A stretch of 64,000 nucleotides of DNA from a phage. Made by a program: the position numbers and the translations under genes. Positions 1-64,000 of the stretch are shown here, one piece after another. Location of the stretch: assembly GCA_021081985.1 (NCBI GenBank), contig GCA_021081985.1_3639.1; one strand, given 5' to 3'. The notes below the pieces were generated by a model. The model made no database searches. It had not been told where the DNA came from and was given only the letters and a program-made list of their open reading frames with translations. How positions within the stretch are numbered: the first letter of the stretch is position 1; every line of letters starts with the position of its first letter.

Positions 1-528
1 GTTAATGGGCTTATCAAATAATCTAAATCATGTATATGACCATACCCATTTGTATGCCATTCAGCTAATTCTTTTGGTAGAATTTGAGTTAGTGAGACGT
101 GCTTACTAAGGATACCAGCGAGAAGATCACGATGGCTACTAACCACTCCACTTGGTTTATTAGCGTTTTCTTTAGTAAACTCATCGGCAGTTTGTTCTAA
201 GAATCCCGTAATATCTGCAAACAGCTTCCCTTTACCTTCCCTAACGTTATCACGAGTTTTACGATATTCAATATAAGCCCGTGCAGCATTCTTGAGGTCA
301 AGATCCATTAGTGAATCTTCCACAATGCGGTGAATATCACAAACAGCCACTTTCTCTTGTGGTGGTTCTGATTTTTCCAGAGTTCCATAGACTTGCTCGC
401 CAACTGCACACGCCAGAGGATATGATTTCTCACCATAACCAGCAGCAATCAGAGCAGCTTCTGCCGCTCTAATAACTTTCACACCATCATAATCTTCTTC
501 ACGTCCATCACGTTTAACAACTTTCATT
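1..528 (-). CDS. nrdD: anaerobic ribonucleoside-triphosphate reductase NrdD, N-terminal part (gene runs off window start)
   Basis: Minus-strand translation from ATG at 528-526 reads MKVVKRDGREEDYDG...ARAYIEYRKTRD...ENANKPSG...HRDLLAGI...HDLDY with no stop before position 1; matches the class III RNR N-terminus pattern from memory. Not in ORF track because truncated. Confidence 0.8.
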
Positions 529-832
529 GTTTATTCCCCAGTTCAGTATTAATAAACGCAATAAATTCATCTGCCGTACCAACATACACAGTATCGACAC
601 CGCACTCATAGAAAATCCGTGGGACTGTTTTTGGGATAACAGGGGAGCATTTTAAGACCAATTCCTCTTTGGTGAAGTCTTCTCCTAATTTCTTATAGAT
701 AAAGTTAAGTCCTTTTTGTTTTGCAAACTCTTTTGCTCTTACACAATGAGGGCAATTATCTTTTCCATAAATTAAAAACGTGCATTCTTTAAAGTTCATC
801 TTAAAAATCCCAGATTTCTTCTTCTGCATCAT
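524..832 (-). CDS. glutaredoxin/NrdH-like redoxin
   Basis: 102 aa with CPHC active-site motif (GKDNCPHCVRAKEF); sits between nrdD and nrdB. True start may be the internal Met at 799 (MNFKECTF), 2 nt after the nrdB stop. Confidence 0.65.
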   Translation of the reverse strand: MMQKKKSGIFKMNFKECTFLIYGKDNCPHCVRAKEFAKQKGLNFIYKKLGEDFTKEELVLKCSPVIPKTVPRIFYECGVDTVYVGTADEFIAFINTELGNKQ

Positions 833-1889
833 TCACTGTGGTGTTAACACGATAATCTGTGTTAGACATTTCTTGGTTAGCCGTCTGCTGTAGCGCAGGA
901 TTCATCCATACTTGCATAAACGGCAAAGGGTCTTTGGAAGGAGGGTTGAAGTCTCTATCAAATCCAAAATGATCATAGATAGGAGAACAATTATAGTCAA
1001 CCCACTCTTTCAGCAATGGTTCGTTAAGGCCAATGATTGCTCTACCATCACTGAAGATATAGTGACTCCAACTATACTCTTTTAATCTAACTTCGTCAAG
1101 AATTTCTTTCAATTCATGTTTGATGGCATTAAAGCTGTTCAACCATACAGGGTCTTCTAACAGAATTTCAATAATTGCCAAGTCGTTCTTTGTGTGGAGA
1201 ATCTCATCAAGCATTATTTTTTGCACAAGTTGTGCCACTTGAACAAAGATCCCTTGTTCAGCCAGGGCAAATGTGCACGCAAAACTGGATATGAACTCTA
1301 TAGCTTCTAGGCCAAGCAGAGCAAACATAGCTCTCAGAATGCCTCTACGGGCTTCTTCTTTATCTATAGAAGCAGGATCCAGTCTGTATTTAGCACCAAG
1401 AACTTCTAGTTCACGCATATATTTGACAATGACACCAGATCTGTTTAAAACTTCTTGGTTGTTTTGTACTTCTTCAATAATTTCTCGTGCATTTGGCAAA
1501 CACTGTCTGACAATTTCTGAGTATGTCAAAGCATGAAGCACTTCGATTTCTGCCTGTTTCATCATCAAAGCGTATAATTCACTGTTTGTGATGAATGGGG
1601 CAAATAAACAGATAATTGATTGCGCTGCAACACTATCAGCTTCCCATTGCCACATCAAAGTTTGCACCATAACATCATAGGTTGATTTACTGCATGTGGC
1701 AAAATCTGAAATTGATTGTACTAAATCAACTTCGTCTTCTGACCAGTCTTGCTCTTTTTGTTTTTTATACAAATCGAAAAGTTTTGGGTATTTTTTATTA
1801 ATGGAGTCATACATCCCCATCTGCTGACCAAGAAACAGAGGGTAATCCCCAGTTTTATGTGCTGTGTTTTCTGTATTGAATAATGCCAT
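801..1889 (-). CDS. nrdB: ribonucleotide reductase small subunit NrdB (class Ia)
   Basis: 362 aa; di-iron/tyrosyl-radical R2 pattern; adjacent to nrdA; GAGG RBS upstream. Confidence 0.85.
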   Translation of the reverse strand: MALFNTENTAHKTGDYPLFLGQQMGMYDSINKKYPKLFDLYKKQKEQDWSEDEVDLVQSISDFATCSKSTYDVMVQTLMWQWEADSVAAQSIICLFAPFITNSELYALMMKQAEIEVLHALTYSEIVRQCLPNAREIIEEVQNNQEVLNRSGVIVKYMRELEVLGAKYRLDPASIDKEEARRGILRAMFALLGLEAIEFISSFACTFALAEQGIFVQVAQLVQKIMLDEILHTKNDLAIIEILLEDPVWLNSFNAIKHELKEILDEVRLKEYSWSHYIFSDGRAIIGLNEPLLKEWVDYNCSPIYDHFGFDRDFNPPSKDPLPFMQVWMNPALQQTANQEMSNTDYRVNTTVNDAEEEIWDF

Positions 1890-1902
1890 TTAAACCTCGA
1901 TG

Positions 1903-1921
1903 AAAAAGGGGCGAAAGCCCC
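1903..1921 (-). terminator. intrinsic terminator-like hairpin between nrdA and nrdB
   Basis: Plus strand aaaaaGGGGCgaaaGCCCC; on the minus strand this is a GC hairpin followed by a T-run. Confidence 0.45.
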
Positions 1922-1929
1922 TTAATAAA

Positions 1930-4653
1930 TTACAATGCACAACTCTCGCAGTACGGATCTTCAACTGAACTATCTGCAATCAAAGGATAGTTCTTTTTAG
2001 TTTCTTCCTCAGCTTGTTTCTTCGCGTGAAGTTCCGCTGTCAAGGAATCACCAGCACCAACCTTAGAATTTAGATAGTACCACGTTTTCATACCCACTTT
2101 TGTTGCTTTGATAAGATATCCTAACTGCTCTTTCATAGAAATCTTACCATCTTTTTGTTTGGTGTAATCAAGGTAGAGATCTGCACTGATCGCCTGCCCA
2201 GTAAATTTCTGGAACAGGGCATAAATATCTATCAGATCATTTGTTGGTGTATCCCAAGCAGATGTGTAGTAATCTTTTAATTTTTCATAATCAGGAACGA
2301 TAAAAAGAACCTGACCTTGAGGTGATTTTTTAAAGATTACATGATCACGAACAGGGTATATACCGTTTGTTGTGTTTGTTGCCAAAGACGAACTTTCGTT
2401 CGGCATGTAGGCTTCCAACACACTGTTTCTGATCCCGCCAAAATCAACAATCTCCTTGCGTAAGGACTCCCAATCCTGTTTGAGTGTAGGATCCTTCACC
2501 ACACTATCAATCGTTTTGTTGTAAGTATCAATCGGTAGCCAGCCAGATGGGTATTTTGTTTTACCAATCCACTCACAAACACCACGTTCTTTAGCTAACC
2601 GTAGACTTGCCTTATGAAGGCTGTAGCTGTGCAATTCAGCTAAATCATGTACCAACTGTTTGCTCTCAGGAGAACCATAAGGAACTCTATGTGTCGCAAT
2701 ATAATGCGCCACGTTTGTGATGCCAACACCAATAGACCTACGTTTTTTAACTGTACTCTCCATATTTTCATACGGATAGGTCATGATATCCATCACGTTG
2801 TCAATCATGAGTACGGTATAGTATGCCACATCTTCATACTCTTCTTGTTTAACTCTGCCAGCAACCAACGATGCTAGGAAGCATAAAGCAACTTCACCAT
2901 CTTCAGCATCATGCTCGAAAATGTTACGCATGTCTGAATAGCCTTTTGTTGGAAGAGATATTTCTTGGCACTGCCCAGTTAGCAAGCCATTAAACACTCC
3001 CATATGGCGTTTTGGCTCAGAAAAACAGTAGGTGTCGTCAATACGCCCATGGTCTCTGATCTCAACAACAACTTCTTTTTGTCTGGCTACCGTGTTTTGG
3101 TCTGGCAAGTTTAATTCAATAAGCTGATCCCCAACTTTTAAATCACAAGCCATTTTCTCCAACGGGTTATCTTGTAAATAAAACCTGTGATAGGGGGTAC
3201 AAGTAAGCTCTTTACCTGTACTCGTCACTACAGTAATGAGTTTCCTATTACTACCTGTTTTTCTGACAATAACCTCTGACCACTCTTCTCCATTCCACAC
3301 CTCAACAATACGATCTTTAAGGTCGGAAATGGTTTGATACCCATCCTTAGTGAGAATTTTCGTTTCTGGCGCAACACACAAATTGCTTGAATAAATAATT
3401 TCCTTAAATGGGGTGTGTCTATTCATCTCGTCAGTCCAGTAAACATAAAGTCTACCAGTTTCTGTACGCTGGGTAATTATCTCCATTGCCAAATCTCTTG
3501 CCTTAATCCAAGTTTTTGGAATAGAAGCATCCTTGGCAATCTTATCAACTTCAGAGTCAAACTCCTCCATTGTCATAGTGAACATCCCATCATGGAGTTG
3601 TGGGGCATCTTTATAAGATACCAGCATCCAATCTAGGTTTTTCGCAACACGATTGACAAAAGATTTGTTAATACCAACGGAATAATCCATTGTGTTAATT
3701 CGCTTAGATGTCACAGTCATAGGGTTACGTAAGCGAATTAATTCATCAATTTGTGGATCAAGAGCTAAGAAAGAAACTGTTGCTGAACCACCTCTGGACT
3801 GTTGCCTATTTTCTTTTACCCCAGCATCAATACCACGATAATAAGGTAGTTTACCCATATGCTTGATTGTGTTTCCTCTAACACCATCACCAATAGAGCG
3901 AGATGCTAGATAATAACCGATACCAGCTTGATTAACAGTCATCGTATATGCAACTTCTCGTGCAACACCGATGGACTTAGCTGTATCGTCTGCCTTAATT
4001 ACACAACACGAAGCATATCCTGTTTTCCCGGTACGAAGCCCGTTAAGGTATGGTGTCGGGGCGTTGATCTTAAGATCAGACAAATATGTGTACAATTTTG
4101 TCACATCTTTAATACGACGAGCCTTGGGCATATTCTTCATAACTGCCATTGCCATCCCCATAAACATCATCTGCGGGGATTCAAAAAGGATGTCATTAAC
4201 AGCGTCCTTAATACCGTACTTATCACGGAACTGTTTCAATACAGCATACCCATAAGACAGATCTTTACTATGGTCGATAACAGCTTCTAATGCTGTTAAC
4301 TCCAAGCCTGTGTATTTCATATCTTCCCAATAGCCTGAATCAACCATACGGTGATAGAAATTTGGCAAACTTGGGATTTTTGTGAACCCACCAAAGGCTT
4401 CTTTATAAATCTGCCCGACTAAAACTCTACCAGCCATCCGTGCATGTGCTTCATCTTTACGGCTAATACATGCATCTATAATAGCTTGGTTCACTTCTTT
4501 GGTTGTGCAACCATCATATAGTCTTTTATATGCGTCAAGAGCAATGTGTGACCAGTTGCCGTTGCCATCATCACCAAAAATGGCAGCTTTGTTAAGGCGT
4601 TCAGGGTCGAATACTACCTCTGACCCATCGCTTTTAATAACTTTAGTAATCAA
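1930..4653 (-). CDS. nrdA: ribonucleotide reductase large subunit NrdA, interrupted by a mini-intein
   Basis: 907 aa; active-site SSNL-C..QEISLPTK matches the E. coli SNLCLEIALPT region once residues 426-561 are removed; remaining extein about 770 aa. Confidence 0.85.
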   Translation of the reverse strand: MITKVIKSDGSEVVFDPERLNKAAIFGDDGNGNWSHIALDAYKRLYDGCTTKEVNQAIIDACISRKDEAHARMAGRVLVGQIYKEAFGGFTKIPSLPNFYHRMVDSGYWEDMKYTGLELTALEAVIDHSKDLSYGYAVLKQFRDKYGIKDAVNDILFESPQMMFMGMAMAVMKNMPKARRIKDVTKLYTYLSDLKINAPTPYLNGLRTGKTGYASCCVIKADDTAKSIGVAREVAYTMTVNQAGIGYYLASRSIGDGVRGNTIKHMGKLPYYRGIDAGVKENRQQSRGGSATVSFLALDPQIDELIRLRNPMTVTSKRINTMDYSVGINKSFVNRVAKNLDWMLVSYKDAPQLHDGMFTMTMEEFDSEVDKIAKDASIPKTWIKARDLAMEIITQRTETGRLYVYWTDEMNRHTPFKEIIYSSNLCVAPETKILTKDGYQTISDLKDRIVEVWNGEEWSEVIVRKTGSNRKLITVVTSTGKELTCTPYHRFYLQDNPLEKMACDLKVGDQLIELNLPDQNTVARQKEVVVEIRDHGRIDDTYCFSEPKRHMGVFNGLLTGQCQEISLPTKGYSDMRNIFEHDAEDGEVALCFLASLVAGRVKQEEYEDVAYYTVLMIDNVMDIMTYPYENMESTVKKRRSIGVGITNVAHYIATHRVPYGSPESKQLVHDLAELHSYSLHKASLRLAKERGVCEWIGKTKYPSGWLPIDTYNKTIDSVVKDPTLKQDWESLRKEIVDFGGIRNSVLEAYMPNESSSLATNTTNGIYPVRDHVIFKKSPQGQVLFIVPDYEKLKDYYTSAWDTPTNDLIDIYALFQKFTGQAISADLYLDYTKQKDGKISMKEQLGYLIKATKVGMKTWYYLNSKVGAGDSLTAELHAKKQAEEETKKNYPLIADSSVEDPYCESCAL
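2971..3378 (-). mobile_element. mini-intein in nrdA (about 136 aa, no endonuclease domain, C-terminal Gln)
   Basis: Insert starts CVAPETKILT (block A-like), has LTCTPYHRF (TxxH block B-like) and DTYCFSEPKRHMGVFNGLLTGQ followed by +1 Cys; Cys codon at 3378-3376 checked. Confidence 0.6.
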
Positions 4654-4928
4654 ACATTCTCCTTCTCTTCTACATCATATTTAGCCAAAAATAAAGCAGC
4701 TTCATCATTAAGATCCTCTTTTAAAGAGTCTCTATCATCTGCAAGGATATTAATTACTTTTCCTGTGTATGCGTCATAATAAACATCATCATACATCTTA
4801 CTATCATCTGTAAGATCATTAAAATATAACCACCCAGCATAATGATATTTATCATCAAAACCGCGATCTTTCCATTTGGTCTTTTCTCGCGCCATTATGC
4901 CCCCAGACCAAACATATCGCCAAGCCAT
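4650..4928 (-). CDS. hypothetical protein
   Basis: 92-aa ORF co-oriented with neighbours. Confidence 0.3.
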   Translation of the reverse strand: MAWRYVWSGGIMAREKTKWKDRGFDDKYHYAGWLYFNDLTDDSKMYDDVYYDAYTGKVINILADDRDSLKEDLNDEAALFLAKYDVEEKENV

Positions 4929-5371
4929 GATTCATCTTTAGAATCAAAGTTAATATCTAAACTTTGCTTTCTTTCTCCACGCTTTGTGTATTTTCTGACA
5001 TTGACTTTTTCTGCCACAGGAAGATCGTATGGAAGATCAATAACAAATTCCATATCCTTTTCTGAATACATCTCTACATCAAGAATATCTATACCATTAT
5101 AAATTCCTGCGTATGGATAATCATTCCGCATATCACCTACAAAAATTGTTGTTTTTCTATAGGTTGATGGGAAATTGGCACAACGAACATTCTTGTTGTG
5201 TAGCATTGTAATATGCTTAGGAAGTCCATCAGCATCACTGACTTGGAATCCAATAGCATACAACGCAGCACGAAGTTGATTTTCTTCTTTAATATTAAAA
5301 CCGGGGATTGTGCGAAGAAAGTCCAGCGTCACAGAAATATGCTGTGTAGGTTTACGTTTTGTTTTTTTCAT
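4895..5371 (-). CDS. hypothetical protein
   Basis: 158-aa ORF directly downstream of a strong minus-strand promoter-like element. Confidence 0.4.
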   Translation of the reverse strand: MKKTKRKPTQHISVTLDFLRTIPGFNIKEENQLRAALYAIGFQVSDADGLPKHITMLHNKNVRCANFPSTYRKTTIFVGDMRNDYPYAGIYNGIDILDVEMYSEKDMEFVIDLPYDLPVAEKVNVRKYTKRGERKQSLDINFDSKDESWLGDMFGLGA

Positions 5372-5430
5372 ATATTCTCCACCACATTTGCAAACTAGGG
5401 GACAAATAGCCCCCTATACATCATGCAAAC

Positions 5431-5459
5431 ATAATATGTATTTTTATTAAATTTGTCAA
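5431..5459 (-). promoter_or_regulatory. sigma70-like promoter (TTGACA-17-TATTAT) on minus strand
   Basis: Minus-strand reading TTGACAaatttaataaaaatacaTATTAT; -35 overlaps the stop of the upstream gene. Confidence 0.45.
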
Positions 5460-7342
5460 CCTGCCACAACATTGTTGGGAACTAGTTGGCGGTATTGTAC
5501 CCACCCACGTAGATTTCCTGACCACATATTTCCTTTTCTATCCATATGCGTCACACCGTCACTTGCCTGTCCATCCCACCACAATGAAGCCTCATTCTCC
5601 AACATAGGTGTTGCAACATGCTCAAAAGGAGATGCGTGTACCTTATCACCACTTGTTAGCTTTTTATAGATATCAAGGGCTTTATCCTTAGTGTTGTTAA
5701 GCACGCGATACGAGACTTGTGCACAACAAGACACAGAAATAGCAATTGCCTCATCAACACGTAGCATCACAGGCTCGTTGTTCTCATCTAAAACACAATA
5801 CCCATGAAATTCTCCAACATCCTCACCAACATCAACTGTGTAGAGGTGCTCTACATATGGGGTGTGCCACTGACCAGGTTCTAATAGCTCAGGTACAGAC
5901 TCATCCACAGCTTGTTTCATGAGAGATGCTAGTTTATGGATCGTCGGGTCTGCATCTCCATCTGCACGAAGATGGAAAAAATTATTCCAATCCGTAGCAG
6001 TAACAACAGTTTTCATCCTCTGGAACGGTTCCAGTAAGCGATTTGCCACCTGCTTGTGATAGCCAGCTTGTGAGTATGCTTCGGCAAAACGTGATGCACT
6101 TAAAGCCGCCAATTGCCACCAATCCTCTGGGGAATATCCAGCATCTATTTCAGCATTGTGATTACCATCATCTTGCATACCAGGTTTATTCTTACCAAAT
6201 TGAACAGGCATGGCAGGATTTTTTCGTACTTGCTCAATCATCTTAGAGATTGGAATTGCTCTGCTGCTCATAGCATTCCTGCTAAACAGTCTATGCGTCA
6301 TAAGTTCACAGTTCCCACTGATAAATACGACACCTTCCCTTCGAACAACCACGTAGGAGGTGTCTACACTTACACAATACACCTTCCCTACATAGTCCTC
6401 ATACTCGAAGATATCTTTATCCTGCCTTAGACTAATGTAGTTCGTAACTTTAAATGAGCATTTATACAGAGAGCCATACTTACGAATATTCACAGAGTCA
6501 CCATTCAGGTGAGCTAACACCTGAATTTGGTTAATCAGTGTTTTGGATGTGGTGTTATACTCCATGTTGTCAATATTGCCGTCTGAGAGTAGCAATGCTC
6601 TCTTAAATAAGCGGTACTGCTCCTTATTTAACCCTCTGATATATTTTGGTAATTTTTTCTCCCCTTCTCCAGTGTAACATGCTTCTGTTAATGGGTTTTT
6701 ATTAAAACTGATAACTATATCGTCCCCATATATAGAGGTGCTATATTCGTATCCACACTCTTCAAGGATACGTGTAACTTCCTGTACCTTCCGAGACTTT
6801 TTAAAATGGAAGTTTGCCTTATTCCCCTTTTCTGGGGTATGTCCATCAGCAGCAAACCAAACACAAAATTCAATCTCCGCATCAGAAAGGTCACACTTTG
6901 CATTCATTACCCCAGACTGCTCGATACGTAATGTTCCATAGTCTCCTACAAGTTCCTCAGCAAGAATCGTCTTACTTACAAATTTACCCCCAGTAGTCCT
7001 TTTTTTCGTAAGGACTCGATGCTTGTCTGTAACAAGCATGGGGAACTTCTTCTTGTTCAGAGATACCATCCGATGACGACCTTCGTTCTCTATGTGTGCG
7101 GATGGGGTTACAAAGCTAATAGCTCCTGTTGTATCATCATACTGTGCTACCTTAGCATTGAGTGCAAATACTTCCCTGAAAGATCTGAACTCTGGCAATT
7201 CCGAGTTAATCTGACTGAGTATTTCTGTCTTCTCGTCAAAGCAGTGAATAATGCGGGGGTATTCCAACTCAAAAGTGGTAATTCTGATACCTTGTGGGGA
7301 AATACTGTCAGCTACGATATGTACAGAGATCTGATTATTCAT
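5456..7342 (-). CDS. thyX: ThyX-like flavin-dependent thymidylate synthase interrupted by a LAGLIDADG-type intein
   Basis: Extein junction TTFELEYPRIIH/CELMTHRLFSRNAMSSRA resembles the ThyX motif region; ANRLLEPF..TVVTATDWNNFFHLRAD resembles the ThyX R..LP..T..N.R..HF.LRAD segment. N-extein is only 33 aa and there is a long C-terminal extension. Confidence 0.55.
   Translation of the reverse strand: MNNQISVHIVADSISPQGIRITTFELEYPRIIHCFDEKTEILSQINSELPEFRSFREVFALNAKVAQYDDTTGAISFVTPSAHIENEGRHRMVSLNKKKFPMLVTDKHRVLTKKRTTGGKFVSKTILAEELVGDYGTLRIEQSGVMNAKCDLSDAEIEFCVWFAADGHTPEKGNKANFHFKKSRKVQEVTRILEECGYEYSTSIYGDDIVISFNKNPLTEACYTGEGEKKLPKYIRGLNKEQYRLFKRALLLSDGNIDNMEYNTTSKTLINQIQVLAHLNGDSVNIRKYGSLYKCSFKVTNYISLRQDKDIFEYEDYVGKVYCVSVDTSYVVVRREGVVFISGNCELMTHRLFSRNAMSSRAIPISKMIEQVRKNPAMPVQFGKNKPGMQDDGNHNAEIDAGYSPEDWWQLAALSASRFAEAYSQAGYHKQVANRLLEPFQRMKTVVTATDWNNFFHLRADGDADPTIHKLASLMKQAVDESVPELLEPGQWHTPYVEHLYTVDVGEDVGEFHGYCVLDENNEPVMLRVDEAIAISVSCCAQVSYRVLNNTKDKALDIYKKLTSGDKVHASPFEHVATPMLENEASLWWDGQASDGVTHMDRKGNMWSGNLRGWVQYRQLVPNNVVAG
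6311..7243 (-). mobile_element. intein with LAGLIDADG-like endonuclease domain in the thyX-like gene (about 311 aa)
   Basis: Starts CFDEKTEILSQ, ends VYCVSVDTSYVVVRREGVVFISGN followed by +1 Cys; internal VWFAADGH and LLLSDGNID motifs; boundary codons checked at 7243-7241 and 6313-6311. Confidence 0.55.
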
Positions 7343-7662
7343 TATAAAGCCCCTTCCAGTTTCTTTAGAAAGTCATCTTTAAAACTATCTACCAGTTTCA
7401 TATATTCTTCTGCAATCATATCCTCAATAATCCCACGGCGTTCAGAATACTTTTTATCGAAGGAGATCATTTCTTCGATTTCTTCTGCGGTGAAGATTTT
7501 TAAGTGCATATCATTAATAATTTTAGTAACAAATTCCTCTGTGATACCCAGATCTTCAATTGTGATCCCTGTTCCTTCAAGGCCAAGGATAGGGATGATT
7601 TTCCCTGCACGAGCAATCATTTCATTCTTAAGGTATTCAAAAGATTCTTTTTTCAACATCAT
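7342..7662 (-). CDS. hypothetical protein
   Basis: 106-aa ORF; ATGA overlap with downstream gene. Confidence 0.35.
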   Translation of the reverse strand: MMLKKESFEYLKNEMIARAGKIIPILGLEGTGITIEDLGITEEFVTKIINDMHLKIFTAEEIEEMISFDKKYSERRGIIEDMIAEEYMKLVDSFKDDFLKKLEGAL

Positions 7663-7856
7663 CTTCCTCTCTTTTTTATCTTAAACTTTGTTTGCGGATC
7701 CACACCCGCTTTAAAAACAAGATATCTTGTAAGAATATCATTACACATATCACTGGTAGCTTTAAAAGAGATTAAGAAGTCCCCATCCTCTGTGAAAACT
7801 TCCACCCAATCTCCATATTTTACTACAAAATCACCTTTTGTGCATCGTCTAATCAT
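7659..7856 (-). CDS. hypothetical protein
   Basis: 65-aa ORF in operon context. Confidence 0.3.
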   Translation of the reverse strand: MIRRCTKGDFVVKYGDWVEVFTEDGDFLISFKATSDMCNDILTRYLVFKAGVDPQTKFKIKKRGR

Positions 7857-8458
7857 GCTATGTCTAAAACAAAATCACGTATTGTATACCAATCATCTGT
7901 TTCAAGGTCTAGGGATGTTTTTAATTCTTCAGACTGATCATAAGGTGTTTTAAATTTAATTTTAATAACCTCTGGACCAAACTGATTAAGGAACTCATTC
8001 CTATCATCAATAATAACATCAACATCTACCCCAGCTTTATGCTTTGTTGCATAGAAAGCATGACCGGAACCAGGCTCTAAGCTGAAAAACTCTTCTGTTT
8101 CTCTTTTTAGAAAGCGCACTTTAGATGAAAAATGACCTTTCATACAATAAGAAACAAAATGATTAAAATGACCAGCTTTAGCCCATGCAGCTACTGCTTC
8201 CACTGCACCGGGGAGAGGCTTCAACTTATCGTAAAGATAAGGATCCTCCCAAAACTCATAAGGACTAAGCTGATGCACCTTCGCAGGTGGAAAATACTTA
8301 GAAACATTGTAATACAGCATACCTTGCGGGTTTGGTGGTGGTAATGATAAATCCATTTTAACACCATAAACCTTTTCCAACCACTCAATCCAAGGTGTCC
8401 CAGAGTCAACAAATGTCAAATCTACATCGATTCCGATCTTAAGCCTGCTCATCCTCAC
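7853..8458 (-). CDS. HAD-superfamily 5'(3')-deoxyribonucleotidase-like protein
   Basis: N-terminal IGIDVDLTF (DxDxT motif) and later GVDVDVIIDDR aspartate motif. Confidence 0.55.
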   Translation of the reverse strand: MRMSRLKIGIDVDLTFVDSGTPWIEWLEKVYGVKMDLSLPPPNPQGMLYYNVSKYFPPAKVHQLSPYEFWEDPYLYDKLKPLPGAVEAVAAWAKAGHFNHFVSYCMKGHFSSKVRFLKRETEEFFSLEPGSGHAFYATKHKAGVDVDVIIDDRNEFLNQFGPEVIKIKFKTPYDQSEELKTSLDLETDDWYTIRDFVLDIA

Positions 8459-9063
8459 TTCACCTCACCAAGACCAGCTACTGAAAAAATAAACCACTTA
8501 TGGATTGACTTGGCACAGTCTTCCATTTTACCATCAATATTCTCGAAATCTTTTTCGTACCCTCGGATCCCATCTAAATAGAGCCAATTACGACTATCAT
8601 TGCCCCAGTCACAACCTTCTCTGTGAATACGTGCCAAGAAGAATTTACCACCAGTTTCATAGGCATAGTTGGAAAGCTCAAGAATCTCTTCCTTAAAACC
8701 ACCATCTGAAAAAACAACCAACCATGCCTCTTGATGGTTTTTCTTTAAATTCTCTACAGCAGCTTTGCCAAAAGCATTCTGTCCGAAAATTGGTTTGATC
8801 ACATTCTCCGAACAATGAATCATCCATTTTCGTGGGGAAACCTGTATTCCATCAATTTGCAGGTAAGGGCAAGGTTTTTCTTTGTATCTACGGTCATAAA
8901 GACTGTTCCACAAATCTTTTGAGACTCCAGCAGATCTGGTAGCAACTTCAAAAAGTAGTTTCTTCACTTCTTCATGAAACACACCAGAGATATTCTCACT
9001 CAAATAAGAACAAATAGCGTCTTTTCCAGCACCTGGTGGTGCATTTAAAACAAGAATATGCAT
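8455..9063 (-). CDS. P-loop nucleotide kinase (dNMP kinase-like)
   Basis: Walker A LNAPPGAGKD at N-terminus; nucleotide-metabolism context. Confidence 0.45.
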   Translation of the reverse strand: MHILVLNAPPGAGKDAICSYLSENISGVFHEEVKKLLFEVATRSAGVSKDLWNSLYDRRYKEKPCPYLQIDGIQVSPRKWMIHCSENVIKPIFGQNAFGKAAVENLKKNHQEAWLVVFSDGGFKEEILELSNYAYETGGKFFLARIHREGCDWGNDSRNWLYLDGIRGYEKDFENIDGKMEDCAKSIHKWFIFSVAGLGEVK

Positions 9064-9077
9064 TCAATCTCCCACAA

Positions 9078-10052
9078 TCAGATGATATTAACAAGGGTAT
9101 TAGCCATCTCTTCTTTGGTGCGGATATTACGTCTGTCACGCATAACAGATCCACAACATTCGCAACGGTAAGCCTGAAATTTTGATAGATATGTTGTTCC
9201 TACCTTACCATCCATAACTGACAAATTATCAGAATTGCATCTTACACAACGAAGTTCAACATTATCATCCGGCTCATTAAAAAGTGTAACGTTAGGATGT
9301 TTTTTCATGAAAGGTCTTACTTTAAGATAAATACCTTCCAGTGTTGGAATATCACCAATGTTATAATATTCCATTTCCTCAAATGCCTTAACATCTCCGT
9401 GGCAGCATCGTTTCCACAAAGAGATTCCTTCGTGGTGTCTTTTACGAGCCTCTAGTTGAAAGTAGTTACACGCAGCTTCTAAGGAGTTAGAAGGTAATGA
9501 AAAAGCATTCTTTAACTCTGCAAGAGTATCAATAACAATATATGGCGATGGGGGGTTCATACCATGAAAAGCAAATCTTTGGTTTGCCCATCCTTTATCA
9601 AATTTAGCATTGTGTGCAATGAAAATATCACACTCATCCAAAATGTGCCACAAATCTTCCACAAGCTCTCTGTCATCATGGATATCTGTTTTAAATGTTT
9701 CGTAGTCAGGTAATTTACTACTTAATATTGCTGGATTGTCTAACCACTTCCCTGCCCATGTCAACATATATGGCTCGCTCTCTACGTGAGACGGAGAGAT
9801 GTTTTCTTTAATTCTTCTAAATACCCAAGCCAACGTTGGTGCTACTTCCACATCACCCAGAAAAATCTTTGCCCCTGGCTTTTTAGTGAGGGTCTCCACA
9901 ATCTGTTTTGATGCCTCTGTATTCTGAGCGTGAGCTTTAAGAACTAACCTGATATGTGACTCTTTACTTTCTTTTCCCAGATACCGACGAGCTATTTCTC
10001 TGTTGCTCAAACCTTTAGACTTTAACTCTAGAATTTCTTCTGCACTAAGCAT
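9078..10052 (-). CDS. DEDDh (DnaQ-like) 3'-5' exonuclease with N-terminal HTH and C-terminal Zn-ribbon
   Basis: LSNREIARRY HTH-like; DVEVAP, IAHNAKFD and YNIGD exonuclease motifs; CVRCN..CECCGS at C-terminus. Confidence 0.5.
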   Translation of the reverse strand: MLSAEEILELKSKGLSNREIARRYLGKESKESHIRLVLKAHAQNTEASKQIVETLTKKPGAKIFLGDVEVAPTLAWVFRRIKENISPSHVESEPYMLTWAGKWLDNPAILSSKLPDYETFKTDIHDDRELVEDLWHILDECDIFIAHNAKFDKGWANQRFAFHGMNPPSPYIVIDTLAELKNAFSLPSNSLEAACNYFQLEARKRHHEGISLWKRCCHGDVKAFEEMEYYNIGDIPTLEGIYLKVRPFMKKHPNVTLFNEPDDNVELRCVRCNSDNLSVMDGKVGTTYLSKFQAYRCECCGSVMRDRRNIRTKEEMANTLVNII

Positions 10053-10264
10053 TACACCTCTCTAACAAACTCGATGATATCGTTAACAGCAAAATCACGG
10101 ACATCACCCTTGTCGATATCGTATGCCCTCATTAGCCATTGAGGTTTTTTGTGATAAGGGGTCGTTCCAAACCACATTTTTGGGTCTAAAACATTTCTGT
10201 AGCCACACTTACCTTTCCAGTTTTTATAATAAAAACGTAGAGGGTTATTCAAATCTCCAGCCAA
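10052..10264 (-). CDS. hypothetical protein
   Basis: 70-aa ORF. Confidence 0.3.
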   Translation of the reverse strand: MAGDLNNPLRFYYKNWKGKCGYRNVLDPKMWFGTTPYHKKPQWLMRAYDIDKGDVRDFAVNDIIEFVREV

Positions 10265-10544
10265 AATTATCCTCCGTCTGCCTCACAAATTCCTTCAAAT
10301 ACAAGATAATACTATCCTGTTTCTTAGTTGTTGAAGGAATGTCTAATCCAAGGTCTTGTTTTGCTCTTTCGATGATCTTTTCATTAGAGCATCTTCTTAA
10401 GAACTTTAGCATGTCATCCTTATATGAGGGATGTAAAGGGTAACTGCTAAAATCCCTCTCAAGATAATCTGCAAGGTTTCTTAATGCTGTAGACAAAGAT
10501 GTTTCTGTGTGAAGTGACACATACTTCATCCAAGCCTTCAACAC
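10245..10544 (-). CDS. hypothetical protein
   Basis: 99-aa ORF. Confidence 0.3.
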   Translation of the reverse strand: MLKAWMKYVSLHTETSLSTALRNLADYLERDFSSYPLHPSYKDDMLKFLRRCSNEKIIERAKQDLGLDIPSTTKKQDSIILYLKEFVRQTEDNFGWRFE

Positions 10545-10768
10545 GTACCCTTCGAAAGTGTTAACACACTGACTAAGGACTCCACGGCATTTCCCTTCAA
10601 AATGGTCATGATCAAGACAAGGGTTGCGAAGTGGCTCACCTAAAACAGGATCAAGACCATTCTGGTCTAAGATTAGATATTCTCTAAACTCAGCTATTTG
10701 CTTAGGATTTTTTAACCAGAGACTATCGTTGAGAGGGACGCTTACTGCTTTCTTCCTTGGCTTACGTT

Positions 10769-11398
10769 TTACTTTCTGTTGTTTTTGTCTCTTTCTTGGG
10801 ATAATTCCTCCAAGAATTTTTTACCTATTAAGTAAGCATCAGCATAATCTGATTTACCAGCAGCCAATGTAATACCATCTAACCAACCAGGACAAACACA
10901 ATCAACAGCCCGTATCATGTGTGATTTTTCCATCTTTACTTTACGAGATGAGTATACCTTTTTCCCAGTCTTTTTGTCAAGTCTTTCTTTAACTATTTCT
11001 CTATCTTTTTCTGGGAGTAAGTTTCTGGCAAAAGACTTTAGAGAAGTTGGTGGTATTTTATGTATATTATCAAGCCACTCAGGTGATTTATCACATAAGG
11101 CATAGACAATGCAATGGAACAAACCTGCCAAATCACGCGTCGCATTCCCTACAGATCCGAAACTCAAATCCTCCATCACATACTTATCTATCTTGTACTT
11201 ATCAACTAATTCCAAGATCTTTTGAACTATGTGTCTGATTTGTTCGTAGACTGTATCGTAATAAACAACATCTTTATTTTTCTTAGACCTGCTGGAGTTA
11301 GATCCTGTTCTAATCATCTCTCTATATATGGGAACACCATGCTCCCATATAACAACAGCGCAGTGGGAGATTGACTGGTCAACCGACATCAGTCGCAT
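10769..11398 (-). CDS. RuvC-like Holliday junction resolvase
   Basis: N-terminal MSVD, VMEDLSFG and SDYADAYLIG resemble RuvC catalytic D/E/D-x-x-D motifs. Confidence 0.5.
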   Translation of the reverse strand: MRLMSVDQSISHCAVVIWEHGVPIYREMIRTGSNSSRSKKNKDVVYYDTVYEQIRHIVQKILELVDKYKIDKYVMEDLSFGSVGNATRDLAGLFHCIVYALCDKSPEWLDNIHKIPPTSLKSFARNLLPEKDREIVKERLDKKTGKKVYSSRKVKMEKSHMIRAVDCVCPGWLDGITLAAGKSDYADAYLIGKKFLEELSQERDKNNRK

Positions 11399-11708
11399 CT
11401 AAACCCCCATCAAAACTTTCAACAGCCTGATCTTTAAATAAAACTAAACCACATTCTAAATCACCATGCAACACACTTGTCAGAAGAACTAGTCTTTCTC
11501 CTTCTACCAACTCACAATCTTCTAAAATCTGTGCAGCAAATATTTTATCCTTGTTTATAAAATCATCCTTAAAAAGGATATGATCACCATTCTCATCTTC
11601 TACTAATTTCCACTGCCCTGTACCAACCAAGAACTTCGGTTTCAAAGACGATACAGAAAGTGCTTGGGTGTCCCTCATCACAGCTTCTATAATCATCACA
11701 TCTATCAT
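11379..11708 (-). CDS. hypothetical protein
   Basis: 109-aa ORF. Confidence 0.3.
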   Translation of the reverse strand: MIDVMIIEAVMRDTQALSVSSLKPKFLVGTGQWKLVEDENGDHILFKDDFINKDKIFAAQILEDCELVEGERLVLLTSVLHGDLECGLVLFKDQAVESFDGGLDATDVG

Positions 11709-12838
11709 AGTACCCCTACCCTTTTCAATTCTGTTGCTAGTGTTGTTTTATCATTGGGGTGTCTTTTCATGTAAACCATCTGGAAAATTACAGATGCCCA
11801 TTGACCAGCACTCATCTTTTTAAGGCTTCCATCCCAAGATGTAAATTCAACCCCGTTTGGAAACCATGCCTTATACTGGTCAACAATTGCTTCCCACATC
11901 TCTTTTTCTGTTCCAAGATGCCCGATCAAATTGAATGCCGCAGTATCCCCAAATCTTCCGTTTATATCAAAACACTGGTATGGTTTAATATTGTCAGAAA
12001 TATCACCACAAAGCATCTGATAACCGAAGAACTTTTTGCCCCAGCCTTTAACCTTATTACCTTCCATCCATATTTCACCCATTGAGTCATCAATCAGCAT
12101 TGGGGTTGGATGTTTCCACTGCTTCTCTCCGTTATCGCGCATCGTATCAAATAGCAGACCTGGTGTTCCTTTCTGATCCTTATCGAAGGATGCTATCAGG
12201 AAATTAAACTTACCTGTCTTCTTATAATTTTCCCACCCTGTGTACATTAGTACGGATAAGTAATCATCTGCTTCAACACCATTGATGACTTTTGCATTGT
12301 ACTTCTTCTTAACGTAATCTCGCGTTTCCTGTAAAAGCAACGGCCTGAGTAGATCTTCCCTATTACCTTTATATCTTTCTGGGGCAGGAAGCATAAGACG
12401 GAAATTATTCTCGCCACCAAGAACACCAACACCTTGCTTGCTACTAATTTCAAGATGATCAAAAATAGCATTGATCTTCATTTTGAGAAGATGAAGGCAA
12501 TTCTCAACAGGCTCCGGTGTTTGGATATCCTCAACAAGGAAGTCTTCCCTCGTCCAAGGTGTAAATGATTTTCCTGCGGCCTTTGCTTTCATTTCCATAT
12601 TGGCATTTTGGTCTTTTAGCCAACCGCCTACAACTTTTTTGGTTGATCCCCAAAACTCTGTGCGATTACGAAACTCTTTAGATTTCCCAGATTTAATATG
12701 CGTCGCTCGGATGGTTCTTTTTTCAGAACCAGCAGCCGATACGTAACATGTTTGATCTAAATCTAAGACAATTACACAATCATTTGTGATTTTATCTTTC
12801 CAGTTTTTATCGTATGGATACCCCACAACACCTCTCAA
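11705..12838 (-). CDS. flap endonuclease / 5'-3' exonuclease (RNase H-like)
   Basis: GVEADDYLS and LCGDISDNIKPY motifs typical of phage FEN/RNase H enzymes. Confidence 0.65.
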   Translation of the reverse strand: MRGVVGYPYDKNWKDKITNDCVIVLDLDQTCYVSAAGSEKRTIRATHIKSGKSKEFRNRTEFWGSTKKVVGGWLKDQNANMEMKAKAAGKSFTPWTREDFLVEDIQTPEPVENCLHLLKMKINAIFDHLEISSKQGVGVLGGENNFRLMLPAPERYKGNREDLLRPLLLQETRDYVKKKYNAKVINGVEADDYLSVLMYTGWENYKKTGKFNFLIASFDKDQKGTPGLLFDTMRDNGEKQWKHPTPMLIDDSMGEIWMEGNKVKGWGKKFFGYQMLCGDISDNIKPYQCFDINGRFGDTAAFNLIGHLGTEKEMWEAIVDQYKAWFPNGVEFTSWDGSLKKMSAGQWASVIFQMVYMKRHPNDKTTLATELKRVGVL

Positions 12839-13272
12839 GTATTACCTAAATAATCTTTCAAATAGCTAACGTCAAGTTCCCATTCCTGACGCTTACTTCT
12901 CTCACGATACAGAGCAAACGCCTCTTCAACATATTTTTCGGCTACATGTTGAGGGATGTTGTTAACTTTCATGAAATGCTTCAAAGCTATATGCCCTCTA
13001 CCTCGTAAACTAGCCAAACCAATATGTTTAACTTCGTGACACGATGGGCATAGTGCAATAAGACCTTTCAGGGTGATCTTACCATCTTCAAAATCCCATA
13101 CCTCGTGGCATTCAACAGGGTGTTTATGTCCTTTGCCACCGCAGATTTCACATTTATAACCTGCTTCTGCATAACATTTCTTTCTTACCTTGTCCCATTC
13201 TGATTTTGATAAGTAAGAACGTAAATTGTTGAACCATGCCGTTTTAGGTACTAGTTCAATAGTTAATCTCAT
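12835..13272 (-). CDS. HNH-like zinc-binding nuclease family protein (putative)
   Basis: CEICGG...HPVECHEVW...CPSCHEVKH Cys/His pattern. Confidence 0.35.
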   Translation of the reverse strand: MRLTIELVPKTAWFNNLRSYLSKSEWDKVRKKCYAEAGYKCEICGGKGHKHPVECHEVWDFEDGKITLKGLIALCPSCHEVKHIGLASLRGRGHIALKHFMKVNNIPQHVAEKYVEEAFALYRERSKRQEWELDVSYLKDYLGNT

Positions 13273-13450
13273 TCCGATTTCTCCCGAAGTACATATGCAA
13301 AATTCTCATCCAACTGGGCATTGGTAAAAGAGCCAGCAGAGAACATATCATTAGTGCCTTCAAATCATAATCTTGACAAACAAGCCATCCAATGCTTACC
13401 AAACATAAAGACAGGATAAAACTTAACAACACTATTAGCATATTTTTCAT
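13256..13450 (-). CDS. small hydrophobic membrane protein
   Basis: 64 aa, two hydrophobic segments. Confidence 0.25.
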   Translation of the reverse strand: MKNMLIVLLSFILSLCLVSIGWLVCQDYDLKALMICSLLALLPMPSWMRILHMYFGRNRNEINY

Positions 13451-13470
13451 AACAATCTATGTTCTATGTT

Positions 13471-13704
13471 TTAATGAAATATTCTTTTTGATGGGCAGCT
13501 TCCAGCACCTTCTTTAACCACTGTTTCTGTCCTATGCCCATCGCTATAAATACAGACTTTGGAATCACCATCACGATATTCTGCCTCAAGGCTCAAGGTG
13601 TTTGTGGTAGAAATTGCTAGAGGACTAAACAGAAGTGAGGACAGGAGGATAATGTTTTTAAATTTCATTTTTACCACCTTTGAAAAAGCCCGATGAAAGC
13701 TCAT
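13471..13704 (-). CDS. small secreted protein (signal peptide; probable start at internal Met near 13668)
   Basis: MKFKNIILLSSLLFSPLAIST signal-peptide-like N-terminus. Confidence 0.3.
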   Translation of the reverse strand: MSFHRAFSKVVKMKFKNIILLSSLLFSPLAISTTNTLSLEAEYRDGDSKVCIYSDGHRTETVVKEGAGSCPSKRIFH

Positions 13705-13709
13705 CGGGC
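13683..13709 (-). terminator. intrinsic terminator (minus strand)
   Basis: Plus strand aaaaaGCCCGATGAaagcTCATCGGGC; on the minus strand a 9-bp GC stem followed by a T-run. Confidence 0.5.
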
Positions 13710-13719
13710 ATACGGTATA

Positions 13720-14610
13720 TTATTTACCTGTAGGTAATGTTACAAACGGGGCTTGTGCTCCACTAGTCATATACACAGGTGTTACACCATTCCATTTATT
13801 AATTGCTTCAAGCTGCATAATCTCTGGATTTTTACGCAGGGCAGCACCACGTAGTTCAATAGACTCTGCATCACCTTTGGCAATCAAGATTTTAGCATCT
13901 GCTTCGCCTTGTGCCTGTAGGCGTTTAGACTCAGCCTCACCACGAGCAGCCTCGATACGTTTCTGAGCTTCAGCTTTCACTTGCTGAATTTCGTTTTCAC
14001 GAAGCAGTGCTTTTTGTGTTGCTTCGATCTTAGCATTGATGGAAGCCGTTACCTGTGGAGGATACACCAGATCGTCAGTATAAGACAGCTTCACAAGCAC
14101 GATACCAACAGGATCAAGTTTTTGTTTCAGATGCTTGGTTACACGCTCAAGCAGTTGTGTTTTTCCATCACCAGCCAGTGTACCGATATCCATTGAACCA
14201 GCTTCTTTGATCAAAGCATCAGAGATATTCTGGCGAATGTTTACCTCTGTAATTTCTTGCACACCTTTACGGTACGTCTGGAAAATAGTCGTTACTTTAG
14301 AACGATCAACATAATACTCAACACCAATTTTCGCAGAAACTGTCATAGAGTCTTTTGTCTGGAAATTGAATGGTTGGTCATAGTTATGCAACTGGTTAAA
14401 AGTCGGGAACTGATAAATCTCTTCGTTCCAAGTCAGCCAGTACTTACCTACCCCAACCTCTTGTTGTTGGACACCTTTTTCATCACCGTACAGATCAACT
14501 TTAACGCCAACGTAACCTGCTGGGACTGTTGCACGTTCACAACCTGTCAGGCCAATTGCGGAGACAGCAAGAATACCTGCAAAAATAACTCGTTTAATAG
14601 ATTTAAACAT
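13720..14610 (-). CDS. SPFH/band-7 (prohibitin/HflK-like) lipoprotein
   Basis: Lipobox LTGC after a hydrophobic N-terminus; band-7-like core; C-terminal coiled coil AEAQKRIEAARGEAESKRLQAQGEADAK. Confidence 0.6.
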   Translation of the reverse strand: MFKSIKRVIFAGILAVSAIGLTGCERATVPAGYVGVKVDLYGDEKGVQQQEVGVGKYWLTWNEEIYQFPTFNQLHNYDQPFNFQTKDSMTVSAKIGVEYYVDRSKVTTIFQTYRKGVQEITEVNIRQNISDALIKEAGSMDIGTLAGDGKTQLLERVTKHLKQKLDPVGIVLVKLSYTDDLVYPPQVTASINAKIEATQKALLRENEIQQVKAEAQKRIEAARGEAESKRLQAQGEADAKILIAKGDAESIELRGAALRKNPEIMQLEAINKWNGVTPVYMTSGAQAPFVTLPTGK

Positions 14611-14623
14611 TAAAACAATCTCC

Positions 14624-14836
14624 TTACTTTTTAAGTTTCCCAGTCTTCTTCTTAGAAGACTGTCCTAAGAACACCTTACGCCCCCAGACAAAAACAATCA
14701 TCGGAGACACAAACACCATTGCAAAACCACACATTACCATCAGTGTGTCTTTTGCAGACAGCATTGTTGGTACTACAAATCCAATGATGACACAGATAAA
14801 AACAAGAATACCAACGCAATTTAAATACGTCTTCAC
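14624..14836 (-). CDS. small two-TM membrane protein with basic C-terminus (holin-like candidate)
   Basis: 70 aa, two hydrophobic helices, C-terminal KKKTGKLKK. Confidence 0.3.
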   Translation of the reverse strand: MKTYLNCVGILVFICVIIGFVVPTMLSAKDTLMVMCGFAMVFVSPMIVFVWGRKVFLGQSSKKKTGKLKK

Positions 14837-14838
14837 AA

Positions 14839-15156
14839 TTATCCCTCACGACCAAACAGAATATCCACCTCAGCCATTTGCTCAACCTTTTCCTCAAGGT
14901 CTTTTCGCTTCTTACCCGCTTGGTATTGTCGGTCAAATTCTGCATTTATCATTGCATTGATAAATTTAGGGTCGTATCCGTGGCTTTCTTTTTCTACGGA
15001 TACAATATCTTTAAGCATGTCACTTGCGTCTTTTTTCATGATGCGAGCTTCAACACCTTCCAAGATGACTTTTTTCAGTCGATCGCGCTCAACAGGATCA
15101 GAAGGTAAAGTATTTTTCAGTTCAATTTTTGTTTTAGGCATACGTGGCATTTTCAT
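14839..15156 (-). CDS. hypothetical protein
   Basis: 105-aa ORF downstream of a promoter-like element. Confidence 0.3.
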   Translation of the reverse strand: MKMPRMPKTKIELKNTLPSDPVERDRLKKVILEGVEARIMKKDASDMLKDIVSVEKESHGYDPKFINAMINAEFDRQYQAGKKRKDLEEKVEQMAEVDILFGREG

Positions 15157-15180
15157 CTCCTCTGTCTACGTATAAATTTA

Positions 15181-15208
15181 ATTATAAAAATTTTATATGG
15201 TTTGTCAA
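15181..15208 (-). promoter_or_regulatory. sigma70-like promoter (TTGACA-16-TATAAT) on minus strand
   Basis: Minus-strand reading TTGACAaaccatataaaattttTATAAT upstream of the gene starting at 15156. Confidence 0.4.
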
Positions 15209-15214
15209 GGGGTA

Positions 15215-15421
15215 TTAAATAAAATCTACACCAATTAAATCACCATCACAACGAGCAATATTATCTGCCACACTGCTAAGTTCATAGACATAGCAAGTAT
15301 GAGCATATTTCTTAGCGCCACCCCAACGGCGCTTTACAACAAAGCGTACAACACACTTCTGAAACAGTGTTTCTGTACCACCGCGTTGTTCGATCTTCTT
15401 GATAAGGTCTTCGATATTCAC
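15215..15421 (-). CDS. hypothetical protein
   Basis: 68-aa ORF. Confidence 0.3.
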   Translation of the reverse strand: MNIEDLIKKIEQRGGTETLFQKCVVRFVVKRRWGGAKKYAHTCYVYELSSVADNIARCDGDLIGVDFI

Positions 15422-15433
15422 TTTTTACCACAC

Positions 15434-15461
15434 TTCCAAAACAAGCCCCTTATAAGGGGCT
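15434..15461 (-). terminator. palindromic hairpin, terminator-like (minus strand)
   Basis: AGCCCCTtataAGGGGCT with T-rich tract on the minus strand. Confidence 0.4.
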
Positions 15462-15482
15462 ATTGTTATATATATATATTGA

Positions 15483-16172
15483 TTACACTTTAATAATCGG
15501 TTCAACAAAGGTAATTGGTTTCATAATTTTACCATTACCATCCATAAAGGCAACACGTTCACCGACCTGAACATGGATTACAGAATTATAACGTCCTTTT
15601 GAACGGCGTTCAATCTCTTTGCATTCAAACTCCAACATTTCTAGTTCTTTATCCTTGTAGTCAGGATATTTAACAAGCAGTTGTGTAATTGTTGGGAACT
15701 TAGAGTCGTTAGAATTAAGAACCTCTTCCATATTATACCCAAGATTGATATCCAATTTATAGCATAAAGCCACAACTTGTTTCAAAATCTCAGCATAATC
15801 AGAGATTTTCAACTTATCTTTATGTACCAAGTCAAGCAAACTACCGATTTGCAACTCAACCGTGTCTGAGGGAACCATGCATGACTCCCATTTTTCAGTG
15901 TCCCATTGCACCAAACGCAAAGCGTAAGAGCTTACGACAAAAAGATCACAGGCTGCATCAATAACCGCTGCCTTGTCGGATGATGATAAGGCTTCAATAA
16001 GCTCAGAAAGCTCCTCTTTAATAAGATTTGTTTGTAGTTTAATATCTGTTGACATTCCTCCACGACCAATCCTTGCTACCTCATTCCATTGGGCAACACG
16101 ATGACCATATGCAATCATGTTATCAGGCTTACTCATGGTTTCAAGTGTGGAATACATATTTTTTAAATTCAT
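15483..16172 (-). CDS. MazG-like nucleotide pyrophosphohydrolase (putative)
   Basis: IKEELSELIEALSSSDKAAVIDAACDL resembles the EExxE...D all-alpha NTP-PPase motif. Confidence 0.35.
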   Translation of the reverse strand: MNLKNMYSTLETMSKPDNMIAYGHRVAQWNEVARIGRGGMSTDIKLQTNLIKEELSELIEALSSSDKAAVIDAACDLFVVSSYALRLVQWDTEKWESCMVPSDTVELQIGSLLDLVHKDKLKISDYAEILKQVVALCYKLDINLGYNMEEVLNSNDSKFPTITQLLVKYPDYKDKELEMLEFECKEIERRSKGRYNSVIHVQVGERVAFMDGNGKIMKPITFVEPIIKV

Positions 16173-16181
16173 CTCTTCTCC

Positions 16182-16553
16182 TTAATTTACTGCATCTGGT
16201 ATATGATCACCATCTGGTTGATCACGAATTATTCTTAGAGGTAACAAAGCACCATTTTTTCCTGTGAACAGACATTTATCTGCATAGCTACCATTCTTGT
16301 ACCAAGAGTATGATGTATTAACTTTATAAGTCATACCATCAAACTGGCAAGCAACAGTGTTAATTATTGGCCTAATAAGACAAAATGTAAGGATACCAAT
16401 AACAACAAACCATGCGATAATAATCTTGCGAATATTTGGTTTTACCCAATCAATAAAATCATCTAATTTATCCCGTCTGAACCTATATGCCAGATACACA
16501 CATACAGAGAACAGTACAGTAGTCAGTAGAACGAACACCCAATACCAAATCAT
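16182..16553 (-). CDS. membrane protein
   Basis: 123 aa with two hydrophobic helices. Confidence 0.3.
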   Translation of the reverse strand: MIWYWVFVLLTTVLFSVCVYLAYRFRRDKLDDFIDWVKPNIRKIIIAWFVVIGILTFCLIRPIINTVACQFDGMTYKVNTSYSWYKNGSYADKCLFTGKNGALLPLRIIRDQPDGDHIPDAVN

Positions 16554-16565
16554 AATTATTAACCT

Positions 16566-17891
16566 TTAATATATAGGATCCCACGTCAAAGAATCTACCT
16601 CACGAACACATTTGCCAACAGGAAATTGCGGAACACCGTCATCGGTCCTTGCTTGGTATGTAAAAGTTATATACTTGCCGATAAGTTTTTTCATATTCTC
16701 TTGTGAGCGTTCTTCGTGTGTGCCTCTCATCTTACAGTTAAATTGTGTACCATCCTTCTCAGCACACAACAGGACACCTTCTCCATTCTTATCCTCAAAG
16801 GAATCAAGAACTCTGGCCTCACCATCCTGAAACAATTTCCACTTTTGAAGATCAGACGATCTTTGTCCAAACTCATACTTTCCGTGAAAGTTCCTTATTA
16901 CAACACCCTCATAACCTGCTTCCATAAACTCCTTGATGAGCATTTTAACACGATCCTCATCAGACACTATTGCTCCGTGCACTACTTTAATCAGGTTATA
17001 AGGCCATGTATACTCAGAGACTTTCTGTAAATTATTAAACCTACACTTGTCTGTGTCAGAAGACATCCATGGTGTGTCATCTTCCGAAGGTATATCGAAA
17101 ATATGATATTCTAAGTCTAAACTTGAATAACCACAATACTTATTAATATTTTTCTCTGGTTTCTTTGTGATAGGATGTTCTAACCCTTCGGAGTCTTTCC
17201 AAAACTCATCACCATTGTTAATTGCTTTTTCAAATCGCTTTATGTCTGATTGATAGTCTTTTTCTATCTCACATTCTATCTCTTCTGGTGTTCTCCATTT
17301 CTTAGCCAAAGAGACTATTTTCTGGAGACTTAACCCATGAATATACAACTCTCCATCAAACATTTTCAATCCTGTCTTTTTGGCTAGTTTAGACATCTGA
17401 TCAAGCAATTGGCCTTGTACAGGATATGTTTTATTGCCACGACTATTAAACACAGGCACGCCATCATCACCAACCAGAACAAGTGCTCTAACACCATCAA
17501 GTTTTGGTTGAACATGCAAAGGATACACTAAAGAACTTTTCCTTTTGATGGCATCATGTGCCAGCATTGGTGAGAAATCTTGGGTTTTTGTAAGATCATC
17601 CTTAGATACGCGATACCCAAGGCGTACTTGTTTTTCCCACTTAGATTTTGCCTCCAAAACAGCTTGTTCTGTATCAGTTGTCTCATTTTTCTTACCGATG
17701 TTTTTGGCAAAGCATTTTGTGCGTTTATACTGCATTTTACCGTTTTCTTTACCAAACTCAACAACAGTTTCTGATCCATCTGCCCACACATTCCACACTT
17801 GATATGTACCATCCCTGTTTAGGGCGTATAGTGTTGGAAGGTTATTTTCAAGCATTAAATACCTCGCTTGTGACAACAGGTTTTCCTTCAA
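16566..17891 (-). CDS. ATP-dependent DNA ligase
   Basis: Nucleotidyltransferase motif I KLDGVRAL (KxDGxR); 441 aa. Confidence 0.7.
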   Translation of the reverse strand: MKENLLSQARYLMLENNLPTLYALNRDGTYQVWNVWADGSETVVEFGKENGKMQYKRTKCFAKNIGKKNETTDTEQAVLEAKSKWEKQVRLGYRVSKDDLTKTQDFSPMLAHDAIKRKSSLVYPLHVQPKLDGVRALVLVGDDGVPVFNSRGNKTYPVQGQLLDQMSKLAKKTGLKMFDGELYIHGLSLQKIVSLAKKWRTPEEIECEIEKDYQSDIKRFEKAINNGDEFWKDSEGLEHPITKKPEKNINKYCGYSSLDLEYHIFDIPSEDDTPWMSSDTDKCRFNNLQKVSEYTWPYNLIKVVHGAIVSDEDRVKMLIKEFMEAGYEGVVIRNFHGKYEFGQRSSDLQKWKLFQDGEARVLDSFEDKNGEGVLLCAEKDGTQFNCKMRGTHEERSQENMKKLIGKYITFTYQARTDDGVPQFPVGKCVREVDSLTWDPIY

Positions 17892-18633
17892 GGTGATTTT
17901 CTACCAACTCAATAAGTTTTTGGTTGCTGAATGCTTCAACTGCTCCACAGCGCATTTGGTACACACCATATTTATCATACTGCTCTTGTTCAAAGTAATT
18001 GATCGCTGGGTTTATTACAACCAGTTTAATACCTCGTTTTGCGATTGCATGCAGCAATTCCCAGTTAAAGTCGATAACCTGATTAGAGCAGCCAACCAGA
18101 AGTACAAGATCTTGAGTATTCAAGTCATCAAGCATGGTAAACATGTCCTGATAAAGTGGTGCATTCTCACCGAAAAATACCACATTTGGCTTGCACCACC
18201 AGTAATCATCAGGGTCAACAACCGCATATCCGACATCAATCACACGTTTAGGAAACTCTTCACCATTCTGTACAACAAGCTCTTTGAGAAAACCATGTAC
18301 ATGGAGAATATCCTTCTTTTCAATGCCAGCACGTTCAAGCAGATCGTCAACGTTTGTTGTAAGATTACGTACTTGTCCAGGATAACGGTTATACCATTCT
18401 GCTACACGAAGATGTGCCATGTTGGGGTGCACAGTCTTCAATTCTTCACGGCGTTTGTTATAAAATTCGTGTGTTTTGTGGTAAAAATTACCACGAAATG
18501 CATGAATATTACATACTTCTTCAAGATCATATTCATCCCAAAGAGCTTTACCTGACGAAGTATCTGTACGGAATGTGCGAATACCGCTTTCTGTTGACAT
18601 ACCTGCACCACTAATCACAAGTAATCGACGCAT
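17848..18633 (-). CDS. Sir2-family (sirtuin-like) NAD-dependent protein
   Basis: GAGMSTESGIRTFR, TTNVDDL, HVHG, VVFFGE motifs; no CxxC...CxxC Zn ribbon seen. Confidence 0.65.
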   Translation of the reverse strand: MRRLLVISGAGMSTESGIRTFRTDTSSGKALWDEYDLEEVCNIHAFRGNFYHKTHEFYNKRREELKTVHPNMAHLRVAEWYNRYPGQVRNLTTNVDDLLERAGIEKKDILHVHGFLKELVVQNGEEFPKRVIDVGYAVVDPDDYWWCKPNVVFFGENAPLYQDMFTMLDDLNTQDLVLLVGCSNQVIDFNWELLHAIAKRGIKLVVINPAINYFEQEQYDKYGVYQMRCGAVEAFSNQKLIELVENHLEGKPVVTSEVFNA

Positions 18634-18641
18634 ATAACCAC

Positions 18642-19049
18642 CTATTGTAATTTTAAAGAGTTACGTAAACGTGCTTCTTGACGGTCACGAATAAACTGCG
18701 GGACATCATGAATGCTTTCGTTACCATGATAATTTTCCACAACTACAGATGTTACATCATAGCAGTAGTTTTCTGCTAAGTCAAGATAAGGTTTCAACTC
18801 TTTCGCAGAAGTTGTTGTGTTTGAAACAATAATCTTTTCAACTTCATTCTGCATGTGGAGTTCTACTTTGTCACGACACCATTGATGAGCTTTGTGGATA
18901 TTTTCTTCTTTCCACTCATACACACCGTCTTCGGTGTAATGAAATTGGTCAGCTTCACACACAGGCCAACGACCATCATCAGACAACTCTTTAGCAAGAG
19001 TTGATTTTCCTGACCCAGAGACACCACGTAAAATAAATAACTTTTTCAT
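18642..19049 (-). CDS. P-loop polynucleotide-kinase-like protein
   Basis: MKKLFILRGVSGSGKSTLA Walker A; 135 aa. Confidence 0.5.
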   Translation of the reverse strand: MKKLFILRGVSGSGKSTLAKELSDDGRWPVCEADQFHYTEDGVYEWKEENIHKAHQWCRDKVELHMQNEVEKIIVSNTTTSAKELKPYLDLAENYCYDVTSVVVENYHGNESIHDVPQFIRDRQEARLRNSLKLQ

Positions 19050-19059
19050 TAGTTTTCCT

Positions 19060-19392
19060 TTAGTATTGGTGACGATAAAACTTTATACCTAAAGTGTTTT
19101 CGAAATATTCTCTCGCCAACATAAACTTGTTCACGGCAGATGGGTTAGAGCTATGTACGTGAATCTCTTTAAGATTCGTAAACTTACCATCATGAAGCTC
19201 ACGTTCAATATAGATGAAAGCATCGTAACCTTCCTCATCACCACCCAAATCATTATCAAAATGGATGGAATCAATGTCGCTATCACTCATAAATTTTAGT
19301 AATGAGTAGAAGCTAGAGAGATTCTTACACCATAAGGCATTAGGGTATCCATAATCTACTGGATTTCGCAGATCATCCAACCACAGTTTCAA
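19060..19392 (-). CDS. conserved hypothetical protein (MKLWLDDLRNP...FDNDLGG motif)
   Basis: 110-aa ORF between the kinase-like and ligase-like genes; family not assigned. Confidence 0.3.
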   Translation of the reverse strand: MKLWLDDLRNPVDYGYPNALWCKNLSSFYSLLKFMSDSDIDSIHFDNDLGGDEEGYDAFIYIERELHDGKFTNLKEIHVHSSNPSAVNKFMLAREYFENTLGIKFYRHQY

Positions 19393-20321
19393 ATTGTACC
19401 TCCGAAAAAATCCTCAATAATTTCACGACGGAATTGTTCATGCAAACATTCCCAATGTTCTTTAGAATAGTTATCACGCAAATAGTTTAAAAGGTTATAA
19501 TACTCTTCGTCAACTTTCTTCTTAGCTTCTTCTGGGTTTCCCCAAATCATATCCCACTTGTTCTTACCGCCACGCATCAAAAATTTCTTCGCCAAATAGT
19601 GTGGTGATTTTATCTTCAAGAGAAGATCTTGCTGTCCTGTAGCAGCACGTACAACAAACCCTTCATGTTTGCATTCTTTAGACATTTTCAGGATGTCTGA
19701 AAAGTGCATATTTATGTAAGTCTCTGGTCGTTTAAAACCGAACTCTTTTGCGATAAGATCCAGAGCTTTTTCACTAAGCATAGAAGTTAATTTGTCTTTA
19801 TGAAATCGAACACCAATCAAATACACACCTGCCTTTTCTGGTACAATGTGTGGGTCTGAAGGAGCGCAAATCTCAAAGATAAATGTTGTCTTTGGTTCTT
19901 CCACACATGATAACAACATTGGCAAATTAGTACATTCTTCCATGATCATACCTTTTGCAAGTTTTGCAAAATCGGAATCTAGAGTTCCTGTTGTTGAAAC
20001 AATTAGCTCACCATTGTATGAGCTTACTGCTGCCATGAAGCCATTAACTTTACGTGCTGCATTCACAACCATATCTTTTGGAAGATCAGTACCGTTCTCT
20101 AAATGATTGAAAATCTTGGTAAAAGGCCACACAACGATGTTGTCATCACTGTCCACAACCATACCACGGCAATCAAGTAAGCGACTGTCTTGATCCCACA
20201 AGTTTTCCCAAAAAACTTTGTTACTGTATTTCAAAACAGACAAACCTTTAAACTCACCACTGGTATAAGTCTTCTTTTTGACAAGGCCTTTTGATACTAA
20301 ATCTTCAACATTGAATTTCAT
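19389..20321 (-). CDS. RNA ligase-like nucleotidyltransferase (putative)
   Basis: KVNGFM motif I-like lysine nucleotidyltransferase signature; 310 aa. Confidence 0.45.
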   Translation of the reverse strand: MKFNVEDLVSKGLVKKKTYTSGEFKGLSVLKYSNKVFWENLWDQDSRLLDCRGMVVDSDDNIVVWPFTKIFNHLENGTDLPKDMVVNAARKVNGFMAAVSSYNGELIVSTTGTLDSDFAKLAKGMIMEECTNLPMLLSCVEEPKTTFIFEICAPSDPHIVPEKAGVYLIGVRFHKDKLTSMLSEKALDLIAKEFGFKRPETYINMHFSDILKMSKECKHEGFVVRAATGQQDLLLKIKSPHYLAKKFLMRGGKNKWDMIWGNPEEAKKKVDEEYYNLLNYLRDNYSKEHWECLHEQFRREIIEDFFGGTI

Positions 20322-20518
20322 TTGTCTTCACCGTCACTATTGTATGATTGTTTATTAAATGACTCAATTATACATGTTGATCGTCTTGCGTCAACAGATT
20401 GGCTTGTTAAATCTTTAGCAACAACTAGTTTTTCCACATCATCTTTTTTGATGGATCCGTAAGCACCAGAATCCATCATGAAGAATATTTTATCTTCTGT
20501 TATCTTGTGTATTTTCAT
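20318..20518 (-). CDS. hypothetical protein
   Basis: 66-aa ORF. Confidence 0.25.
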   Translation of the reverse strand: MKIHKITEDKIFFMMDSGAYGSIKKDDVEKLVVAKDLTSQSVDARRSTCIIESFNKQSYNSDGEDK

Positions 20519-20539
20519 TCATAAAATCTCAATAATTAT

Positions 20540-21118
20540 TCAATGGCCATCAGCAGTGAAAACGTCTTTTTCCATACACATTTGGTATGCTTCTGGCAGA
20601 CCCAAAATTCTCCCATGTACATCCCAACCAACATCAAGAATCCGTCCTTTCGCACTGTAAGATCCGTGACTGTGCCCATGCAAGAACACAGACCCATAGT
20701 GAGATTTATTCCACGCGGCAAACGGGTAATGACTCATACAAATTTTTTGTTCATAATCGTTAAATTCGTAATAATCGCACACATCATGACCACGTTTTTT
20801 GAATGTTTTAATCGCATCAAAATTGTCATGATTACCTTTGACAAGGACGATATGCCCAACAAGTTCATCAAGAATTTCTTCAAGTCTTTTAATAACTTGC
20901 TTGCCACGACCAAAACAAAAATCACCAAGCACAAAAGTCACAGTATCGGCATCTGCGCCGTGGTTAAATTTCACTGTGAGGTCTTGGTTCATTTGTTCAA
21001 CGGTTTTGTACAAATCACCACGAAAACGTTTTGAACTCTCAAAGTTCAGGATGTTTTTATGCCAGTAATGTAAATCAGATGTTACACGGTATTTGGTTCC
21101 CATTTCTCTCTCCCTCAC
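20540..21118 (-). CDS. calcineurin-like metallophosphoesterase
   Basis: DLH, GDF, GNHD and GHSH metal-binding motifs in order. Confidence 0.7.
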   Translation of the reverse strand: MREREMGTKYRVTSDLHYWHKNILNFESSKRFRGDLYKTVEQMNQDLTVKFNHGADADTVTFVLGDFCFGRGKQVIKRLEEILDELVGHIVLVKGNHDNFDAIKTFKKRGHDVCDYYEFNDYEQKICMSHYPFAAWNKSHYGSVFLHGHSHGSYSAKGRILDVGWDVHGRILGLPEAYQMCMEKDVFTADGH

Positions 21119-21128
21119 ACAACAAAAA

Positions 21129-21566
21129 TCACTGTCGCTCTAACAAATCTTCTGCTGGATAAGCATACAGCATGTATTCCCAACCACGATGGTAATGTCT
21201 GTGTTGCCAGTTGATTAATTTTAGACACACAATGTTCACCACGTTCCTGTCCCCATGGATAAAAACACAAGTCTCAAGGATTGACTTTCCAAACTCAACA
21301 TGACTGTCAAGATACAGTTTTGTGTTGTATCTTTTTTCAGCATCCAGCATGATCTGTTTCAAGGCCAGAAATGCCTCGCAACACACAGATTTTTCATCAG
21401 AAATCATTTTGATATTCAAGCATTCACCCCCACACAGGCAACCACGCAAATCGTGTCTGATCACCACAACACAATCGGTTTGAAACAAACCTGTTTGACA
21501 CACAACAGGCATCGTCGTAGTGTCATGCCTAAACACAGACAGATATGATACGACGAAGATCCCCAC
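21129..21566 (-). CDS. Cys/His-rich hypothetical protein (first gene of the minus-strand block)
   Basis: 145-aa ORF; several Cys and an HRHYH stretch. Confidence 0.3.
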   Translation of the reverse strand: MGIFVVSYLSVFRHDTTTMPVVCQTGLFQTDCVVVIRHDLRGCLCGGECLNIKMISDEKSVCCEAFLALKQIMLDAEKRYNTKLYLDSHVEFGKSILETCVFIHGDRNVVNIVCLKLINWQHRHYHRGWEYMLYAYPAEDLLERQ

Positions 21567-22122
21567 ACAGAGTCACATAGTGACTTGTGACAACCCGAAT
21601 CCATGATTGAGATAAACACACAGAGACAAACCTGTAGGGTTTGTTGATGTGGGTTTATCTCAGAATGGCTCATGAGGGTTAGATGATCACAAGCTATCAG
21701 CGCAGTGAGCATCTTACACACTCACGTATTGCCTGAAGAGTCTCATCGACTCATGCTTTCAGGCAAAACACTATGAACTCTATGATTCGAAATCATCGAA
21801 CCATACGATTCGACTCAATCGAATCATATCAACAAAAATATTTAAAATCAAGTCTTGACATTCTTCAAGACTTAATGTATTTTAAATAAATTTTATATAA
21901 TATATTATTATATATAATACGTAGTATTATATTATATTAAATTATATTATATAATTTATATTATATTAGATCATATTAAATAGATCATAGTATTATAATA
22001 CGTAGTATTATATTTAATAGATCTTATAAGTTAGTTTAATTTGATCAGTTAGTATTGTGTCCCCAAAACGGGGACATACCCATGTCCCTGAAATGGGGAC
22101 ATATGGGAGGGGTTGACATTGT
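21567..22122. promoter_or_regulatory. divergent intergenic control region (AT-rich repeats, palindromes, promoter-like boxes)
   Basis: 556 bp non-coding between opposed gene blocks; IR gagataaac..gtttatctc (about 21610-21662), IR tgcctgaa..ttcaggca (about 21731-21766), gattcga/cgaatcat repeats, IR aagtcttga..tcaagactt with TTGACA (21850-21873), AT-rich attatat repeats (21880-22050), paired GTCCC..GGGAC hairpins (22058-22102), TTGACA at 22113-22118. Confidence 0.45.
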
Positions 22123-22548
22123 GTGGGGTTATGGGTAGCATTCTCGGTGTTGGATTACACACCGGAGTTTGCCTTGAAATCTAATGTTGGGGGTTTCCAT
22201 GTAAATCCGAAAGCTGGGTCATACATCGCTGTCCCGACAGAGTGGGTTTTTGATGAACGGTTATCACCAAGCGATCTGCAAAGATTGATACGCTTGTTGT
22301 GGAGATACGAGTATTTCAAGAATCTGAACCCTCTGGGTGGGGAACTGGTATTCTTTCCGTCACAACAATCCTTGTGTGGCCTGTTGGGGTGGAATGAAAA
22401 CTCACGAACCAAAGTGTCTGAATTTCTGTCTCGGATGGAGAGCTTTGGTTATATCAGGCGTGTTAGATCAGGATTTCAGGATTCTGATGGTAACGTGAAA
22501 CCAAGAAATTATATTATCGTCAATCGTATCAGAGGGGATAAATCATGA
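22123..22548 (+). CDS. putative winged-helix DNA-binding protein (start uncertain)
   Basis: 141-aa ORF from GTG; LIRLLWRYEYF...GYIRRVR helix-rich segment; track start lies inside promoter-like sequence so a downstream TTG near 22174 may be the real start. Confidence 0.3.
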   Translation: MGLWVAFSVLDYTPEFALKSNVGGFHVNPKAGSYIAVPTEWVFDERLSPSDLQRLIRLLWRYEYFKNLNPLGGELVFFPSQQSLCGLLGWNENSRTKVSEFLSRMESFGYIRRVRSGFQDSDGNVKPRNYIIVNRIRGDKS

Positions 22549-23354
22549 ATATTCGTTTGAGTTTGAACAAGCTACATGTGCCAGTTGACCATTTCACATT
22601 TAGTGGTGGTGAGGAGCAGATTAAGATCGATATGCGTCATGTTCCGCATGGTTCGATAGGTTTTGTTGATATCTTCGCTAGACTCAAGAACTCACAGGAT
22701 GTGATGTGTTTGGCACTGCTTGTTGATGCAGTTAATCGTCTTGGCAATTTGGATGTTGGTGTGGAAAAGGTTTTACACCTGCCGTACATTCCGTATGCTC
22801 GACAAGACCGAGTTATGAACCCTGGAGAATCTCTGTCGGTGAAAGTCTTTGCCACAATGATTAACTCGCTTGGTTTCCACAAAGTCATCGTCGATGATCC
22901 ACACAGTGACGTATCCGCAGCACTGATTGATAACGTGAAAATTCGTTCTCAGACTGATTTGTTCTTGAACATGAATTTTGATTTTGATCTGCTTACGGAC
23001 GAATCGCTTGTGTTGGTTGCTCCAGATGCAGGTGCACGCAAGAAGACCCAGAAGGTTGCTGATACCTTGGAACTATCTGTGGTTGAAGCAGGTAAAATCC
23101 GTGATGTGGGAACAGGGGCAATCACAGGCACAACAGTGTTTGGTGATGTTGGTGGGAAGACATGCCTGATTGTCGATGATATCTGCGATGGTGGGTTTAC
23201 GTTTACAAACTTAGCTCAAGCCTTGAAAGCTGCTGGTGCAAAACGTGTTATTTTGTATGTTACGCATGGAATTTTCTCTCGTGGGAAAGAATTTATTCTC
23301 GACGGTGGTGTTGACGAAATTTATGCATACTACGACTGGACAGAAAATTTTTAA
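22545..23354 (+). CDS. ribose-phosphate pyrophosphokinase (PRPP synthetase) family protein
   Basis: LPYIPYARQDR, VLVAPDAGA and LIVDDICDGGFT motifs. Confidence 0.8.
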   Translation: MNIRLSLNKLHVPVDHFTFSGGEEQIKIDMRHVPHGSIGFVDIFARLKNSQDVMCLALLVDAVNRLGNLDVGVEKVLHLPYIPYARQDRVMNPGESLSVKVFATMINSLGFHKVIVDDPHSDVSAALIDNVKIRSQTDLFLNMNFDFDLLTDESLVLVAPDAGARKKTQKVADTLELSVVEAGKIRDVGTGAITGTTVFGDVGGKTCLIVDDICDGGFTFTNLAQALKAAGAKRVILYVTHGIFSRGKEFILDGGVDEIYAYYDWTENF

Positions 23355-23418
23355 GTTGGTATTGACAAAGATACGTTTTAGTGAAAAAATACGTTTTTAG
23401 GATTGGAGGGTTGAGATC

Positions 23419-25134
23419 ATGCTTCACAAAGAAAGTCCATTGCTGTTTGCAGATTTTTATAAACCAAGTCACATCTCGATGTACGACAAACGTTCACAGT
23501 TTGTTCAAGACAACATGACACCACGCAATGCGAAACACTTTGTACACTTTGCAGATGATGACCATCGTGTAATGTTTGCTGGTCTTCAGGGATTTATCAA
23601 GTGGTTCCTGATTGACATGTTTAATAATAATTTCTTTGCTTTACCGAAAGAAAAGGCGATTCAGGATTACAAAGAGATTTGTGATTTGAGCATTGGGAAG
23701 GATGCTGTTGAAACTTGGGGTTTTGAGAGATTGCATGATCTTGGATATCTCCCAATTGAAATTAGAGCTTTGCCTGAAGGAACTCTTGTTCCTGTTCAGG
23801 TTCCTATGTTCACGATTCAGAACACGCACCCTGATTTTTACTGGCTGCCAAACTTCCTTGAGAGCGTGATCTCCTCGGAGACTTGGAAGACAATTACCAC
23901 GGCAACGACTTTCTGGCAATATCGTAAACTATCAGAACTGTGGGCAAAGAAAACATGTGATAACAACGATCACGTTCCTTTCCAGAACCATTGTTTTGCA
24001 TACCGTGGTGAAGCTGGAACACATGACGCAGCACAGAGCGAATTTGGGCAACTGATTAGCTCAATGGGCACAGATACAATTCCAGCGATTGTTTACGCAA
24101 ATCGCTATTACAACATGAAAGGTCGCTTTGTTGCTGGGTCTATTCCCGCATCTGAGCATAGCGTAGCGACAACGAACATTGGTTTTATTGTTGAGCGTAT
24201 CCAGCAGGAAAATCCTGACATGTCGCTTGCTGAAGCACGTTTTCGTGCTGAAGTTGAGTTCTTAAAGCGTTATGCAACAGAGATTTTTCCGTCAGGCTAT
24301 GCTTCATACGTCGCAGACAGCTATGATTTTTGGGCAATCATTACACAAGCAGCCAAAATCCTGAAAGATGAGATTATGTCTCGTGATGGCAAGCTGGTCT
24401 TCCGACCGGACAGTGGGATCCCAGAGCACATCATTGCTGGCTATCGTGTGTGCTCTCAGGAAGAATGGGCAACGGGACAGTGCTGTGATATGGATGCTGT
24501 GCTGTTTAAAAATGGCAAATATGTCACTCTGTACGAGATGTCCAGAGACACTTCTTGGATGCGAGATTCGGAAGGCAACCTCGTAGATTGGAAATCTTTG
24601 ACAGGTGATGAATTTACAAATTATCTTACCAAAGAGGAGGTTAAGGGTGCTGTACAATGCTTGTGGGAAATCTTTGGTGGTAGTGTAAACTCTTTGGGTT
24701 ACAAAGTTCTTGATAGCCATGTTGGTTTAATCTACGGAGACTCTATCACAATCTCTCGTGCTAAAGAGATCTTTGAGCGCCTTGAAGAACGAGGCTTTGC
24801 TTCCAGCAACATTGTGTTTGGTGTAGGATCTTATACAACGCAATATACAACCCGTGATTCTCTTGGGATGGCTGTAAAAGCTACTGGTGCTGTGATTGAT
24901 GGCAGACAAGTAATGGTTGTAAAAGAGCCTAAGACTGATCTTGGGAAGAAATCTGCGAAAGGTTTTGTTAAAGTTATTCGTGGTGATGATGGTGAGTTGA
25001 AGCTGGTAGATAATCTTGGTATTAATCAGGTATCTGACCCTGACAACGAGCTTAGAACAGTTTTTGTTAATGGTAAGCTGCTTGTGGATGAGGATCTTGA
25101 AGAAATTCGTCAAAGAGCTTTGTCACAGCTTTAG
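23419..25134 (+). CDS. nicotinamide phosphoribosyltransferase (NAMPT/NadV) family protein
   Basis: 571 aa; N-terminal LLFADFYKPSHISMY and overall NAMPT-like pattern; GGAGGG RBS. Confidence 0.8.
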   Translation: MLHKESPLLFADFYKPSHISMYDKRSQFVQDNMTPRNAKHFVHFADDDHRVMFAGLQGFIKWFLIDMFNNNFFALPKEKAIQDYKEICDLSIGKDAVETWGFERLHDLGYLPIEIRALPEGTLVPVQVPMFTIQNTHPDFYWLPNFLESVISSETWKTITTATTFWQYRKLSELWAKKTCDNNDHVPFQNHCFAYRGEAGTHDAAQSEFGQLISSMGTDTIPAIVYANRYYNMKGRFVAGSIPASEHSVATTNIGFIVERIQQENPDMSLAEARFRAEVEFLKRYATEIFPSGYASYVADSYDFWAIITQAAKILKDEIMSRDGKLVFRPDSGIPEHIIAGYRVCSQEEWATGQCCDMDAVLFKNGKYVTLYEMSRDTSWMRDSEGNLVDWKSLTGDEFTNYLTKEEVKGAVQCLWEIFGGSVNSLGYKVLDSHVGLIYGDSITISRAKEIFERLEERGFASSNIVFGVGSYTTQYTTRDSLGMAVKATGAVIDGRQVMVVKEPKTDLGKKSAKGFVKVIRGDDGELKLVDNLGINQVSDPDNELRTVFVNGKLLVDEDLEEIRQRALSQL

Positions 25135-25146
25135 CAGCATAATCAT

Positions 25147-25172
25147 TCCCCTCCGCACGGAGGGGTTTTTCA
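25147..25172 (+). terminator. intrinsic terminator after the NAMPT-like gene
   Basis: CCCCTCCGcacGGAGGGG followed by TTTTT. Confidence 0.55.
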
Positions 25173-25188
25173 TTCCTAGGAGAGCGTT

Positions 25189-25395
25189 TTGAGAAATTTC
25201 GTAGTCAAGCACGACAGAAACCGTGCATCAGTCCACACAGACATGAAAAAAGCGTGGGAGCCAGATATCCTTGACGGACTAGAAGAACATTACATCGAAG
25301 TCGGTCTTTGCAAGGATGCCTCATGTGACCTTTCCCCTCATGAGATTGCAGTAGCAGAATACGAACGTGGTGTCAAGGCTTCTGGAATAGTTTAA
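25189..25395 (+). CDS. hypothetical protein
   Basis: 68-aa ORF. Confidence 0.3.
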   Translation: MRNFVVKHDRNRASVHTDMKKAWEPDILDGLEEHYIEVGLCKDASCDLSPHEIAVAEYERGVKASGIV

Positions 25396-25463
25396 TTGAC
25401 AAAAATAAACACCACTGATAAGATCTAATAACAAGATAAAAATAAAGTTAGTGGTGATTTGTT

Positions 25464-25712
25464 ATGTTTAAATTAAAAATGGTTCTTAAGTCTGATAACG
25501 GGGAGTACGTAGAACATGAGTCTTTTCATAAAACACATGATGATGCGCTTGAAGAAGCGGATGATGTCGCTTTTTCTACAACTGGTTTTGGAATTGAATC
25601 CTGGAAATATATTGCATCGTTCGGTGAAGAAGGCGGGTTATATTATTTCTACCCCATCGAAGGGATTAGTACAACAAAGTACGTTATCAGGATCCTTAGA
25701 ACAACCGTATAA
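25464..25712 (+). CDS. hypothetical protein
   Basis: 82-aa ORF; promoter-like TTGACA-17-TAAGAT at 25396-25424 upstream. Confidence 0.3.
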   Translation: MFKLKMVLKSDNGEYVEHESFHKTHDDALEEADDVAFSTTGFGIESWKYIASFGEEGGLYYFYPIEGISTTKYVIRILRTTV

Positions 25713-25995
25713 AAATCGTAAACAAAGACGTGCAGAAGCTGCAATGAAAAGATCACGGAGAAAAGTAAGATGACCAAAACGTATACTGAAGAGACGCATA
25801 AACAAGTTGAGTTGTTGCTTTGTAGGTTACAACAGTGTATTGACAGAGTTCGTATTTTACGTTTTGAGTTTGAAAATAATATCTCTTAATGTGAGGAATG
25901 TATGAGAAAAGGTATTGATTTTGAAAAAGAAGTTGGTTTCGGGGAAGGGTGTCATCAAGAAGAAAATTGGGATGTTTAAAATTTTAAAATATCTC

Positions 25996-26024
25996 TTGAC
26001 AATGTAGATCATACAGGATAACAT
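25996..26024 (+). promoter_or_regulatory. sigma70-like promoter (TTGACA-17-TAACAT) upstream of first tRNA
   Basis: cTTGACAatgtagatcatacaggaTAACAT about 22 nt before the tRNA 5' end. Confidence 0.4.
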
Positions 26025-26045
26025 CATCTCATACCAAAGAGATAC

Positions 26046-26121
26046 GGCCCCTTAGCTCAGTGGTTAGAGCAGGTGACTCATAATCGCTTGGTCGCTGGTT
26101 AAAGTCCAGCAGGGGCCACCA
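26046..26121 (+). tRNA. tRNA-Met (anticodon CAT; could also be Ile2 or initiator)
   Basis: Manual cloverleaf: acceptor GGCCCCT/AGGGGCC, D-arm GCTC..GAGC, anticodon loop cTCATaa, T-arm GCTGG..CCAGC, encoded CCA. Confidence 0.75.
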
Positions 26122-26173
26122 AATGTGGCACACGAAATAAACTAGGTTTATTGTTTTCGGAGGAGAAAACTTA

Positions 26174-26497
26174 ATGGCTAAGAAACAGTCTGCTAAAAAG
26201 GTATCAGCTATCGAGGCGATCAAGCAACCTTTTCAGTTTGAATCAAAATCCACGCAGACACATTCTGCACCGCACGATGTGCGTCTTGGTGGCAAAACGC
26301 AAACTGTAGCAGTTCTGAAAAAACGCAAAGATGAAGACGGTAATACTGAAATGTATTATGAATCTGTGTCTCGTGTCATTGGTGGTGAAGTGATTTCTGC
26401 TTCCTATCGTATCCGTACTGGGAAAACAAAGCGTGAACGAGAAGTGAAACAGAAAACAAGCACTCCTGTAGGAAACGTTAAGAAAACTAAAAAATAA
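26174..26497 (+). CDS. hypothetical basic protein
   Basis: 107 aa, Lys-rich; GGAGGAG RBS. Confidence 0.35.
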   Translation: MAKKQSAKKVSAIEAIKQPFQFESKSTQTHSAPHDVRLGGKTQTVAVLKKRKDEDGNTEMYYESVSRVIGGEVISASYRIRTGKTKREREVKQKTSTPVGNVKKTKK

Positions 26498-26573
26498 TTT
26501 ACTGACGAGAGTGCCACCGTGAGCCAGCGTCATTAAACAAAGGGAATCACGGACATTCAGGAGGGTTGAGATT

Positions 26574-26765
26574 ATGATAGGATCTTTGCTTAAGATTGCA
26601 AGCGATGTAACAACAACGGCTGTTGAAGTGACTGCTGCGGTAACAACTCCGTTTGTTGATTTAGCATCAGATGCTATAGCAGCAGCAGACGAGATGATTT
26701 TGTCACCGACATCTGATCTTGTCCAAGATCTTTGTGATTCTATAAAAGATGCTGTAAAAGATTAA
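26574..26765 (+). CDS. hypothetical small acidic protein
   Basis: 63 aa; AGGAGGG RBS. Confidence 0.3.
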   Translation: MIGSLLKIASDVTTTAVEVTAAVTTPFVDLASDAIAAADEMILSPTSDLVQDLCDSIKDAVKD

Positions 26766-26773
26766 AATTTTTC

Positions 26774-26802
26774 TTGACATAGTTTTTGTTTTTCTGTATA
26801 GT
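26774..26802 (+). promoter_or_regulatory. sigma70-like promoter (TTGACA-17-TATAGT)
   Basis: TTGACAtagtttttgtttttctgTATAGT upstream of the ORF at 26839. Confidence 0.5.
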
Positions 26803-26838
26803 TACTTTATCAAAGCTAATTTACATAGGAGAGATTGA

Positions 26839-27486
26839 ATGTCTACTAAGATTTCCGTAACTCGTGCACTTGCTTCTATCTCTAAGATTGAAGATAAGAT
26901 CAATAAGCGCATTTATAACCTTGAATGTATTAAGATTGCAAAAGGAACTGAGAATAATTGTAAGATTCCTGGTTATATCGGCTCTGTTGATGATTTTAAG
27001 AAATCTGCGATCAACGACTATCAAAGTCTGCAAGACCTCTTGGCAGTTCGCGATGAACTGAAGGCAAAAATTGTCAAGTCTAATGCTGAGACAATTGTCA
27101 AAATTGGTAAGGTGTCTATGACAGTTGCTGAGGCAATCGAACGCAAACGGACGATTTGCTTTAAACAAGAGTTGTTAAACAAACTTTGTGCACAGCGTGC
27201 TTCTGCACAGCTTCTTCTGGCAAAAGAAGAAAAATCTCTGGAAGATAAACTTGAAAATGCCAGAGCGCCATATATCCAACGTGATAAAGCGCCAGATGCA
27301 GAGCAGATTAAGACTGTGGAAGCTCCCATTCGAATGATGAACACACCATCGGTTGTGGATCCTCTTGAACTGGCTTCTAAGATTCGTTCTCTTGAAGAAG
27401 AGATTGAAGATTTCTTGTCTAACGTTGATTTTGCGTTGTCTGAGTCAAACGCTAAGACAGAAATTGAGATTGAGCACTCTCTCTAA
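26839..27486 (+). CDS. hypothetical coiled-coil protein
   Basis: 215 aa; heptad-like charged stretches; AGGAGAG RBS. Confidence 0.4.
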   Translation: MSTKISVTRALASISKIEDKINKRIYNLECIKIAKGTENNCKIPGYIGSVDDFKKSAINDYQSLQDLLAVRDELKAKIVKSNAETIVKIGKVSMTVAEAIERKRTICFKQELLNKLCAQRASAQLLLAKEEKSLEDKLENARAPYIQRDKAPDAEQIKTVEAPIRMMNTPSVVDPLELASKIRSLEEEIEDFLSNVDFALSESNAKTEIEIEHSL

Positions 27487-27520
27487 AAGGCTCTGATAAT
27501 ATCATTATCGTTCCTTTGTT

Positions 27521-27733
27521 TTGAAATTTAAAACATTGCTTTTGATTAACGAAGTTTACATCATCTTGCCTCCTGGGGATTGGAGGTTAAATATTCCCCA
27601 CCATGTATCGTATATGTATGAGGATAATACAGAACATAGATGCAGCGAGGCACACGAAGATGCTTTGTTGTTTCCACTAAGTAAAAGTTCATACAATAAA
27701 GGTCAATGGTTAAATGTGAAAGATGAAACTTGA
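27521..27733 (+). CDS. hypothetical protein
   Basis: 70-aa ORF. Confidence 0.25.
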   Translation: MKFKTLLLINEVYIILPPGDWRLNIPHHVSYMYEDNTEHRCSEAHEDALLFPLSKSSYNKGQWLNVKDET

Positions 27734-27851
27734 AAGTTGACTCTTGAAAGATAAAATTTCGTTTATCATCTGAAATCCTTGACACAGGTTATGGCTCACA
27801 AGATATGGTCTGTAAAGCCTCAAGGCTGTTAATCGGAAGCAATGTCTTATT

Positions 27852-27926
27852 GCTCGTATAGCTCAACGGTAGAGCACCTGCCTTGTAAGCAGGGGGTTGC
27901 AGGTTCGAAACCTGCTGCGAGCACCA
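27852..27926 (+). tRNA. tRNA-Thr (anticodon TGT)
   Basis: Acceptor GCTCGTA/TGCGAGC, D-arm GCTC..GAGC, loop cTTGTaa, T-arm GCAGG-TTCGAAA-CCTGC, CCA encoded. Confidence 0.75.
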
Positions 27927-27928
27927 AT

Positions 27929-28025
27929 GCTGGGTAAGCCCTTTGGCAAGGGCGAGGATTTATAATCCTGAAAATAGACGGGCTAGCCGTTGAATACATA
28001 GGTGGTTCGATTCCATCACCCAGCC
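27929..28025 (+). ncRNA. atypical tRNA-like element (97 nt; intact acceptor, D- and T-arms, aberrant anticodon region)
   Basis: Acceptor GCTGGGT/ACCCAGC, D-arm GCCC..GGGC, T-arm GGTGG-TTCGATT-CCATC, but about 46 nt between D- and T-arms with two hairpins and no encoded CCA. Confidence 0.3.
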
Positions 28026-28226
28026 ACAAGTTTGTTTTATAGTGTATTAGCTTATATTATTCGATATAAATGCCTGATCAGCATTTGTTGTGAATGAGGC
28101 ATACAATGCGTGAGAAAGCTATCGGTGCGCAACGTTGATTTCAAACGTAGTCATGCTCGTAGAGCACCAACTGTGGAAGTTGGAGGGTGGTTGAGTAACC
28201 ATACACTATAAAGCATTCTTTAAAAT

Positions 28227-28311
28227 GGGCGGTGTCCCCACACAAGTCTTCTAAACTTGTACTTAAAAAGTGGGAAGGAAGTGAGAGGTTCGATTCCTCC
28301 ACCGTCTACCA
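28227..28311 (+). ncRNA. atypical tRNA-like element (T-arm, acceptor and CTTCTAA anticodon-like hairpin but no D-arm)
   Basis: GGTTCGATTCC T-loop, acceptor GGGCGGT/ACCGTCT plus ACCA, hairpin CAAGT-cttctaa-ACTTG; does not fold as a canonical cloverleaf by hand. Confidence 0.3.
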
Positions 28312-28387
28312 GATTAACCCCAACTTGAGAATCGTCAGCGCGGCTCGTAAGACCCACTCTATAGGTTCTCTACCTGGGGTGCTTATT

Positions 28388-28464
28388 GCACGGTTGCCGG
28401 AATTTGGTTACGGGTCTGTCTGCAAAACGGATATATGTCGGTTCAAGTCCGACACCGTGCTCCA
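28388..28464 (+). tRNA. tRNA-Cys (anticodon GCA)
   Basis: Acceptor GCACGGT/ACCGTGC, loop cTGCAaa, T-arm GTCGG-TTCAAGT-CCGAC, CCA encoded. Confidence 0.7.
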
Positions 28465-28501
28465 AACTTTCAATTTCTTGGCAAATATGTTAAAATACCA
28501 C

Positions 28502-28530
28502 TTGACAGATATGTTTTTATTTGATAATAT
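28502..28530 (+). promoter_or_regulatory. sigma70-like promoter (TTGACA-17-TAATAT)
   Basis: TTGACAgatatgtttttatttgaTAATAT upstream of ATG 28551. Confidence 0.45.
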
Positions 28531-28550
28531 CATTAAGTGGGGTTTTTAAA

Positions 28551-28898
28551 ATGGCTACTAAGCAGCTTACAAAACGTAGAAGAGGAAAAGGTCGTCCTCT
28601 GAAAGAGGAATCTAATGCAATTCAGTTAGAGAAAAATATCCTAGATTTGAAAACGAATCTGATTGCAATGATTCCTGAAGCTCATCAGGTTCTTAGGGAT
28701 TTGATGAAGAATGTGAATACAAAAGACAATATCAGAGAAAATATCGCTCGTTATGTTATTGAGAAAGGTGAGCAGATGCTTTCTGATTACTTTGATGAGG
28801 AAAACGAAGAGTTACTCGAAAAAGATAACTCAGAAAAAGCGCCTATTAAGGCAGCCAAACCATTCTCGACGGATATTGTTCAATTCAAACAAGGTTAA
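28551..28898 (+). CDS. hypothetical protein (start at internal ATG of track ORF 28521..28898)
   Basis: MATKQLTKRRRGKGRP...; promoter-like element immediately upstream. Confidence 0.35.
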   Translation: MATKQLTKRRRGKGRPLKEESNAIQLEKNILDLKTNLIAMIPEAHQVLRDLMKNVNTKDNIRENIARYVIEKGEQMLSDYFDEENEELLEKDNSEKAPIKAAKPFSTDIVQFKQG

Positions 28899-28899
28899 T

Positions 28900-28989
28900 G
28901 TGTCGTTAGACCGTAGGGGTAGCGGGGGAGACTGTAAATCTCCTGTCTCGAAAGGGACTCGGGTAGTTCGACTCTATCACGGCACACCA
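28900..28989 (+). tRNA. tRNA-Tyr (anticodon GTA), long variable arm
   Basis: Acceptor GTGTCGT/ACGGCAC, loop cTGTAaa, variable-arm hairpin GTCTC-gaaa-GGGAC, T-arm GGTAG-TTCGACT-CTATC, CCA encoded. Confidence 0.7.
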
Positions 28990-29057
28990 ACTAAATCTGT
29001 ACTGGCTTTGATGTGTGACGATACCCTCCAATCGTGGTTGTTGGGTCAGTACAGTTT

Positions 29058-29133
29058 GGGAGTGTAGATCAGTTAGTAGATCGCTCGACCGATAATCGAG
29101 AGGACGTAGGGGCAGAGCCTACCACTCCCACCA
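29058..29133 (+). tRNA. tRNA-Ile-like (anticodon GAT) with non-canonical T-loop and C33; possibly degenerate
   Basis: Acceptor GGGAGTG/CACTCCC, D-arm GATC..GATC, loop ccGATaa, T-arm GTAGG-GGCAGAG-CCTAC. Confidence 0.4.
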
Positions 29134-29138
29134 AATAT

Positions 29139-29213
29139 GCATCCATAGTTTAATTGGGAAAACTACAGCCTTCCAAGCTGAAGTCGAGGGTTCGATGCCC
29201 TCTGGATGCTCCA
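29139..29213 (+). tRNA. tRNA-Gly (anticodon TCC)
   Basis: Acceptor GCATCCA/TGGATGC, D-arm GTTT..AAAC, loop cTTCCaa, T-arm GAGGG-TTCGATG-CCCTC, CCA encoded. Confidence 0.65.
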
Positions 29214-29338
29214 GTTAAAAGATGTCAATGAAATCCGCTTGGGTCAACTGAAGACCGTAACAAATTCCATGGGGTTGTGTTTGCGGTCCAACCCTAGACA
29301 TCTTCTATCTTTAGTAGAAGGCTTTAATACGGACGAGT

Positions 29339-29569
29339 ATGATGGTTTCTAAATTAATCATAACAAGGCATCATAATGCTAAAGAAATAGAGATTGTGAA
29401 TGCTGCTGGCACTCTTGTGCTAAAAGTTGGTAAAGACTGTCCTTTTGAATTGTGCCAGAAGGAACTTTTAAGTTTGTGCGGTTTCAGGTTTAAACAGATT
29501 ATCTTTGAAAATGCTTTTCAATATTCAGACTTAAACCAGTACATTATATCTAGGCTTGATCCTGCATGA
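29339..29569 (+). CDS. hypothetical protein embedded in tRNA array
   Basis: 76-aa ORF. Confidence 0.3.
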   Translation: MMVSKLIITRHHNAKEIEIVNAAGTLVLKVGKDCPFELCQKELLSLCGFRFKQIIFENAFQYSDLNQYIISRLDPA

Positions 29570-30123
29570 GATACTTGAAATATTTATCTTGGATCCTGTT
29601 AGCACCTCTTGATCCAATTATGTCGGCTCTCTGTGTTATTCTGGCTCCTTTTGTTGTTCCGTTCTATAATGAGAAGACAGGGCATCTACCCTATATTTTC
29701 AGGTGGATGGAAACATATGATAATCCTATAGACGGTGACAGAGGACACATAGAGAGATGGGAAGAAGTCCGTAAAATAGGAAGTTTTGGTGTTTACCTAC
29801 AACGAGTTGCTTGGTTGTGGAGAAATAAAGCCTACAATTTTTCCTATCACGTACTTGGACGTGAAATCGCATCTGTGACAAAGTGGAAAGGAAACATCCA
29901 TGTAAGCTCTGATGTGGAGGATAATCAACAAGGCTATTTGTTGATGTGGAATGACAATGCGTGGGGTGTATTCGCGTTTGTCCCGTCTTTTAGATTGTTT
30001 GGAAAACAATTTTACTGGCGAATTTATGTCGGTTGGAAACTGAAGAGTGTGGTTCCTGAAGACAGAGCTTTTTCAAGAGAGAGGGTGATGTTGGCATTTT
30101 TCATAAGTCCTTTCCGAAAATAG
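29566..30123 (+). CDS. hypothetical protein (hydrophobic N-terminus, Trp-rich) embedded in tRNA array
   Basis: 185-aa ORF, ATGA overlap with upstream ORF. Confidence 0.4.
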   Translation: MRYLKYLSWILLAPLDPIMSALCVILAPFVVPFYNEKTGHLPYIFRWMETYDNPIDGDRGHIERWEEVRKIGSFGVYLQRVAWLWRNKAYNFSYHVLGREIASVTKWKGNIHVSSDVEDNQQGYLLMWNDNAWGVFAFVPSFRLFGKQFYWRIYVGWKLKSVVPEDRAFSRERVMLAFFISPFRK

Positions 30124-30129
30124 TTTTTA

Positions 30130-30211
30130 ATGAGAGTAGCGTAACTTCACTGGGTGAAGGCTGGCCTCCAAAACCAGTGACTAAGAGGTTCGATTCCTCA
30201 CTCTCGTGCCA
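30130..30211 (+). tRNA. tRNA-like gene, possible tRNA-Trp (anticodon CCA), irregular D-region
   Basis: Acceptor ATGAGAG/CTCTCGT, loop cTCCAaa, T-loop TTCGATT, CCA encoded; D-region forms a tight 6-bp hairpin instead of a normal D-arm. Confidence 0.35.
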
Positions 30212-30212
30212 A

Positions 30213-30288
30213 AGGGGATTAGCATAGTGGCCTAATGCAACGGGCTTTGACCCCGTGATCGGTTGTTCGAATCAACCATCCCCTGCCA
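30213..30288 (+). tRNA. tRNA-Gln (anticodon TTG)
   Basis: Acceptor AGGGGAT/ATCCCCT, D-arm GCAT..ATGC, loop cTTTGac, T-arm GGTTG-TTCGAAT-CAACC, CCA. Confidence 0.75.
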
Positions 30289-30297
30289 AGTTAAAAC

Positions 30298-30387
30298 GGA
30301 GAAGCAAATCGATTGGCGACGAAACCACATTGGAAATGTGCTGACTGGTAAAACGGCTTGAGAGTTCGATTCTCTCCTTCTCCACCA
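30298..30387 (+). tRNA. tRNA-Ser (anticodon GGA), type II
   Basis: Acceptor GGAGAAG/CTTCTCC, loop tTGGAaa, T-arm GAGAG-TTCGATT-CTCTC, CCA; variable arm pairs weakly. Confidence 0.5.
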
Positions 30388-30401
30388 GTTTTTAAGGATT
30401 T

Positions 30402-31145
30402 ATGTATGCACTCTCCCCAAGAAAAAAAAATGGAAAACAGATATTTAATTTGTTGAAAAGCGGAAAAGGCTTCTCAAACCCGCTTCAATCAGGTCTTTCT
30501 CTGGTTGGTGGTAAAGTAAGTAGTCTATCTTCTTTATCTTCCTCTATTTCTTCGGTAACTAACCCAGCTATAAAGGCTCAATTAGCTGCCGCAGGTTTGA
30601 CAACTGGCGTTTTATCAAATTTTACTTCGTCTCTTGGTTCTGTTACAAGCACGACAAAAACGCTTGTTGATTATGGTCAGAAATCTGTTGAAGAGTTCTC
30701 CCAAAGAATGCACGCAGCGAGTAATTATATGAGTACTCTGAGCAGAATGGGAGAAAAGACAAGTTGTTCAATATTTAGTGACGTTATGTCTGTAGCCACT
30801 GATTTAGGTAAGAAAGCTATGGATGCCGTTAATTCCGCGATGGATGCGGTGAACGATGTTATGTCTCAATTGCAAGATGCAATAAATAAGGGTTTGAATA
30901 CAATATCTAGTTTGGCGAGTAAAGCTGTCTCAGCGATAAACAAAGGGATCCAGAAAATGTCTGAGTATGCTAGCCAAGTGACAAAGATGATTGAAGATGA
31001 AGCAAAGAAGTTGGCAGACTACTTAAAGACAAGTGCTGAAGGATTTCTCGCAGATATCCTACCTGATTGGTTTAACGATTCTTGTAAATCTGGTATAGTT
31101 GACCAGATTGCTACACCAGAGATGAAAGAAGTTCTTAAAAAGTAA
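30402..31145 (+). CDS. hypothetical Ser/Thr-rich helical protein embedded in tRNA array
   Basis: 247-aa ORF between tRNA genes; start may be internal. Confidence 0.4.
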   Translation: MYALSPRKKNGKQIFNLLKSGKGFSNPLQSGLSLVGGKVSSLSSLSSSISSVTNPAIKAQLAAAGLTTGVLSNFTSSLGSVTSTTKTLVDYGQKSVEEFSQRMHAASNYMSTLSRMGEKTSCSIFSDVMSVATDLGKKAMDAVNSAMDAVNDVMSQLQDAINKGLNTISSLASKAVSAINKGIQKMSEYASQVTKMIEDEAKKLADYLKTSAEGFLADILPDWFNDSCKSGIVDQIATPEMKEVLKK

Positions 31146-31147
31146 TT

Positions 31148-31241
31148 GGAAGATTAACCCTAATTTGGTAAGGGGTCTCCCTGCTAAGGAGATAGTAACC
31201 CAGAAATGGGTGTGCCAGTTCAAGTCTGGCATCTTCCTCCA
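31148..31241 (+). tRNA. tRNA-Ser (anticodon GCT), type II
   Basis: Acceptor GGAAGAT/ATCTTCC, loop cTGCTaa, variable-arm hairpin ACCCA-gaaa-TGGGT, T-arm GCCAG-TTCAAGT-CTGGC, CCA. Confidence 0.65.
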
Positions 31242-31320
31242 CTGTATGTCAAGGCTCAGATTTCTTCGGACCTGGGCGTTCGCCTTTGTTGGGTGTATAT
31301 TCTCGGCAGAGGCTATCTTT

Positions 31321-31409
31321 GGAGGCTGGGGTGCATGGTGCACAAGCTGGTTTGAACCCAGTCCCGCTGTAGAGATATGGTGACAGTTCGATTCTGTCAG
31401 CCTCCTCCA
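31321..31409 (+). tRNA. tRNA-Ser (anticodon TGA), type II
   Basis: Acceptor GGAGGCT/AGCCTCC, loop tTTGAac, T-arm GACAG-TTCGATT-CTGTC, CCA. Confidence 0.6.
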
Positions 31410-31632
31410 AGTTATCTTTAATGTAGCTTGTTTAGTTGCTTGGTGTGATTTTTCGGTGGATGGCTGCAACCATCTTATCGATACCCCAGAGCAGTCCGCT
31501 CTTTACTGGCGTAAGCCAAACACTTATGATGGTCATGTAATCGTAATCTATCATTAGTGTGCTCTCCCTGGAGAGCTGTTGCGTATAGCTAATTATTGTG
31601 TGAGTAATTAGCTATTTTAAAGATAATTTGAC

Positions 31633-31709
31633 GGATCTGTAGCCAAATGGTTTAAGGCACTCGACTTTTAATCGAGAGATTGTTGGTTCGAATCCAACCA
31701 GATCCACCA
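31633..31709 (+). tRNA. tRNA-Lys (anticodon TTT)
   Basis: Acceptor GGATCTG/CAGATCC, D-arm GCC..GGC, loop cTTTTaa, T-arm GTTGG-TTCGAAT-CCAAC, CCA. Confidence 0.8.
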
Positions 31710-31718
31710 AAATATTCA

Positions 31719-31809
31719 GGTTCTTTGACCGAGTGGTCGATGGTGACGGCCTGTTAAGCCGTTGGGAGGAATCTCCCCACCGAAGGTTCGAATCCTTCAG
31801 GAACCGCCA
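31719..31809 (+). tRNA. tRNA with anticodon GTT (Asn codons) but type-II body and G73 discriminator
   Basis: Acceptor GGTTCTT/AGGAACC, D-arm ACCG..TGGT, anticodon stem ACGGC/GCCGT with loop cTGTTaa, variable-arm hairpin GGGAG-gaat-CTCCC, T-arm GAAGG-TTCGAAT-CCTTC, disc G, CCA. Confidence 0.5.
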
Positions 31810-31893
31810 ATTCTTGACTTAATCAAGTCACAGATATCACCTAGCCAGCGATACCAGTTAGTAGATTCTGGGACAATTAAAATCTACATTTCT

Positions 31894-31971
31894 CTGTCCG
31901 TAGCGCAGCTTGGGTAGCGCGGGTCACTTGGGATGATCAGGTCGTTGGTTCAAATCCAACCGGACAGACCA
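31894..31971 (+). tRNA. tRNA-Pro (anticodon TGG)
   Basis: Acceptor CTGTCCG/CGGACAG, D-arm GCGC..GCGC, loop cTTGGga, T-arm GTTGG-TTCAAAT-CCAAC, CCA. Confidence 0.75.
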
Positions 31972-32013
31972 ATAAACATATACATATCAAAGCAGAAATG
32001 TACAGAGGATACC

Positions 32014-32205
32014 ATGTTAACAGTTAAAGTCGTATCTCCAAATGATGAACAAATTTTTTGTGGGAAAATTGTTGGGTATTGTGCTCATCAAAAGTCTATA
32101 GCTATTTCAGGTATTGACCAAAAAGTGTTTTTGTCTGAGGATCAGACCGCTTATGTGATCAATGCCAATGGAAAAACTATTTCTGTGTATCGTGGAAAAC
32201 CGTAA
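32014..32205 (+). CDS. hypothetical small protein (internal ATG of track ORF 31933..32205, which overlaps tRNA-Pro)
   Basis: MLTVKVVSPNDEQ...; AGGA RBS 5 nt upstream. Confidence 0.3.
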   Translation: MLTVKVVSPNDEQIFCGKIVGYCAHQKSIAISGIDQKVFLSEDQTAYVINANGKTISVYRGKP

Positions 32206-32219
32206 CTCTTAATATAAAT

Positions 32220-32296
32220 GGGCGATTGATGGAATTGGTATACATGTCAGGCTTAGAACCTGAATTTTGGGGGTTCGAGTCCCTCATCGCCTACCA
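32220..32296 (+). tRNA. tRNA with anticodon TAG (Leu codon CUA) but short variable arm (type-I body)
   Basis: Acceptor GGGCGAT/ATCGCCT, anticodon stem TCAGG/CCTGA with loop cTTAGaa, 5-nt variable loop, T-arm GGGGG-TTCGAGT-CCCTC, A73, CCA. Confidence 0.5.
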
Positions 32297-32301
32297 ATTA
32301 T

Positions 32302-32377
32302 GTGACGGTAACTCAGTTGGTAGAGTGCCTTGCTGAAGACTAGGTGGTCACAGGTTCGAATCCTGTCCGTCACACCA
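32302..32377 (+). tRNA. tRNA-Phe (anticodon GAA)
   Basis: Acceptor GTGACGG/CCGTCAC, D-arm ACTC..GAGT, loop cTGAAga, T-arm ACAGG-TTCGAAT-CCTGT, CCA. Confidence 0.7.
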
Positions 32378-32392
32378 AACAGGAAATAGATT

Positions 32393-32623
32393 ATGCGAAG
32401 AAAATTGAAGAGTGCATATATCCAAAAAATAGAGACAGTTAGAAAATTTTGTGCTGGGTGGCCTCTTATTCTACTTATTGCCGATTCTAGGTATACTACT
32501 CAAGATGTGAAGAACTACAAGAAAGTAGATAAGTATTGTCGGACAAAGAAAGGAAGACTTGATGGTACTTATGAGATCCATTTTGGTCATCCACCTAGAA
32601 GGATTTCTCTTGGTAATAAATGA
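32393..32623 (+). CDS. hypothetical basic protein
   Basis: 76-aa ORF between tRNA genes; AGGA RBS. Confidence 0.35.
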   Translation: MRRKLKSAYIQKIETVRKFCAGWPLILLIADSRYTTQDVKNYKKVDKYCRTKKGRLDGTYEIHFGHPPRRISLGNK

Positions 32624-32627
32624 ACAT

Positions 32628-32703
32628 TGCGAGTTTGAAGTCTGGTGACTTCGCTGGTCTCATAAGCCAGTCCAGATTGGTTCGATCCCAATACTCGCAA
32701 CCA
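32628..32703 (+). tRNA. tRNA-Met/Ile2 (anticodon CAT), second CAT tRNA
   Basis: Acceptor TGCGAGT/ACTCGCA, D-arm GAAG..CTTC, loop cTCATaa, T-arm ATTGG-TTCGATC-CCAAT, CCA. Confidence 0.65.
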
Positions 32704-32834
32704 GAATTAAAGTGGACACTAAGGAAGGTCGTGGCTGAGTAAACGGTAAGACACTCTCGACATGTAAAGGTTCCTTCGCCACTTTTCTCAAATAACTATA
32801 ATAATAATCCAATCAATCTCCTCTCCTATGCCTA

Positions 32835-32860
32835 ACCCCGCCTCTTGCGGGGTTTTTCTT
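32835..32860 (+). terminator. intrinsic terminator closing the tRNA array
   Basis: AACCCCGCctcttGCGGGGTT followed by TTTTTCTTT. Confidence 0.6.
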
Positions 32861-32906
32861 TATGTGCTAGTCTTTACGCATCTTGTTTTGTACTTAAGGA
32901 TAGCTA

Positions 32907-34267
32907 AGATGTTGCATGTTTTCAAAAAAGAAGATTTTCAAAGAGAGTATGACATTTTGTGCTCTTTTATACCAAAAGGTGTTTATGATTTATTGTCAAA
33001 GCTGGATGTTAAGATAGCTGGCGGTGCAATAACCTCTTTGTTCTCTAATAGTAAAGTCAACGATCTTGATTTGTATTTCCCATCTTGGGAAAGCCTTGAG
33101 ATATTCATTGCGTACATGATGGATAAAAGACTCTTGTCAGGGAAATATGATTTGTCTAAGAAAACAAATGGCTGGGCGTCAGATCAAAAAATAGCATTTA
33201 GGCATTTCTATAAACTTGATCACGGTGATCCAGCATTTTCAAATTTTACAGATCCTCTTTCTATAGGTAGAGAATATGACAATGAATACGATTATTTATG
33301 TGATGAAGATGATAATTTGCCAACCATGAAAAAGGTTGGTGTGACAGATAAGAGTGTGATGTTTTACTTTGGACAAGAGCCTGTCTTTCAATGTGTGGCT
33401 GTGGATGTGTTCAAAACAACAGAAGACATCTTTAGCAAATTTGATTTTACAATAAATATGGGTGCTTTTAACTTCAAAGATGGTGTGTGGGAATTTAATA
33501 GCAATTTCTTAAAACATATTGCTCAAAGAGTTTTGGTTGTAAATCATAAAACTGAATACCCGATTATGTCACTTTTGAGATCTGAAAAATACAAATCTCG
33601 TGGCTATACAATTTCGAAAAAAGAGACAATGAAACTGGCTATGACCATTGCTAACCTTCAGATAGAAGGTTGGGAATCGGCAAAGTCACATCTTAGCGGG
33701 ATGTACGGAATGAAACTGTCAGATATTTTTGATGAGACAAAACAGTTTTCACTTGATTCTTTGGTTGAGTGCCTAGACAGATTAGAATCTTGTTGCCAGC
33801 AGGTAGACAAAAATGTTACCCCTGTGCAACCGTTGCCGTTTAATGATGTATCTAAAGTTAATATGTTTAATATTTTTCAAAGATTAAGAAAAGCAACAGG
33901 CAGGAAATACTTTACAAAACTATATGGGGTTTGTCCTGCTGAAGTTTTCTATCTTATGATGCCAACAAAAGATACACATTATGTTGGGCTTTACAAAGAA
34001 GATATAGCAAATAATTTTCCCACTCTCAGACTTTATGTTGATGAGAAGAAGGCAAGAGAATATTACGAATACCTGTGTGAGTGTGGTAAGACAGATGGTT
34101 ATGGATGCCTAATGTATAAACCTGGGGCAGTTCTCTTAGATGTCTCAATAAGTGATCCATCTAAGATGCAATACGATATCATAACTGATGAGATTAATAT
34201 TTATGAAAACAGAAAAACAACATTGAAAATTGAAAACATTATTGTGTGTGATGGGGATATATCATGA
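32907..34267 (+). CDS. class II nucleotidyltransferase, CCA-adding enzyme / poly(A) polymerase-like (start at internal ATG; track ORF 32828 spans the terminator)
   Basis: KIAGGAITSLFSNSKVNDLDLYF (GG..x10..DxD pol-beta NTase motif) and FDFTINMGA (DxTIN-like motif) resemble tRNA nucleotidyltransferase head-domain motifs; follows the tRNA array. Confidence 0.5.
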
Positions 34268-34665
34268 TATGGTTTAAAACGCTGTTAACTTTCTTTTCTA
34301 GGAACATAAAACAGATAGGTGTTGTTTTGTGTTGTGTGGTTCTCGTCTGTGGTATCTTGGGGATAAAACATTGGTATAATGACCAGTTAACATCGTCCTA
34401 CAACGCAGGTGTCAGCGACACGGATCTTAAATGGGAGAGGATTAACCAGCAAGTTAGAGATCACAACAACGCTTTTAAAAAACAACAGCAGGATAAGATC
34501 GATGAGTTGTCAACCATGTTGGTGAAAGAGAGAGAAATTAATAACCAACTGAAAGAAGACCTTGATAAAAAGGTTAAAAGTTATAGCAAAACACAAGCAG
34601 GAAAACAGGTTTGCCTCGATAACCAGTTTGTTGATATCTATAACGACAGTTTGGGGTCTAAATGA
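34264..34665 (+). CDS. i-spanin (Rz-like inner-membrane spanin)
   Basis: N-terminal TM helix (IGVVLCCVVLVCGILGI) then charged coiled-coil; ATGA-coupled to downstream lipoprotein. Confidence 0.55.
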   Translation: MIWFKTLLTFFSRNIKQIGVVLCCVVLVCGILGIKHWYNDQLTSSYNAGVSDTDLKWERINQQVRDHNNAFKKQQQDKIDELSTMLVKEREINNQLKEDLDKKVKSYSKTQAGKQVCLDNQFVDIYNDSLGSK

Positions 34666-34955
34666 AAAAGTATGTTATCATGGTTCCTTTTCTATTGTTT
34701 ATGTTAACAGGGTGCACTTCACCACCTGAGAGAGTTGTTCCTGTTGCAAAAGAGATCATAATAAGCGATATCCTAGCAAGACCACCCGCTGAAGCTATGA
34801 TACCACCGAAAGAACCTGAAAAATTGCCAGGTGGTCTTAGTAATGCAGATGCTATCGAGGTGATTAAGAAAAACAACATTAAGGCTGCTGAAGATCGTAT
34901 GAAATTAAGAACGTTACAGCAGTATGTAAAGACAATATTTTCTTCAGACAAATAG
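34662..34955 (+). CDS. o-spanin (Rz1-like outer-membrane lipoprotein)
   Basis: Signal peptide with lipobox LTGC, Pro-rich mature part, 97 aa. Confidence 0.6.
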   Translation: MKKYVIMVPFLLFMLTGCTSPPERVVPVAKEIIISDILARPPAEAMIPPKEPEKLPGGLSNADAIEVIKKNNIKAAEDRMKLRTLQQYVKTIFSSDK

Positions 34956-34963
34956 TTGACAAT

Positions 34964-34995
34964 GCCCTTATTTAATGATAAGGGCTTTATTTTTA
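34964..34995 (+). terminator. intrinsic terminator after spanin genes
   Basis: GCCCTTAtttaatgaTAAGGGC followed by TTTATTTTTAT. Confidence 0.55.
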
Positions 34996-35050
34996 TCGTG
35001 ATTCGTGGTAAACTACCTCCTATGGTAGGAATAGAAAATATGGAGGTCTT

Positions 35051-36397
35051 TTGAGTAAAGTATTTGGACCTGCCAGTCCTAAACAAAAAATGATTTTGGA
35101 GAGTAAAGCCCAAATTCTAATAATTGGCGGGGCCGCCGGGTGTTTGTCTAAAGACCACGAGGTGTTGACACCATCTGGCTGGATTAAGATATCAGAATGG
35201 TCAGGACAGGACATTCTGCAATATGATAAAGCCACTGGGGAGGCTAAATTTATCCCTCCTTTAGAGTTTGTTAAACTCCCTTGTGAAAAACTTACAAGAA
35301 TAGAAGGTAATGGTATTTGTCAAGAGCTATCTGACGAACATACTGTGATTTATAAACCAGACTATAAATCACAGCCAAGAACACTTTCTTTTTCTGAAGT
35401 GGCAGAAAGACATAACAACTCTGTTAAAAAAGGTTGGACAGGTAAGTTCATAACTACATTTAACTATGATGGGCCTGGGATAGACATGACAGAAGGGGAA
35501 TTAAGGCTTCAGGTTGCTGTCATGGCTGATGGGAGAGTTGTTAAAGAAGGGAAAGATAATTATACACAGATGCGCTTTGCTAAAAAGCGTAAATATGACC
35601 GCTTAATCGAACTTTGTAAAAAGTTTGGATTAAGATATGAAGATAGAGGATCAAAACCCAGTGAAAGATATACCACTGGGGAACAGTACGAGGTCATTGT
35701 ATGGCCTAAATATCCTGATAAAAAATTTACAGAGAAATACTATCAGTGTTCAAATGAACAACTGGAGATAATACTTGATGAGATTTTTCATTGGGATGGT
35801 TCTTTTTGTAAGCCATATGGCGGTAAAACACATAATAGCTTTACAGGTAGATATTTTACTGCTCATAAGACGAACGCTGATTTTGTTCAGTTTATAGGAT
35901 CTTCTCTTGGTTATAATACCACCATAAGCCATGATACAAGAAGTGGAAAGGACAGTTATACTGTTAATATTATGGCTAGAGGAAAAGGATTAAGGTCACT
36001 GGCTAATAAAGACAGAAAAGCTGAGTTTAAAGAGTTTATACCTACGGATGGGTTTAAATACTGCTTTGTAACACAAACAGGTTTCTTTGTTACCAGACTA
36101 GAAGATTGTGTGGTTGTCACTGGGAATAGTGGAAAATCATATCTCCTACAATTGATGCCGCTTGCTTATGTCGATGACCCGCAGACAGCATGTATAATGT
36201 TTCGTAGGACAACACCTCAATTGACAGGTGCAGGTGGACTTTTTGATACAGCGAAAAGTATTTATTTGCAACTCGATAAGGAATGGAAGCCGAAGTTCAG
36301 GGAGAAAGCTCTGGAAGCAATTTTCCCATCTGGGGCAAAGGTGTTGTGGAGACACATGGAGTATGAGAATAACAAATTAGATCATCAGGGTGAATAG
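35051..36397 (+). CDS. terL: terminase large subunit, 5' exon (ATPase N-terminal part) containing an intein in the Walker A loop
   Basis: TTG start with GGAGG RBS; IIGGAAG/[intein]/SGKSYLLQ reconstitutes a GxxGSGKS P-loop; ORF reaches a stop at 36395-36397, probably intron-derived. Confidence 0.65.
   Translation: MSKVFGPASPKQKMILESKAQILIIGGAAGCLSKDHEVLTPSGWIKISEWSGQDILQYDKATGEAKFIPPLEFVKLPCEKLTRIEGNGICQELSDEHTVIYKPDYKSQPRTLSFSEVAERHNNSVKKGWTGKFITTFNYDGPGIDMTEGELRLQVAVMADGRVVKEGKDNYTQMRFAKKRKYDRLIELCKKFGLRYEDRGSKPSERYTTGEQYEVIVWPKYPDKKFTEKYYQCSNEQLEIILDEIFHWDGSFCKPYGGKTHNSFTGRYFTAHKTNADFVQFIGSSLGYNTTISHDTRSGKDSYTVNIMARGKGLRSLANKDRKAEFKEFIPTDGFKYCFVTQTGFFVTRLEDCVVVTGNSGKSYLLQLMPLAYVDDPQTACIMFRRTTPQLTGAGGLFDTAKSIYLQLDKEWKPKFREKALEAIFPSGAKVLWRHMEYENNKLDHQGE
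35141..36127 (+). mobile_element. intein with LAGLIDADG-like endonuclease domain in terL P-loop (about 329 aa)
   Basis: Starts CLSKDHEVLT (block A-like), ends CVVVTGN followed by +1 Ser; internal LQVAVMADGRVV and ILDEIFHWDGS motifs; boundary codons TGT 35141 and AAT 36125 checked. Confidence 0.6.
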
Positions 36398-37659
36398 CTT
36401 GCCCTTCGTGCCTATAACGGTGGAACTCCCTATGGGAAAATACCGTGCCACAGAATATGGAAATATAAAATCTGGGTGTAACGACTATCTCCGATGAGTG
36501 TAGGAGAGTAGAATCACAAGCGATTGGTGATCCAAACGGCACGCCAAGGATGGAAGATATAGTCTGTTCCACATGGAAACATGTGGCGGGTGTTTTAGCA
36601 CACCGCCTCAGTGTAGCGAACTGAGGGGACAATAAGTTGCAGTATACCTTTATAGGTTTTGATGAGGGTTGGTATTAGCTCTCTTTAAACCTCCCTAATT
36701 GTCGGGGAAACCTTTATTGTTTACATAACCAAGCAAATGTGGTAACATGTTTGTGGCCTACACTAACTATGTAGGGTATGGTAATATCATGTAAAATTAG
36801 GTAATCCGCAGCGAAGCATCCCTATGGGATGAACGTTCAACGACTATCGCTTACGGGCGTTAGGGCCAAGCGGTGAGGGAAACCTCCAGTCTTTCAGACT
36901 GCCGAAATGGGAGGATATTTGCGTAATAATATTAAAAAATGTGTTGACTGCCATAGAGAACTTCCTCTTGATAAATTTTTTCTTTCATCAAAAAGTAGTG
37001 ATGGATATTCTGGAGCTTGTAAAGAATGCTACATGTATTATAGACTTAACAACTCCAGAAAGAATAAGGATATGATTAAGAAAGAGGATGCTGCCATGTT
37101 TATACAAGATTTGGTATCATCTGGTGAACTTTTCGAATGCAAAACTTGCCGTAAGAAGTTTTTAGCTGATAATTTTTATACTAAGAGAGATTATGGTAAA
37201 GTGTATCTTGCAACAAATAGATGTAAAAGATGTGAAAAGTTTTACCAAATAGAGAGAAAGTTTGGCATCTCTGAGGAATATTACTTTTCAATGTTGGAAA
37301 GGCAGGGGTTTAAGTGCGAGATATGTAAAATACCTTTGGAAGATTATAAAAATCAAGGGTATAGAGATTTTTTCTCCGTAGATCATGACCATAAGACAGG
37401 GAAGATTAGAGGTTTGTTATGCGATAAGTGTAACAGGGCTTTGGGATTTTTCGGAGAAAATGAGGAAACACTTTTAAATGCCGCAGAATATATACGCAAA
37501 TATAAGATATAGTCTGGTCTGCATGGTGACATGCAGCAGCACGTAGTGGTGCGGGATAAGAGTAGCGATCTTATCTGAACAAAAACGACACAATTCACAT
37601 GGTCACAGATAGATTATCTGATATCTCGTCTACGTTCAAACTCTAAATATCCGAGCAGG
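36398..37659 (+). mobile_element. putative group I intron in terL carrying an HNH homing-endonuclease ORF (boundaries approximate)
   Basis: 1.26-kb interruption between two terL reading frames; contains aattgtcggggaaacc (P-like, 36667-36682), gggtatggtaata (36774-36786), aatccgcagcg (Q-like, 36803-36813), gttcaacgactat (R-like, 36835-36847) resembling conserved group I core elements recalled from the Tetrahymena and T4 introns. Confidence 0.55.
36907..37512 (+). CDS. HNH (His-Me finger, Endo VII-like) homing endonuclease encoded within the terL intron
   Basis: 201 aa; several CxxC pairs and VDHDHKTGKIRGLLCDKCNRALGFF matching the DHDH...RGLLC..CN motif of T4 endonuclease VII-type nucleases. 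Confidence 0.65.
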   Translation: MGGYLRNNIKKCVDCHRELPLDKFFLSSKSSDGYSGACKECYMYYRLNNSRKNKDMIKKEDAAMFIQDLVSSGELFECKTCRKKFLADNFYTKRDYGKVYLATNRCKRCEKFYQIERKFGISEEYYFSMLERQGFKCEICKIPLEDYKNQGYRDFFSVDHDHKTGKIRGLLCDKCNRALGFFGENEETLLNAAEYIRKYKI

Positions 37660-38700
37660 ATGGTTATCTCTTGTAACCCTGATCCAGATCATAAGATTAA
37701 AGAGTTGATTTCTTGGTATTTAGACGATGAGGGGTATCCTATACCTGAACGTGACGGGGTGATTAGATGGTTTATAAGACGTGACGGGGAGTTTATCTGG
37801 GGTGAATCAGAGCAAGAATTAATTGAAAAGTATTGGGATGGCAAGGATGAGAAAAGAAAGCCTAAACCACTTTCATTTTCCTTCATTTCCGCAACAATAT
37901 TCGATAATCCTCCCATGCTGGAGAATAACCCAGATTATCTAGCATTCCTTGAAGGTCTTCCAGAGGTAGAAAAAGCCCAGTTATTGCATGGAAACTGGAA
38001 CGCAAGACCTGAAGGGGCAAACTATTTCCAGAGATCTTATTTAAAAGAGGTTCCCTGCTTACCTCTCGGTGTTGTATCTGTTCGTCCGTATGATAAAGCA
38101 GGTACAGAAAGAACATCTGGAAACAGATATCCTGACTTTACAGCATCTGTTAAGGTAAGTAAAGACAATGATGGTTTTTACTACTTGTCTGGTGATTATT
38201 GTCCTGAATTTTTTGATGATGGTAGATATTCGACTCAAACGCAGGGAAGATTCTGTAAAAAAGCTGGGGAACGTGATGTTATCATTAAGAAACAGGCTTA
38301 TTTTGATGGTGATGATGTCACCATAATTTTCAGTGTTGACCCAGGACAAGCAGGAATAAGTGAATTTTTAACAAGCTCCCGTGAACTAATAGCGGAAGGG
38401 TTTACAGTAGAAAAAGATCCTACACCAAGCAATAAATCAAAATTAACACGATTCACACCGTTTGCAAAACTTGCTCAAGCAGGTATGGTGAGAATAGTTC
38501 GTGATAGTTTTGATCCTAAAACTTATGAAGCCCTTATGACAGAGCTTGAAAAGTTCAATGGGGAAAGGAGTACTACGACAAGAAAAGACGATTGGGTCGA
38601 CGCCATTTCTTCTGGGATAAATTATCTTGAAAAAGAAGAAATAGTCAAACCTGTTGTTATTCCAAAAATTGTAGCTCCTACCTTGTATAAAAGAATATAA
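37660..38700 (+). CDS. terL: terminase large subunit, 3' exon (Walker B and nuclease domain); true exon start may lie slightly upstream
   Basis: ELISWYLDDEG Walker-B-like (hhhhDDE) soon after start; acidic residues consistent with RNase H-like nuclease domain; track coordinates used. Confidence 0.65.
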   Translation: MVISCNPDPDHKIKELISWYLDDEGYPIPERDGVIRWFIRRDGEFIWGESEQELIEKYWDGKDEKRKPKPLSFSFISATIFDNPPMLENNPDYLAFLEGLPEVEKAQLLHGNWNARPEGANYFQRSYLKEVPCLPLGVVSVRPYDKAGTERTSGNRYPDFTASVKVSKDNDGFYYLSGDYCPEFFDDGRYSTQTQGRFCKKAGERDVIIKKQAYFDGDDVTIIFSVDPGQAGISEFLTSSRELIAEGFTVEKDPTPSNKSKLTRFTPFAKLAQAGMVRIVRDSFDPKTYEALMTELEKFNGERSTTTRKDDWVDAISSGINYLEKEEIVKPVVIPKIVAPTLYKRI

Positions 38701-38715
38701 CAGAGGGGATAATTC

Positions 38716-40257
38716 GTGTCAACAAGATTTGCACAACAAGAAGAGATTTCTAAAGCAGGTAATGAGAGACTTGCTGTTAGTCGTCTTCGCACCGGAGAGT
38801 TAGGCTCTGGTGCTCTTTCTCAACTTAGGGCTGAATCAGAAATTATGAAAGTTAAGGAGTTGAGATGGCCTAATTTCATCGCCACTGTTGAAGCCATGAA
38901 GCAAGACCATACAGTTTCCACAGCCCTTGATACAAAGTATGTCTTTGTAACCAAAGCATTCAATGACTTTAAAATCTTGTACAACAGAGATAGCAGAAAA
39001 TCTAAGAAAGCTGCTGAGTTTGTGGAGTATGCACTGAAGAATCTTGCTAATCAACAAACTCTGCGTGATATAGCCCGAAGCGCAGCAACGTTCAATGAGT
39101 ATGGGTTTTCGATATTTGAAAAAGTTTATCGTACTGAGCCAGAGACTTCAAGGTATGCTGGGTATATTACGATTGATAAAATTGCATTCAGGCCACAGTG
39201 CAGTCTTTCTAGATCAAAGCCTTGGGTATTTGATGCCGATGGCAAGACGCTGAAGGGCATTAACCAAAGCAGTTTGGCTTTCTCTAATTTACAAAACGGA
39301 ATGCTAGGTGACACTTTAAGCATTATACGTAAATTAACTAATGGTGATGATGTTTTTATTCCAGTTAATAAGTTGATGATAATGAGTTTGGGAGGTACAG
39401 AATCAAACCCGGCTGGGGTATCACCATTAGTGGGTTGTTATAGGGCATTCCGAGAGAAGATCCTTATAGAAAATTTGGAGACTATTGGGGCATCTAAAGA
39501 CCTTGGTGGTATCATAGAACTTAAAATACCTTCCCAGATCCTTAATAAAGCAGCAATAGACCCAACATCACCAGAAGCTGCTATGGTGCAAGGATTAATG
39601 GCAGATGCTGCTAACGCACATGCTGGAGAACAAGCCTACTTTATTTTACCATCTGATCTCAATAACCAAGGTGGTAAACAATATGAAATGTCTCTCAAAG
39701 GGATAGATGGGGCAGGTAAACAATACAGCACTCAAGAGCTTGTTAATTCTCGCAAGAAGGCCATTCTTGATCGCTTTGGTGCTGGGTTTATTAACTTAGG
39801 TAACGACGGGCAGGGATCTTATAATCTTTCAGAATCAAAACAGACTATTCATGGTCATTTTGTCCAGAGAGATATTGATATTATTACCGAGGCGTTCAAT
39901 AAGAACTTAATACCCCAACTTCTTGCTTTGAATGATATAAGATTATCTGACGAAGATATGCCTAGATTAAAACCTGGACTTATTCAAGAAGTTGATATGG
40001 AAGGGTTCTCTAAATTTGTTCAGCGTATTGGTGCTGTTGGGTACTTGCCTAAGACACCTACAGTTATTAATAAAATTCTTGAGGTTGGTGGTTTTGACGA
40101 AGAAATCCCAGAAGATATGGACCTTGAAGAGTTGTTGCAAATTCTTGGTCAGGATGTAAGTCGTTCTGGTGATGGGATGACTCCAGGGTCAACAGGTAAC
40201 GGAACATCAAAAATATCAACAGTGAGGGATAATTCTGTTTCTAATTTAGAGAATTAA
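38716..40257 (+). CDS. portal protein
   Basis: 513 aa immediately after terL; size and position typical of portal; GTG start with GAGGGG RBS. Confidence 0.55.
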   Translation: MSTRFAQQEEISKAGNERLAVSRLRTGELGSGALSQLRAESEIMKVKELRWPNFIATVEAMKQDHTVSTALDTKYVFVTKAFNDFKILYNRDSRKSKKAAEFVEYALKNLANQQTLRDIARSAATFNEYGFSIFEKVYRTEPETSRYAGYITIDKIAFRPQCSLSRSKPWVFDADGKTLKGINQSSLAFSNLQNGMLGDTLSIIRKLTNGDDVFIPVNKLMIMSLGGTESNPAGVSPLVGCYRAFREKILIENLETIGASKDLGGIIELKIPSQILNKAAIDPTSPEAAMVQGLMADAANAHAGEQAYFILPSDLNNQGGKQYEMSLKGIDGAGKQYSTQELVNSRKKAILDRFGAGFINLGNDGQGSYNLSESKQTIHGHFVQRDIDIITEAFNKNLIPQLLALNDIRLSDEDMPRLKPGLIQEVDMEGFSKFVQRIGAVGYLPKTPTVINKILEVGGFDEEIPEDMDLEELLQILGQDVSRSGDGMTPGSTGNGTSKISTVRDNSVSNLEN

Positions 40258-40278
40258 CACCCAACCTTCTGAAATAAC

Positions 40279-40968
40279 TTGCAAAAGAAAAAGAACGATG
40301 TTAAAATAACTGTTAATGGGGAAATAATGAAATTTAAAAGCATTAAAGACCTTCCTTCATCAGTATCTGATCTGTCTCTTGTTCAAAAGAGCAAGATACT
40401 GAATATCGCTAATGGCCTGATTGCTTCAGGCCATTCTCCAGAAATTTCTGTAGAAAAGGCTTCCGAGAGAGTTTTATCTCTAAATCTTAAAAAGAGTCTT
40501 AATAAAGAAACATCTGTAGTTAATATTCAAAAAGATGCGGAACAAATGATCTCTTATGAGGTTATTTATGAGCCAAACACTAAGGATGCCCATGGAGAGT
40601 GGATGTCTCCTGAAACGATAGTAAAGGCAAAAGAATCCTACGATAAGGCACTCGCTGCTGGTTTGGTGAAAGAAAATTTATTCCATCTTAGTGAGACTGA
40701 TGCATTCACTATTGAAAAAACTTGGATTCAAGAAGAACTGGATGTTGTGGTCATTGGGACGGAACAGATAATTAAAGCAGGAACATGGGTAGCCAAGGTT
40801 AAGTATAATGATCCTGATTTGTGGAATTTGAAAAAAGCAAATGTTGTTGGTGGTTTAAGCATCCAGTGCTCTGGGCGTGTGGACACAGCAACAGGAGAAA
40901 TAACAGATGTTGATTTCGGTATCGAATGTCTGGGTTATCTAGATGAAACAGAGGAAGAGGACGAATGA
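40279..40968 (+). CDS. head morphogenesis protein (possible prohead protease); start probably internal ATG near 40327
   Basis: Position between portal and scaffold-like gene; acidic C-terminus. Confidence 0.3.
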   Translation: MQKKKNDVKITVNGEIMKFKSIKDLPSSVSDLSLVQKSKILNIANGLIASGHSPEISVEKASERVLSLNLKKSLNKETSVVNIQKDAEQMISYEVIYEPNTKDAHGEWMSPETIVKAKESYDKALAAGLVKENLFHLSETDAFTIEKTWIQEELDVVVIGTEQIIKAGTWVAKVKYNDPDLWNLKKANVVGGLSIQCSGRVDTATGEITDVDFGIECLGYLDETEEEDE

Positions 40969-41966
40969 CAATTGTAAAGGCCAAAGCCATTAAGGAGAAG
41001 GGTATTGCACTGTGTCATGAGCTTCAAGGGTATTCTGCTAATTTAAGACCAGTATCACTTCTTATGAAGTCTGATCTTAAACCCGAGCAGCTTACTAAAG
41101 ACGTTATCAAAGCCCTCCAGCAAGTAACTGTTACAATGAGCTTTGAAGAATTTCTGCGTAGATTCTTCTACATGTGGCATGATGATGCAGAACTGCTGGC
41201 AAAACTTCTTGGTTTTGAAACTGAACTTGAATACGATGCGGCGCAAAACCCTGATGATGAATTTATTGTGGCGTGGAATGCACAACATCAAGAATTTCTT
41301 GAAGAACGCGTGCAAGCAATAACAATTGCTAAAGCTGCTCACGAAGGTAAAGAATTAGATCTCACTAAACAATATGAGTTGTTAAAATTACAACAATTGT
41401 TTGAAAAAGGTGTTGCAGAATTAGGAGTCACTTTCGTAGAGGGTGATGATAAAGATCTCCAGGTGACTGGGGTCGTCAAAGAAGCAGGTTCAAATCCTGT
41501 AGTTGATAAATCCAAGAAAAAAGAGGAGACCTCAGTGTCTAATAATGTTGATGTTACCAAATCTCAGGAATATCTGGATCTGGTTAAAAAATTAGAAGAA
41601 GCTGAAGCCAAAGCTGCTAAAGCTGATGAAATTATCAAAGCTGCTGTTGAAGTGGAAAAGAAAGAAGCTCTGAATAAAGCAAAAACTTTCACTTTCGCTG
41701 CTGACTCTGATCATGAAGCACTGGCTAACTTTATTATCGAGAAAGCTAATGCTCCTGTGGTGGCTATTCTGGAAAAAGCACAGGCTCGTATTCAGGAGCT
41801 TGAAGAAGAAGTTAAGACTGTGAAAAAAGAATTTGCTACCGCTGAACATGGCTCCGGTGCTGAAGCTACTACAGACGACATTAATAAGTCTGCTGAAGAT
41901 ATTCTGAAAGCCAACGTAGAAAAAGCTCGCGCCCGTGCACGCGAAGCGGCTGCAATGAACGCGTAA
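40965..41966 (+). CDS. scaffolding-like coiled-coil protein
   Basis: 333 aa, Ala/Glu/Lys-rich helices (EEAEAKAAKADEIIKAAVEVEKKE...), upstream of decoration and capsid genes. Confidence 0.4.
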   Translation: MTIVKAKAIKEKGIALCHELQGYSANLRPVSLLMKSDLKPEQLTKDVIKALQQVTVTMSFEEFLRRFFYMWHDDAELLAKLLGFETELEYDAAQNPDDEFIVAWNAQHQEFLEERVQAITIAKAAHEGKELDLTKQYELLKLQQLFEKGVAELGVTFVEGDDKDLQVTGVVKEAGSNPVVDKSKKKEETSVSNNVDVTKSQEYLDLVKKLEEAEAKAAKADEIIKAAVEVEKKEALNKAKTFTFAADSDHEALANFIIEKANAPVVAILEKAQARIQELEEEVKTVKKEFATAEHGSGAEATTDDINKSAEDILKANVEKARARAREAAAMNA

Positions 41967-41984
41967 TTCGAGGAGATTAAATAA

Positions 41985-42407
41985 ATGGCTAATCCAATTC
42001 AAGGTTTCTACTCTGACATTGTACTGGGTAAAGTTGATTCTTCTGACCAAGGCTATAGCTTCAAGGAAATGGAGATTCAGTACGCAGCAGGTATGAAAGC
42101 AGGTATGATCGTTAAAGAAGACGGTACTCTGGTCGCTTCTGGAAGTGGTACAGATGCTTATGGTGTTCTTGTTGACCATGATCTTGTGCCTGCTTACGAG
42201 CCAGTTACCCCGTACAAAGTAGGAACCAAATATAATTTTGTTGTTGCTGTTCGTGGCGTTACTCTGAATAAGTCCAAGATTGTGTTCTCCGACGGTTCCA
42301 CTGGAATTGACGAGACTGCTATTAAAGCTCTTGAGGCAAGAGGTCTGAAAATCACCGATAAATATTACGATGGTTCTGAAGATATTAAAGTAACGGCTAT
42401 CAGCTAA
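41985..42407 (+). CDS. head decoration protein (lambda gpD-like position)
   Basis: 140 aa directly upstream of the major capsid gene; GAGGAG RBS. Confidence 0.4.
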   Translation: MANPIQGFYSDIVLGKVDSSDQGYSFKEMEIQYAAGMKAGMIVKEDGTLVASGSGTDAYGVLVDHDLVPAYEPVTPYKVGTKYNFVVAVRGVTLNKSKIVFSDGSTGIDETAIKALEARGLKITDKYYDGSEDIKVTAIS

Positions 42408-42430
42408 TTTGCATCAAGGAGAATTTATAA

Positions 42431-43444
42431 ATGGCAGCAGTACAGACTAACGACTTTCAAATCGTAAACCTTGGCGCAGCACTGGAACTTGTTCCACGTC
42501 AGTATCGCCTGATTACCAACATGGATCTGTTCACCGCTTACCATGGTGAAACCACAATTGCTCGTGTTGAGCGTGTTGACGAAATTGTTGCGGATATTCC
42601 TGCACGTCGTCGTGGTGGAGAACGTAACTATGTGGGTAGTGAAAAAGCTCAAATCAAGAACTTCAACATTCCGTTCTTCCCTCTGGATCGTCAGATCACT
42701 GCGGCAGATGTTCAGAACTTCCGTAAATATTTCACTACGGACGCTCCGAGAACTGTTGAAGACGTAGTTGCTCGCGTAGTTAAGCGTATTCGCGTTTCTC
42801 ATGAACAACTGAAAGAAAAAGCAATGGTTCAGGCAATCATGGGTAAATCATGGTCTCCACAAGATCCGACCGCACAGTACAACTACTTTACCGAGTGGGG
42901 AGTTACCCAGCATACTGCCAATATCGACTTCACAGATGTCGCTGTTGACCCGTCTGATCTGATTGAAAAAGACGCTCGTGCATACATCATCGACAATGCA
43001 GGTGATAACGGCAATAACTACAATATCATTGTTCTGGCTTCTCGTAAATGGTTCTCTGCTCTGATCGCCCATCCGCTGATCATGAATGCATACCAGTATT
43101 ATTCTTCTACCCAAGAGCCGCTGCGTCGTCGTCTGGGTATGGGTTCTGAGAATGCCAACAACCGTATGTTTGTTCATAAGAACGTAACCTACATTGAAGA
43201 CATCTCTGGATATATCCCAGATGGTGAAGCATACATCCTGCCGCAAGGTATTGATGATATGTTCCAGATCCACTATGCTCCGGCAGATGATGTTCGTGAA
43301 GCAAACACTGTAGCTGAAGAACTGTATCTGTGGTACAAATCTTCTGCATATCTGCGTGAAGAGAAAGTTGAATCTGAAACTTCCTTCTTGACGGTTAACA
43401 CCCGTCCTGAACTGGTTGTGCGTTCTACTGGTACTTTCGCATAA
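42431..43444 (+). CDS. major capsid protein (lambda gpE-like)
   Basis: 337 aa, strong RBS AAGGAGA, codon usage biased toward highly-expressed codons (CGT, CTG, GGT), followed by strong terminator. Confidence 0.7.
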   Translation: MAAVQTNDFQIVNLGAALELVPRQYRLITNMDLFTAYHGETTIARVERVDEIVADIPARRRGGERNYVGSEKAQIKNFNIPFFPLDRQITAADVQNFRKYFTTDAPRTVEDVVARVVKRIRVSHEQLKEKAMVQAIMGKSWSPQDPTAQYNYFTEWGVTQHTANIDFTDVAVDPSDLIEKDARAYIIDNAGDNGNNYNIIVLASRKWFSALIAHPLIMNAYQYYSSTQEPLRRRLGMGSENANNRMFVHKNVTYIEDISGYIPDGEAYILPQGIDDMFQIHYAPADDVREANTVAEELYLWYKSSAYLREEKVESETSFLTVNTRPELVVRSTGTFA

Positions 43445-43470
43445 GATAGCTTAAATGCTACCTCTAATGA

Positions 43471-43500
43471 GGGGAGGTGAATTATCACCTCCCCTTTTTT
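43471..43500 (+). terminator. intrinsic terminator after major capsid gene
   Basis: GGGGAGGTGaattaTCACCTCCCC followed by TTTTTT. Confidence 0.6.
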
Positions 43501-43575
43501 CACATTCTGACCTTAATAATAGCCACTTATCCTGTGTTGTCAAGTGGTTTTTACTAAGGAATAAAAGGAGATTTT

Positions 43576-44085
43576 ATGGCAAATCAAAATTATCGTATTT
43601 TCCCTAATAAAGTGGAACTGTTTAAGTTTTTCGGAGCATATGCACCACAATTGAATGCAGCGGTATCTGCAAGACTGCCTTTGAATGGTTTATGTGTGGG
43701 AACACAACACAAAGCATTCAGAAACACTGTTGAGTTTTTCACTGCTCTTGCTGAGATGTCTGGTCTTGATGTTGATGCACAGCACTCTACTATTCGTATG
43801 GGATCTTATATCGTGTTCTTCAACAAAGATATCCCTAGCCCAAATAGTATGGGTAAGGTAGTTGATGCCAAGATTGTAGAAGTGCAAGATAAAAAGGATG
43901 ATAAAGAAAATCTATCTATTGACCTGATTTTAGAGGAAGCAATGTCTCTGAATGATGAAGCTGATAAAAAAGGTAGTAAAGATAGATTAGTTGAGTTTGC
44001 ACTTTCTAAAGGTGTTACACTGACTAAGAACAAATCCTTTGAAAAGATGATTGCTGATCTTAAATCTGAATTAGAAGCATTTTAA
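43576..44085 (+). CDS. hypothetical structural protein
   Basis: 169-aa ORF with AAGGAG RBS. Confidence 0.3.
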   Translation: MANQNYRIFPNKVELFKFFGAYAPQLNAAVSARLPLNGLCVGTQHKAFRNTVEFFTALAEMSGLDVDAQHSTIRMGSYIVFFNKDIPSPNSMGKVVDAKIVEVQDKKDDKENLSIDLILEEAMSLNDEADKKGSKDRLVEFALSKGVTLTKNKSFEKMIADLKSELEAF

Positions 44086-44112
44086 AATGTTTTTTTTTCA
44101 AGGAGTTAAGCA

Positions 44113-45366
44113 ATGACAGCAACAACAGGTGTTGGTGGTTTAATTTATGGTCGTGCATTGGTTGACCAGAAGACAGGAAAGAAAATAAATTTTGATGAAC
44201 TGGGTGGCGGGAATATTCCAGAAGATATAACAGATCTTATTGCATCTAAAGCCCCAATAGAAAGCCCTTCATTTACAGGGAACCCTCAAGCACCAACACC
44301 GTTGGATGATGCTATTGGAAAGGAAATAGCTAATGTAGAATATGTGAGGGGTTTAATTGCAAAATTGGCTGACTCAGCGCCTGAAACATTGGATACTCTC
44401 AATGAATTAGCGAAGGCATTAGGTGATGACCCTAACTTTGCGACAACCATAACTAACGCTCTTGCTGGTAAACAACCATTGAGTGAAATACTGACATCTT
44501 TGTCAGGATTGATTACTGCTGGAAATAAACTAGCTTATTTCAGTGATAAAAACGTAATGGCTTTGGCAAATCTCTCCGCTGTTGGTCGAGTTATCATAGG
44601 GCAAGACTCAAAAACTGGTGTTCTCGATTATCTGGGGATAAAAACCGCTGCCGCAAAAGATGTACAAAGGGATATCTACGATACCACAGAAGGGGTGGTA
44701 TCTTTACCAGGGGCATTTGGTTTTGGTGCGTTTTTTCCTACGGAGAAAGAAGTTGTTTTTCAAGAGAAGAATGGGCCAGAGGAATGGGTTTCTTGGTTGA
44801 GAAGTGCACAACCTGGTCGCTACCTTGTTCGCCAAGATTTACCTTCAGGTGGCACACCTATTATTAAAGGGATTACTGCTTTCAAAGGTATGGTTGAGGT
44901 ATTGTCACCATATCCAGCAGAGAATGCAGAGCAGGCAGCAAAAAATAGTAAACATGCCTATTTTTATGGCATAAATGGGGAGTTGTACCATTATCGCTTA
45001 CTGACTATTTTTGCCAATGGTGACTGGGTGAATATAAAAGGGCAATTCTCTTCTTTGCAGTCTACGGTAGGCAATTCTTGGGGGAGTCCTGATGTTGGAG
45101 GAATAATGTTAGGAGTGTATCTTGGCGCTTCAGACACTGATTCAAACAGAAAACTTGTTCGTGGTCAGACTATCCCAGGATCCCGCATAGGGTGTATAAC
45201 TCTTTACAGCAAAGTTTCCGCAACAGGTGCATATCAAAGTACACCAGTTTCTGTTACACACAGTACTGAAACACAGAGAGGTACGTTTATAGCCTTATCC
45301 GGTTCACCAAGCAATAGTAATGGTACTGATACAGGTTATATTGGCCTTTTTATGAGGATTGCATGA
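44113..45366 (+). CDS. tail fibre protein
   Basis: N-terminal ESPSFTGNPQAPTP motif typical of phage tail-fibre N-termini; contains one copy of the PGAFG..PGRY repeat domain. Confidence 0.55.
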   Translation: MTATTGVGGLIYGRALVDQKTGKKINFDELGGGNIPEDITDLIASKAPIESPSFTGNPQAPTPLDDAIGKEIANVEYVRGLIAKLADSAPETLDTLNELAKALGDDPNFATTITNALAGKQPLSEILTSLSGLITAGNKLAYFSDKNVMALANLSAVGRVIIGQDSKTGVLDYLGIKTAAAKDVQRDIYDTTEGVVSLPGAFGFGAFFPTEKEVVFQEKNGPEEWVSWLRSAQPGRYLVRQDLPSGGTPIIKGITAFKGMVEVLSPYPAENAEQAAKNSKHAYFYGINGELYHYRLLTIFANGDWVNIKGQFSSLQSTVGNSWGSPDVGGIMLGVYLGASDTDSNRKLVRGQTIPGSRIGCITLYSKVSATGAYQSTPVSVTHSTETQRGTFIALSGSPSNSNGTDTGYIGLFMRIA

Positions 45367-45935
45367 TGCTAGATATTAAAGATATCAAGTCTCCACAGTA
45401 TCTTCTTAATGGCGACGTTGATTGTCTGGTACTTTTTGATGGTTTTTCTGATTATCTTCCATACACCGCTTCCAGCAACGACTATAGTGAAACTGGGAAA
45501 GCAGTTTGGGATTCCTTACAGTCTGGTAATTTTGGGGAGATTGCCCCGTATGTAGTAAACCCTCAATTTATCGAGGCATTAAAGCAACAGATGTTATCAG
45601 AAATAAAAGAGTGGAGAAAACTGGAAGAAAGCTCTACAGCTATTGTTTCTTATAATGGTGCAAGGTATGATGTCAATAATGCAACCCTTGGTCGTATTTA
45701 TCCAGTATTATTAGCACAAAAAGCATCCTCGGCTAGACAAGCTGTGGTTTGGAGAGATGTTGATAACAAACCTGTAGAGATGAGTAGCTCTGAATTTGAA
45801 AATCTTGTTGTAGCTATGTCTTCCGAGTTGGCAACTAAGAATGATTCAATATACATCAAGCAACGAGAAATGAAAGATCAAGTGCTTTCAGCCTCTACGG
45901 TTGAGGAATTACAAAGGATAAAAATTGGGTGGTAG
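45363..45935 (+). CDS. tail fibre assembly protein (putative)
   Basis: 190 aa, ATGA-coupled directly after a tail fibre gene. Confidence 0.4.
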   Translation: MMLDIKDIKSPQYLLNGDVDCLVLFDGFSDYLPYTASSNDYSETGKAVWDSLQSGNFGEIAPYVVNPQFIEALKQQMLSEIKEWRKLEESSTAIVSYNGARYDVNNATLGRIYPVLLAQKASSARQAVVWRDVDNKPVEMSSSEFENLVVAMSSELATKNDSIYIKQREMKDQVLSASTVEELQRIKIGW

Positions 45936-47716
45936 CTATGGATTATAAGGATAAAGTTGTCAATGCTGAAGTCATACTTCCAGATGGGCATAGTATTGGA
46001 GGATCAGGACTCCCAAGCCAATCTTTTAAATTATACACAGAAGACACCGCGACCATAAAACTTTCAGGTAATGGTGAAAAAGCAACACCACTTAAAGGTG
46101 TTGTTGTGGTGGCAGAAGATGAAAATAATGCTCTCCAAGCTGGAGATAATGGGTTAGCTGTTAAGGTTAGCCCTGCTGCAAATAACCTGTTGGAGTTGAA
46201 ACAAGGGGCATTATATGTAACAGCGCCCGAAATAAATATCCCTATATCTCCTAAAGAAGGAAATGCTTTAACAAATCTGACTTCTGAAGGTGAAGAGGGG
46301 TTGTATGTTGCACCTACCAAAGTACAAGGATGGCTTTATGATCCTGCGCCTGGTGTTGCAGCTTTGCCTGGAGCTTTCGGCTACGGAATGACAAATCCTG
46401 GAGCAATTTCACTTATTGCTTACAGTCTTGGCGATGTTGCACGTTCTGCCCATAACCTACACCCAGGTAGGTATTATACTTTCACCACACGATCTGAGGA
46501 AATGACCGGAATAACAGAAATTATCTGGCTGGATAATGGCTGGGGCGACAAAACCAGCCAGACAGCAACAAAGCTGGTTCTGTTTTTTGGAAAAGACGGT
46601 CGTATGAAGTATACAATCCGTGGCGACAATCCAAGGGAGCCAGCAGTGTGGTATGATTTGTTAACTGCCAAACAAGCGAATATTCATGATCGCACGGCTG
46701 GTGTTGCAGCCATACCGGGAAGTTTTGGGTACGGTATGGCAGCGAGCGATGGTGTCACCTTATCGTTGCTAAACATTGATGAGATCGCTTCTCTTGCTAA
46801 TCAGACCATGCCGGGGAGGTATTATGCCCATATACAATTCCCAGCAAACTCTGGCGTATTTGAAATAATATGGCTAGATAATTGGCAAAATGATAAAACT
46901 TCAGCAACGGCAAGTAAATTGATCTTGTTTTATGGCGCGGATGGTAGTGTTAAGTATACAATTAGAGGCTCAGACCCTAGTACCCCTGTTTCCTGGGTAG
47001 ACCTTGGAGGAAGTTCTGCCACCTATTCACTATCTATCGGCACAGTTTCCTCTTTGGAAAGTGGGCAACAGGCAACCGCATCAATAACTGGTGATTCTCC
47101 TTCACAAGTTCTTAACTTAGGTATCCCTAAGGGTGCTGATGGACAAACAATAAAATCTGTTAATGCTGTTGTTAAAGAAATAGACAGTGCACAACAGGTA
47201 ACACTGACTTTTACAATGACAGATGATTTAAGTCAACAGGCGAGCTTTAATATCCCATTTTCTCCTCAGCCGACTATGAAGTTGTCAGCAACATCTGGGA
47301 ATTTCTCTTTCAATTATAGCGATACACCTTCAGCGAAAAAAGCAGCGGGGAGATCTGGGTCTTCTATATATTTGAAAACAACAGTTGATCTGAACAGATC
47401 AACTGCTGGCAGTACAGATGTTATGGTGGATGTTCGTTTGACAGAGATACCTTGTACGGAAGACGGTACGTATCTTGATTATGATATCTATGCAGAATAC
47501 CCAAGTGTTGTCGGGTCAGGGCAACCCACAGTGGCTGTATGGCTTATTCTACCAACAGTTCCCACGCATACCATTGATCCCAAGACGAAGACAATAACTA
47601 AACTTCTTCGTGGTGATGGTTTATCAGGACTTAATGGAATCATTCCTATTGCAGGTGCAGACGAACAAGTCCACGAATTTAAATATTTCTTGCAATATTC
47701 TTATCTGAACAACTAA
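45929..47716 (+). CDS. tail fibre / receptor-binding protein with tandem internal domain duplication
   Basis: Two about 110-aa repeats (ALPGAFGYGM..PGRYYTFT..EIIWLDNGWGDKTSQTATKLVLFFGKDGRMKYTIRGDNP and AIPGSFGYGM..PGRYYAHI..EIIWLDNWQNDKTSATASKLILFYGADGSVKYTIRGSDP). Confidence 0.55.
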   Translation: MVAMDYKDKVVNAEVILPDGHSIGGSGLPSQSFKLYTEDTATIKLSGNGEKATPLKGVVVVAEDENNALQAGDNGLAVKVSPAANNLLELKQGALYVTAPEINIPISPKEGNALTNLTSEGEEGLYVAPTKVQGWLYDPAPGVAALPGAFGYGMTNPGAISLIAYSLGDVARSAHNLHPGRYYTFTTRSEEMTGITEIIWLDNGWGDKTSQTATKLVLFFGKDGRMKYTIRGDNPREPAVWYDLLTAKQANIHDRTAGVAAIPGSFGYGMAASDGVTLSLLNIDEIASLANQTMPGRYYAHIQFPANSGVFEIIWLDNWQNDKTSATASKLILFYGADGSVKYTIRGSDPSTPVSWVDLGGSSATYSLSIGTVSSLESGQQATASITGDSPSQVLNLGIPKGADGQTIKSVNAVVKEIDSAQQVTLTFTMTDDLSQQASFNIPFSPQPTMKLSATSGNFSFNYSDTPSAKKAAGRSGSSIYLKTTVDLNRSTAGSTDVMVDVRLTEIPCTEDGTYLDYDIYAEYPSVVGSGQPTVAVWLILPTVPTHTIDPKTKTITKLLRGDGLSGLNGIIPIAGADEQVHEFKYFLQYSYLNN

Positions 47717-47726
47717 GGGGATAATT

Positions 47727-47984
47727 ATGGCAACAACAGGTGTGGCTGGTAAAGTATATGCATCAAGCCTTGTTGATATAAAAACTGGAAAATCTGTGAA
47801 AATCGAAGATATTATTGCTGGAGGCTCAGATAGCTATGTTCTTCCAGCGGCTACGGAATCAGTATTAGGAGGTGTTAAGAAAGCACAAACACAAGCAGAT
47901 TCTGTGGCTTCAGATGTCTCTACGTTGGTCAACGATTTTAATGCTTTGCTTGCCAAGTTGAAAGCCGCTGGTATTATGTCGTGA
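47727..47984 (+). CDS. short paralogue of tail-fibre N-terminal domain
   Basis: MATTGVAGKVYASSLVDIKTGKSVKIEDIIAGG parallels MTATTGVGGLIYGRALVDQKTGKKINFDELGGG of the fibre at 44113. Confidence 0.35.
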   Translation: MATTGVAGKVYASSLVDIKTGKSVKIEDIIAGGSDSYVLPAATESVLGGVKKAQTQADSVASDVSTLVNDFNALLAKLKAAGIMS

Positions 47985-48015
47985 TAAAAAAGACCCTTCG
48001 GGGTCTTTTTATTTT
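47985..48015. terminator. bidirectional intrinsic terminator
   Basis: aaaaaAGACCCttcgGGGTCTttttatttt; A-run on one side and T-run on the other; convergent genes on both sides. Confidence 0.6.
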
Positions 48016-48413
48016 AGGAGTTCCTGTACTCCTTTATTCAAATTTGCATTAATATACGGTTCACGCCCATTCTTATAGAAAGTACAGATGTATTTCCCAG
48101 TGTAAGATTTTTTTCCTGAGATAATTGCGACATCATCAAAATATTGATATGCTTCTGCTTGCTCTGCAATTCTGCCTTCAAAGCCTGATGACACAACAAT
48201 CACGTCTGGTTTAAATGCTTCTCTGAATCTCTTATCGCAAGATAATTGTACAATACGGCTAATTGCCTCATCTTTTTCTTCTGGTGACAACCAACTTGCC
48301 TCGACAGATTTATAATCATTAATGTCTGGGTTATTTTTCACATATTGGAGAGTCCCCGCTGCAATAACAGCACAGACGCACAGACCAATTGTAATTTTTA
48401 AAATATTTTTCAT
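48009..48413 (-). CDS. reverse-oriented secreted/lipoprotein-like protein (moron candidate)
   Basis: 134 aa on minus strand inside plus-strand structural module; N-terminal KITIGLCVCAVIAAG signal/lipobox-like sequence. Confidence 0.45.
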   Translation of the reverse strand: MKNILKITIGLCVCAVIAAGTLQYVKNNPDINDYKSVEASWLSPEEKDEAISRIVQLSCDKRFREAFKPDVIVVSSGFEGRIAEQAEAYQYFDDVAIISGKKSYTGKYICTFYKNGREPYINANLNKGVQELLK

Positions 48414-48477
48414 AAATCCTCCATAGCAGTTGTTGTGTTTATCTTACCTACGGAATTTTTCGTGTCAAGCGTTTTTA

Positions 48478-48506
48478 ATGACAAAAATTGTATTTTGTGA
48501 TAATAT
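48478..48506 (+). promoter_or_regulatory. sigma70-like promoter (ATGACA-17-TAATAT, with upstream TG)
   Basis: ATGACAaaaattgtattttgtgaTAATAT upstream of the ORF at 48541. Confidence 0.45.
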
Positions 48507-48540
48507 AGTTACTAACAAGTAACATAAAATGGAGAGTTAG

Positions 48541-49059
48541 ATGACAGACCAAGAAATTGTTGATTACATCAGGCTCCTGCTTGGGTCAATATCCCCAGAG
48601 GCACTACCTGATGAAGTTATCATGGCATTCCTTGAGATGGAGAAAAAAAGAGCAAACTGGCCTAACCCATCATCCACGCCTTGCGACATGTGGAGAGTGG
48701 TCTATAACACAATGGTGGCTGTATTAAGATGGTTAATTCTTCAAGAGATAAATTCTGGCGAGGCATCCATCACAGAAAGATTGGAAAAGATAGGTGATGA
48801 GACAATACAGGTGAAAGGCGGATCGTCATACCAGAACTGGAAAGATTTTCTGGACTGGCTACTGCAAAACCCTGATTACGTCAATAGCTGCCTGAATGGT
48901 GTCTCTGGTTTGGTTATTGTGGGCGGTGTGCGACAGGATGAGTTTTGGCGTGTTAAGAGTAATCCTAACTCAAGAAGCCCGTTTGATGTTTCCGGTATAG
49001 TTCCTCAAACAGGAGTTCCCGGTATTCCTCGGAGATACCCAAAACACAGGTATTATTGA
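48541..49059 (+). CDS. hypothetical head-tail joining region protein
   Basis: 172-aa ORF, GGAGAG RBS. Confidence 0.3.
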   Translation: MTDQEIVDYIRLLLGSISPEALPDEVIMAFLEMEKKRANWPNPSSTPCDMWRVVYNTMVAVLRWLILQEINSGEASITERLEKIGDETIQVKGGSSYQNWKDFLDWLLQNPDYVNSCLNGVSGLVIVGGVRQDEFWRVKSNPNSRSPFDVSGIVPQTGVPGIPRRYPKHRYY

Positions 49060-49124
49060 CAATCGTATTCCTAATTATTGATTTTGCTTGGATAATGTGG
49101 TAAAATACCTTAACGGGAGTTCTT

Positions 49125-49601
49125 ATGAGAACAAAATTTAAATCTCATCAAGATTTAAGTGCTTTGGAGAATTTTTATAACTCTGTACAGCAACTTGATA
49201 AAAAACAAGTCTCCTATGGTTATTATGATGACCCACACTATTCAGGACTAAATACTGCAACTCTGGCAGCTATCCATGAACAAGGCTGGAATAATCTTCC
49301 AGCCCGTACATTCATAACTAGCGCGGCTGTGTCCTTTCAAAAGGATTTGGAGAAATTACAGAAGGAGTTATTCGGCACGTTAGCATCTGGAAGTAATAAT
49401 CCAACCCCAATGCTGAAAAAAATTGGTAAAGCAGGTGCTGAAAAAATTAAGTTTGTAATAGACTCTGGGCTTTTCCCTCATAATACTGTATCAGATGCAT
49501 GGGCAGATGTCAAAGGTTTTAGTGCAGCTATGTATCATTATGGGGATTTAAGAGATTCCACAACTTATAAGATTTCGAACAGAAGAGGTTCAGGGGCGTA
49601 A
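49125..49601 (+). CDS. hypothetical structural protein
   Basis: 158-aa ORF; promoter-like TTGATT-17-TAAAAT upstream. Confidence 0.3.
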   Translation: MRTKFKSHQDLSALENFYNSVQQLDKKQVSYGYYDDPHYSGLNTATLAAIHEQGWNNLPARTFITSAAVSFQKDLEKLQKELFGTLASGSNNPTPMLKKIGKAGAEKIKFVIDSGLFPHNTVSDAWADVKGFSAAMYHYGDLRDSTTYKISNRRGSGA

Positions 49602-49604
49602 ATT

Positions 49605-50039
49605 ATGGCGGGATACAAACTTATAGGCAAGAACAAATTGATACCCAGAGTTACCATGAAAGGTAGACACAGGCAGTTCAAAAAGACAGACTTAGATAAT
49701 CCATTTGAAAATGGTGGGTTGGATATTGAGTATGTTGAATTTGATGTACCTGAATGTGTCGTTCAACCTATTAGTGGTAAAGCAGCTAGGGATTACACGT
49801 CCCAATTAGTTCCTGAAGGTGGTAGGCAGTATGATTCCTTTACTGTGTATTCATCTGTGATGTTAAAAGGCCCAGTTGAAGGATCTGATAACATGGCTGA
49901 TCAGATTCTATTAATGAACTCTCGTGGTGAGATGGAGTGGTTCACAGTTATTAAATCTGATTTGTATCAGACCACAGGTGTCTCTAGGTTCAGAGCTTAT
50001 GTGGTGGCAATACCAGAAGGGACAAACGGAGGTATTTAA
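49605..50039 (+). CDS. hypothetical structural protein
   Basis: 144-aa ORF tightly packed. Confidence 0.3.
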   Translation: MAGYKLIGKNKLIPRVTMKGRHRQFKKTDLDNPFENGGLDIEYVEFDVPECVVQPISGKAARDYTSQLVPEGGRQYDSFTVYSSVMLKGPVEGSDNMADQILLMNSRGEMEWFTVIKSDLYQTTGVSRFRAYVVAIPEGTNGGI

Positions 50040-50569
50040 TGACTGATTTTATCAGTGCAGATGAAATCTTCGATGCTTTGACGAAAACAATAGGTTCTTT
50101 TTGTAAAGAAGTTACTGGTAGGAAAGTCGTGCTGGCAGGGGAAGATGAAATACCTAAAGTTGATGGTGAGTTTATTCTAGTGGATCTTACTGCTGTAGAT
50201 CAGCTTGACTGGCAATCAGACGATGGATTTACTGATGATGGTCGAGCGATGACAGTCCATAACTATGAAATTGTATATACATTGACTGCTTATCGTGGTA
50301 AAGCACCAAATGCCCTAAGTCGTATTTTACAAGCTATGAACTTACCTTTTATATACGATAAGTATTTCCCAACTAATTCACCTTTTGCATATTCCTCCTC
50401 TTCAACAATATCTCGGTTGAGAGTTCCTTTGAATGTCCAAAAATATGAAACTCGGGCTGTAGTGCTGATAACTTTTAATGTTTGCTTTGCAGAAACAGAC
50501 ACTGGAGTTTTCGAAGATTTGGAAACCCTCAATGCGCAACTTTCATATCATTTTCCGAAAGAGGATTAA
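50039..50569 (+). CDS. hypothetical structural protein
   Basis: 176-aa ORF, ATGA-coupled. Confidence 0.3.
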   Translation: MTDFISADEIFDALTKTIGSFCKEVTGRKVVLAGEDEIPKVDGEFILVDLTAVDQLDWQSDDGFTDDGRAMTVHNYEIVYTLTAYRGKAPNALSRILQAMNLPFIYDKYFPTNSPFAYSSSSTISRLRVPLNVQKYETRAVVLITFNVCFAETDTGVFEDLETLNAQLSYHFPKED

Positions 50570-50695
50570 AAGAAATATTTTGGTTATTGATAAGCACTGG
50601 CTTATTGGTGATCACGATGTGGAGAAATAACCCACAACACAGCACAAATAAGTGCTGGTCAATAACTGTACGTACAGAAATAAAAGAGGAAATCG

Positions 50696-52108
50696 ATGGC
50701 TTATAATGACAAGGTGGTTGATGTAACAGTCACACTTGGTACTCAACCAATCGACACAAAAGGGTTTGAAACCCCACTGTTCCTTGCGATCCATAATGTC
50801 TTCCCAGAAAGAGTTCGTGCTTATACCGAACTTAGTCAATTAGTTGATGATGGATTTGCTGTTGGAACACCTGCATATAATTATGCATCTAAGGCATTTT
50901 CTGGAACATTCCGTCCACAATATCTGATGATTGGTCGCCAAGGCTTCACCAATACGGTTGTGGATTTTACAGACCAGACAAACACAGACCCAGAAACACC
51001 TGTAGCTCTAAACTTTGTGACAGGGGCTTATCAAAAGAGCATACTTGTCAATGTAAATGCATCTTCAGAGCCTTCTACAATTGCTACATCTCTGGCTGAC
51101 GCTATTAATGCGGATACAACGCTGAAGACTGTACTTACGGCAACAGCAAGCGAGGCTAAAGTAACAATTGCCCCAAAAGATAGTGGCAAGTTTAGTGTTG
51201 GTAAAGACAGCGGAAATATGGTCATCACCAATACCTCCGATGAGACAGTTTCTTCTGTTCTTCCGCAGGTTATGACCGCAAATGAGAACTGGTATTTTGT
51301 CAGCACTGAGTCACACACAAAAACATCTATCTTAAGTGCCGCCGCATTCGCCGCTGCAAATTACAAGATGCATGTCTACTCAACTGCGGATGAAAAATCT
51401 AAAACTGCTGATAGTGATTCCATCGCAGATGAACTGAAAGCTCTGCAATACGACACCTCTATTGGTATGTACGATCCGCTGGCAGACAGTGCCTATCCAG
51501 AAGGAGGAATTATCGGGGCGATGGCCTCAAATGATCCTTCCTATGGGGATTCTATCCACCTGAAGACTATGGACGGGGTTGTTGCTCCAACCTTGAGTGC
51601 AACGGAACGTATGACTATCTGGGGTAAGAATCTGAACTTCTACCGCATGATTAATGGTGTAGGATCCTTCTATGAAGGCAAATGCGCTTCCGGCAATTAT
51701 GTAGATGTTGTGAGATTTGGTCACTGGCTTAAGTTCCGCACCGAAGAAAGTGTTTTCGGATATATGTCCCGCAGATCCAACATGGGCCTGTCTGTTAAAA
51801 TGAGTGATGATGACCTCCCTAACCTGAAGTCTGTCATCATGAATAACCCTATCAACGTAGGTATTTCTAACGGAGCTATTTTAACAGGTTATGATGAGGT
51901 TAACAAGGTCTTCTTCGACCCTGTAATCACAATCCCTCTGCGTGGAAGCATACCTACTAACGATCTGGCAGCACGTACACTTAACAACGTGAAAGTGGAA
52001 CTGGTATACAACACACCACTACATTTTGTCAAGATCCGTATGACTGTCATGCTGGACAAAACAGGTTCAAATTCTGGTAACGCACAGACAGTAACAGCAG
52101 GAGTGTAA
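50696..52108 (+). CDS. tail sheath protein (putative)
   Basis: 470 aa immediately upstream of a 157-aa tube-sized gene, chaperone pair and tape measure gene; canonical contractile-tail order. Confidence 0.5.
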   Translation: MAYNDKVVDVTVTLGTQPIDTKGFETPLFLAIHNVFPERVRAYTELSQLVDDGFAVGTPAYNYASKAFSGTFRPQYLMIGRQGFTNTVVDFTDQTNTDPETPVALNFVTGAYQKSILVNVNASSEPSTIATSLADAINADTTLKTVLTATASEAKVTIAPKDSGKFSVGKDSGNMVITNTSDETVSSVLPQVMTANENWYFVSTESHTKTSILSAAAFAAANYKMHVYSTADEKSKTADSDSIADELKALQYDTSIGMYDPLADSAYPEGGIIGAMASNDPSYGDSIHLKTMDGVVAPTLSATERMTIWGKNLNFYRMINGVGSFYEGKCASGNYVDVVRFGHWLKFRTEESVFGYMSRRSNMGLSVKMSDDDLPNLKSVIMNNPINVGISNGAILTGYDEVNKVFFDPVITIPLRGSIPTNDLAARTLNNVKVELVYNTPLHFVKIRMTVMLDKTGSNSGNAQTVTAGV

Positions 52109-52111
52109 TAA

Positions 52112-52585
52112 ATGAATACAGCTATTCTAACGCCGTATGCATATGACCCTAAAAAAGTAAAACTGTATCTGATGACTCAAAGAGTAACAGGATTCGCAGC
52201 GGACACGAAAATTGTTGTGTCCCGTAATGAAGACAATATCATCCCCCACATGGGGGTTGATGGTGAGCTATCTGCTGCACTGTCCCGTAACCAATCTGGT
52301 GTTATGACGGTTTCTCTTCAGAATACAGCATCATGGAATGGTAATTTAGCAAACTGGCAAAAACAAGCATCCGTAACTGGCCTTATTTTCTTCCCTGTTC
52401 TTCTGGAAGGTTCTCAAGGTATGGGCTTGAGTACAATTGGATGGATTCAGAAACAGCCTGACCTTACTTACGGAACGGAAGTTGGTCAGATGGACTGGGA
52501 AATTGGTATTCTGGATGCTTGGTTGAGTCCTGATACTCTGTCCTCTGTTGGCTTCGGCCTCGCTGGACTTTCCGGTATTATTTAA
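52112..52585 (+). CDS. tail tube protein (putative)
   Basis: 157 aa between sheath-like and chaperone genes. Confidence 0.5.
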   Translation: MNTAILTPYAYDPKKVKLYLMTQRVTGFAADTKIVVSRNEDNIIPHMGVDGELSAALSRNQSGVMTVSLQNTASWNGNLANWQKQASVTGLIFFPVLLEGSQGMGLSTIGWIQKQPDLTYGTEVGQMDWEIGILDAWLSPDTLSSVGFGLAGLSGII

Positions 52586-52660
52586 TAATTTCGTGTGCCA
52601 CATGGATGTGGCCTTTATACACGTAAGGATAGTTCAACTTCTAAAGACGCAGGAGCGTGC

Positions 52661-53128
52661 ATGAAAATCAGACAAACAACTGAAATTGACCTAGCGGGTC
52701 ACAACTTTGTTATTACACATTGGTCCCCAACAAAAGCATTTAAAAATATTCCTAAGATAGGACGTTATATTGCTGTTCCAATGGCATCCATTTCTGGAGC
52801 ACTTATGTCTGGTGGGCAGAATCTTTCTGATGCTATTCCAACAGCAGTATTATACCTATTTGACCAGATGGAGCAAGATAATATTGAAGAACTTTTTGCC
52901 TTAATTCTGGACGATGTATCTGTTGATGGTATGGCAGGTAAGGTAGACATTGATGATATTTTCCAAGGGAAGATGATGGACCTTATCAAACTCGTGGCGA
53001 AAGTGCTGGAGGTTAACTACGGCTGTTTTTTCACGAAAGACGGTTTCGCAAGCCTTCAGGATCTTCTGGGACGCCTGGGTCAGACCCATCAACTGAACAC
53101 GATGGATCAGGCAGAGGAAGCGGAGTAA
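52661..53128 (+). CDS. tail assembly chaperone (start at internal ATG with AGGAG RBS)
   Basis: Position upstream of tape measure gene; contains a slippery heptamer near its 3' end. Confidence 0.5.
   Translation: MKIRQTTEIDLAGHNFVITHWSPTKAFKNIPKIGRYIAVPMASISGALMSGGQNLSDAIPTAVLYLFDQMEQDNIEELFALILDDVSVDGMAGKVDIDDIFQGKMMDLIKLVAKVLEVNYGCFFTKDGFASLQDLLGRLGQTHQLNTMDQAEEAE
53026..53032 (+). other. candidate programmed -1 ribosomal frameshift site (T TTT TTC)
   Basis: Heptamer in zero frame tgT TTT TTC acg; the -1 frame is open from 53017 to 53406, giving a chaperone fusion product. Confidence 0.5.
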
Positions 53129-53163
53129 CACCGTCTAATATTTCGAAAGTTGTCCTGAGAGCT

Positions 53164-53406
53164 ATGAACTATGCAAGAAAAAATAGCTCATTGACTTGGT
53201 TCGATTATTTGTGGTGTCGTGCTCTGAAGAGTTTTAAAGGTGAGTCTTATTCCTCACTTGAGTCTGCTGACATGGCCTACCTGCTTAAACTGAACGAATA
53301 TCTTGATATCGAAGAGTTTATCCAAGACGTACAGGAGAGAGAGGAACAAAGTGCAGCCAATGCTGCCGCCGCTGCAAATAGGTCGCGCCGAGGTAGAAGA
53401 GGTTAA
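53164..53406 (+). CDS. tail assembly chaperone -1 frame extension (track ORF)
   Basis: Open in -1 frame relative to the upstream chaperone ORF; ends RSRRGRRG. Confidence 0.4.
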   Translation: MNYARKNSSLTWFDYLWCRALKSFKGESYSSLESADMAYLLKLNEYLDIEEFIQDVQEREEQSAANAAAAANRSRRGRRG

Positions 53407-53410
53407 TCTC

Positions 53411-53446
53411 AAGCCAGGTTCCTTCTCGGAACCTGGCTTTTTTATT
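53411..53446 (+). terminator. strong stem-loop, terminator-like, before tape measure gene
   Basis: AGCCAGGTTCCttctcGGAACCTGGCT followed by TTTTTTATT. Confidence 0.55.
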
Positions 53447-53457
53447 GAGGAAAATCT

Positions 53458-55830
53458 ATGGCGAATATCATAGTAACTAAAACCGTAAATGCTGTCGAGT
53501 GGTCTGTAGATCGCACCAGTTACGGTCGTGCAATGAAAGCTATAAAATCCCTGAAGAAGGAATGGGAAAAGACTAACAGAGCTTTCACTTCTAATAAAAG
53601 TAATCCGGCAGCAATTTATAAACGTTCTGCGCAAGAGGCTCGTCTTGTAGCTAAAAGATTACACCAAACTGAACGTGCAGAGCAAGCAAAATCTACGGCA
53701 CATGCTATTGCAATGGCAAAAAAGGAAGCTCGTGCTCGTGAACAAATAGCCAAAGTTGAGAGCGCGAGAAGAAAGCAAGCAGTAGCCAGACTAACAAACA
53801 GAAGAACACCTGAAGAACAAAAAGAATATAATGCATTAAAATCAAAGTTGAAGCAGATGGAAAAAACAGGTTCTGGATATGTAACAAATCCAGAAATATC
53901 TGCTGCCCGTCAAGCAAGATTGCAGCAAGAACTTGCAGCAAGAAAGTCTTCAGGGTCTGCCTCTGGTATTGTTGGGGATCCTAATAGTCGTCACGATCCA
54001 AGTCTTGTGGCTGCCCAGAACTCTGCTATGGAACGCTATCATAAATCTATTCCGAAAGAAAAAACAGCGGATGAGATTAAGGCAGAAAAAGATGCTAATA
54101 AGAAGAAAGAAAGAGAAGCGTTAAGAGCAGAAAGGATAAAGGCTGCAAAACAATCAACAATTGCTAATGCTGCTGTAAGACTTCGTGCTAAGTATGGTGA
54201 TGATTTCAGGTCTAAAATTAAAGGTTATGATGATCTGGAAAAGAGATTTATGCAAAGCCAGACTATGAGAGCTTCTAATTTCCGTGCTGAATTGGCAGCA
54301 ATGGAAACAGGACTCCGCAAAGCTAAGGCAAATACACTATCTCTTGATCAAGGATTGAAAAACCTTCGTAGCACATTAATTAGTGTTTCTGCTGCATACG
54401 GAGCTTTTAATGCTGCCGCAAGTGTTGTGAAAACAGGACAATTCTTTCAAGGCATGGAAGCTACCATGTTAATGGTTTCTGATGACTCAGAAGAAGCAGC
54501 GAAAAGAATACAGTTTGTTCGGGAGCAATCTTACAGATTGGGTTTGAATTTAAAAACCGCCGCCCAAGGTTATACCCAAATGTCCATATCTGCCAAAGGT
54601 GTTTTGAGCAAGGCGCAAAATGACGAACTGTTCAAAGGTTTCTCAGAATATGCTACTGCACTTCAGGTTGATCCTGTAAAATACCAGCGTGGTATTACCG
54701 CTATCCAACAAATGATGGGTAAAGGTCAGATCATGGCTGAAGAATTAAAACAGCAGTTAGCCGAGGGTATTCCTGGTTCTCTTGATGTATTCCTTAAAGC
54801 CACACAAGAAGCATTCAATGATTCATCTATAGACATTGCAAAATTAATGGATATGATGAAGAATGGAGAGCTAAAGGCTTCAAAAATTCTTCCTTTGGTC
54901 GCTAAGTATTATGCCGAGGCTGCAAGAAAAGGTGGTGCACTTACCAAGGCACAACAAAGCAACCGTGTTGCTATGCAGCGTTTACAACAAACATGGATGA
55001 ACTTTCAAAATAAGATATTTGAAAGTGGATTTGGGGATGAATTAACTAAAACGTTTAATGATTTGTCTCACATGTTGGATGCTAAAGGACCGTTAGCTGA
55101 GAAAGTTGGACAATTTACTTCTGGATTCATAAAGGGCTTTATGGATATCGCACATACGATATCTAATGTCTGCATTTTTATAAATGCAGAATTAAACATG
55201 TATATCCCACAATGGATAAAGAAAAGTGAGACATTCCAAAAAGCGACTAACTGGGTAGGTTGGGGTCTCGGTGCTCTATTCTTCGCGACTTCCTTGGTTA
55301 GAGTATTCAGAATCTTGGCTAAAATTGCTGGAATAACGGGAACATTGAAAGTATTGAAGGATATCTTTGGTGATGGTGACGATAAACCTAAAAATCCAAG
55401 AAAACCAAGAATACCAAAATTCCTGAGACGCGGTAAAGGTTGGCTCGGTTTAATAGCAACAGCCGCTATAGCAGCAACAGGTTTGGATGTTGATGACTCC
55501 GAAGAACCAAGTTCTGACCAAATACCTACAAAATCAATGCAGGAAGATTTTGTTAAGAACAGGAGTATTTCAGGCGGCCTTTCTCAATGGTGGGATAGTT
55601 TATGGGCTGGGCATATGCAGGATAAAGCCAACTATCTTCAATCCCATAATCTAATGCCTGGCGGATCTGCTACAGGTCAAACTGTAGCTCCTATGGTTAT
55701 TCCTACCGAGCCTGTCAGTGGTGAAATAACAATTAAAATAGATGCTGGAGAATTACGGAATATGATTGACCAGCAAATAGAGACAGCTAATATGGATAAC
55801 ATTAATCTTATTCTTGCTGTCCCTCAATAA
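53458..55830 (+). CDS. tail tape measure protein
   Basis: 790 aa, extended Ala/Lys/Glu-rich helical N-half and hydrophobic segment, located after the chaperone pair. Confidence 0.7.
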   Translation: MANIIVTKTVNAVEWSVDRTSYGRAMKAIKSLKKEWEKTNRAFTSNKSNPAAIYKRSAQEARLVAKRLHQTERAEQAKSTAHAIAMAKKEARAREQIAKVESARRKQAVARLTNRRTPEEQKEYNALKSKLKQMEKTGSGYVTNPEISAARQARLQQELAARKSSGSASGIVGDPNSRHDPSLVAAQNSAMERYHKSIPKEKTADEIKAEKDANKKKEREALRAERIKAAKQSTIANAAVRLRAKYGDDFRSKIKGYDDLEKRFMQSQTMRASNFRAELAAMETGLRKAKANTLSLDQGLKNLRSTLISVSAAYGAFNAAASVVKTGQFFQGMEATMLMVSDDSEEAAKRIQFVREQSYRLGLNLKTAAQGYTQMSISAKGVLSKAQNDELFKGFSEYATALQVDPVKYQRGITAIQQMMGKGQIMAEELKQQLAEGIPGSLDVFLKATQEAFNDSSIDIAKLMDMMKNGELKASKILPLVAKYYAEAARKGGALTKAQQSNRVAMQRLQQTWMNFQNKIFESGFGDELTKTFNDLSHMLDAKGPLAEKVGQFTSGFIKGFMDIAHTISNVCIFINAELNMYIPQWIKKSETFQKATNWVGWGLGALFFATSLVRVFRILAKIAGITGTLKVLKDIFGDGDDKPKNPRKPRIPKFLRRGKGWLGLIATAAIAATGLDVDDSEEPSSDQIPTKSMQEDFVKNRSISGGLSQWWDSLWAGHMQDKANYLQSHNLMPGGSATGQTVAPMVIPTEPVSGEITIKIDAGELRNMIDQQIETANMDNINLILAVPQ

Positions 55831-55834
55831 TTTG

Positions 55835-55862
55835 AAGGGGCTTTTGCCCCTTTTTGTTGTTT
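55835..55862 (+). terminator. intrinsic terminator after tape measure gene
   Basis: AGGGGCttttGCCCCT followed by TTTTGTTGTTTT. Confidence 0.55.
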
Positions 55863-55909
55863 TAATAAAAGATTTATGATAAAATCATACAATAACAAGT
55901 GAGGTTCTT

Positions 55910-56776
55910 ATGGCTTCAGTTTCCAATAACCAGTCAAAACCGCAGCAAGGTAAAGCTACAGCAAATGTCGAAAGAAAGGTAAGTAATGCACAAGAAACAA
56001 GCTCTGGTGTTAAGTATACACTTTTTGCCAGCGGTTTGAATTATGGTGGTCGTAATATTGAACTGAAAGATAAAAATTATACAGACGATTTAGCTATAAT
56101 TTTTGATGTTGTTGAAGAACACTCCTATACGAGAACTGTGGATAAGACTTCTTATGCAGTTGAAGATAGGGTTAAGTTTAGTGATCACGGTGTAATAGAA
56201 GATGGGAAATTCTCTTTTAGTGCAAGGGTTAGCTCATCACCACTTTCAATTATTCAGTTTAATTACATAGATAAAGATACCGATAATCAGAACCCCGCTG
56301 CTTCAAAAAGACCAGAAAAAGCTCTGGAAGTGCTTGAGCGCCTCATAGACCAAAGACAAATTGTAACTCTTGTGACAGAGGATAGAATCTTAGATAATTA
56401 TATCCTTACTTCAATGGAGGCATCTCGTAGCAATTCAGATGGTGCGGCATTAGTTTTTCAATTAGAGTTTACAGAGTTCCGTACATTCACATTAGGAAAG
56501 ACTGTTTTAGCCACCATCTACACAGATCCTAAGAAGTCAGGGAAAACAAAACAGAAAGGTTCTGTTCAATCATCCGCTACCCAACAAGAAGTTGATATTA
56601 TGGCTAGAAAAACATTATACTCTGGAGACCAAGCTGATTTCTGGAAAAACTGGTCAGAGAGCAGACACCATAATTTAGATGATGTTACTTCTCTACAGAA
56701 AGTTGGGTCATATACACTTACTCCGTCTGGGGAATTTAAAGATCTGGATGGGAACCCTATGAAGTTTGGTAAGTAA
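55910..56776 (+). CDS. hypothetical tail/baseplate protein
   Basis: 288-aa ORF in baseplate region. Confidence 0.3.
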   Translation: MASVSNNQSKPQQGKATANVERKVSNAQETSSGVKYTLFASGLNYGGRNIELKDKNYTDDLAIIFDVVEEHSYTRTVDKTSYAVEDRVKFSDHGVIEDGKFSFSARVSSSPLSIIQFNYIDKDTDNQNPAASKRPEKALEVLERLIDQRQIVTLVTEDRILDNYILTSMEASRSNSDGAALVFQLEFTEFRTFTLGKTVLATIYTDPKKSGKTKQKGSVQSSATQQEVDIMARKTLYSGDQADFWKNWSESRHHNLDDVTSLQKVGSYTLTPSGEFKDLDGNPMKFGK

Positions 56777-56786
56777 GGAACTATAG

Positions 56787-57137
56787 ATGTCTAAAATAAC
56801 TTTTGTCTGGGATATAGATGGGTTTGCTGATCAAACAATGAGAGTTGTCTTGGACAGTAAAACATACGAGATGAGATTTCAATGGAATGAAAGGGATGAA
56901 TCTTGGCTTGTGTATTTTGGGGATGTTGGCTCCACACCCACGATATCTTTTAAATTAACAACAATATTTGATATCTTTGAGCCGTTCAAATACCTTGAGA
57001 ATATACCATCTGGTCAATTGTCTGTTTTTTCTTTTAAACAGTCTACAAAACGTGTCGGAAGATACAATATCGGATTTCTTGCAGATCTCCAACTTCTTTA
57101 TTCATCTCCTGACGAGGAGTTAACAGGTGAGGAGTAA
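56787..57137 (+). CDS. hypothetical tail/baseplate protein
   Basis: 116-aa ORF. Confidence 0.3.
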   Translation: MSKITFVWDIDGFADQTMRVVLDSKTYEMRFQWNERDESWLVYFGDVGSTPTISFKLTTIFDIFEPFKYLENIPSGQLSVFSFKQSTKRVGRYNIGFLADLQLLYSSPDEELTGEE

Positions 57138-57142
57138 TAATT

Positions 57143-58141
57143 ATGCCATCTTACAGAACAAGAACATATAAACTAACAATAGGTAAACCAGTATACATTG
57201 GAGAGAAGCCAACGAATATTTCAGATTATACAAATCAGAATAATAAGGATGCTTATGTTGTAAGTAACGAGTACGGTTCTGCAAATATAGAATTTGAAGT
57301 TAAAAAAGACAACTCAAAAGACCCTAACAAAGGTTACGTAACAATTTACAATTTAAGTGATGAGACCGTTAGCTATCTAGATGCTAATCAGAGAGAATCT
57401 CTAGCCATAGTGTTGGAGGCTGGGTTTGATGGTGAAAACCAAATGTTATTCTCTGGGACAGTAGAGTTTGTTCAGGATAAATGGGATGGAAATACTCGCC
57501 AAACAAAAATGATCCTTGGTGATGCAACCACAAATATTATGACTGCTAAAACAGCAAGATCATATAAAAAAGGAACACCTTTAGATACTGTTCTTAATGA
57601 TTTAATTTCTGATTTAAAATTACCTATCGGAAAAGTTGTTAAATTCGGGAATAAGACTCTTCAACAATCAATGGCATTCACAGGGAATGCTGCTAATAAT
57701 CTTGAGAGGTTAGCTAGAAATACAGGTTCCACATTTAGTGTCCAAGACGGTGCTGTGTACTGGACAACCCAAGGTAAAAGATTTAAGAACGCTGTTTTTG
57801 AAATAAGCGCAGAATCTGGGATGCATGATTCTCCAACCCCACAGAATCCAGAACCTGCTAAAAGAAGACTTGAGAAAGAAAGCAAAAAGAAAAAAAGGAA
57901 ACCTAAACCCGGTACGGATACAAGACCAAGTAGAGCAAGAATAAAAGAAGACGCTGGGTTGGTTGTAACCACAGAGCTTAATGGGGCAATTATTCCTGAG
58001 AGCACAATTTATTTGAAGAGTCATAAATATACAGGTTTTTATAAAGTAGTATATTTGACACACAAAGGGCAACTTGAAGGTGGAGATTGGATTTCCGAAA
58101 TTGGCCTTGCTGAAGCCCGTGGTGGTGTTGTGGAGGAATAA
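57143..58141 (+). CDS. hypothetical tail/baseplate protein with Lys-rich linker
   Basis: 332-aa ORF; KRRLEKESKKKKRKPKP low-complexity segment. Confidence 0.3.
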   Translation: MPSYRTRTYKLTIGKPVYIGEKPTNISDYTNQNNKDAYVVSNEYGSANIEFEVKKDNSKDPNKGYVTIYNLSDETVSYLDANQRESLAIVLEAGFDGENQMLFSGTVEFVQDKWDGNTRQTKMILGDATTNIMTAKTARSYKKGTPLDTVLNDLISDLKLPIGKVVKFGNKTLQQSMAFTGNAANNLERLARNTGSTFSVQDGAVYWTTQGKRFKNAVFEISAESGMHDSPTPQNPEPAKRRLEKESKKKKRKPKPGTDTRPSRARIKEDAGLVVTTELNGAIIPESTIYLKSHKYTGFYKVVYLTHKGQLEGGDWISEIGLAEARGGVVEE

Positions 58142-58842
58142 TGGCAGCAATTCAAAGAATGGACGCAGCATTGAATCAGTGGTTTGCGAGACAAGCCAGA
58201 GACATCCATACAGGATTAAGGGCGAAGGTTGTTGAGGTTGATTATAGCATACCCTCAGCAACTGTACAACCTTTGGCATCCACCAATTTCGACGACGGAA
58301 CAGTAGATGCATATCCTGCTGTTTTCGACGTGCCACTTTCGATGCCAAGCGCAAACGGCGGTAAGGCAAGACTTACATTGCCTGTTAAACCAGGTGATAT
58401 TGTCGGGTTATCTTTTTCAGAGAGAAATGAGTCAGATGCTAATGACTTAACGACACACGGTTTATTTCCTGGGTGGTCAATCATTGGTGTTCACAGTGAT
58501 GGGAATGCAATGGTTATCGACCCAAACAATGTGGAATTATGGAACGACCAAGTTCATTTCTCTCTTGCCCCTGAAGGAGATTTTGTATTAAAAGGCCCAG
58601 TGGGAACATTTACTGTTGATAAAGATGGCAAAATGTCTTTTACCAACGGGTCTGCGACATTGACAGCGAAGCCTGATGGGAATATAGAGATGAATGGGGC
58701 GAAGGTGACACCAGATGGGAATATTGTGACAGCTAGAGGTGTAAGTCTAAATGATTTCTACGACTGGTTTACAAGACACACACATCACTATATTTGGACA
58801 GACCCATCTGGTGAAAGTGACACAAATGTCCCTAACAAATAA
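58141..58842 (+). CDS. baseplate spike / gpV-like protein (putative)
   Basis: 233 aa, Gly/Thr-rich beta-type C-terminus, position before wedge-like genes. Confidence 0.4.
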   Translation: MAAIQRMDAALNQWFARQARDIHTGLRAKVVEVDYSIPSATVQPLASTNFDDGTVDAYPAVFDVPLSMPSANGGKARLTLPVKPGDIVGLSFSERNESDANDLTTHGLFPGWSIIGVHSDGNAMVIDPNNVELWNDQVHFSLAPEGDFVLKGPVGTFTVDKDGKMSFTNGSATLTAKPDGNIEMNGAKVTPDGNIVTARGVSLNDFYDWFTRHTHHYIWTDPSGESDTNVPNK

Positions 58843-58851
58843 GGAGTGTAA

Positions 58852-59379
58852 ATGGCAACTCTCTATTCTGATTTATTAATGGATCCTGTTACTGGGGATC
58901 TCGATGTCTCAGAAGGTCTTAAACTGATAGAATCAAACCAAGTTAGTCTTCGTCAACGTTTGTGGCTAAGGTTTAATGTCTGGCAAGGAGACTGGTATTT
59001 CGATGAGACATTCGGATTTCCATATCGAACATATATTAGCAAGAAGGTTATGAAGACTGTACTTGATAATAAGATAAAAGAGGTAACAAGGCAGGAACCG
59101 GACGTTTTGGAAATAACTTATTTTCATTCCACAATGGATTCAGGGACAAGAAGCTATCAAGCATATTTTGAAGTGACAACCAAAGAACAAGAGGTTGTTA
59201 GGATTGCCTTTATAGGGCAGGATGAGTATTATTATCCAGAAGCTGATGCAGGGACAACAATCCTTTGCGATGATGATGGCTGGATACTTTGGGCTAACAA
59301 ACTCTATTACCTCATCAATTTCCGTTTACCTCGTACAGGTGACGCAACTTGGTGGAATAAGTGGGCAACTAATGAATAA
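58852..59379 (+). CDS. baseplate wedge protein (gp25/GPW-like, putative)
   Basis: 175 aa; N-terminal YSDLLMDPVTGDLDV resembles the GPW/gp25 family start. Confidence 0.4.
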   Translation: MATLYSDLLMDPVTGDLDVSEGLKLIESNQVSLRQRLWLRFNVWQGDWYFDETFGFPYRTYISKKVMKTVLDNKIKEVTRQEPDVLEITYFHSTMDSGTRSYQAYFEVTTKEQEVVRIAFIGQDEYYYPEADAGTTILCDDDGWILWANKLYYLINFRLPRTGDATWWNKWATNE

Positions 59380-59383
59380 TGGA

Positions 59384-59412
59384 AAGGGGCTTATGCCCCT
59401 TTATTTGTGTTT
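59384..59412 (+). terminator. intrinsic terminator
   Basis: AGGGGCttatGCCCCT followed by TTATTTGTGTTT. Confidence 0.55.
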
Positions 59413-59433
59413 ACTATTTATAATTAAGACATA

Positions 59434-59461
59434 TTGTGGTAAAATAACCACATCTTATAAT
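59434..59461 (+). promoter_or_regulatory. sigma70-like promoter (TTGTGG-16-TATAAT)
   Basis: Perfect TATAAT -10 at 59456-59461 downstream of terminator; inverted repeat GTGGTaaaataACCAC in spacer. Confidence 0.45.
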
Positions 59462-59484
59462 AATTTACAAGAGGAGGCATAATC

Positions 59485-60978
59485 GTGGCTGCTCAATTTG
59501 GATTAAATGACTACGGTTTTTCAATTCCGTCCCTTGATGACTTGATAACAGACACTAAGCAATCCCTTATTAGAGCTTTTGGTGAAAACTTTAACACCCA
59601 AACTAACTCTGTTGTTGATAAGATCACTACTATTTTCAACGAAAGGGAATATCAATTAATTCTTTTGGCTGCATCTATTTATGCAGCACAAACGCTAGCA
59701 GGGGCAGAAGGTATATATCTTGACGAGATTCTTGGTCGTCGTGGCATATTCCGTAGAGGAAAAACCAAAGGGTCCGGTACTGTTCAAATGGTAATTAATA
59801 ACACAGTGCCGTATAACATGATTTATGATGCCGCAACATACAGTATTGACGGTGGAAATTTTGTGTTAACAGAAGATACCGCCGTTGCTGGCAATATCAT
59901 AGCGCAGCAAATAACCAATCAAGATTGGGTTCTTGGTAACTACACCATCCAGATAGTTAACCAGAATGATGGGACAACAAAGACACTGAACCTATCTCTG
60001 AAAAACAAAACTCCAAACAGTACCGAATTAAACTCTTTTATGATGGCTATGAAAGAGTTTATAGTCGATAATACAACTTATCTGAATGAAGATAAGATCT
60101 TTATCGAATCTTCTTCAGGAAGTATGTTTATAGGTTATGATCAAAATAAGAAAATGATTGGTCTGAATGCCCCTGTGGACTTTAGAACATCACCCCTACT
60201 TGGTCAAAGAACAATAACCATGGATGTTATTGCTGTTGAAGCAGGAGAAATATCTAGAGAAGCAGAGACAGTTACTAACATAAGCCCAACACCAAGTGGT
60301 TTTGTTAGCTTGACGAACAGGGAAGCATTCAGTGATGGTACAGATGTCGAGACAGATACAGAATATAAGCTGAGAGCCTCAAATACAACATCCGCAGGTG
60401 CAGCCGCAACACGACCTGCTATTGTTTCTGCTGTTTTAAATGTGCCTGGTGTAAGTAAGGTTAAAATTTTCTCCAACAATACTGGTGTGACAAACGAGTA
60501 CGGTGTTCCAGCGTATAAGTTTGAGACAGTAGTCTATGGTGGGGCCACAGAAGATATCAGTAAGGCACTTTATAATACTATAGCACTCTCTAATGCTACT
60601 TATGGTGATGTATTCTATGATGTGACTACAGAAGATGACCAAGTAGAAAGAATTTATCATAGCAAGGCAAAAGTAAGGCAACTTGAAATTCGTGTCAGAT
60701 ATAAAGGTAAATTACTATCCCTTACAGAACAGAACACGATCAGGGATTCCCTTAAAGCTGTTGTTGATCCTCTTAACATTGCAGATACGTTGTACAATAT
60801 TCAACTTGTTTCTGCTGTGGGGTCATCCATCTCATCAGGCAGATTTACTCAACTTTTAGTAGATGTCAAAAACAAAGGTGAGCCAGACAGTACGTACACT
60901 AATGATGATATTGTTGCTACTATGACAGAAGTTTTCGCTGTAGAGTTAAATGACATAACTTTCCAGCAAGTTCTTTAA
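59485..60978 (+). CDS. baseplate J-like protein (putative)
   Basis: 497 aa, GTG start with GAGGAGG RBS, in baseplate gene order. Confidence 0.45.
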   Translation: MAAQFGLNDYGFSIPSLDDLITDTKQSLIRAFGENFNTQTNSVVDKITTIFNEREYQLILLAASIYAAQTLAGAEGIYLDEILGRRGIFRRGKTKGSGTVQMVINNTVPYNMIYDAATYSIDGGNFVLTEDTAVAGNIIAQQITNQDWVLGNYTIQIVNQNDGTTKTLNLSLKNKTPNSTELNSFMMAMKEFIVDNTTYLNEDKIFIESSSGSMFIGYDQNKKMIGLNAPVDFRTSPLLGQRTITMDVIAVEAGEISREAETVTNISPTPSGFVSLTNREAFSDGTDVETDTEYKLRASNTTSAGAAATRPAIVSAVLNVPGVSKVKIFSNNTGVTNEYGVPAYKFETVVYGGATEDISKALYNTIALSNATYGDVFYDVTTEDDQVERIYHSKAKVRQLEIRVRYKGKLLSLTEQNTIRDSLKAVVDPLNIADTLYNIQLVSAVGSSISSGRFTQLLVDVKNKGEPDSTYTNDDIVATMTEVFAVELNDITFQQVL

Positions 60979-60988
60979 GGATGTTATT

Positions 60989-61666
60989 ATGGCAGACTAT
61001 TTAAAAGATGTAAATCATATACACACACTGCCAGATTTCGTTGAGGGAGGTATTGATTATCTCCCTGGTGATTTTCTGAAAGAGAAAAAGAATCTTGTAA
61101 AATTTCTGACAATATACCTTGAAAGATTGAAAGCTATTGATGAGATGCTTGTAAAGCTATCAGAAGGTAGATTATTAAGGAATGCCGCAGGGCTGAATCT
61201 TGATGAGATAGGTAATCAGGTTGGTATTGAGAGGAACGGGCTTGATGATGCCACCTATAGGGCAATAATAATGATCTTGGCTGCTGGATCTGCAAGACAC
61301 GGTACAAGACCAGAGTTTATTGAAACATTAGATCAACTGTTTGGTGTTGGAAATTTTACAACTTACAAAGGGGATAATTACCGTTTTGACGTAAACGTAT
61401 CGAAAAGCTGTTTCGACTTAGCAGCAGCGATAGATGAGATACTTGACCTATTACCGTTACCAACTCACCTTAGACTAACAGAGTCTGTGGGTTTGGCGTT
61501 TGGCTTTAAGAATGACAAACATGCACTTGGATTCGGATCTGTGGCAGAGAAATCAAGAACTGGGGATGGCGGTTTAGCCCATCTAGTTTACGTACCGGAT
61601 CCACCAAGAACATCGGATGACATCCTTATTTATGTTGACAATATCTCTGTAGATGCAACAGAGTAG
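60989..61666 (+). CDS. baseplate/tail protein (putative)
   Basis: 225-aa ORF between J-like and fibre-like genes. Confidence 0.35.
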   Translation: MADYLKDVNHIHTLPDFVEGGIDYLPGDFLKEKKNLVKFLTIYLERLKAIDEMLVKLSEGRLLRNAAGLNLDEIGNQVGIERNGLDDATYRAIIMILAAGSARHGTRPEFIETLDQLFGVGNFTTYKGDNYRFDVNVSKSCFDLAAAIDEILDLLPLPTHLRLTESVGLAFGFKNDKHALGFGSVAEKSRTGDGGLAHLVYVPDPPRTSDDILIYVDNISVDATE

Positions 61667-61678
61667 AGGAGACCACAT

Positions 61679-63742
61679 ATGGCAGAGGCTATTTTCACAG
61701 CCAGAAGAGAAGATGACTCTGTAGCTGTCAGCTTTGACTATGAAACAATACCAAACACAGCTATTGCTGGAAGAGATTATACACCCAAGGTAGGTACGGC
61801 AACAATTCCTAAAGGGGAAAAGTCTGTACAGATACCTGTGGAGATAAAACAACATCCTAAAAACTCATTACCAAGAGAATTTACCTTAAAAATGAGTAAT
61901 CCGTCTTTTGGTGCAAGGCTAGACAGGCTGGCTTCCAGATGTGTTATTAGCACCAAGGAGGATATGTCTGAGTTGGGGTGGGGAACAAAAGAAGAGAAAA
62001 TGTTTCTACCTAAATATTGGACAATTGATTCTCAACCCACAGAAAGTTGCTCTATAATATCTAATGGTAATATACTTACAGCTTATATGACTAATAGAAC
62101 TGTAAGCGGTTTAGCAGGGGTTATTTGGAGCACAAAAGATAAGTATGATCATAAAGGGATCTCTTTTCAAGATCACACAGATCTTCGAAACGCTAAGCTG
62201 TGGTTCGATATAGAGTTGGGCGACGGAATGCCTGATTTCAATAATGAGAAATTGACCCCGACATTAACCCTTAAACTTTTAGATGGGGCGACCCATTATA
62301 TCCCTCTGTACGCTTATGCTGAAAATATCAGCGAGGATTATAAAAGAGCCACAATCAAACTTGATTTTTCAAATTTAAAATCTGGCCCTGATGTGAACGT
62401 GCCAGTGGATACCTCTCAAGTGGATCAGTTTTTCTTTTCTATGATATCTGAGAAGTATGCAGAAGGAGAAGATGTTGTCCCTAAAGAAAATCAGAACCTT
62501 ATGTTGAAAATAACTCTTAAAGAGCCTGATACAGGCTATACAATGATGAGAGTTAATAATTTGACAATTCCTGCACATGATGTGCGTATGTGTACATCCT
62601 ATGATGACATGTATAACCTGACACCTGAACGAGTGGTGGACAACTGCTTGAAACTTGGGTACAGGGATATGATAAACCACTATAATGGTATGTCGCATTA
62701 TTACGAGTTCTCTTGGGAAAGCTCCGCATGGAAACTGAACAAAGATGTCCCTGTCAATAATGCAACCCTACAATGGATGAATAACTATTTCGCACTGACA
62801 CGAGCAAATGGTTATAAGGTTATCAATTCTATTAGTTTTGAGTTGATGAGCACTGTATGTCCGGCAGAATGGGTGCAGCATGATTGGAATGATGCATTGG
62901 CTGAAACAGGCTATACACCTCCTAGTTGGGTATTATCACCTAATATTAATGAGGGTATGCAATATATCCAAAGTGTGATAAATAAAATAGCAGCTACGTG
63001 CGAACAAGTTAACCAAGTTGTTATCATTCAGATAGGAGAACCTTGGTGGTGGTATAATACAGCTACTAACTTACCTTGTGTCTATGATTATACTACAAAA
63101 GTTCGTTTTAATGAAGAGACTGGATTGTATGCTCAAGACATGGGAACAATTTATGACTTTAAGACCGGAACACCCTATGATGAGTATGTAGATTTTCTAA
63201 GACAGTGCTTAGGGGAGCGAGTGGTAAAATTCGGTGCTGATCTTAAAAAATCTTATCCTAATGCAAAAATAACACTTTTACCGTTTTTACCATCCATTAT
63301 TGGTAATGGTATTATGGAAAAGATAAATTTCCCTAGTGGTAGTTATACACCTGAGAATTTTGATTTCTATTGCTCCGAGTGCTATGACTGGTTACTTCAA
63401 GGAAAAATGGAAAAATCATTTCAGGCTATCACCATTCCGCGAGATGTCTTAAAATTTGAAGAAGATAAGATACATTATCTGGCAGGATTTGTTCCAGATG
63501 AAGGGCTAGCACCATTATACGGATTTGACCCTAATTCTAATTATAGAGAATATCTTTGGAAAATGATTATAGGGAACATCGTTCTTAATGAGTTTAAGTT
63601 TCCAGGTATTTATCAATACATATGGGCGTATCCACAAGTAATGCATGATTCTATAACAGTGCACAACTCTCAATCCGCAGTCTTTCATATGGGGCATACA
63701 GCATTGAAAGGGTATTTAAAAGATACCCCACCAGAAGTTTAA
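61679..63742 (+). CDS. tail fibre / receptor-binding protein with Calx-beta-like N-terminal segment (putative)
   Basis: 687 aa; AGRDYTPKVGTATIPKGEKSVQIPVEIKQ...EFTL resembles a Calx-beta-type motif; distal position in tail module. Confidence 0.4.
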   Translation: MAEAIFTARREDDSVAVSFDYETIPNTAIAGRDYTPKVGTATIPKGEKSVQIPVEIKQHPKNSLPREFTLKMSNPSFGARLDRLASRCVISTKEDMSELGWGTKEEKMFLPKYWTIDSQPTESCSIISNGNILTAYMTNRTVSGLAGVIWSTKDKYDHKGISFQDHTDLRNAKLWFDIELGDGMPDFNNEKLTPTLTLKLLDGATHYIPLYAYAENISEDYKRATIKLDFSNLKSGPDVNVPVDTSQVDQFFFSMISEKYAEGEDVVPKENQNLMLKITLKEPDTGYTMMRVNNLTIPAHDVRMCTSYDDMYNLTPERVVDNCLKLGYRDMINHYNGMSHYYEFSWESSAWKLNKDVPVNNATLQWMNNYFALTRANGYKVINSISFELMSTVCPAEWVQHDWNDALAETGYTPPSWVLSPNINEGMQYIQSVINKIAATCEQVNQVVIIQIGEPWWWYNTATNLPCVYDYTTKVRFNEETGLYAQDMGTIYDFKTGTPYDEYVDFLRQCLGERVVKFGADLKKSYPNAKITLLPFLPSIIGNGIMEKINFPSGSYTPENFDFYCSECYDWLLQGKMEKSFQAITIPRDVLKFEEDKIHYLAGFVPDEGLAPLYGFDPNSNYREYLWKMIIGNIVLNEFKFPGIYQYIWAYPQVMHDSITVHNSQSAVFHMGHTALKGYLKDTPPEV

Positions 63743-63757
63743 GAAGGAGATACTTTT

Positions 63758-64000
63758 ATGGCTACACCAAGTATACCAATCGAGATTTGGGCAGCGGGGG
63801 ATGTAATTCTCCCTAATACTCACGGGGAGAATAAAATAAGACCTATTGACGACCTTTGGTTAAAAGGTTGGGATATGGGAGAAAAACCAGCTTGTGAAGA
63901 ATTTAACTATGTTCTTCATATGATGACAAGTTGGATAAAATATGTTACAGGGGATCAAATTCCTGAATTAGATACAAGATTTTTAAGAAGAAGTGAAAAT
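63758..64000 (+). CDS. hypothetical tail protein, 5' part (runs off window end)
   Basis: ATG with AAGGAGA RBS; open to window end (MATPSIPIEIWAAGDVILPNTHGENK...). Confidence 0.3.
   Translation, partial: MATPSIPIEIWAAGDVILPNTHGENKIRPIDDLWLKGWDMGEKPACEEFNYVLHMMTSWIKYVTGDQIPELDTRFLRRSEN

Follow-up and report, generated by a model that had tools for sequence, protein, structure and literature searches.

A Prs-family and Nampt-family gene pair in a Vequintavirinae-like phage genome is very probably a NARP1 NAD+ reconstitution module

The window analysed here is a stretch of 64,000 nucleotides of phage DNA (GCA_021081985.1, contig GCA_021081985.1_3639.1). Two intact open reading frames (ORFs) are adjacent on its plus strand, in a phage-type genome whose context is Vequintavirinae-like. 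The first (22545..23354) encodes a Prs-family protein of 269 aa, named adps from its Pfam and PHROG matches, its position in a neighbor-joining (NJ) tree and its class-discriminating alignment columns. The second (23419..25134) encodes a Nampt-family protein of 571 aa with an adenine selectivity clamp, named namat from its matches to solved structures, its SCH motif and its catalytic residues. As the earlier note had reported, the genes are neighbors and the pair ends in a terminator, which is common to both; the gap between the genes is 64 nt. This intrinsic terminator (25148..25170, plus strand) begins 14 nt past the namat stop and consists of the strong hairpin CCCCTCC-GCAC-GGAGGGG (25148-25165; a G+C-rich stem of 7 bp and a loop of 4 nt) followed by a T5 run, with a folding energy of -14.3 kcal/mol (z=-2.78). 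Shine-Dalgarno sites are present ahead of the adps ATG (AGGGGA) and 9 nt 5' of the namat ATG (GGAGG). No convincing plus-strand terminator was found between the two genes, and a weak one is localized at 24779, inside namat. The promoter scan detected a sigma-70-like TTGACA-17-AAAAAT within the 64-nt gap, in a scanned region that gave 14 promoter-like matches for 12.8 expected from shuffled sequence, i.e. no enrichment. Because of this sigma-70-like sequence, co-transcription of adps and namat is plausible, not proven.

Contrary to the earlier note, the pair is not at the head of the plus-strand block, since an HTH-like ORF of 141 aa (22123..22548, plus strand) comes first, directly 5' of adps; the TGA that ends this ORF and the ATG of adps share bases (ATGA). 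This ORF matches phrog_8453 (E=6e-53) and, weakly, HTH_Crp_2 and the replication-initiator family phrog_270. The PHROG and tblastn alignments begin at residues 15-32, and translation therefore probably starts downstream of 22123. The ORF is probably co-transcribed with adps-namat and is no defined component of NARP1. Homologues were detected in 74 phage records, every one from phages of Enterobacterales hosts, and they are located directly 5' of Adps in KB57, AV124, KP13-16 and Hena1, the records for which Adps coordinates were available. No homologue was found 5' of the characterized operons of Bas63 and SPbetaL1, and the comparison with PVP-SE1 gp097 gave no similarity. We have consequently rejected the ORF as a conserved partner of NARP1; its restriction to phages of Enterobacterales and its absence at the Bas63 and SPbetaL1 loci point to lineage synteny. 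Further 5', two palindromic sites of 21 nt (22058-22078 and 22083-22103, plus strand; repeat family D2, inverted repeat I10) precede a promoter-like TTGACA-17-TAGCAT found by the promoter scan (22113-22141, plus strand). The palindromes and this sequence are candidates, unproven, for the operator and the promoter of the plus-strand block.

The Pfam and PHROG family matches of both proteins of the pair are far above chance. The 269-aa protein matches the Pfam families Pribosyltran_N, Pribosyltran and Pribosyl_synth, and phrog_619 at E=2e-92. An NJ tree was obtained from 24 sequences, 6 of them Prs (E. coli and 5 actinobacterial) and 18 of the Adps type, including the characterized Adps of Bas63 and SPbetaL1. 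The Prs and Adps sequences were separated in 300/300 bootstraps, and the phylogenetic placement that the earlier note had proposed as a check groups the 269-aa protein with the characterized Adps, not with the cellular Prs. Within the Adps clade, where support is low, it is found with the proteins of Av-05 and PVP-SE1. All the class-discriminating columns of the alignment (20/20) are Adps-like; they include the missing N-terminal strand and C-terminal helix of Prs, the motif DPHS where Prs has DLHA, and DDICDGG where Prs has DDxIDTGG. The residue K184 aligns with the essential K162 of the SPbetaL1 Adps (the K162A substitution abolishes activity). The other catalytic residues of the Prs type are invariant (R86, D88, H120, D161, R186, D211 and D212). 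Among the NCBIfam models, only the broad subfamily model TIGR01251 was passed (143 bits); the next best score was 119 bits with NF002320 (cut-off 297), and no Prs equivalog gave more than 102 bits for cut-offs of 296-536. The characterized Adps of Bas63 and SPbetaL1 likewise fall far under all Prs equivalog cut-offs. The protein is thus set apart from the cellular Prs both by these scores and by its lack of the N- and C-terminal elements. Its identity is only 31-38% with characterized Adps and 27% with E. coli Prs, and for this reason the placement relies on the tree and the signature columns.

The 571-aa protein matches Pfam NAPRTase (1.6e-28) and phrog_448 (1e-194). Its best matches among solved structures are those of the SPbetaL1 Namat (9W5X/9W5W, E=2e-124), and human NAMPT is recovered at ~1e-48. 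The catalytic core is invariant in alignment A1 (H247, R329, D331, F193, R196, D219, D12 and Y14); in the SPbetaL1 Namat this core comprises F189, R192, D215, R306, D308, the catalytic His and D13'/Y15'. Similarity scores alone were rejected as a way of separating Namat from Nampt. PDB 9KE8, devoid of aromatic clamp residues, still scores E=4e-107 (a literature search on this entry found nothing relevant). The NCBIfam "nicotinate phosphoribosyltransferase" equivalog NF006629 is passed by the 571-aa protein (475 bits, cut-off 405), and it cannot discriminate the two enzymes because the Bas63 Namat passes it too. The published clamp helix of Namat, GS-X-Phi-X-Phi-X-Phi-TRD, requires positions 3 and 7 to be aromatic, position 5 being "most often" aromatic (PMC12774641). 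The corresponding SCH motif is here G470-S-Y472-T-T-Q-Y476-T-T-R479-D480 (GSYTTQYTTRD), in which Y472 and Y476 supply the aromatics of positions 3 and 7, and position 5 is a Thr, not an aromatic residue. Nmnat-associated phage Nampts and the Xcc Nampt display GGGLLQ or GGALLQ at the clamp position and have no aromatic motif. In Namat, the clamp loop (SCL) provides a residue that stacks on adenine, either an Arg at the third position or, when a Lys or Tyr is third, the fourth residue. The SCL of the 571-aa protein, N37-A-K39-H40-F41, is of the Lys-third type, as in Bas63 (S-D-K-W), with a His as fourth residue. The auxiliary stacking residue would be His40 or Phe41, both candidates, compared with an Arg in SPbetaL1 and a Trp in Bas63. 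Two insertions of ~21 and ~66 aa distinguish the protein from the crystallized SPbetaL1 Namat; in the Bas63 Namat, both of these sites carry insertions too. Many entries of Table S2 of Osterman et al. are cut or are ORF fragments; this table was therefore set aside as a basis for a Namat tree and served for labels and motif comparison only.

Taken as a whole, the sequence features indicate that the pair is very probably NARP1, a system already known and published, in which Adps and Namat rebuild NAD+ from ADP-ribose and nicotinamide against NAD+-depleting immunity. The Adps/Namat reconstitution proposed by the earlier note is supported by the 300/300 Adps clade, by the clamp motif and by the Av-05 orthologues listed in the NARP1 tables. 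The pair, which in its view could not be distinguished by eye from ordinary Prs and NadV, is distinguished once sequence tools are applied, as the tree, the columns and the clamp do separate them. Moreover, according to published data, 97% of Adps-clade genes have an adjacent Namat, and bacterial prs almost never do.

In an ordinary salvage route, a true PRPP synthetase and a true Nampt/NadV would produce NMN, to be converted into NAD+ by the host NadR or PncC. The annotations of Pfam, PHROG, NCBIfam and GenBank all name both enzymes in this way, the 571-aa protein passes NF006629, and Namat enzymes keep a residual PRPP-dependent synthesis of NMN in vitro. However, NF006629 is passed by the Bas63 Namat as well, the tree places the 269-aa protein with Adps and this protein has no Prs terminal elements, and the 571-aa protein carries the Namat clamp motif. 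Furthermore, the homologue from SPbetaL1 converted ADPR and ATP to ADPR-PP but yielded nothing when assayed as a Prs, Bas63 still countered defense in a pncC nadR double mutant, and no match to an NMN adenylyltransferase family was found among the ~40 ORFs of the window that were scanned. Ordinary salvage is, on this evidence, extremely improbable.

For the NARP1 reading, we infer the chemistry and the anti-defense phenotype of the pair from the homologues of Bas63, FADO and SPbetaL1. The NADase of a host defense system (for example SIR2-HerA, DSR1/2, type I Thoeris or SEFIR) would cleave NAD+ to nicotinamide and ADP-ribose. With ATP, the 269-aa Adps is predicted by homology to add a pyrophosphate to the terminal ribose of this ADP-ribose and so to form ADPR-PP. 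The 571-aa Namat would then exchange the pyrophosphate for nicotinamide and yield NAD+ directly, its adenine clamp presumably conferring a preference for ADPR-PP over PRPP. The two reactions (ADPR + ATP to ADPR-PP; ADPR-PP + nicotinamide to NAD+) have been demonstrated with the SPbetaL1 proteins and in Bas63-infected cells, and rescue from NAD+-depleting defense has been demonstrated for Bas63, FADO and SBSphiJ+NARP1.

The same chemistry could also serve NAD+ housekeeping, in which case the pair would mainly recycle what is released by NAD+-consuming enzymes that the phage itself encodes. A Sir2-family ORF (17848-18633, minus strand; PF02146 at E=6e-26, with the motifs GAGxS, TNVDD and HG) is indeed encoded 3.9 kb from the pair, and sirtuin chemistry frees nicotinamide and an ADP-ribose derivative. 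Against this, Sir2 homologues occur in ~1000 phage records, many of 106-125 kb that are not among the Adps matches listed, and there is no annotated Sir2 at the characterized Bas63 and SPbetaL1 loci that were fetched. In addition, ADPR-PP was seen in Bas63 only with the host defense system present, according to published data, and the product of a deacetylase is O-acetyl-ADPR, which nothing marks as an Adps substrate. A housekeeping function is thus very unlikely.

In the Namat subfamily of Avunavirus and related Pectobacterium phages, the clamp departs from that of the characterized enzymes, with a K-H-F clamp loop, a Thr at clamp position 5 and an insertion of ~66 aa, and the operon is translationally coupled to an HTH-like ORF sitting 3' of two palindromic sites. 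One may imagine that this variant is transcriptionally regulated or that it takes another ADP-ribose-derived donor, for example products of the Sir2 that the phage itself encodes; we consider such a specialization very improbable.

The NARP1 assignment implies no new biology, and its value lies mainly in annotation. The names PRPP synthetase and Nampt persist in public records, Pfam, PHROGs and NCBIfam, and it is the combination of Adps-specific columns, Namat clamp motif and gene adjacency that identifies the two genes as a NARP1 counter-defense module. For phage therapy and host-range prediction, the phage is expected to be resistant to SIR2-HerA, DSR1/2, type I Thoeris and SEFIR. It is not expected to resist aRES, because it is devoid of the ADPR-1P phosphatase Adpp (following the logic of 10.64898/2026.01.28.702374).

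Adpp, a Macro-domain protein, belongs to the related system NARP1-AP (Adps-Adpp-Namat) of Vibrio phage Gary (10.64898/2026.01.28.702374), which has the core Adps and Namat in common with the present pair. Among the ORFs flanking the pair, no Macro-domain phosphatase was found within two genes on either side (Pfam E<=0.1), and therefore the pair corresponds to core NARP1 and not to NARP1-AP. A metallophosphoesterase (20540-21118, minus strand) was rejected as an Adpp, being calcineurin-like, on the opposite strand and within an RNA-ligase cluster. NARP2, which is composed of Nampt and Nmnat (Vibrio phage KVP40 type), also restores NAD+ through a Nampt-family enzyme. However, the NARP2-type Nampts examined (phiAS5 and D480) differ by a short SCL and by GGGLLQ where Namat has its aromatic clamp, are just 26-31% identical to the 571-aa protein, whose clamp motif is of the Namat type, and are associated with an Nmnat, not with a Prs-like gene. 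E. coli Prs (class I ribose-phosphate pyrophosphokinase, PDB 4S2U) belongs to the same fold family as the 269-aa protein, the RQDR motif, catalytic His, K-x-R loop and DD motifs being common to both. At 27% identity, the phage protein nevertheless differs by the absence of the first ~15-20 residues and the C-terminal ~45 residues of Prs, by DPHS instead of DLHA-QIQGFF, and by DGGxTF instead of DTGGT in the ribose-5-phosphate loop.

Among the characterized systems, the NARP1 of the lytic E. coli myovirus Bas63 (JohannRWettstein, genes 79-80; Osterman et al., 10.1101/2024.02.11.579819) has the same order, adps then namat. The Prs/Adps split does not separate the two Adps, and both Namat are long (593 aa in Bas63, 571 aa here), share the two insertion sites and have a Lys-third SCL and SCH aromatics at positions 3 and 7. 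The identity is only 38% for Adps and 43% for Namat. The fourth residue of the SCL is a His here and a Trp in Bas63, SCH position 5 is a Thr here and a Tyr in Bas63, and the Adps loop reads DDICDGG-F-TF here and DDICDGG-R-TF in Bas63. The translationally coupled HTH-like ORF is a further difference, and Bas63 is a Felixounavirus whereas the present phage is Vequintavirinae-like (Avunavirus-like).

With the NARP1 of Bacillus phage SPbetaL1 (Adps WIT26982, Namat WIT26983; 9W5X/9W5W; PMC12774641), the identity is 31% for Adps and 46% for Namat. The catalytic K162 of its Adps corresponds to K184, and R306, D215, F189 and D13/Y15 of its Namat to R329, D219, F193 and D12/Y14, respectively. A clamp helix of the form GS-aromatic-x-x-x-aromatic-x-TRD is present in both. 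On the other hand, the SPbetaL1 SCL stacks through Arg40 and is 5 residues shorter than here, and its crystal structure is without the insertions of ~21 and ~66 aa.

The orthologues of the pair in Escherichia phage Av-05 are gp017 and gp016 (KM190144_00031 and KM190144_00030), with 92.6% (Adps) and 98% (Namat) aa identity. The DNA is ~96% identical over 21556-35143, with an identical three-ORF arrangement and terminator region; the minus-strand block found here to the left of 21556 does not adjoin this region in the record of Av-05. Although GenBank still names the Av-05 proteins Prs and Nampt, KM190144_00031 is included in Table S1 of Osterman et al. as a Prs/Adps homologue with a Namat within 10 genes, and the Namat orthologue is labelled "Adps-associated" in their Table S2.

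The Prs-like ORF (22545-23354, plus strand, 269 aa) and the Nampt-like ORF (23419-25134, plus strand, 571 aa) are both intact, and the two-gene pair described in the earlier note was recovered together with the terminator at its end. The 269-aa protein matches the Pfam families Pribosyltran_N, Pribosyltran and Pribosyl_synth, as well as phrog_619 "ribose-phosphate pyrophosphokinase" (E=2e-92). The 571-aa protein matches the Pfam family NAPRTase (E=1.6e-28) and phrog_448 "nicotinamide phosphoribosyl transferase" (E=1e-194). Both genes have a Shine-Dalgarno sequence (AGGGGA 5' of 22545; GGAGG 9 nt 5' of 23419), and the hairpin CCCCTCC-GCAC-GGAGGGG followed by TTTTT is found 14 nt past the stop of the second gene (-14.3 kcal/mol, z=-2.8 against shuffles). 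The promoter-like sequence TTGACA-17-AAAAAT inside the 64-nt intergenic gap carries little weight either way, because promoter-like matches in the region are not more frequent than in shuffled sequence.

The pair had also been placed at the head of the plus-strand block. This position has to be corrected, since a 141-aa HTH-like ORF (22123-22548, plus strand) comes earlier, its stop overlapping the start of the Prs-like gene (ATGA); the pair therefore represents the second and third genes of the block. This ORF matches phrog_8453 and, weakly, HTH_Crp_2 and a replication-initiator PHROG. A homologue is present in 74 phage records, and every one of these phages has an Enterobacterales host; several of the homologues are localized directly 5' of Adps, the Prs-like enzyme of the NAD+ reconstitution pathway NARP1; none is present 5' of the characterised NARP1 operons of phages Bas63 and SPbetaL1. 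We regard this ORF as a case of lineage synteny, possibly a regulator, rather than as part of NARP1. A strand switch and a GC-skew sign change near 22 kb are found immediately to the left of the pair. Within the intergenic region, a stretch of ~170 nt (21880-22050) is extremely AT-rich and built of degenerate TATATTATA-type repeats in which GATC sites occur. Two 21-nt palindromes, TGTCCCCAAAACGGGGACATA and TGTCCCTGAAATGGGGACATA (22058-22078 and 22083-22103, 25 nt apart), stand immediately 5' of a TTGACA -35 box at 22113, which is followed by the HTH-like ORF. The region 21880-22141, which coincides with the GC-skew sign change, may represent an origin or, alternatively, a divergent promoter together with an operator.

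The Prs-like/Nampt-like operon of Bas63 counters SIR2-HerA (Osterman et al., 10.1101/2024.02.11.579819). In the same study, the SPbetaL1 Prs-like enzyme (Adps) converts ADP-ribose (ADPR) and ATP to the pyrophosphate ADPR-PP; in the Prs test it yielded no product. The Nampt-like enzyme (Namat) makes NAD+ from ADPR-PP and nicotinamide, preferring ADPR-PP over PRPP; the mutants Adps K162A and Namat R306G are inactive. Adps forms a phage-specific clade with Namat nearby in 97% of members, and the pathway is present in 859 phage genomes (10.1101/2024.02.11.579819).

An alignment of 24 sequences was realized with the window protein, its homologue from the related Escherichia phage Av-05, the Adps of Bas63 (MZ501086) and SPbetaL1, 14 further Prs/Adps homologues from Table S1 of that study (13 from phages and one bacterial; Namat nearby in 13 of them) and six Prs (E. 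coli and five actinobacterial). In the neighbour-joining tree (264 columns), the Prs, a small sample, are separated from all other sequences in 300/300 bootstraps. The window protein clusters with Av-05 and PVP-SE1 with 100% support, within an Adps clade whose internal support is low. At the columns discriminating Prs from Adps, defined without the window, Av-05 and PVP-SE1 sequences, the window protein is Adps-like in 20 of 20, so that tree and columns both place it on the Adps side. Among these columns are the absence of ~15-20 residues at the N-terminus of Prs and of ~45 at its C-terminus, DPHS where Prs have DLHA, V instead of the Q of Prs QIQGFF, G in the K-x-R-D-x-x-T-G loop, and DGG instead of DTG in the ribose-5-phosphate loop. 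The catalytic set of the window protein is complete: R86, D88, H120, D161, R186, D211 and D212 are invariant, and K184 occupies the position of SPbetaL1 K162 and E. coli K194. Among NCBIfam models, only the broad subfamily TIGR01251 is reached (143 bits; 138 for Bas63 Adps and 106 for SPbetaL1 Adps), and for all three proteins every Prs equivalog cut-off is far above the score.

For the 571-aa protein, the best solved-structure match is SPbetaL1 Namat (E=2e-124), against 2.5e-52 for Xcc Nampt and ~1e-48 for human NAMPT. It was aligned with the Namats of Av-05, Bas63 and SPbetaL1 and with two T4-like phage Nampts (phiAS5 and D480, relatives of a Table S2 entry labelled "Nmnat-associated"). The residues D12, Y14, F193, R196, D219, H247, R329, D331, G440-D441 and R479-D480 constitute an invariant catalytic core. 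The selectivity clamp was defined from the SPbetaL1 Namat structures 9W5X/9W5W (Lan et al., PMC12774641): it includes a helix of motif GS-X-Phi-X-Phi-X-Phi-TRD, where positions 3 and 7 are adenine-stacking aromatics, and a variable loop (SCL) providing a further stacking residue. The window helix, G470-S-Y-T-T-Q-Y-T-T-R-D480, has a Tyr both at position 3 and at position 7, matching the aromatics of GSFTYQYNTRD in SPbetaL1 and GSYTYQYMTRD in Bas63, whereas the Nmnat-associated Nampts show GGGLLQKCDRD and Xcc Nampt GGALLQKVDRD. The loop N-A-K39-H40-F41 is of the Lys-third type like S-D-K-W of Bas63 (PMC12774641), but its fourth residue is His instead of Trp. The K-H-F loop and GSYTTQY recur in the Namats that Table S2 labels "Adps-associated" from Pectobacterium phages CB7 and phiTE; the DU_PP phages combine K-H-F with GSFTTQF. 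Relative to SPbetaL1, two stretches are inserted in the window Namat, one of ~21 aa (around 258-278) and one of ~66 aa (around 341-408); both sites also carry insertions in Bas63 Namat (593 aa), an enzyme validated by experiment.

Namat and Nampt are separated neither by similarity scores nor by the NCBIfam equivalog NF006629, which is passed by the window protein and Bas63 Namat alike; the discriminators are the clamp motif and the linkage to Adps. The unpublished structure PDB 9KE8/9KEO, annotated "nicotinamide phosphoribosyltransferase", matches the window Namat with E=4e-107 and carries a clamp helix, GAQTYQRNTRD, in which neither position 3 nor position 7 is aromatic; this illustrates again that Namat and Nampt cannot be separated by overall similarity. 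In Pectobacterium phages CB7, phiTE and DU_PP_I/IV, the closest Namat relatives are divided into two ORFs either side of another gene. The break point is the site of the first insertion of the window protein (around residue 280), pointing to an intron or a homing-endonuclease site. The "Prs" entry of Shigella phage Ag3 reads as an Adps N-terminus joined to the C-terminal half of a Namat (compare phrog_12872), either a genuine fusion or an artefact of assembly or annotation.

A Sir2-family protein (17848-18633, minus strand, 261 aa; PF02146, E=6e-26) is encoded 3.9 kb from the pair. It displays the motifs GAGMS, TNVDD and HVHG, with no obvious CxxC zinc module, and has homologues in ~1000 phage records, including phages of Escherichia, Salmonella, Klebsiella and Vibrio. 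An NAD+ consumer stands beside an NAD+ rebuilder, and a minor alternative is that the pair recycles the products of the phage's own Sir2, which is compatible with NAD+ reconstitution as the main explanation. The minus strand also carries an AAA_33 kinase (18642-19049), a cREC_REC "cyclic-phosphate processing receiver" (19060-19392), an Rnl1-type RNA ligase (19389-20321), a small ORF (20318-20518) and a calcineurin-like phosphoesterase (20540-21118). This set looks like an RNA-repair cassette, which may counter anticodon nucleases; if Sir2 and NARP1 are added, candidate counter-defence genes seem to be clustered around the strand switch. Directly 3' of the operon, 14 tRNA genes (26046-32377, plus strand; Met, Thr, Cys, Tyr, Gly, Gln, three Ser, Lys, Asn, Pro, Leu and Phe) are interspersed with small ORFs. 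Further left on the minus strand, the ribonucleotide reductase large subunit (1930-4653, 907 aa) has a sub-threshold Intein_splicing match within its barrel domain (residues 465-587), which may be an intein or an intein remnant. A 628-aa ORF (5456-7342, minus strand), far longer than a normal ThyX, has a partial ThyX (Thy1) match (residues 346-485) as its sole Pfam match.

The segment 21556-35143 is ~96% identical to Av-05 (Vequintavirinae, Avunavirus), and the related E. coli phages 18-1-2, 24-2-1 and TH18 match at ~95%. In the Av-05 record, the minus-strand block found left of 21556 does not adjoin this segment, and a ~750-bp segment (30396-31144), missing from the otherwise collinear Av-05, carries a DUF7217 ORF (30402-31145, 247 aa) between tRNA genes.

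The Adps clade, the catalytic residues and the clamp motif GSYTTQYTTRD, with aromatics at positions 3 and 7 as in the characterised Namats, support the NAD+ reconstitution reading of the earlier note. Judged by all the sequence-level defining features tested, the stacking residue of the loop aside, the module is a member of NARP1, and we infer its enzymology and phenotype. In NARP1-AP, an extended form of the pathway, the operon also encodes a Macro-domain ADPR-1P phosphatase (10.64898/2026.01.28.702374); no Macro domain was detected in the ORFs flanking the pair (Pfam, E<=0.1), which therefore indicates core NARP1, and by the logic of that paper the pair alone would not be expected to overcome aRES. 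No match to an NMN adenylyltransferase family was found among ~40 window ORFs scanned, which argues against NARP2 (Nampt with Nmnat). The value of the assignment lies in a corrected annotation and in a prediction of the defences that this phage should escape. The module itself is already known through its near-identical Av-05 orthologue (gp017, 92.6% identity for Adps; gp016, 98% for Namat), catalogued in the supplementary tables of the discovery paper as KM190144_00031, "Namat within 10 genes: Yes", among Prs/Adps homologues and as KM190144_00030, "Adps-associated", among Namat homologues (10.1101/2024.02.11.579819).

Follow-up and report, generated by a model that had tools for sequence, protein, structure and literature searches.

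The DNA from position 25,189 to 27,733 of the window, i.e. of the whole 64,000-nucleotide stretch of phage DNA analysed here, is the conserved, promoter-proximal head of the tRNA region in a Vequintavirinae phage and no separate accessory island. It carries six genuine small protein genes, which we call A to F, and the last of them is followed by a structured RNA with a putative pseudoknot. Our best explanation of the whole brings together this anatomy, early timing and a module of the F protein and the RNA that would serve the tRNAs; we hold it tentatively, with doubt slightly outweighing belief, and all functional statements made here rest on neighbourhood, conservation and fold. The source phage is an Avunavirus-like member of the Vequintavirinae, i.e. 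an rV5-like E. coli phage, to which Escherichia phage Av-05 is 96-97% identical.

Small genes, promoters and tRNAs in a conserved order

All six genes lie on the + strand: ORF A (25189..25395; 68 aa, TTG start), ORF B (25464..25712; 82 aa, acidic, pI 4.9), ORF C (25770..25889; 39 aa), ORF D (26174..26497; 107 aa, pI 10.2), ORF E (26574..26765; 63 aa, acidic with a pI of 4.1 and rich in Ala, Val and Thr) and ORF F (26839..27486; 215 aa). Each has a Shine-Dalgarno sequence (AGGAG, GGTGA, GGAG, GGAGGAG, AGGAGGG and AGGAG, respectively). ORFs A, B, D, E and F are members of phrog_5724, phrog_5676, phrog_6662, phrog_9123 and phrog_1491, and ORF C weakly matches phrog_12503. The first-pass annotation had listed six or more short ORFs of 39-215 aa, each with a ribosome-binding site; all listed reading frames are present on the + strand where it had placed them, and the ribosome-binding site holds for A to F and fails for a further frame, ORF G, which is no gene (see below). 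Its description of the products by charge is borne out by the isoelectric points of D, B and E, and F is helical.

The order and orientation of A, B, D, E and F are kept in four Vequintavirinae genera. The five proteins are conserved in Seunavirus, Mydovirus and/or Henunavirus, and relative to 96% identical relatives most of their substitutions fall on third codon positions (10/4/39, pooled). These genes are core-like rather than accessory. For ORF A, conservation amounts to 45-67% in Seuna-, Mydo- and Henunavirus; the motif in its N-terminal ~22-39 aa is common to T5.088-type proteins, and it weakly matches DUF7230. ORF C keeps its position and length in other genera, with a sequence relative only in Henunavirus (the ORF after B; a likeness judged by eye). 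ORF D combines a beta-rich core with a lysine-rich C-terminus, and its conserved core (residues 9-89) is a homologue of phiEco32 gp93 with ~53% identity. A 30-aa ORF at 25915-26007 is probably non-coding, as it shows second-position substitutions and overlaps a promoter-like site.

Gene content between D and F differs by genus. Sister genera carry additional tRNAs (Lys) interleaved among the small genes, and the window is without the tRNA-Lys, a small membrane ORF and a 203-aa ORF. The latter, which precedes F in sister genera, was considered as a paralogue of F and dismissed at an hhalign probability of 1%.

The island had been placed between a terminator after the NAMPT gene and the tRNA array. 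An intrinsic-terminator-like hairpin is indeed present at 25148..25165 (+ strand; a 7-bp stem with six G-C pairs and a T-run after it, TTTTTCATTC), but one tRNA lies inside the island. This tRNA (26046..26121, + strand), with the anticodon CAU, was called Met by ARAGORN and scores 66.8 bits with Rfam. It is ~95% identical over 82 nt to E. coli loci annotated as tRNA-Ile, with a match in all 5,426 genomes. Judged by its sequence, it is not a tRNA-Met but an ileX-type tRNA-Ile2, which would decode AUA after a predicted lysidine modification by TilS. AUA makes up 26% of the Ile codons in the long ORFs of the window, which is consistent with a need for such a tRNA, and the gene may supply AUA decoding to an AUA-rich phage. 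The next member of the array is a tRNA-Thr(UGU) at 27852..27926 on the + strand (ARAGORN, Rfam).

As the first-pass annotation had stated, promoter-like elements lie among the small ORFs, with perfect TTGACA-17-TAnnnT sites at 25396, 25996 and 26774, all on the + strand. TTGACA-17-TAAGAT (25396..25424) lies 5' of ORF B, in intergenic DNA with 0-1 changes relative to Av-05 and TH18, and TTGACA-17-TAACAT (25996..26024) lies 21 nt upstream of tRNA(CAU). TTGACA-17-TATAGT (26774..26802), 5' of ORF F, agrees with the consensus at 11/12 positions. Across the whole window, consensus matching, which yields predicted sites rather than evidence of their use, found 10 occurrences of TTGACA-N17-TAnnnT against 1.42 expected (0/100 shuffles reach 10), and seven of the ten are + strand sites grouped in the interval 21495-28530. 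In T5, the homologues of F and A, i.e. T5.085 and a T5.088-type protein, sit amid annotated early promoters. Since the small genes stand behind sigma-70-type promoter-like sites, an early expression class is plausible for them. Host sigma-70 RNA polymerase would transcribe the unit from several strong promoter-like sites, so that the unit would probably be early, and transcripts would run on into the tRNA array.

An arginine-rich frame over the end of ORF B

ORF B has the highest DNA conservation of all genes in the island, and even its synonymous codons are unusually conserved, with a same-codon fraction of 0.54-0.67 compared with 0.36-0.48 in neighbouring genes. Over ORF B, the +1 frame runs without a stop for 83-103 codons in every genus, whereas the +2 frame has 10-14 stops. 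In a codon-preserving shuffle test, the openness of the +1 frame is marginal and not significant alone (P ~0.02-0.2). The maximal +1-frame ORF in this phage (25516..25773, + strand; 85 aa) shows demonstrable coding selection only in its 3' part. With this marginal P value and a peptide that is poorly conserved inside B, the long ORF was rejected as an independent overlapping gene.

What the substitution pattern does reveal is a short ORF, rich in arginine, that lies concealed in the +1 frame across the end of ORF B and is, by its position, translationally coupled to ORF C. Its conserved coding tail (25711..25773, + strand), 3' of the B stop codon, reads KNRKQRRAEAAMKRSRRKVR and is under purifying selection at the protein level. 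Across genera, the segment KNRKQRRAEAA shows only synonymous third-position changes plus switches between the arginine codons AGA and CGC/CGT, and amino-acid changes are restricted to the C-terminal half of the tail. The tail ends in a TGA that shares bases with the ORF C start codon (ATGA), and in all four genera every tail is coupled to the next ORF in this way. Phage FENT2 carries a 42-nt in-frame insertion in the tail together with an ATG start and an annotated 46-aa CDS, and the record of phage 4MG annotates a 37-aa CDS at this place. The tail occurs in 69 records, all of them from Vequintavirinae.

Could this stretch be untranslated instead and owe its conservation to an RNA or DNA element such as the ribosome-binding region of ORF C? 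Only one near-identical protein to the 85-aa ORF is found in a collection of 5.8 billion proteins, with a few phage records annotating a short overlapping CDS instead; the tail also contains a small palindrome, TGCAGAAGCTGCA, and this phage offers no canonical start codon for the +1 ORF between 25564 and 25744. The single protein match, however, shows only that gene callers rarely call this ORF. Against an untranslated element stand differences in KNRKQRRAEAA that leave the amino acid unchanged, an insertion in FENT2 that as a multiple of three keeps the frame, and a stop codon that always overlaps the next ATG. We therefore regard the absence of translation as improbable.

How translation of the tail would start appears to vary between lineages. 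The key start position is ATG in FENT2 and Henunavirus and ACG in the window, Seunavirus and Mydovirus, and other in-frame starts vary by genus. ORF B contains the invariant codons TAT TTC TAC CCC (YFYP), at which a CCC-N +1 slip would be possible in sequence, with no rare or stop codon following; a +1 frameshift at these codons is speculation. RKQRRAEAA somewhat recalls the arginine-rich motif of lambda N-type RNA-binding peptides, RRERRAEKQA, a likeness that no homology search supports.

The ORF F family and the RNA downstream of it

ORF F belongs to a large family, with more than 3,200 clusters at 50% identity and 738 phage records, that keeps a uniform length across many phage families; it includes T5.085 of T5-like records, a full-length homologue with ~41% identity. 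Sequence-based searches say little about it. Pfam and NCBIfam profiles gave only noise at E <= 1, and PDB sequence and profile searches retrieved no relatives, 3kdq included. An AlphaFold2 (AF2) model of F (pLDDT 89), however, predicts a DIP1984-like bundle of helical hairpins capped by a small, conserved beta-sheet. Among known structures it most closely matches Corynebacterium diphtheriae DIP1984 (PDB 3KDQ), so that F probably shares its three-dimensional fold with the DIP1984/septicolysin-like family. F is only 14-18% identical to DIP1984 and ~60 residues longer, and it is a phage protein with strongly conserved motifs of its own: the invariant residues T8, R9, S81, N82, D197, S201, E202, N204 and T207 fall into three short motifs, which coincide with the only beta-strands of the model (predicted secondary structure). 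Unfortunately, as DIP1984 itself is without known function, the fold match yields no mechanism, and literature searches on DIP1984/septicolysin, phrog_1491 and T5.085 (in the CRISPRi-ART paper) turned up no functional information. The model of D is of moderate quality (pLDDT 71) and has no structural neighbours, with PDB sequence searches finding no relatives either.

RefSeq and PHROGs annotate F as a tail fibre protein, and the phrog_1491 label 'tail fiber protein' is repeated in many GenBank records. Yet the gene lies in the presumably early, tRNA-adjacent region, away from the structural modules in both Vequintavirinae and T5: its homologues lie between NAD genes and tRNAs in the former and amid early promoters near tRNAs in the latter. 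Moreover, family members hardly differ in length even though the tails of their phages differ greatly, and the predicted fold is a helical bundle akin to the bacterial cytoplasmic DIP1984, with no fibre-like matches. That F is a tail fibre protein is highly improbable.

F is separated from tRNA-Thr by a spacer of ~365 nt (27487..27851, + strand) that appears to be a structured RNA. Its minimum free energy is -97.4 kcal/mol compared with -77.0 +/- 4.3 in shuffles (z = -4.78), it contains non-coding blocks conserved across genera, and a hairpin directly follows the F stop codon in all genera. This RNA occupies the place of 'ORF G' (27521..27733, + strand; 70 aa, TTG start), which we reject as a gene: it has no Shine-Dalgarno sequence, no PHROG match and no homologue outside Avunavirus, and indels interrupt its frame in other genera, while the DNA itself forms conserved non-coding blocks. 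A further conserved block, GGCUCACAAGAUAUGG...GCCUCAAGGCUGUUAAUCGG, lies just 5' of tRNA-Thr (27793..27839, + strand) in all Vequintavirinae genera and is also found in T5-like SP15 (locus L003, 4951-4992). AAGATAT in front of tRNA-Thr was considered as a promoter -10 element and rejected, with no conserved -35 element at the right spacing.

Within the spacer, two crossing helices kept by compensatory substitutions point to an H-type pseudoknot (27568..27600, + strand). Stem 1 would pair GCCUCC (27568-27573) with GGAGGU (27582-27587), and stem 2 UGGGGA (27574-27579) with UCCCCA (27595-27600). In alignment A4, 90% of the cells are paired and five pairs are changed on both sides, compared with 27-56% paired in slid controls; the covariation score of 0.357 is reached in 0/500 shuffles, which score 0.189. 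A covariance model finds one copy in the 64-kb window and, in Vequintavirinae as well as at loci L054, L055 and L028, locates the motif immediately 3' of F homologues. Both stems persist in the T5-like and L028 versions despite different sequences, in T5-like phages through compensatory changes, and the flanking motifs CUUAC, CGAAAAC and GGUUAAA are conserved between distant lineages. Rfam models, run on the spacers of the window and of T5-like phages, gave only chance-level snoRNA and miRNA noise at E <= 10, and they do not support a pistol-ribozyme or preQ1-like identity, an idea prompted by the GGUUAAA linker.

How widely does this RNA accompany F? A detector was used together with shuffled and natural controls, and the most divergent pseudoknots lose register in a MAFFT alignment. 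A score of at least 28 within 150 nt of the F stop codon was found at 26 of 45 non-redundant loci, against a background of 1.9% in shuffled sequence and 2-13% in natural control segments taken elsewhere from these loci; ~40% of the diverse F loci are without a pseudoknot by this simple detector. Where present, the element is invariably found 40-100 nt downstream of the F stop codon, on the same strand and often before tRNAs. tRNAs occur within 3 kb of F at 25 of the 45 diverse loci, all co-oriented (44% are without), and at 17 loci 318-616 nt separate the F stop codon from the start of the first tRNA downstream. F and the folded RNA recur together beside tRNA genes in many phages that are unrelated to one another. 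F and the pseudoknot are linked by position alone.

Such a link could also arise if pseudoknot and spacer acted purely in cis, as a protective or processing structure at a 3' end that separates the F mRNA from the tRNA precursor, with no partnership with F. The fixed position of the element after F and often before tRNAs fits this explanation, as does the hairpin immediately 3' of the F stop codon in all genera, and stable 3' structures commonly block exonucleases. On the other hand, the structure accompanies F-family genes in the examined loci and is present in a single copy in the 64-kb window, and in T5-like phages what comes next is a promoter with a protein gene and not a tRNA. In addition, CUUAC, CGAAAAC and GGUUAAA are kept between distant lineages, and such conserved flanking motifs suggest a specific recognition partner and not just thermodynamic stability. 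A purely cis-acting element seems to us a serious possibility, if on balance a doubtful one.

A possible role in tRNA management and its relation to known systems

The first-pass annotation had likened the small ORFs to accessory loci for host takeover or anti-defence. Accessory they are not, with A, B, D, E and F syntenic in four genera and F in 738 phage records, and the functional part of the claim finds no direct support. Scans of all seven ORFs with Pfam, NCBIfam and PADLOC returned nothing significant or usable, and no match to a known defence or anti-defence family; the only PADLOC match, of D to Cmr5 (E = 0.0011, 17 bits), is not significant. An early locus that inhibits host functions or bacterial defence independently of the tRNAs would nevertheless be in keeping with small acidic (B, E) or basic (D) proteins behind strong sigma-70-like promoters, which are typical of early host-takeover genes, with the homologue of D in the early small-gene block of phiEco32, with the variable gene content between D and F, and with the lineage-specific content of C and the G region. 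However, A, B, D, E and F are syntenic core-like genes and not variable cargo, and F has a constant length across many phage families and is tied to an RNA element and tRNAs; we consider this explanation unlikely. An indirect link to defence may still hold, as the tRNA regions of phages are themselves able to counteract defences that target tRNAs (PMC11464382).

Because tRNAs are interleaved with the small genes, F is followed by a structured RNA, D is very basic and the +1 tail is arginine-rich, the context points more towards roles related to RNA or translation. Our committed guess is that F and the pseudoknotted RNA just downstream work as a protein-RNA module for the benefit of the tRNA cluster next to them. 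This module could act in the maturation, stabilization or protection of phage tRNA precursors, or of translation itself, and additional RNA-binding components may be D, a basic protein, and the peptide of the arginine-rich tail. In its most general form, this idea holds that the ~210-aa family phrog_1491 is mislabelled and together with the pseudoknotted RNA constitutes a widespread, undescribed RNP or RNA-handling module, which acts on tRNA or translation and is physically tied to the tRNA clusters of Demerecviridae, of Vequintavirinae and of many uncultured phages, and that Vequintavirinae add a hidden arginine-rich RNA-binding peptide. In this breadth, we consider the proposal less likely than not.

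In large virulent phages used in therapy and biocontrol, such as rV5-like and T5-like phages, the tRNA arrays are surrounded by numerous conserved genes without known function. A mislabelled protein family, a folded RNA and tRNA genes side by side suggest how phages may manage their own tRNAs or translation, and such management has been linked to escape from tRNA-cleaving defences (PMC11464382). Should these functional guesses fail, the region would be an ordinary block of conserved hypothetical early genes. The annotation would gain by several corrections, i.e. from tRNA 'Met' to an AUA-decoding tRNA-Ile2, from ORF G to an RNA, and by a short coding region missed by standard gene callers.

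Several parts of the region have counterparts in known systems. The core of D has its homologue in gp93 of the Kuravirus podophage phiEco32, within an early small-gene block, but gp93 has 77 aa and is not flanked by tRNAs. Lambda Rz/Rz1 is an example of overlapping or embedded phage genes with translational coupling. The +1 tail resembles this type in using a second frame across a gene end, with a stop-start overlap (ATGA) here, and differs in that its product is an arginine-rich peptide whose start position and codon are not conserved between genera.

With classical H-type pseudoknots, such as ToxI repeats, the preQ1-I riboswitch and recoding elements, the RNA described here shares the topology and a short A-rich third loop. 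Unlike the type III antitoxin ToxI, however, it is neither tandem nor upstream of a toxin gene; unlike recoding pseudoknots, it lies 40-100 nt past the F stop codon, too far to recode F; and its stem 2 is long (6-8 bp) compared with that of ligand-dependent preQ1 pseudoknots.

A close parallel is the early region T5.085-T5.088 of phage T5, which has a homologue of F, the N-terminal domain of ORF A in a T5.088-type protein, sigma-70-type early promoters near tRNA genes, and the same pseudoknot and 3' conserved block after the F homologue. T5, by contrast, is a siphovirus of the Demerecviridae with a different gene order, in which the RNA element precedes a promoter and a protein gene and not directly a tRNA, and no T5 counterpart was detected for B, D, E and the +1 tail. 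Literature searches on T5 stable RNAs and the T5 transcriptome likewise turned up no functional information. Stable RNAs other than tRNAs are familiar from phage tRNA clusters, species 1 and 2 RNAs of T4 being examples, and T5 rnaX (NC_005859) is likewise a structured non-tRNA in or at a tRNA cluster and co-oriented with the tRNAs. Compared with rnaX, the spacer element lies at another locus, where it is unannotated in T5, and it is distinguished by a defined pseudoknot and by its fixed position after the genes of one protein family.

Gene content and order of the island

The island of small ORFs at 25189–27733 (+ strand) follows the NAMPT gene, which is succeeded by a terminator-like hairpin with a T-run (25148–25165). 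This 2.75-kb stretch is 96–97% identical over its full length to Escherichia phage Av-05 (Avunavirus, Vequintavirinae) and likewise to phages TH18, 18-1-2, 19-1-2 and 24-2-1; the records of these phages carry five to seven annotated hypothetical proteins here, after ribose-phosphate pyrophosphokinase and nicotinamide phosphoribosyltransferase. The GC skew changes sign at approximately 22,000, which places the island about 3 kb inside a long rightward block starting at a divergent junction.

All small ORFs listed in the first-pass annotation exist, i.e. A (25189–25395), B (25464–25712), C (25770–25889), D (26174–26497), E (26574–26765), F (26839–27486) and the TTG-initiated G (27521–27733). The ribosome-binding site ascribed to each is found for A–F, with a Shine–Dalgarno sequence at normal spacing, and is absent for G. 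Substitutions in A, B, D, E and F against the 96% relatives fall mainly in third codon positions (pooled 10/4/39), and those in a 30-aa ORF (25915–26007) mostly in second positions. A, B, D, E and F match PHROG families (E 4e-29 to 5e-76) and have protein homologues of 44–75% identity in Seunavirus, Mydovirus and/or Henunavirus, except for F with 43% in Henunavirus. For C and G, tblastn detected no homologues beyond Avunavirus; C shares position and length with a 39-aa ORF of other genera and, compared by eye, visibly resembles that of Henunavirus.

The promoter-like elements reported for the island are indeed present, with three perfect TTGACA-N17-TAnnnT sites at 25396, 25996 and 26774 (+ strand). 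The window contains 10 perfect sites (1.42 expected; none of 100 shuffles reached 10), seven of them on the + strand between 21495 and 28530. Besides those in the island, three + strand sites, at 21495–22141, coincide with the switch of GC skew and gene orientation, a place that probably serves the rightward unit as its divergent early promoter region.

Just 21 nt downstream of the 25996 site lies a tRNA gene with anticodon CAU (26046–26121), assigned as Met by ARAGORN. It is about 95% identical to E. coli genes annotated as tRNA-Ile (CAU type), found in all 5,426 complete genomes, and the same sequence is annotated as ileZ or tRNA-Ile in Stx phages. AUA accounts for 26% of isoleucine codons in the long ORFs of the window. 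We read this gene as a predicted AUA-decoding tRNA-Ile2.

The gene order in Mydo, GAP31, 4MG, EC152, Hena1 and pEp_SNUABM_01 is that of the window plus extra elements: NAMPT, A, B, small ORFs, tRNA(CAU), D, tRNA-Lys, E, a membrane ORF, a 203-aa ORF, F, spacer and tRNA-Thr. With tRNA(CAU) in its interior and an order shared with sister genera, the island forms the head of the tRNA region; its placement between the NAD module and the tRNA array was the main factual error of the earlier reading. The tRNA-Lys, the membrane ORF and the 203-aa ORF have been lost from the window's phage. Within the island, variation is highest in the D–E intergenic region (26498–26573; 15/76 differences against Av-05), which matches the position of tRNA-Lys in sister genera and may be a scar of its loss.

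Further Rfam tRNA or tRNA-Sec matches of 29.6–53.4 bits, without an ARAGORN call, occur at 27929–28025, 28226–28308, 29058–29130, 30134–30205 and 32629–32698, and the array may hold additional, degenerate or intron-containing tRNAs; that at 29058–29130 (53 bits) looks like a real tRNA. The 33-bit match at 27929–28025 lies where Henunavirus has a 108-nt suppressor 'tRNA-TERM / tRNA-sup(tca)', annotated right after tRNA-Thr (loci L026 and L082, about 100 nt on; pEp_SNUABM_01 81175–81282). Also inside the array, a 247-aa ORF (30402–31145; phrog_2114), weakly similar to tape-measure-like coiled-coil regions, is missing from Av-05 and TH18 (733 gap columns), i.e. an insertion specific to the window's phage. 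Public records label the ORF B homologue 'RIIB lysis inhibitor', 'thymidylate kinase', 'HNH endonuclease' or 'DNA polymerase' (e.g. OY757067, OY978784, OY979426, OY978796), and tiny ORFs here in pEp_SNUABM_01 'terminase large subunit' and 'major capsid protein'; all of these labels are evidently mistaken.

The anatomy of the stretch is secure. The proposal of an accessory locus encoding host-takeover or anti-defence proteins is not supported: none of the seven ORFs matches a defence or anti-defence model, and the block is conserved across genera. An anti-defence role of individual small proteins is still conceivable, but no finding of this analysis supports it. Rather, the block has the look of an RNA-centred section of the tRNA region that is conserved and probably expressed early, and not of variable anti-defence cargo. 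The genes themselves are already in databases as hypothetical proteins, and the stretch as a whole belongs to a familiar kind of locus, the small, probably early genes of a phage tRNA region.

A putative +1-frame coding segment at the end of ORF B

Both ORF B (residues 1–59) and the overlapping +1-frame ORF (25516–25773) match phrog_38874, and the frames were therefore compared across genera. The +1 frame over B is open for 83–103 codons in every genus, and the +2 frame has 10–14 stops. When synonymous codons were reshuffled, 3–3.8 stops were expected in the +1 frame and 0–2 observed (P 0.02–0.2), i.e. this openness is only marginally unusual. B also has better conserved synonymous codons, with a same-codon fraction of 0.54–0.67 versus 0.36–0.48 in NAMPT, A, D and F.

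At the level of sequence, the decisive evidence for hidden coding in the +1 frame lies downstream of B's stop (25711–25773). Its 20–22 codons, KNRKQRRAEAA[M/I/V]x RS[R/K]RK..R*, are conserved at the protein level in Avuna-, Seuna-, Mydo- and Henunavirus (Hena1), with nucleotide differences in KNRKQRRAEAA falling in +1-frame third positions or being switches between Arg codon families (AGA <-> CGC/CGT). In every phage with this tail, the +1-frame stop codon TGA and the start codon ATG of the ORF that follows overlap as ATGA. Enterobacter phage FENT2 has a 42-nt in-frame insertion, an ATG start 29 nt inside B and an annotated 46-aa CDS, and 4MG has a 37-aa CDS annotated here. The ATG of FENT2, Hena1 and pEp is ACG in the window (25681–25683), where the nearest canonical in-frame +1 starts are at 25561/25564 upstream and 25744 downstream; a +1 slip at the invariant TAC-CCC-N, a site without a pause codon, is conceivable. 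The tail peptide, which we take to resemble arginine-rich RNA-binding motifs, is limited to 69 Vequintavirinae records.

ORF F and the structured RNA that follows it

ORF F matches phrog_1491 (5e-76), a family labelled 'tail fiber protein', with 558 matches in a 90%-clustered collection and members in 738 phage records, including T5-like, Vequintavirinae, Vibrio, Pseudomonas, Bacillus, Lactococcus and jumbo Erwinia phages. A profile search gave 3,247 cluster representatives at 50% identity, the best 150 of which are 202–217 aa long. The family has three almost invariant motifs, namely VTRALA close to the N-terminus, SNA-T-V-IG...MTVAEAIE-K in mid-protein and VDFALSESNAKTEIEV at the C-terminus. 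The AlphaFold model of F (pLDDT 89) is a long-helix bundle, in which four short strands coincide with these motifs. Its match to the fold of the bacterial protein DIP1984 is evidence for a DIP1984-like family, as modelled; no sequence-profile link between the two families was found. The tail-fibre label is contradicted by both genomic position and fold.

Between F and tRNA-Thr (27852–27926) lies a 365-nt spacer (27487–27851) with a minimum free energy of -97.4 versus -77.0 +/- 4.3 kcal/mol for shuffles (z = -4.78). Cross-genus alignment of this spacer gives conserved blocks split by indels that break the frame of ORF G, which is rejected as a gene; the region is structured RNA. Block 1 is an H-type pseudoknot, with GCCUCC (27568–27573) pairing with GGAGGU (27582–27587) in stem 1 and UGGGGA (27574–27579) with UCCCCA (27595–27600) in stem 2. 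Across an alignment of 10 sequences, 90% of the cells are paired, and five of the pairs have changed on both sides, one stem-2 pair being A-U in five sequences and G-C in the other five; with partners slid by 1–3 columns, just 27–56% of cells pair. A covariance-model search gave a single copy for the 64-kb window, and copies immediately 3' of the F homologue for every member of the Vequintavirinae tested, in locus L028 (E 4.5e-8; stems CCCCU/GGGGG and UUAGCCAC/GUGGCUAA) and in two unrelated metagenomic phages (L054, L055). Matches in T5-like phages are weak and position-consistent, and compensatory changes keep both stems in their pseudoknot (AUCUUA-CCUCG-cagc-AGCGGU-ugaaaua-CGAGG-UUAAAU-aag-ACCGCU). 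A second conserved spacer block (27793–27839) is also found in T5-like phages. Neither the window spacer nor the T5-like spacer has an Rfam match. Immediately 3' of the F stop, every genus has a hairpin with covarying stems (27495–27509; L020–L027), GAUAAU/AUUAUC in the window and GGAAUU/AAUUCC or GGAAUC/GAUUCC elsewhere, which may attenuate transcription as a terminator, or serve for processing, before the pseudoknot.

The generality of this arrangement was assessed in 45 non-redundant loci out of 80 IMG/VR loci with an F homologue, using a detector for perfect stems of 4–6 and 5–8 bp with short loops within 150 nt past the F stop. A score of >=28 was reached in 26/45 loci (58%), versus 1.9% of 1,125 shuffled sequences and 24% when the reverse complement was scanned; natural control segments from the same loci reached it at rates of 2% (within F), 13% (upstream of F) and 5% (1.5 kb upstream and 2.3 kb downstream). 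The stems differ wholly between lineages and the architecture is constant, with a start 40–100 nt past the stop, hardly any loop to separate stem 2 from the stem-1 return strand, an A-rich third loop and usually a preceding ACUUAC or ACUAG. tRNA genes occur within 3 kb of F in 25 of the 45 loci (ARAGORN), all on the F strand, and in 17 loci the first downstream tRNA lies 318–616 nt past the F stop (366 nt in the window).

From the conserved neighbourhood only, we infer as our preferred mechanism that F and the pseudoknotted RNA that follows it would act jointly on phage tRNA or on translation. A competing and simpler explanation than such a partnership is that the spacer RNA is a mere 3' protective or processing element. 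In the databases and openly accessible literature searched, there was no description of the pseudoknotted RNA with its tight phrog_1491 link, of the evidence for phrog_1491 being DIP1984-like instead of a tail fibre, or of a translated +1-frame arginine-rich tail.

Counterparts in T5 and phiEco32

The first ~39 residues of ORF A are shared with T5.088-type proteins (phrog_4586 member versus phrog_5724, 2.3e-10); A also has a weak DUF7230 match and weak (~33%) tblastn matches in rV5-like and some Campylobacter-labelled records. B and E are small acidic proteins without informative matches. With a pI of 10.2, ORF D is a very basic protein; it carries a lysine tail, and its invariant motifs are PFQFESKSTQTHS and RIRTGKT; its model is beta-rich (pLDDT 71), and no structural neighbour was found for it. 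The core of D has a 53%-identical homologue in gp93 of phiEco32, located in the early small-gene block of that phage.

The T5 homologue of F, T5.085, belongs to the early region, where annotated early promoters lie on either side of it and tRNA-Arg is close by. It is followed by a 440-nt gap annotated with a promoter only (NC_005859, 43063–43504), the counterpart of which in the T5-like phage SP15 (L003) contains both conserved elements, the pseudoknot and the second block. The annotated stable RNA of T5, rnaX, is located elsewhere (40848–41566).

Follow-up and report, generated by a model that had tools for sequence, protein, structure and literature searches.

The window analysed here, a 64,000-nucleotide stretch of an E. 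coli phage genome, carries 19 tRNA genes, all on the + strand, within 6.7 kb (26046-32703), and about seven of them, roughly one third, are non-canonical in shape. We consider it likely that this is the tRNA region of a lytic Vequintavirinae phage near Av-05 and that it supplements the codons the phage prefers. The array as such is ordinary for Vequintavirinae, and codon supplementation leaves the abnormal architectures of many of its members unexplained. A sequence-only reading had described a large phage tRNA array in which most genes encode their CCA ends and alternate with promoters and ORFs, closed by a terminator and followed by a nucleotidyltransferase gene, a description that our analysis supports.

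With default settings, ARAGORN called 14 tRNA genes, which span 26046-32377 and all lie on the + strand. Matches to Rfam RF00005, taken at its curated gathering score, added tRNA-Ile (GAT) (29058-29130, 53.4 bits), which default ARAGORN did not call, and a 97-nt tRNA at 27929-28025 (33 bits), bringing to 16 the tRNAs that pass standard tools. In E-value mode, three extra tRNA-like elements had tRNA-Sec (RF01852) as their best model, all under its 47-bit cut-off: CAT at 32629-32698 (37.4 bits), CCA at 30134-30205 (34.4 bits) and TCT at 28226-28308 (29.6 bits). We count them as genes because they have homologues with covarying helices in other phages. All 17 anticodons listed by the sequence-only reading were recovered, 15 of them by the standard tools; the second CAT and the "possible CCA" are upheld by comparative evidence and not by these tools at default settings, which reject both genes because they depart from the standard cloverleaf. 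Its count of about 17 was too low, the UAU (27929-28025) and UCU (28227-28311) genes having been overlooked. By direct reading, a CCA 3' end is encoded in 18 of the 19 genes, the exception being the 97-nt one. The tRNA genes are:

26046..26121, + strand, tRNA (CAT), Met or Ile2 type (called Met by ARAGORN), 76 nt, T loop TTAAAGT, CCA encoded; ARAGORN, RF00005 66.8 bits
27852..27926, + strand, tRNA-Thr (TGT), canonical; ARAGORN, RF00005
27929..28025, + strand, 97-nt tRNA, anticodon loop UUUAUAA (UAU); RF00005 33 bits
28227..28311, + strand, tRNA (UCU), 85 nt, without D hairpin; sub-threshold tRNA-Sec match and comparison
28388..28464, + strand, tRNA-Cys (GCA); ARAGORN, RF00005
28900..28989, + strand, tRNA-Tyr (GTA), class II, 90 nt; ARAGORN
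29058..29133, + strand, tRNA-Ile (GAT), non-standard T loop GGCAGAG; RF00005 53.4 bits
29139..29213, + strand, tRNA-Gly (TCC); ARAGORN, RF00005
30130..30211, + strand, tRNA (CCA), Trp-like, 82 nt; sub-threshold tRNA-Sec match and -ps80 run
30213..30288, + strand, tRNA-Gln (TTG); ARAGORN, RF00005
30298..30387, + strand, tRNA-Ser (GGA), class II; ARAGORN
31148..31241, + strand, tRNA-Ser (GCT), class II; ARAGORN, RF00005
31321..31409, + strand, tRNA-Ser (TGA), class II; ARAGORN
31633..31709, + strand, tRNA-Lys (TTT), canonical; ARAGORN, RF00005 77.3 bits
31719..31809, + strand, tRNA with Asn anticodon (GTT), 91 nt; ARAGORN, RF00005 57 bits
31894..31971, + strand, tRNA-Pro (TGG); ARAGORN, RF00005
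32220..32296, + strand, tRNA-Leu (TAG), 77 nt, without long variable arm; ARAGORN, RF00005
32302..32377, + strand, tRNA-Phe (GAA); ARAGORN, RF00005
32628..32703, + strand, second tRNA (CAT), 76 nt; sub-threshold tRNA-Sec match and -ps run

The UCU gene has an acceptor stem of 8 bp, a T stem of 4 bp, an anticodon stem of 6 bp and A73-CCA, and its D stem is formed by nucleotides 11-15 (CCCAC) pairing with GTGGG in the variable-arm loop. Sequences like it occur in 345 phage records, where they are mostly unannotated. Across 22 distinct sequences, 99.3% of the cells are paired and double changes occur at 17 of 25 pairs, covariation as high being found in none of 500 shuffles. The anticodon is always UCU or CCU, the variable-arm stem has 3-4 bp, and the ArgRS determinants are present: C35, U36, an invariant A after GG and, in most members, A/G73. 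In TH18 the same slot, with near-identical flanks, holds an ordinary 77-nt tRNA-Arg(UCU), whereas the window and Av-05 hold the non-canonical version; this swap argues that the two forms may be functionally interchangeable.

The CCA-anticodon gene also combines an 8-bp acceptor with a 4-bp T stem and has a 7-nt linker and G73-CCA, a 6-bp hairpin with a TGG loop replacing the normal D arm. The D arm of the second CAT gene is Sec-like (a UGGU loop on a 6-bp stem), its anticodon stem has 6 bp, and its acceptor resembles that of an initiator tRNA (G2-C71, C3-G70, G4-C69, A73); in both families the D hairpins covary among homologues. The variable region of the 97-nt UAU gene (about 30 nt) contains a hairpin; its family is 100% paired, with double changes at 6 pairs, and its anticodon hairpin differs in loop size and sequence between genera, an oddity for a decoder. 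The Asn-anticodon gene has a long variable arm (GGGAG-GAAT-CTCCC), and the tRNA-Leu (TAG) has a Leu-type D loop (GAAUUGGUAUA), G1-U72 and A73.

It could be argued that the UCU, CCA, second CAU and 97-nt genes are decaying pseudogenes or relics, only about 15 genes being at work. The odd elements fail ARAGORN defaults and Rfam thresholds, TH18 has a deletion that removes the second CAU gene and its adjoining ORF, the 97-nt gene does not keep its anticodon hairpin from phage to phage, and the KVP40 annotation calls neighbouring genes pseudo-tRNAs. Nevertheless, distant phages retain the family of each odd element, with base changes that compensate each other in the helices; the anticodon loops, T loops and CCA ends show no damage, and the Av-05 copies are only 0-2 substitutions from those of the window. 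Decay is thus unlikely, and the non-canonical members of these phage-borne families are taken to be working decoders.

A far less probable reading is that the extra-arm tRNAs are charged by their bodies, with serine or leucine, and recode or mistranslate AAY, AUA and AGA, after the model of allo-tRNAs and nematode nev-tRNAs. SerRS recognises a long variable arm whatever the anticodon, and G73 and the G1-C72/G2-C71 pairs of the Asn-anticodon gene are the same as in E. coli tRNA-Ser; however, the gene holds all known AsnRS determinants (GUU and G73), and its D arm is Asn-like in relatives. Allo-tRNAs with UAU and AGA/AGG-reading anticodons do insert serine (Mukai 2017, PMC5389517), but the UCU gene has the ArgRS determinants and swaps with a normal tRNA-Arg. 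Since AAY, AUA and AGA are heavily used by the phage, proteome-wide missense would be costly.

Codon usage bears on the supplementation of phage-preferred codons. Taking mechanically called ORFs for the phage and, for the host, a single 49-kb segment of E. coli K-12 in which ribosomal protein genes are abundant, the phage/E. coli ratios are 9.0x for AGA, 5.3x for AGG, 5.1x for AUA, 4.3x for ACA, 3.1x for GGA and 2.6x for CUA. Each of the eight most phage-enriched codons is read by an array tRNA, the three most enriched hinging on non-canonical genes whose decoding here is only putative. The mean log2 ratio is +0.39 for served and -0.42 for unserved codons (Mann-Whitney p = 0.0035) with the UAU, UCU and CCA genes included, and the association is weak (p = 0.07) with the 16 tool-approved tRNAs alone. 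The comparison of anticodons with codon usage that had been suggested as a check therefore came out positive, but only when the non-canonical genes are counted.

Interspersed with the tRNAs are nine ORFs, each of which matches a conserved phage protein family:

26174..26497, + strand, ORF of 107 aa, phrog_6662, function-less annotation
26574..26765, + strand, ORF of 63 aa, phrog_9123, function-less annotation
26839..27486, + strand, ORF of 215 aa, phrog_1491; the database label "tail fiber protein" is doubtful
28551..28898, + strand, ORF of 115 aa, phrog_3330
29339..29569, + strand, ORF of 76 aa, phrog_14202
29566..30123, + strand, ORF of 185 aa, DUF7338 / phrog_2143
30402..31145, + strand, ORF of 247 aa, DUF7217 / phrog_2114, an insertion relative to Av-05 and TH18
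32014..32205, + strand, ORF of 63 aa, phrog_3909
32393..32623, + strand, ORF of 76 aa, phrog_7065

The TTGACA boxes and the strong terminator noticed earlier were both borne out, three perfect -35 elements being accompanied by acceptable -10 elements:

25996..26024, + strand, sigma-70-type promoter TTGACA-17-TAACAT, just 5' of the first tRNA
26774..26802, + strand, sigma-70-type promoter TTGACA-17-TATAGT, 11/12 of the consensus
28502..28530, + strand, sigma-70-type promoter TTGACA-17-TAATAT, extended -10 TG
32834..32861, + strand, intrinsic terminator closing the array (32834-32854: 8-bp stem, 6 of its pairs GC, followed by a T run)

A further such -35/-10 pair lies upstream of the array at 25396, and the region contains 30 promoter-like sites, where shuffled sequence gave 17.2 +/- 4.7. 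We propose that several sigma-70 promoters would give polycistronic transcripts mixing the 19 tRNA genes with the nine small ORFs, one terminator closing the transcription unit, and that the tRNAs, almost all of which need no CCA added, would be cut free by RNase P and 3' exonucleases of the host. With the predicted aminoacylation identities, they would supplement the host pool for codons that this 39%-GC phage favours over E. coli, above all AGA/AGG, AUA, ACA, GGA, CUA, UCA and, in two-codon boxes, the codons ending in U, and phage protein synthesis could thereby stay fast late in infection.

The same layout might mean that the tRNA-like genes chiefly punctuate the RNA for processing, with long early transcripts split into small-ORF mRNAs by RNase P and 3' trimming, as in mitochondria, and decoding secondary. 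ORFs and tRNAs do alternate tightly (ORF ends at 28898, 31145 and 32623 precede the Tyr, Ser and CAU genes at 28900, 31148 and 32628), and a single strong terminator serves 6.7 kb. Punctuation would, however, neither conserve anticodon loops nor fit them to phage codon bias, many of the tRNAs stand back to back with no ORF between, and several promoters already split the region; we give this explanation little credence.

Behind the terminator lies the gene that had been labelled NTase:

32909..34267, + strand, 452-aa protein with the nucleotidyltransferase motif GGAITSLF...NDLDLYF and a predicted fold like that of class II CCA-adding enzymes

The label holds for the predicted fold and is weak at the sequence level, where searches gave a phrog_1614 match (E 4e-5) and no Pfam, NCBIfam or PDB match; precomputed tables assign the family PF26128. 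When an AlphaFold model (pLDDT 85) was submitted to Foldseek, the first 48 matches were all class II CCA-adding enzymes or relatives of these, the best being 5hc9_A (E 3.6e-7, TM about 0.3). The modelled fold thus resembles that of class II CCA-adding enzymes, with which the protein shares the GG...DxD motif but no detectable sequence similarity, the TM score being only about 0.3. It probably makes or repairs tRNA 3' ends.

This neighbour also fits a possible, though less probable, explanation, compatible with codon supplementation: that the main role of the array is counter-defence, replacing host tRNAs destroyed by defence nucleases such as PrrC, RloC, PARIS, retron effectors and colicin-like or VapC-like enzymes. 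On this reading, the unusual tRNA bodies (class II Asn, rewired Arg, 8/4 Trp, Sec-like-D-arm CAU, armless Leu) would have evolved to escape nucleases or phage-induced tRNA degradation while synthetases still recognise them. Nucleases target the Lys, Asn, Thr, Arg, Tyr and fMet isoacceptor families, into which several of the structurally deviant genes fall. Non-canonical types are spread as cassettes among unrelated phages, and canonical and rewired tRNA-Arg alternate at one slot in 96%-identical genomes, a pattern that arms-race traits tend to show; the Lys(UUU) gene of other genera has a D-region insertion. On the other side, we know of no defence system that selects on the D-arm or variable-arm shape of Arg(UCU), Trp or Leu, the window's own Lys and Thr genes are canonical, and the codon match by itself suffices to explain the presence of these tRNAs. 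Defence systems cut tRNAs in the acceptor stem, in the loop or stem of the anticodon arm and possibly in the D loop. PARIS is reported to be neutralised by a tRNA that a phage encodes (Burman 2024), and mutations in the anticodon loop are reported to let phage tRNAs escape tRNA-targeting defences (van den Berg 2023).

Identity between the window and Escherichia phage Av-05 (Avunavirus, Vequintavirinae) is about 96%, and the tRNA region of the window occupies the same genomic position in Av-05, TH18, PVP-SE1 (Seunavirus), Henunavirus and rV5. The subfamily layout runs from the NAMPT gene through the array, with its small ORFs and sigma-70 promoters, to the terminator, the nucleotidyltransferase gene, the spanins and the terminase; this gene order was found in Av-05, TH18, Cronobacter phage EspYZU15 and Salmonella phage KE22. 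In Erwinia pEa_SNUABM_56 the array is present in a 12-kb locus that stops before the array does, and the version in rV5 is short and without the nucleotidyltransferase-like gene. Other Vequintavirinae share the small ORFs and the order of the tRNAs (Met, Thr, 97-nt gene, Arg UCU, Cys, Tyr, Ile, Gly, Trp, then Gln, three Ser, Lys, Asn, Pro, Leu UAG, Phe, Met). Gene numbers differ, from 7 in rV5 to 19 in the window and about 26-30 in Seunavirus, whose extras are Lys CUU, Leu UAA, Glu, His, Asp, Arg ACG, Ala and Val. None of these tRNAs is annotated in the GenBank records of Av-05, TH18, EspYZU15 and KE22 over the compared stretches. Among the window, Av-05 and TH18, most tRNAs differ by 0-1 substitutions (exceptions are Lys with 4, Cys with up to 3, and Met with 1-2 and one gap), whereas each of the small ORFs has 5-41 substitutions, or about 1.5-18% of its sites.

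For the T5/BF23 tRNA region and the T4 tRNA cluster the accepted role is codon supplementation, and the tRNA-Lys of T5 also neutralises a defence system. Both likewise interleave many tRNAs with small early ORFs and sigma-70 promoters, those of BF23 being early promoters, and T5-like phages share the 77-nt tRNA-Leu(UAG) without long arm; these phages belong to another family, DNA similarity is confined to individual tRNAs, and neither the rewired UCU gene nor the 97-nt gene was seen among T5-like matches. With 8/4 tRNAs, already known from phages for Ser and His, and with allo-tRNAs, also found via a tRNA-Sec model, the UCU and CCA genes share the 8-bp acceptor, the 4-bp T stem and the lengthened anticodon stem (Mukai et al. 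2017, PMC5389517). Allo-tRNAs, however, have 35 kinds of anticodon, a D stem-loop like that of tRNA-Sec and a V arm that forms a long helix and is recognised by SerRS (PMC5389517), whereas the UCU family has only UCU or CCU, no D hairpin and a short V-arm stem whose loop pairs with the D-position strand. tRNA-Sec itself shares the 8-bp acceptor and 6-bp anticodon stem of the UCU gene and the 6-bp D stem and UGGU loop of the second CAU gene, but the scores of 29.6-37.4 bits lie below threshold, the anticodons are UCU, CCA and CAU rather than UCA, and the CAU and CCA genes lack a long variable arm. Precedents for working tRNAs of such shapes are animal mitochondrial tRNA-Ser(AGY), without D hairpin, and nematode nev-tRNAs, with an extra arm and a non-Ser/Leu/Tyr anticodon such as UAU; both come from unrelated lineages with other translation systems, whereas here E. 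coli and its standard factors would be used, and the D helix of the UCU gene, unlike that of mitochondrial tRNA-Ser(AGY), is rebuilt from another strand rather than lost.

The region 26046-32703 (+ strand) proved to be a tRNA array, and its interpretation as such in the sequence-only reading is right. ARAGORN with default settings identified 14 tRNA genes, all on the + strand (26046-32377), while Rfam returned 13 tRNA matches in the array at curated thresholds, including two without an ARAGORN call (an Ile GAT gene at 29058-29130 and a 97-nt tRNA at 27929-28025), so that the array is confirmed by automated tools. Permissive thresholds added three tRNA-like elements (28226-28308, 30134-30205 and 32629-32698), each best matched, below the cut-off, by the tRNA-Sec model; ARAGORN recovered two of the three, only when its threshold was lowered. 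The total is thus 19 genes rather than the about 17 first counted: all 17 anticodons read manually are present, and the UAU (27929-28025) and UCU (28227-28311) genes had been overlooked. Sixteen of the 19 pass either RF00005 (gathering threshold 29 bits) or default ARAGORN, and sixteen show the canonical geometry (7-bp acceptor, 5-bp T stem, D hairpin, 5-bp anticodon stem and 7-nt loop); in both respects the exceptions are the UCU, CCA and second CAU genes. We rejected a tRNA-Sec identity for these three: members of that family (RF01852) reach at least 47 bits and have a UCA anticodon, an 8/5 (or 9/4) branch and a long variable arm, whereas the three genes score 29.6-37.4 bits and their anticodons are not UCA. 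The genes discussed here are the following:

27929-28025, + strand, 97-nt gene with a UAU anticodon
28227-28311, + strand, 85-nt gene with a UCU anticodon
29058-29133, + strand, tRNA-Ile gene with a GAU anticodon
30130-30211, + strand, 82-nt gene with a CCA anticodon
31719-31809, + strand, gene with a GUU anticodon
32220-32296, + strand, gene with a UAG anticodon
32628-32703, + strand, 76-nt gene with a CAU anticodon, the second of its kind
32909-34267, gene for a 452-amino-acid protein, downstream of the array

The other elements proposed from the sequence were also found. A CCA end is encoded 3' of 18 of the 19 genes on reading the sequence, perfect TTGACA -35 boxes, each paired with a usable -10 hexamer, occur at 25996, 26774 and 28502, and a strong intrinsic terminator (32834-32854) closes the array. 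Nine ORFs of 63-247 aa are interspersed between the tRNAs, and family searches assigned every one of them to conserved phage protein families of unassigned function. At E <= 1, the intergenic stretches yielded no additional Rfam family, bar reverse-strand matches to plastid UTR models, which were dismissed because their positions merely overlap tRNAs. Between tRNA-Ser(GCT) and tRNA-Ser(TGA), a 12-bp hairpin with a T-rich tail (31282-31313) might act in internal attenuation or mark a processing site.

The downstream gene had been labeled "NTase", and this label is supported at the fold level. Searches of its 452-aa product in Pfam, NCBIfam and PDB sequences gave zero matches, and only the fold search was informative. 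In a Foldseek search with its AlphaFold model (mean pLDDT 85), the 48 highest-ranking matches comprised class II CCA-adding enzymes, A-adding enzymes, poly(A) polymerase and TENT5 proteins; a Thermotoga enzyme bound to tRNA ranked first (E 3.6e-7), and TM-scores were only ~0.3. Residues G38, G39, D52 and D54 are invariant in 49 homologues, and the protein is predicted to combine the Pol-beta-type G[SG]...DxD motif with the head/neck fold of class II CCA-adding enzymes. It is reasonable to suppose that this protein may make or repair tRNA 3' ends.

As an array, the region is unremarkable for Vequintavirinae, in which it has already been sequenced. Escherichia phage Av-05 (Avunavirus, Vequintavirinae) is 96.4% identical over 89% of the region, and phage TH18 and its relatives are 96% identical to it. 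The gene order is that of the subfamily: a nicotinamide phosphoribosyltransferase (NAMPT) gene precedes the tRNA array and its small ORFs, and behind these come the NTase-like gene, Rz/Rz1 spanins and the large terminase. The same layout, with arrays of varying length, is found in rV5 (7 tRNA-like genes), Erwinia phage pEa_SNUABM_56, Cronobacter phage EspYZU15 and Salmonella phage KE22, and the T5-like phage Bf23 has a comparable region of tRNAs, small ORFs and early promoters. In Av-05, ribose-phosphate pyrophosphokinase and NAMPT genes lie on one flank, and the other flank encodes the large terminase, Rz-like spanins and a hypothetical protein; its record carries zero tRNA annotations in this stretch.

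Several features of the neighborhood deserve mention. The NAMPT gene of the window (23419-25134 and upstream) lies directly 5' of the array and, with the adjoining ribose-phosphate pyrophosphokinase gene of Av-05, looks like a NAD-salvage module; in rV5, Sir2-like and RNA ligase 1 genes are found near the tRNAs. Further upstream (~21500-22500), the GC skew changes sign near 22 kb, where the ORFs turn from the - to the + strand, which probably marks a divergent transcription boundary. A DUF7217 ORF (30402-31145, 247 aa), coiled-coil-like and with weak tape-measure and phasin-like matches, corresponds to a 733-nt insertion between two tRNA-Ser genes that is absent from Av-05 and TH18. At the array end (32393-32703), TH18 lacks a 76-aa ORF and retains only the 3' part of the second CAU gene, a deletion variant. 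The 200-nt spacer 28026-28225 is near-invariant across the window, Av-05 and TH18 and occupies the slot of tRNA-Leu(UAA) in other genera; neither a tRNA nor an Rfam family was detected in it. The tRNA-Lys(UUU) genes of Henunavirus and Seunavirus (L003:11581-11667, L004:8466-8551 and L005:7629-7715 in our comparison loci) measure 86-87 nt, with a ~10-nt insertion separating the D arm from the anticodon arm, and are called by ARAGORN as having a 4-base anticodon or as Phe; the Lys gene of the window is canonical.

The classic explanation of such arrays is that their tRNAs would supplement the host pool for codons preferred by the phage. We set the codon usage of 65 ORFs, called mechanically in the window, against that of 52 annotated genes in a 49-kb stretch of E. 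coli K-12 and obtained phage/host ratios of 9.0x for AGA, 5.3x for AGG, 5.1x for AUA, 4.3x for ACA, 3.1x for GGA, 2.6x for CUA, 2.4x for the UAU codon and 2.2x for UCA. The eight codons most over-used by the phage are all read by array tRNAs, and the mean log2 ratio is +0.39 for codons served by the array versus -0.42 for the unserved ones (Mann-Whitney p = 0.0035). Restricting the array to the 16 tool-approved genes gives p = 0.07, so that the link between anticodon set and codon usage raised in the sequence-only reading holds only with the non-canonical UAU, UCU and CCA genes included. Codon supplementation fits these data and would imply that the odd genes are working decoders; the tRNAs would be transcribed from the mapped promoters, processed by host enzymes and aminoacylated. 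The tRNAs might otherwise punctuate the transcript for RNA processing, which may be a side effect but leaves the match between anticodons and codon bias unexplained.

The array is in itself one more case of a well-known phage strategy, and its interest lies in its members. About one third of the genes deviate from the universal cloverleaf, and each deviation recurs in distant phages. Single-sequence folding of the odd genes gave z-scores of -1.4 to -3.6, and comparative evidence is their stronger support. In the UCU gene, an 8-bp acceptor stem is followed by a 2-nt linker, the 5-nt segment CCCAC and a 6-bp anticodon stem with the loop CUUCUAA; next come, in order, ACTT, a linker rich in A, GTGGG, AAGG and AAGT, and the gene closes with a T arm (4-bp stem, normal loop) and A73-CCA. 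The D hairpin is absent. CCCAC pairs with GTGGG and ACTT with AAGT, and because these two helices cross, the partner of the strand at the D position lies within the loop of a short variable arm. BLAST found similar sequences in 345 phage records (304 from Vibrio, 32 from Acinetobacter phages, some from Aeromonas phages and others), which in the rows listed have no annotation or overlap only with a hypothetical protein, and a pattern scan of IMG/VR added ~30 contigs with a gene of this family. Three Acinetobacter carriers among the matches listed have genomes of ~166 kb, and one of the carriers, Abraxas, is a Straboviridae phage.

We aligned 22 distinct sequences of the UCU family, with the caveat that the search pattern had prescribed both the GGANNTGAGAGG segment and the T arm. 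Standard pairs occupy 99.3% of the cells, changes on both sides were observed at 17 of 25 pairs, and the covariation score was 0.684, against 0.181 after shuffling (none of 500 shuffles reached 0.684) and at most 0.095 with the partners slid. The acceptor stem covaries at all eight pairs and is combined with a 4-bp T stem, the pseudoknot helix is 100% paired with covariation at three of its five pairs, and the variable-arm stem covaries as well (e.g. CG in 11 sequences and GC in 11 at one pair). Twenty sequences have a UCU anticodon and two have CCU, and N73-CCA ends 21 of the 22. E. coli ArgRS relies on A20 as its main determinant, together with C35, U/G36 and A/G73 (Giege and Eriani 2023). 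All 22 sequences have C35 and U36, and 19 have A or G at N73. The A that follows the invariant GG, fixed by the pattern in the IMG/VR members and also present in the four sequences found by BLAST, may stand where A20 would be expected.

In the same slot, TH18 carries an ordinary 77-nt tRNA-Arg(UCU) between near-identical flanks, and Av-05 has the rewired 85-nt form of the window. This looks like a clean cassette replacement, and with a canonical tRNA-Arg(UCU) in the identical slot the two forms appear interchangeable. The apparent indels relative to TH18 could suggest that the UCU gene is a decayed pseudogene, which is ruled out by the whole-cassette swap and the large covarying family; for the odd genes in general, a pseudogene origin is likewise contradicted by covariation. 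ARAGORN calls some UCU-family members tRNA-Arg with the acceptor stem mispaired, so the fold behind these calls is wrong. Run over representatives of 185,579 bacterial and archaeal species, the family pattern gave 107 loci (L049-L155), of which a stricter architecture filter retained one true member, in Vibrio injensis, probably located in a prophage. Among the loci inspected by eye, nearly all were ordinary tRNA-Val(GAC) genes of Candidatus Saccharibacteria, matching the pattern by chance; this tRNA is extremely conserved over the ~45 MAG hits listed, and its variable-loop and T-arm sequence is shared with the phage UCU family, in our judgement again a chance match. In Abraxas, the rewired UCU gene belongs to a T4-like tRNA cluster, with an annotated "tRNA-Pyl", a putative peptidyl-tRNA hydrolase/RF2-like ORF and an RNA 2',3'-cyclic phosphodiesterase nearby. 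In one IMG/VR contig (L019:~6600-7500), it lies less than 400 nt from a TTA tRNA called by ARAGORN, a would-be ochre suppressor.

In the CCA gene, the 8-bp acceptor is followed by a 7-nt linker and a 6-bp hairpin whose loop is TGG; the CCA anticodon loop comes next, then another linker of 7 nt, a T stem of 4 bp and G73-CCA. The copy in KE22, on which ARAGORN makes no call either, has the identical 8/4 plan (8-bp acceptor and 4-bp T stem), and its hairpin covaries with that of the window (CTTCAC/GTGAAG versus TTGCAG/CTGCAA). The tRNA-Trp(CCA) of the Erwinia phage (L003:10318-10404, 87 nt) bears a variable-arm hairpin, GGGG-AAA-CCCC, so that this slot holds three body plans: the variable-arm form of Erwinia, a canonical one in EspYZU15 and the 8/4 form of the window and KE22.

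The second CAU gene combines a 6-bp D stem with a 4-nt UGGU loop, the absence of nucleotide 26 and a 6-bp anticodon stem, a plan kept with covariation in Proteus, Serratia and Salmonella phages and in KVP40 (family loci L005:8968-9043 and L157-L160). The formyltransferase determinants of initiator tRNA are G2-C71, C3-G70, G4-C69, A73 and a purine11:pyrimidine24 pair. All of them are invariant in the six family members aligned, the last as A11-U24, which makes an initiator-like role possible. Initiator tRNAs also have a mismatch at 1:72, whereas the window has U1-A72; the position is mismatched in three of the six members (U-U in Proteus phage 1 and KVP40, A-A in Kamaji). Another initiator feature, a run of three G-C pairs adjoining the anticodon loop, is complete in phage Arash only, the window having two of the three (G29-C41, G30-C40 and U31-G39). 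This CAU family with a Sec-like D arm could represent phage-encoded initiator-like tRNAs.

AsnRS recognizes the GUU anticodon and G73. The GUU gene has both, yet carries a 5-bp variable-arm hairpin, and appears to be a class II (long-arm) tRNA with Asn identity features. Homologues of 85-91 nt annotated as tRNA-Asn occur in GAP31, 4MG, PVP-SE1 and a Salmonella jumbo phage, and the variable-arm stem covaries between the window, Erwinia and Salmonella phages (GGGAG/CTCCC, GAGC/GCTC and GAGT/ACTC). Deliberate recoding by such long-arm tRNAs is unlikely, the cognate determinants being intact and the codons concerned heavily used. The UAG gene encodes a tRNA-Leu that has A73 and the D loop typical of Leu but lacks the long arm, as do its counterparts in Seunavirus and T5-like phages; this is consistent with E. 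coli LeuRS, which does not need the arm. The T loop of the Ile GAU gene is GGCAGAG, and KE22 has AGCGAAG at the same place.

Among the odd members, the function of the 97-nt gene is the least clear. Its acceptor stem, D arm and T arm are standard, its variable region of ~30 nt forms a hairpin between the invariant segments GAAAATAG and GAATACATAG, and in the window it lacks an encoded CCA. The copies of rV5-like phages are 94% identical, and GenBank labels the family tRNA-Lys, tRNA-OTHER, tRNA-??? or nothing. Members (L002:6001-6099, L003:6001-6104, L004:6001-6105, L005:5208-5304 and L007:~5410-5520) measure 97-105 nt, have a variable region of at least 30 nt and nearly always adjoin tRNA-Thr. 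The four stems are 100% paired in all eight sequences compared and include six compensatory pairs, and the anticodon hairpin is not conserved: the loop is UUUAUAA (UAU) in the window and Av-05, UUUUUAA (UUU) in rV5, CAUCAAA in the Erwinia phage and of 8 nt in Seunavirus. The IMG/VR pattern scan found only six loci, of types all seen already. ARAGORN reports "Tyr(ata) with an intron" when introns are allowed and a four-base anticodon at low threshold, both of which we treated as artefacts of forcing a standard model.

Several members belong to recurrent, poorly annotated families of non-canonical phage tRNAs. We tentatively propose, with slightly under even confidence in the whole, that the UCU gene is an undescribed, phage-borne and functional tRNA-Arg architecture of 8/4 type, in which the D helix would be a pseudoknot between the 11-15 strand and the variable-arm loop and GG-A would take the place of G18-G19-A20, and which would decode AGA/AGG in hundreds of Escherichia, Vibrio, Acinetobacter and Aeromonas phages to which standard annotation is blind. 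Joined by the Asn gene of class II, the armless Leu gene, the 8/4 Trp gene and the CAU gene with its Sec-like D arm, it would be part of a parallel repertoire kept by phages, whose tRNA bodies were possibly re-engineered to escape host nucleases directed at tRNAs. A purpose centered on counter-defence, in which the array replaces host tRNAs cut by nucleases and the altered bodies escape recognition, is attractive because tRNA-cleaving defence systems are well documented and published work deals with a PARIS-neutralising phage tRNA and with phage tRNAs that evade such defences; the odd types also travel as cassettes between unrelated phages. We consider this purpose rather unlikely as the main one; it is compatible with codon supplementation rather than exclusive of it. 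If the odd shapes are adaptations to these systems, they would offer a direct, testable handle on the arms race. If the odd genes are real tRNAs, the tRNA counts of phage genomes would be underestimated: the reader of AGA, the most phage-biased codon, is missed by ARAGORN here and unannotated in most records listed, and that of AUA is missed by default ARAGORN, passes Rfam narrowly and is inconsistently annotated. A functional UCU gene, keeping the dimensions of the L-shape with a rewired D helix, would widen the structural limits of bacterial tRNA and provide a natural scaffold for orthogonal tRNA engineering.

A description of the UCU fold was not found in the literature searched, nor were descriptions of phage long-arm tRNA-Asn, phage-tRNA variable arms, phage tRNAs lacking the D arm or unusual phage tRNA-Arg; the search left out most subscription journals, so this absence is weak evidence. 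The closest reports are of 8/4 tRNA-Ser and tRNA-His in phages and of allo-tRNAs, which retain a Sec-like D hairpin (Mukai 2017, PMC5389517). Their 12-bp branch, split 8/4 or 9/3, is also found in the UCU family, and in the CCA gene of both the window and KE22; the CCA gene has no V arm. Allo-tRNAs are further defined by a Sec-like D stem-loop and by a long helical V arm that carries serine identity, whereas in the UCU family the D hairpin is absent, the V stem has only 3-4 bp and its loop is engaged in the pseudoknot.
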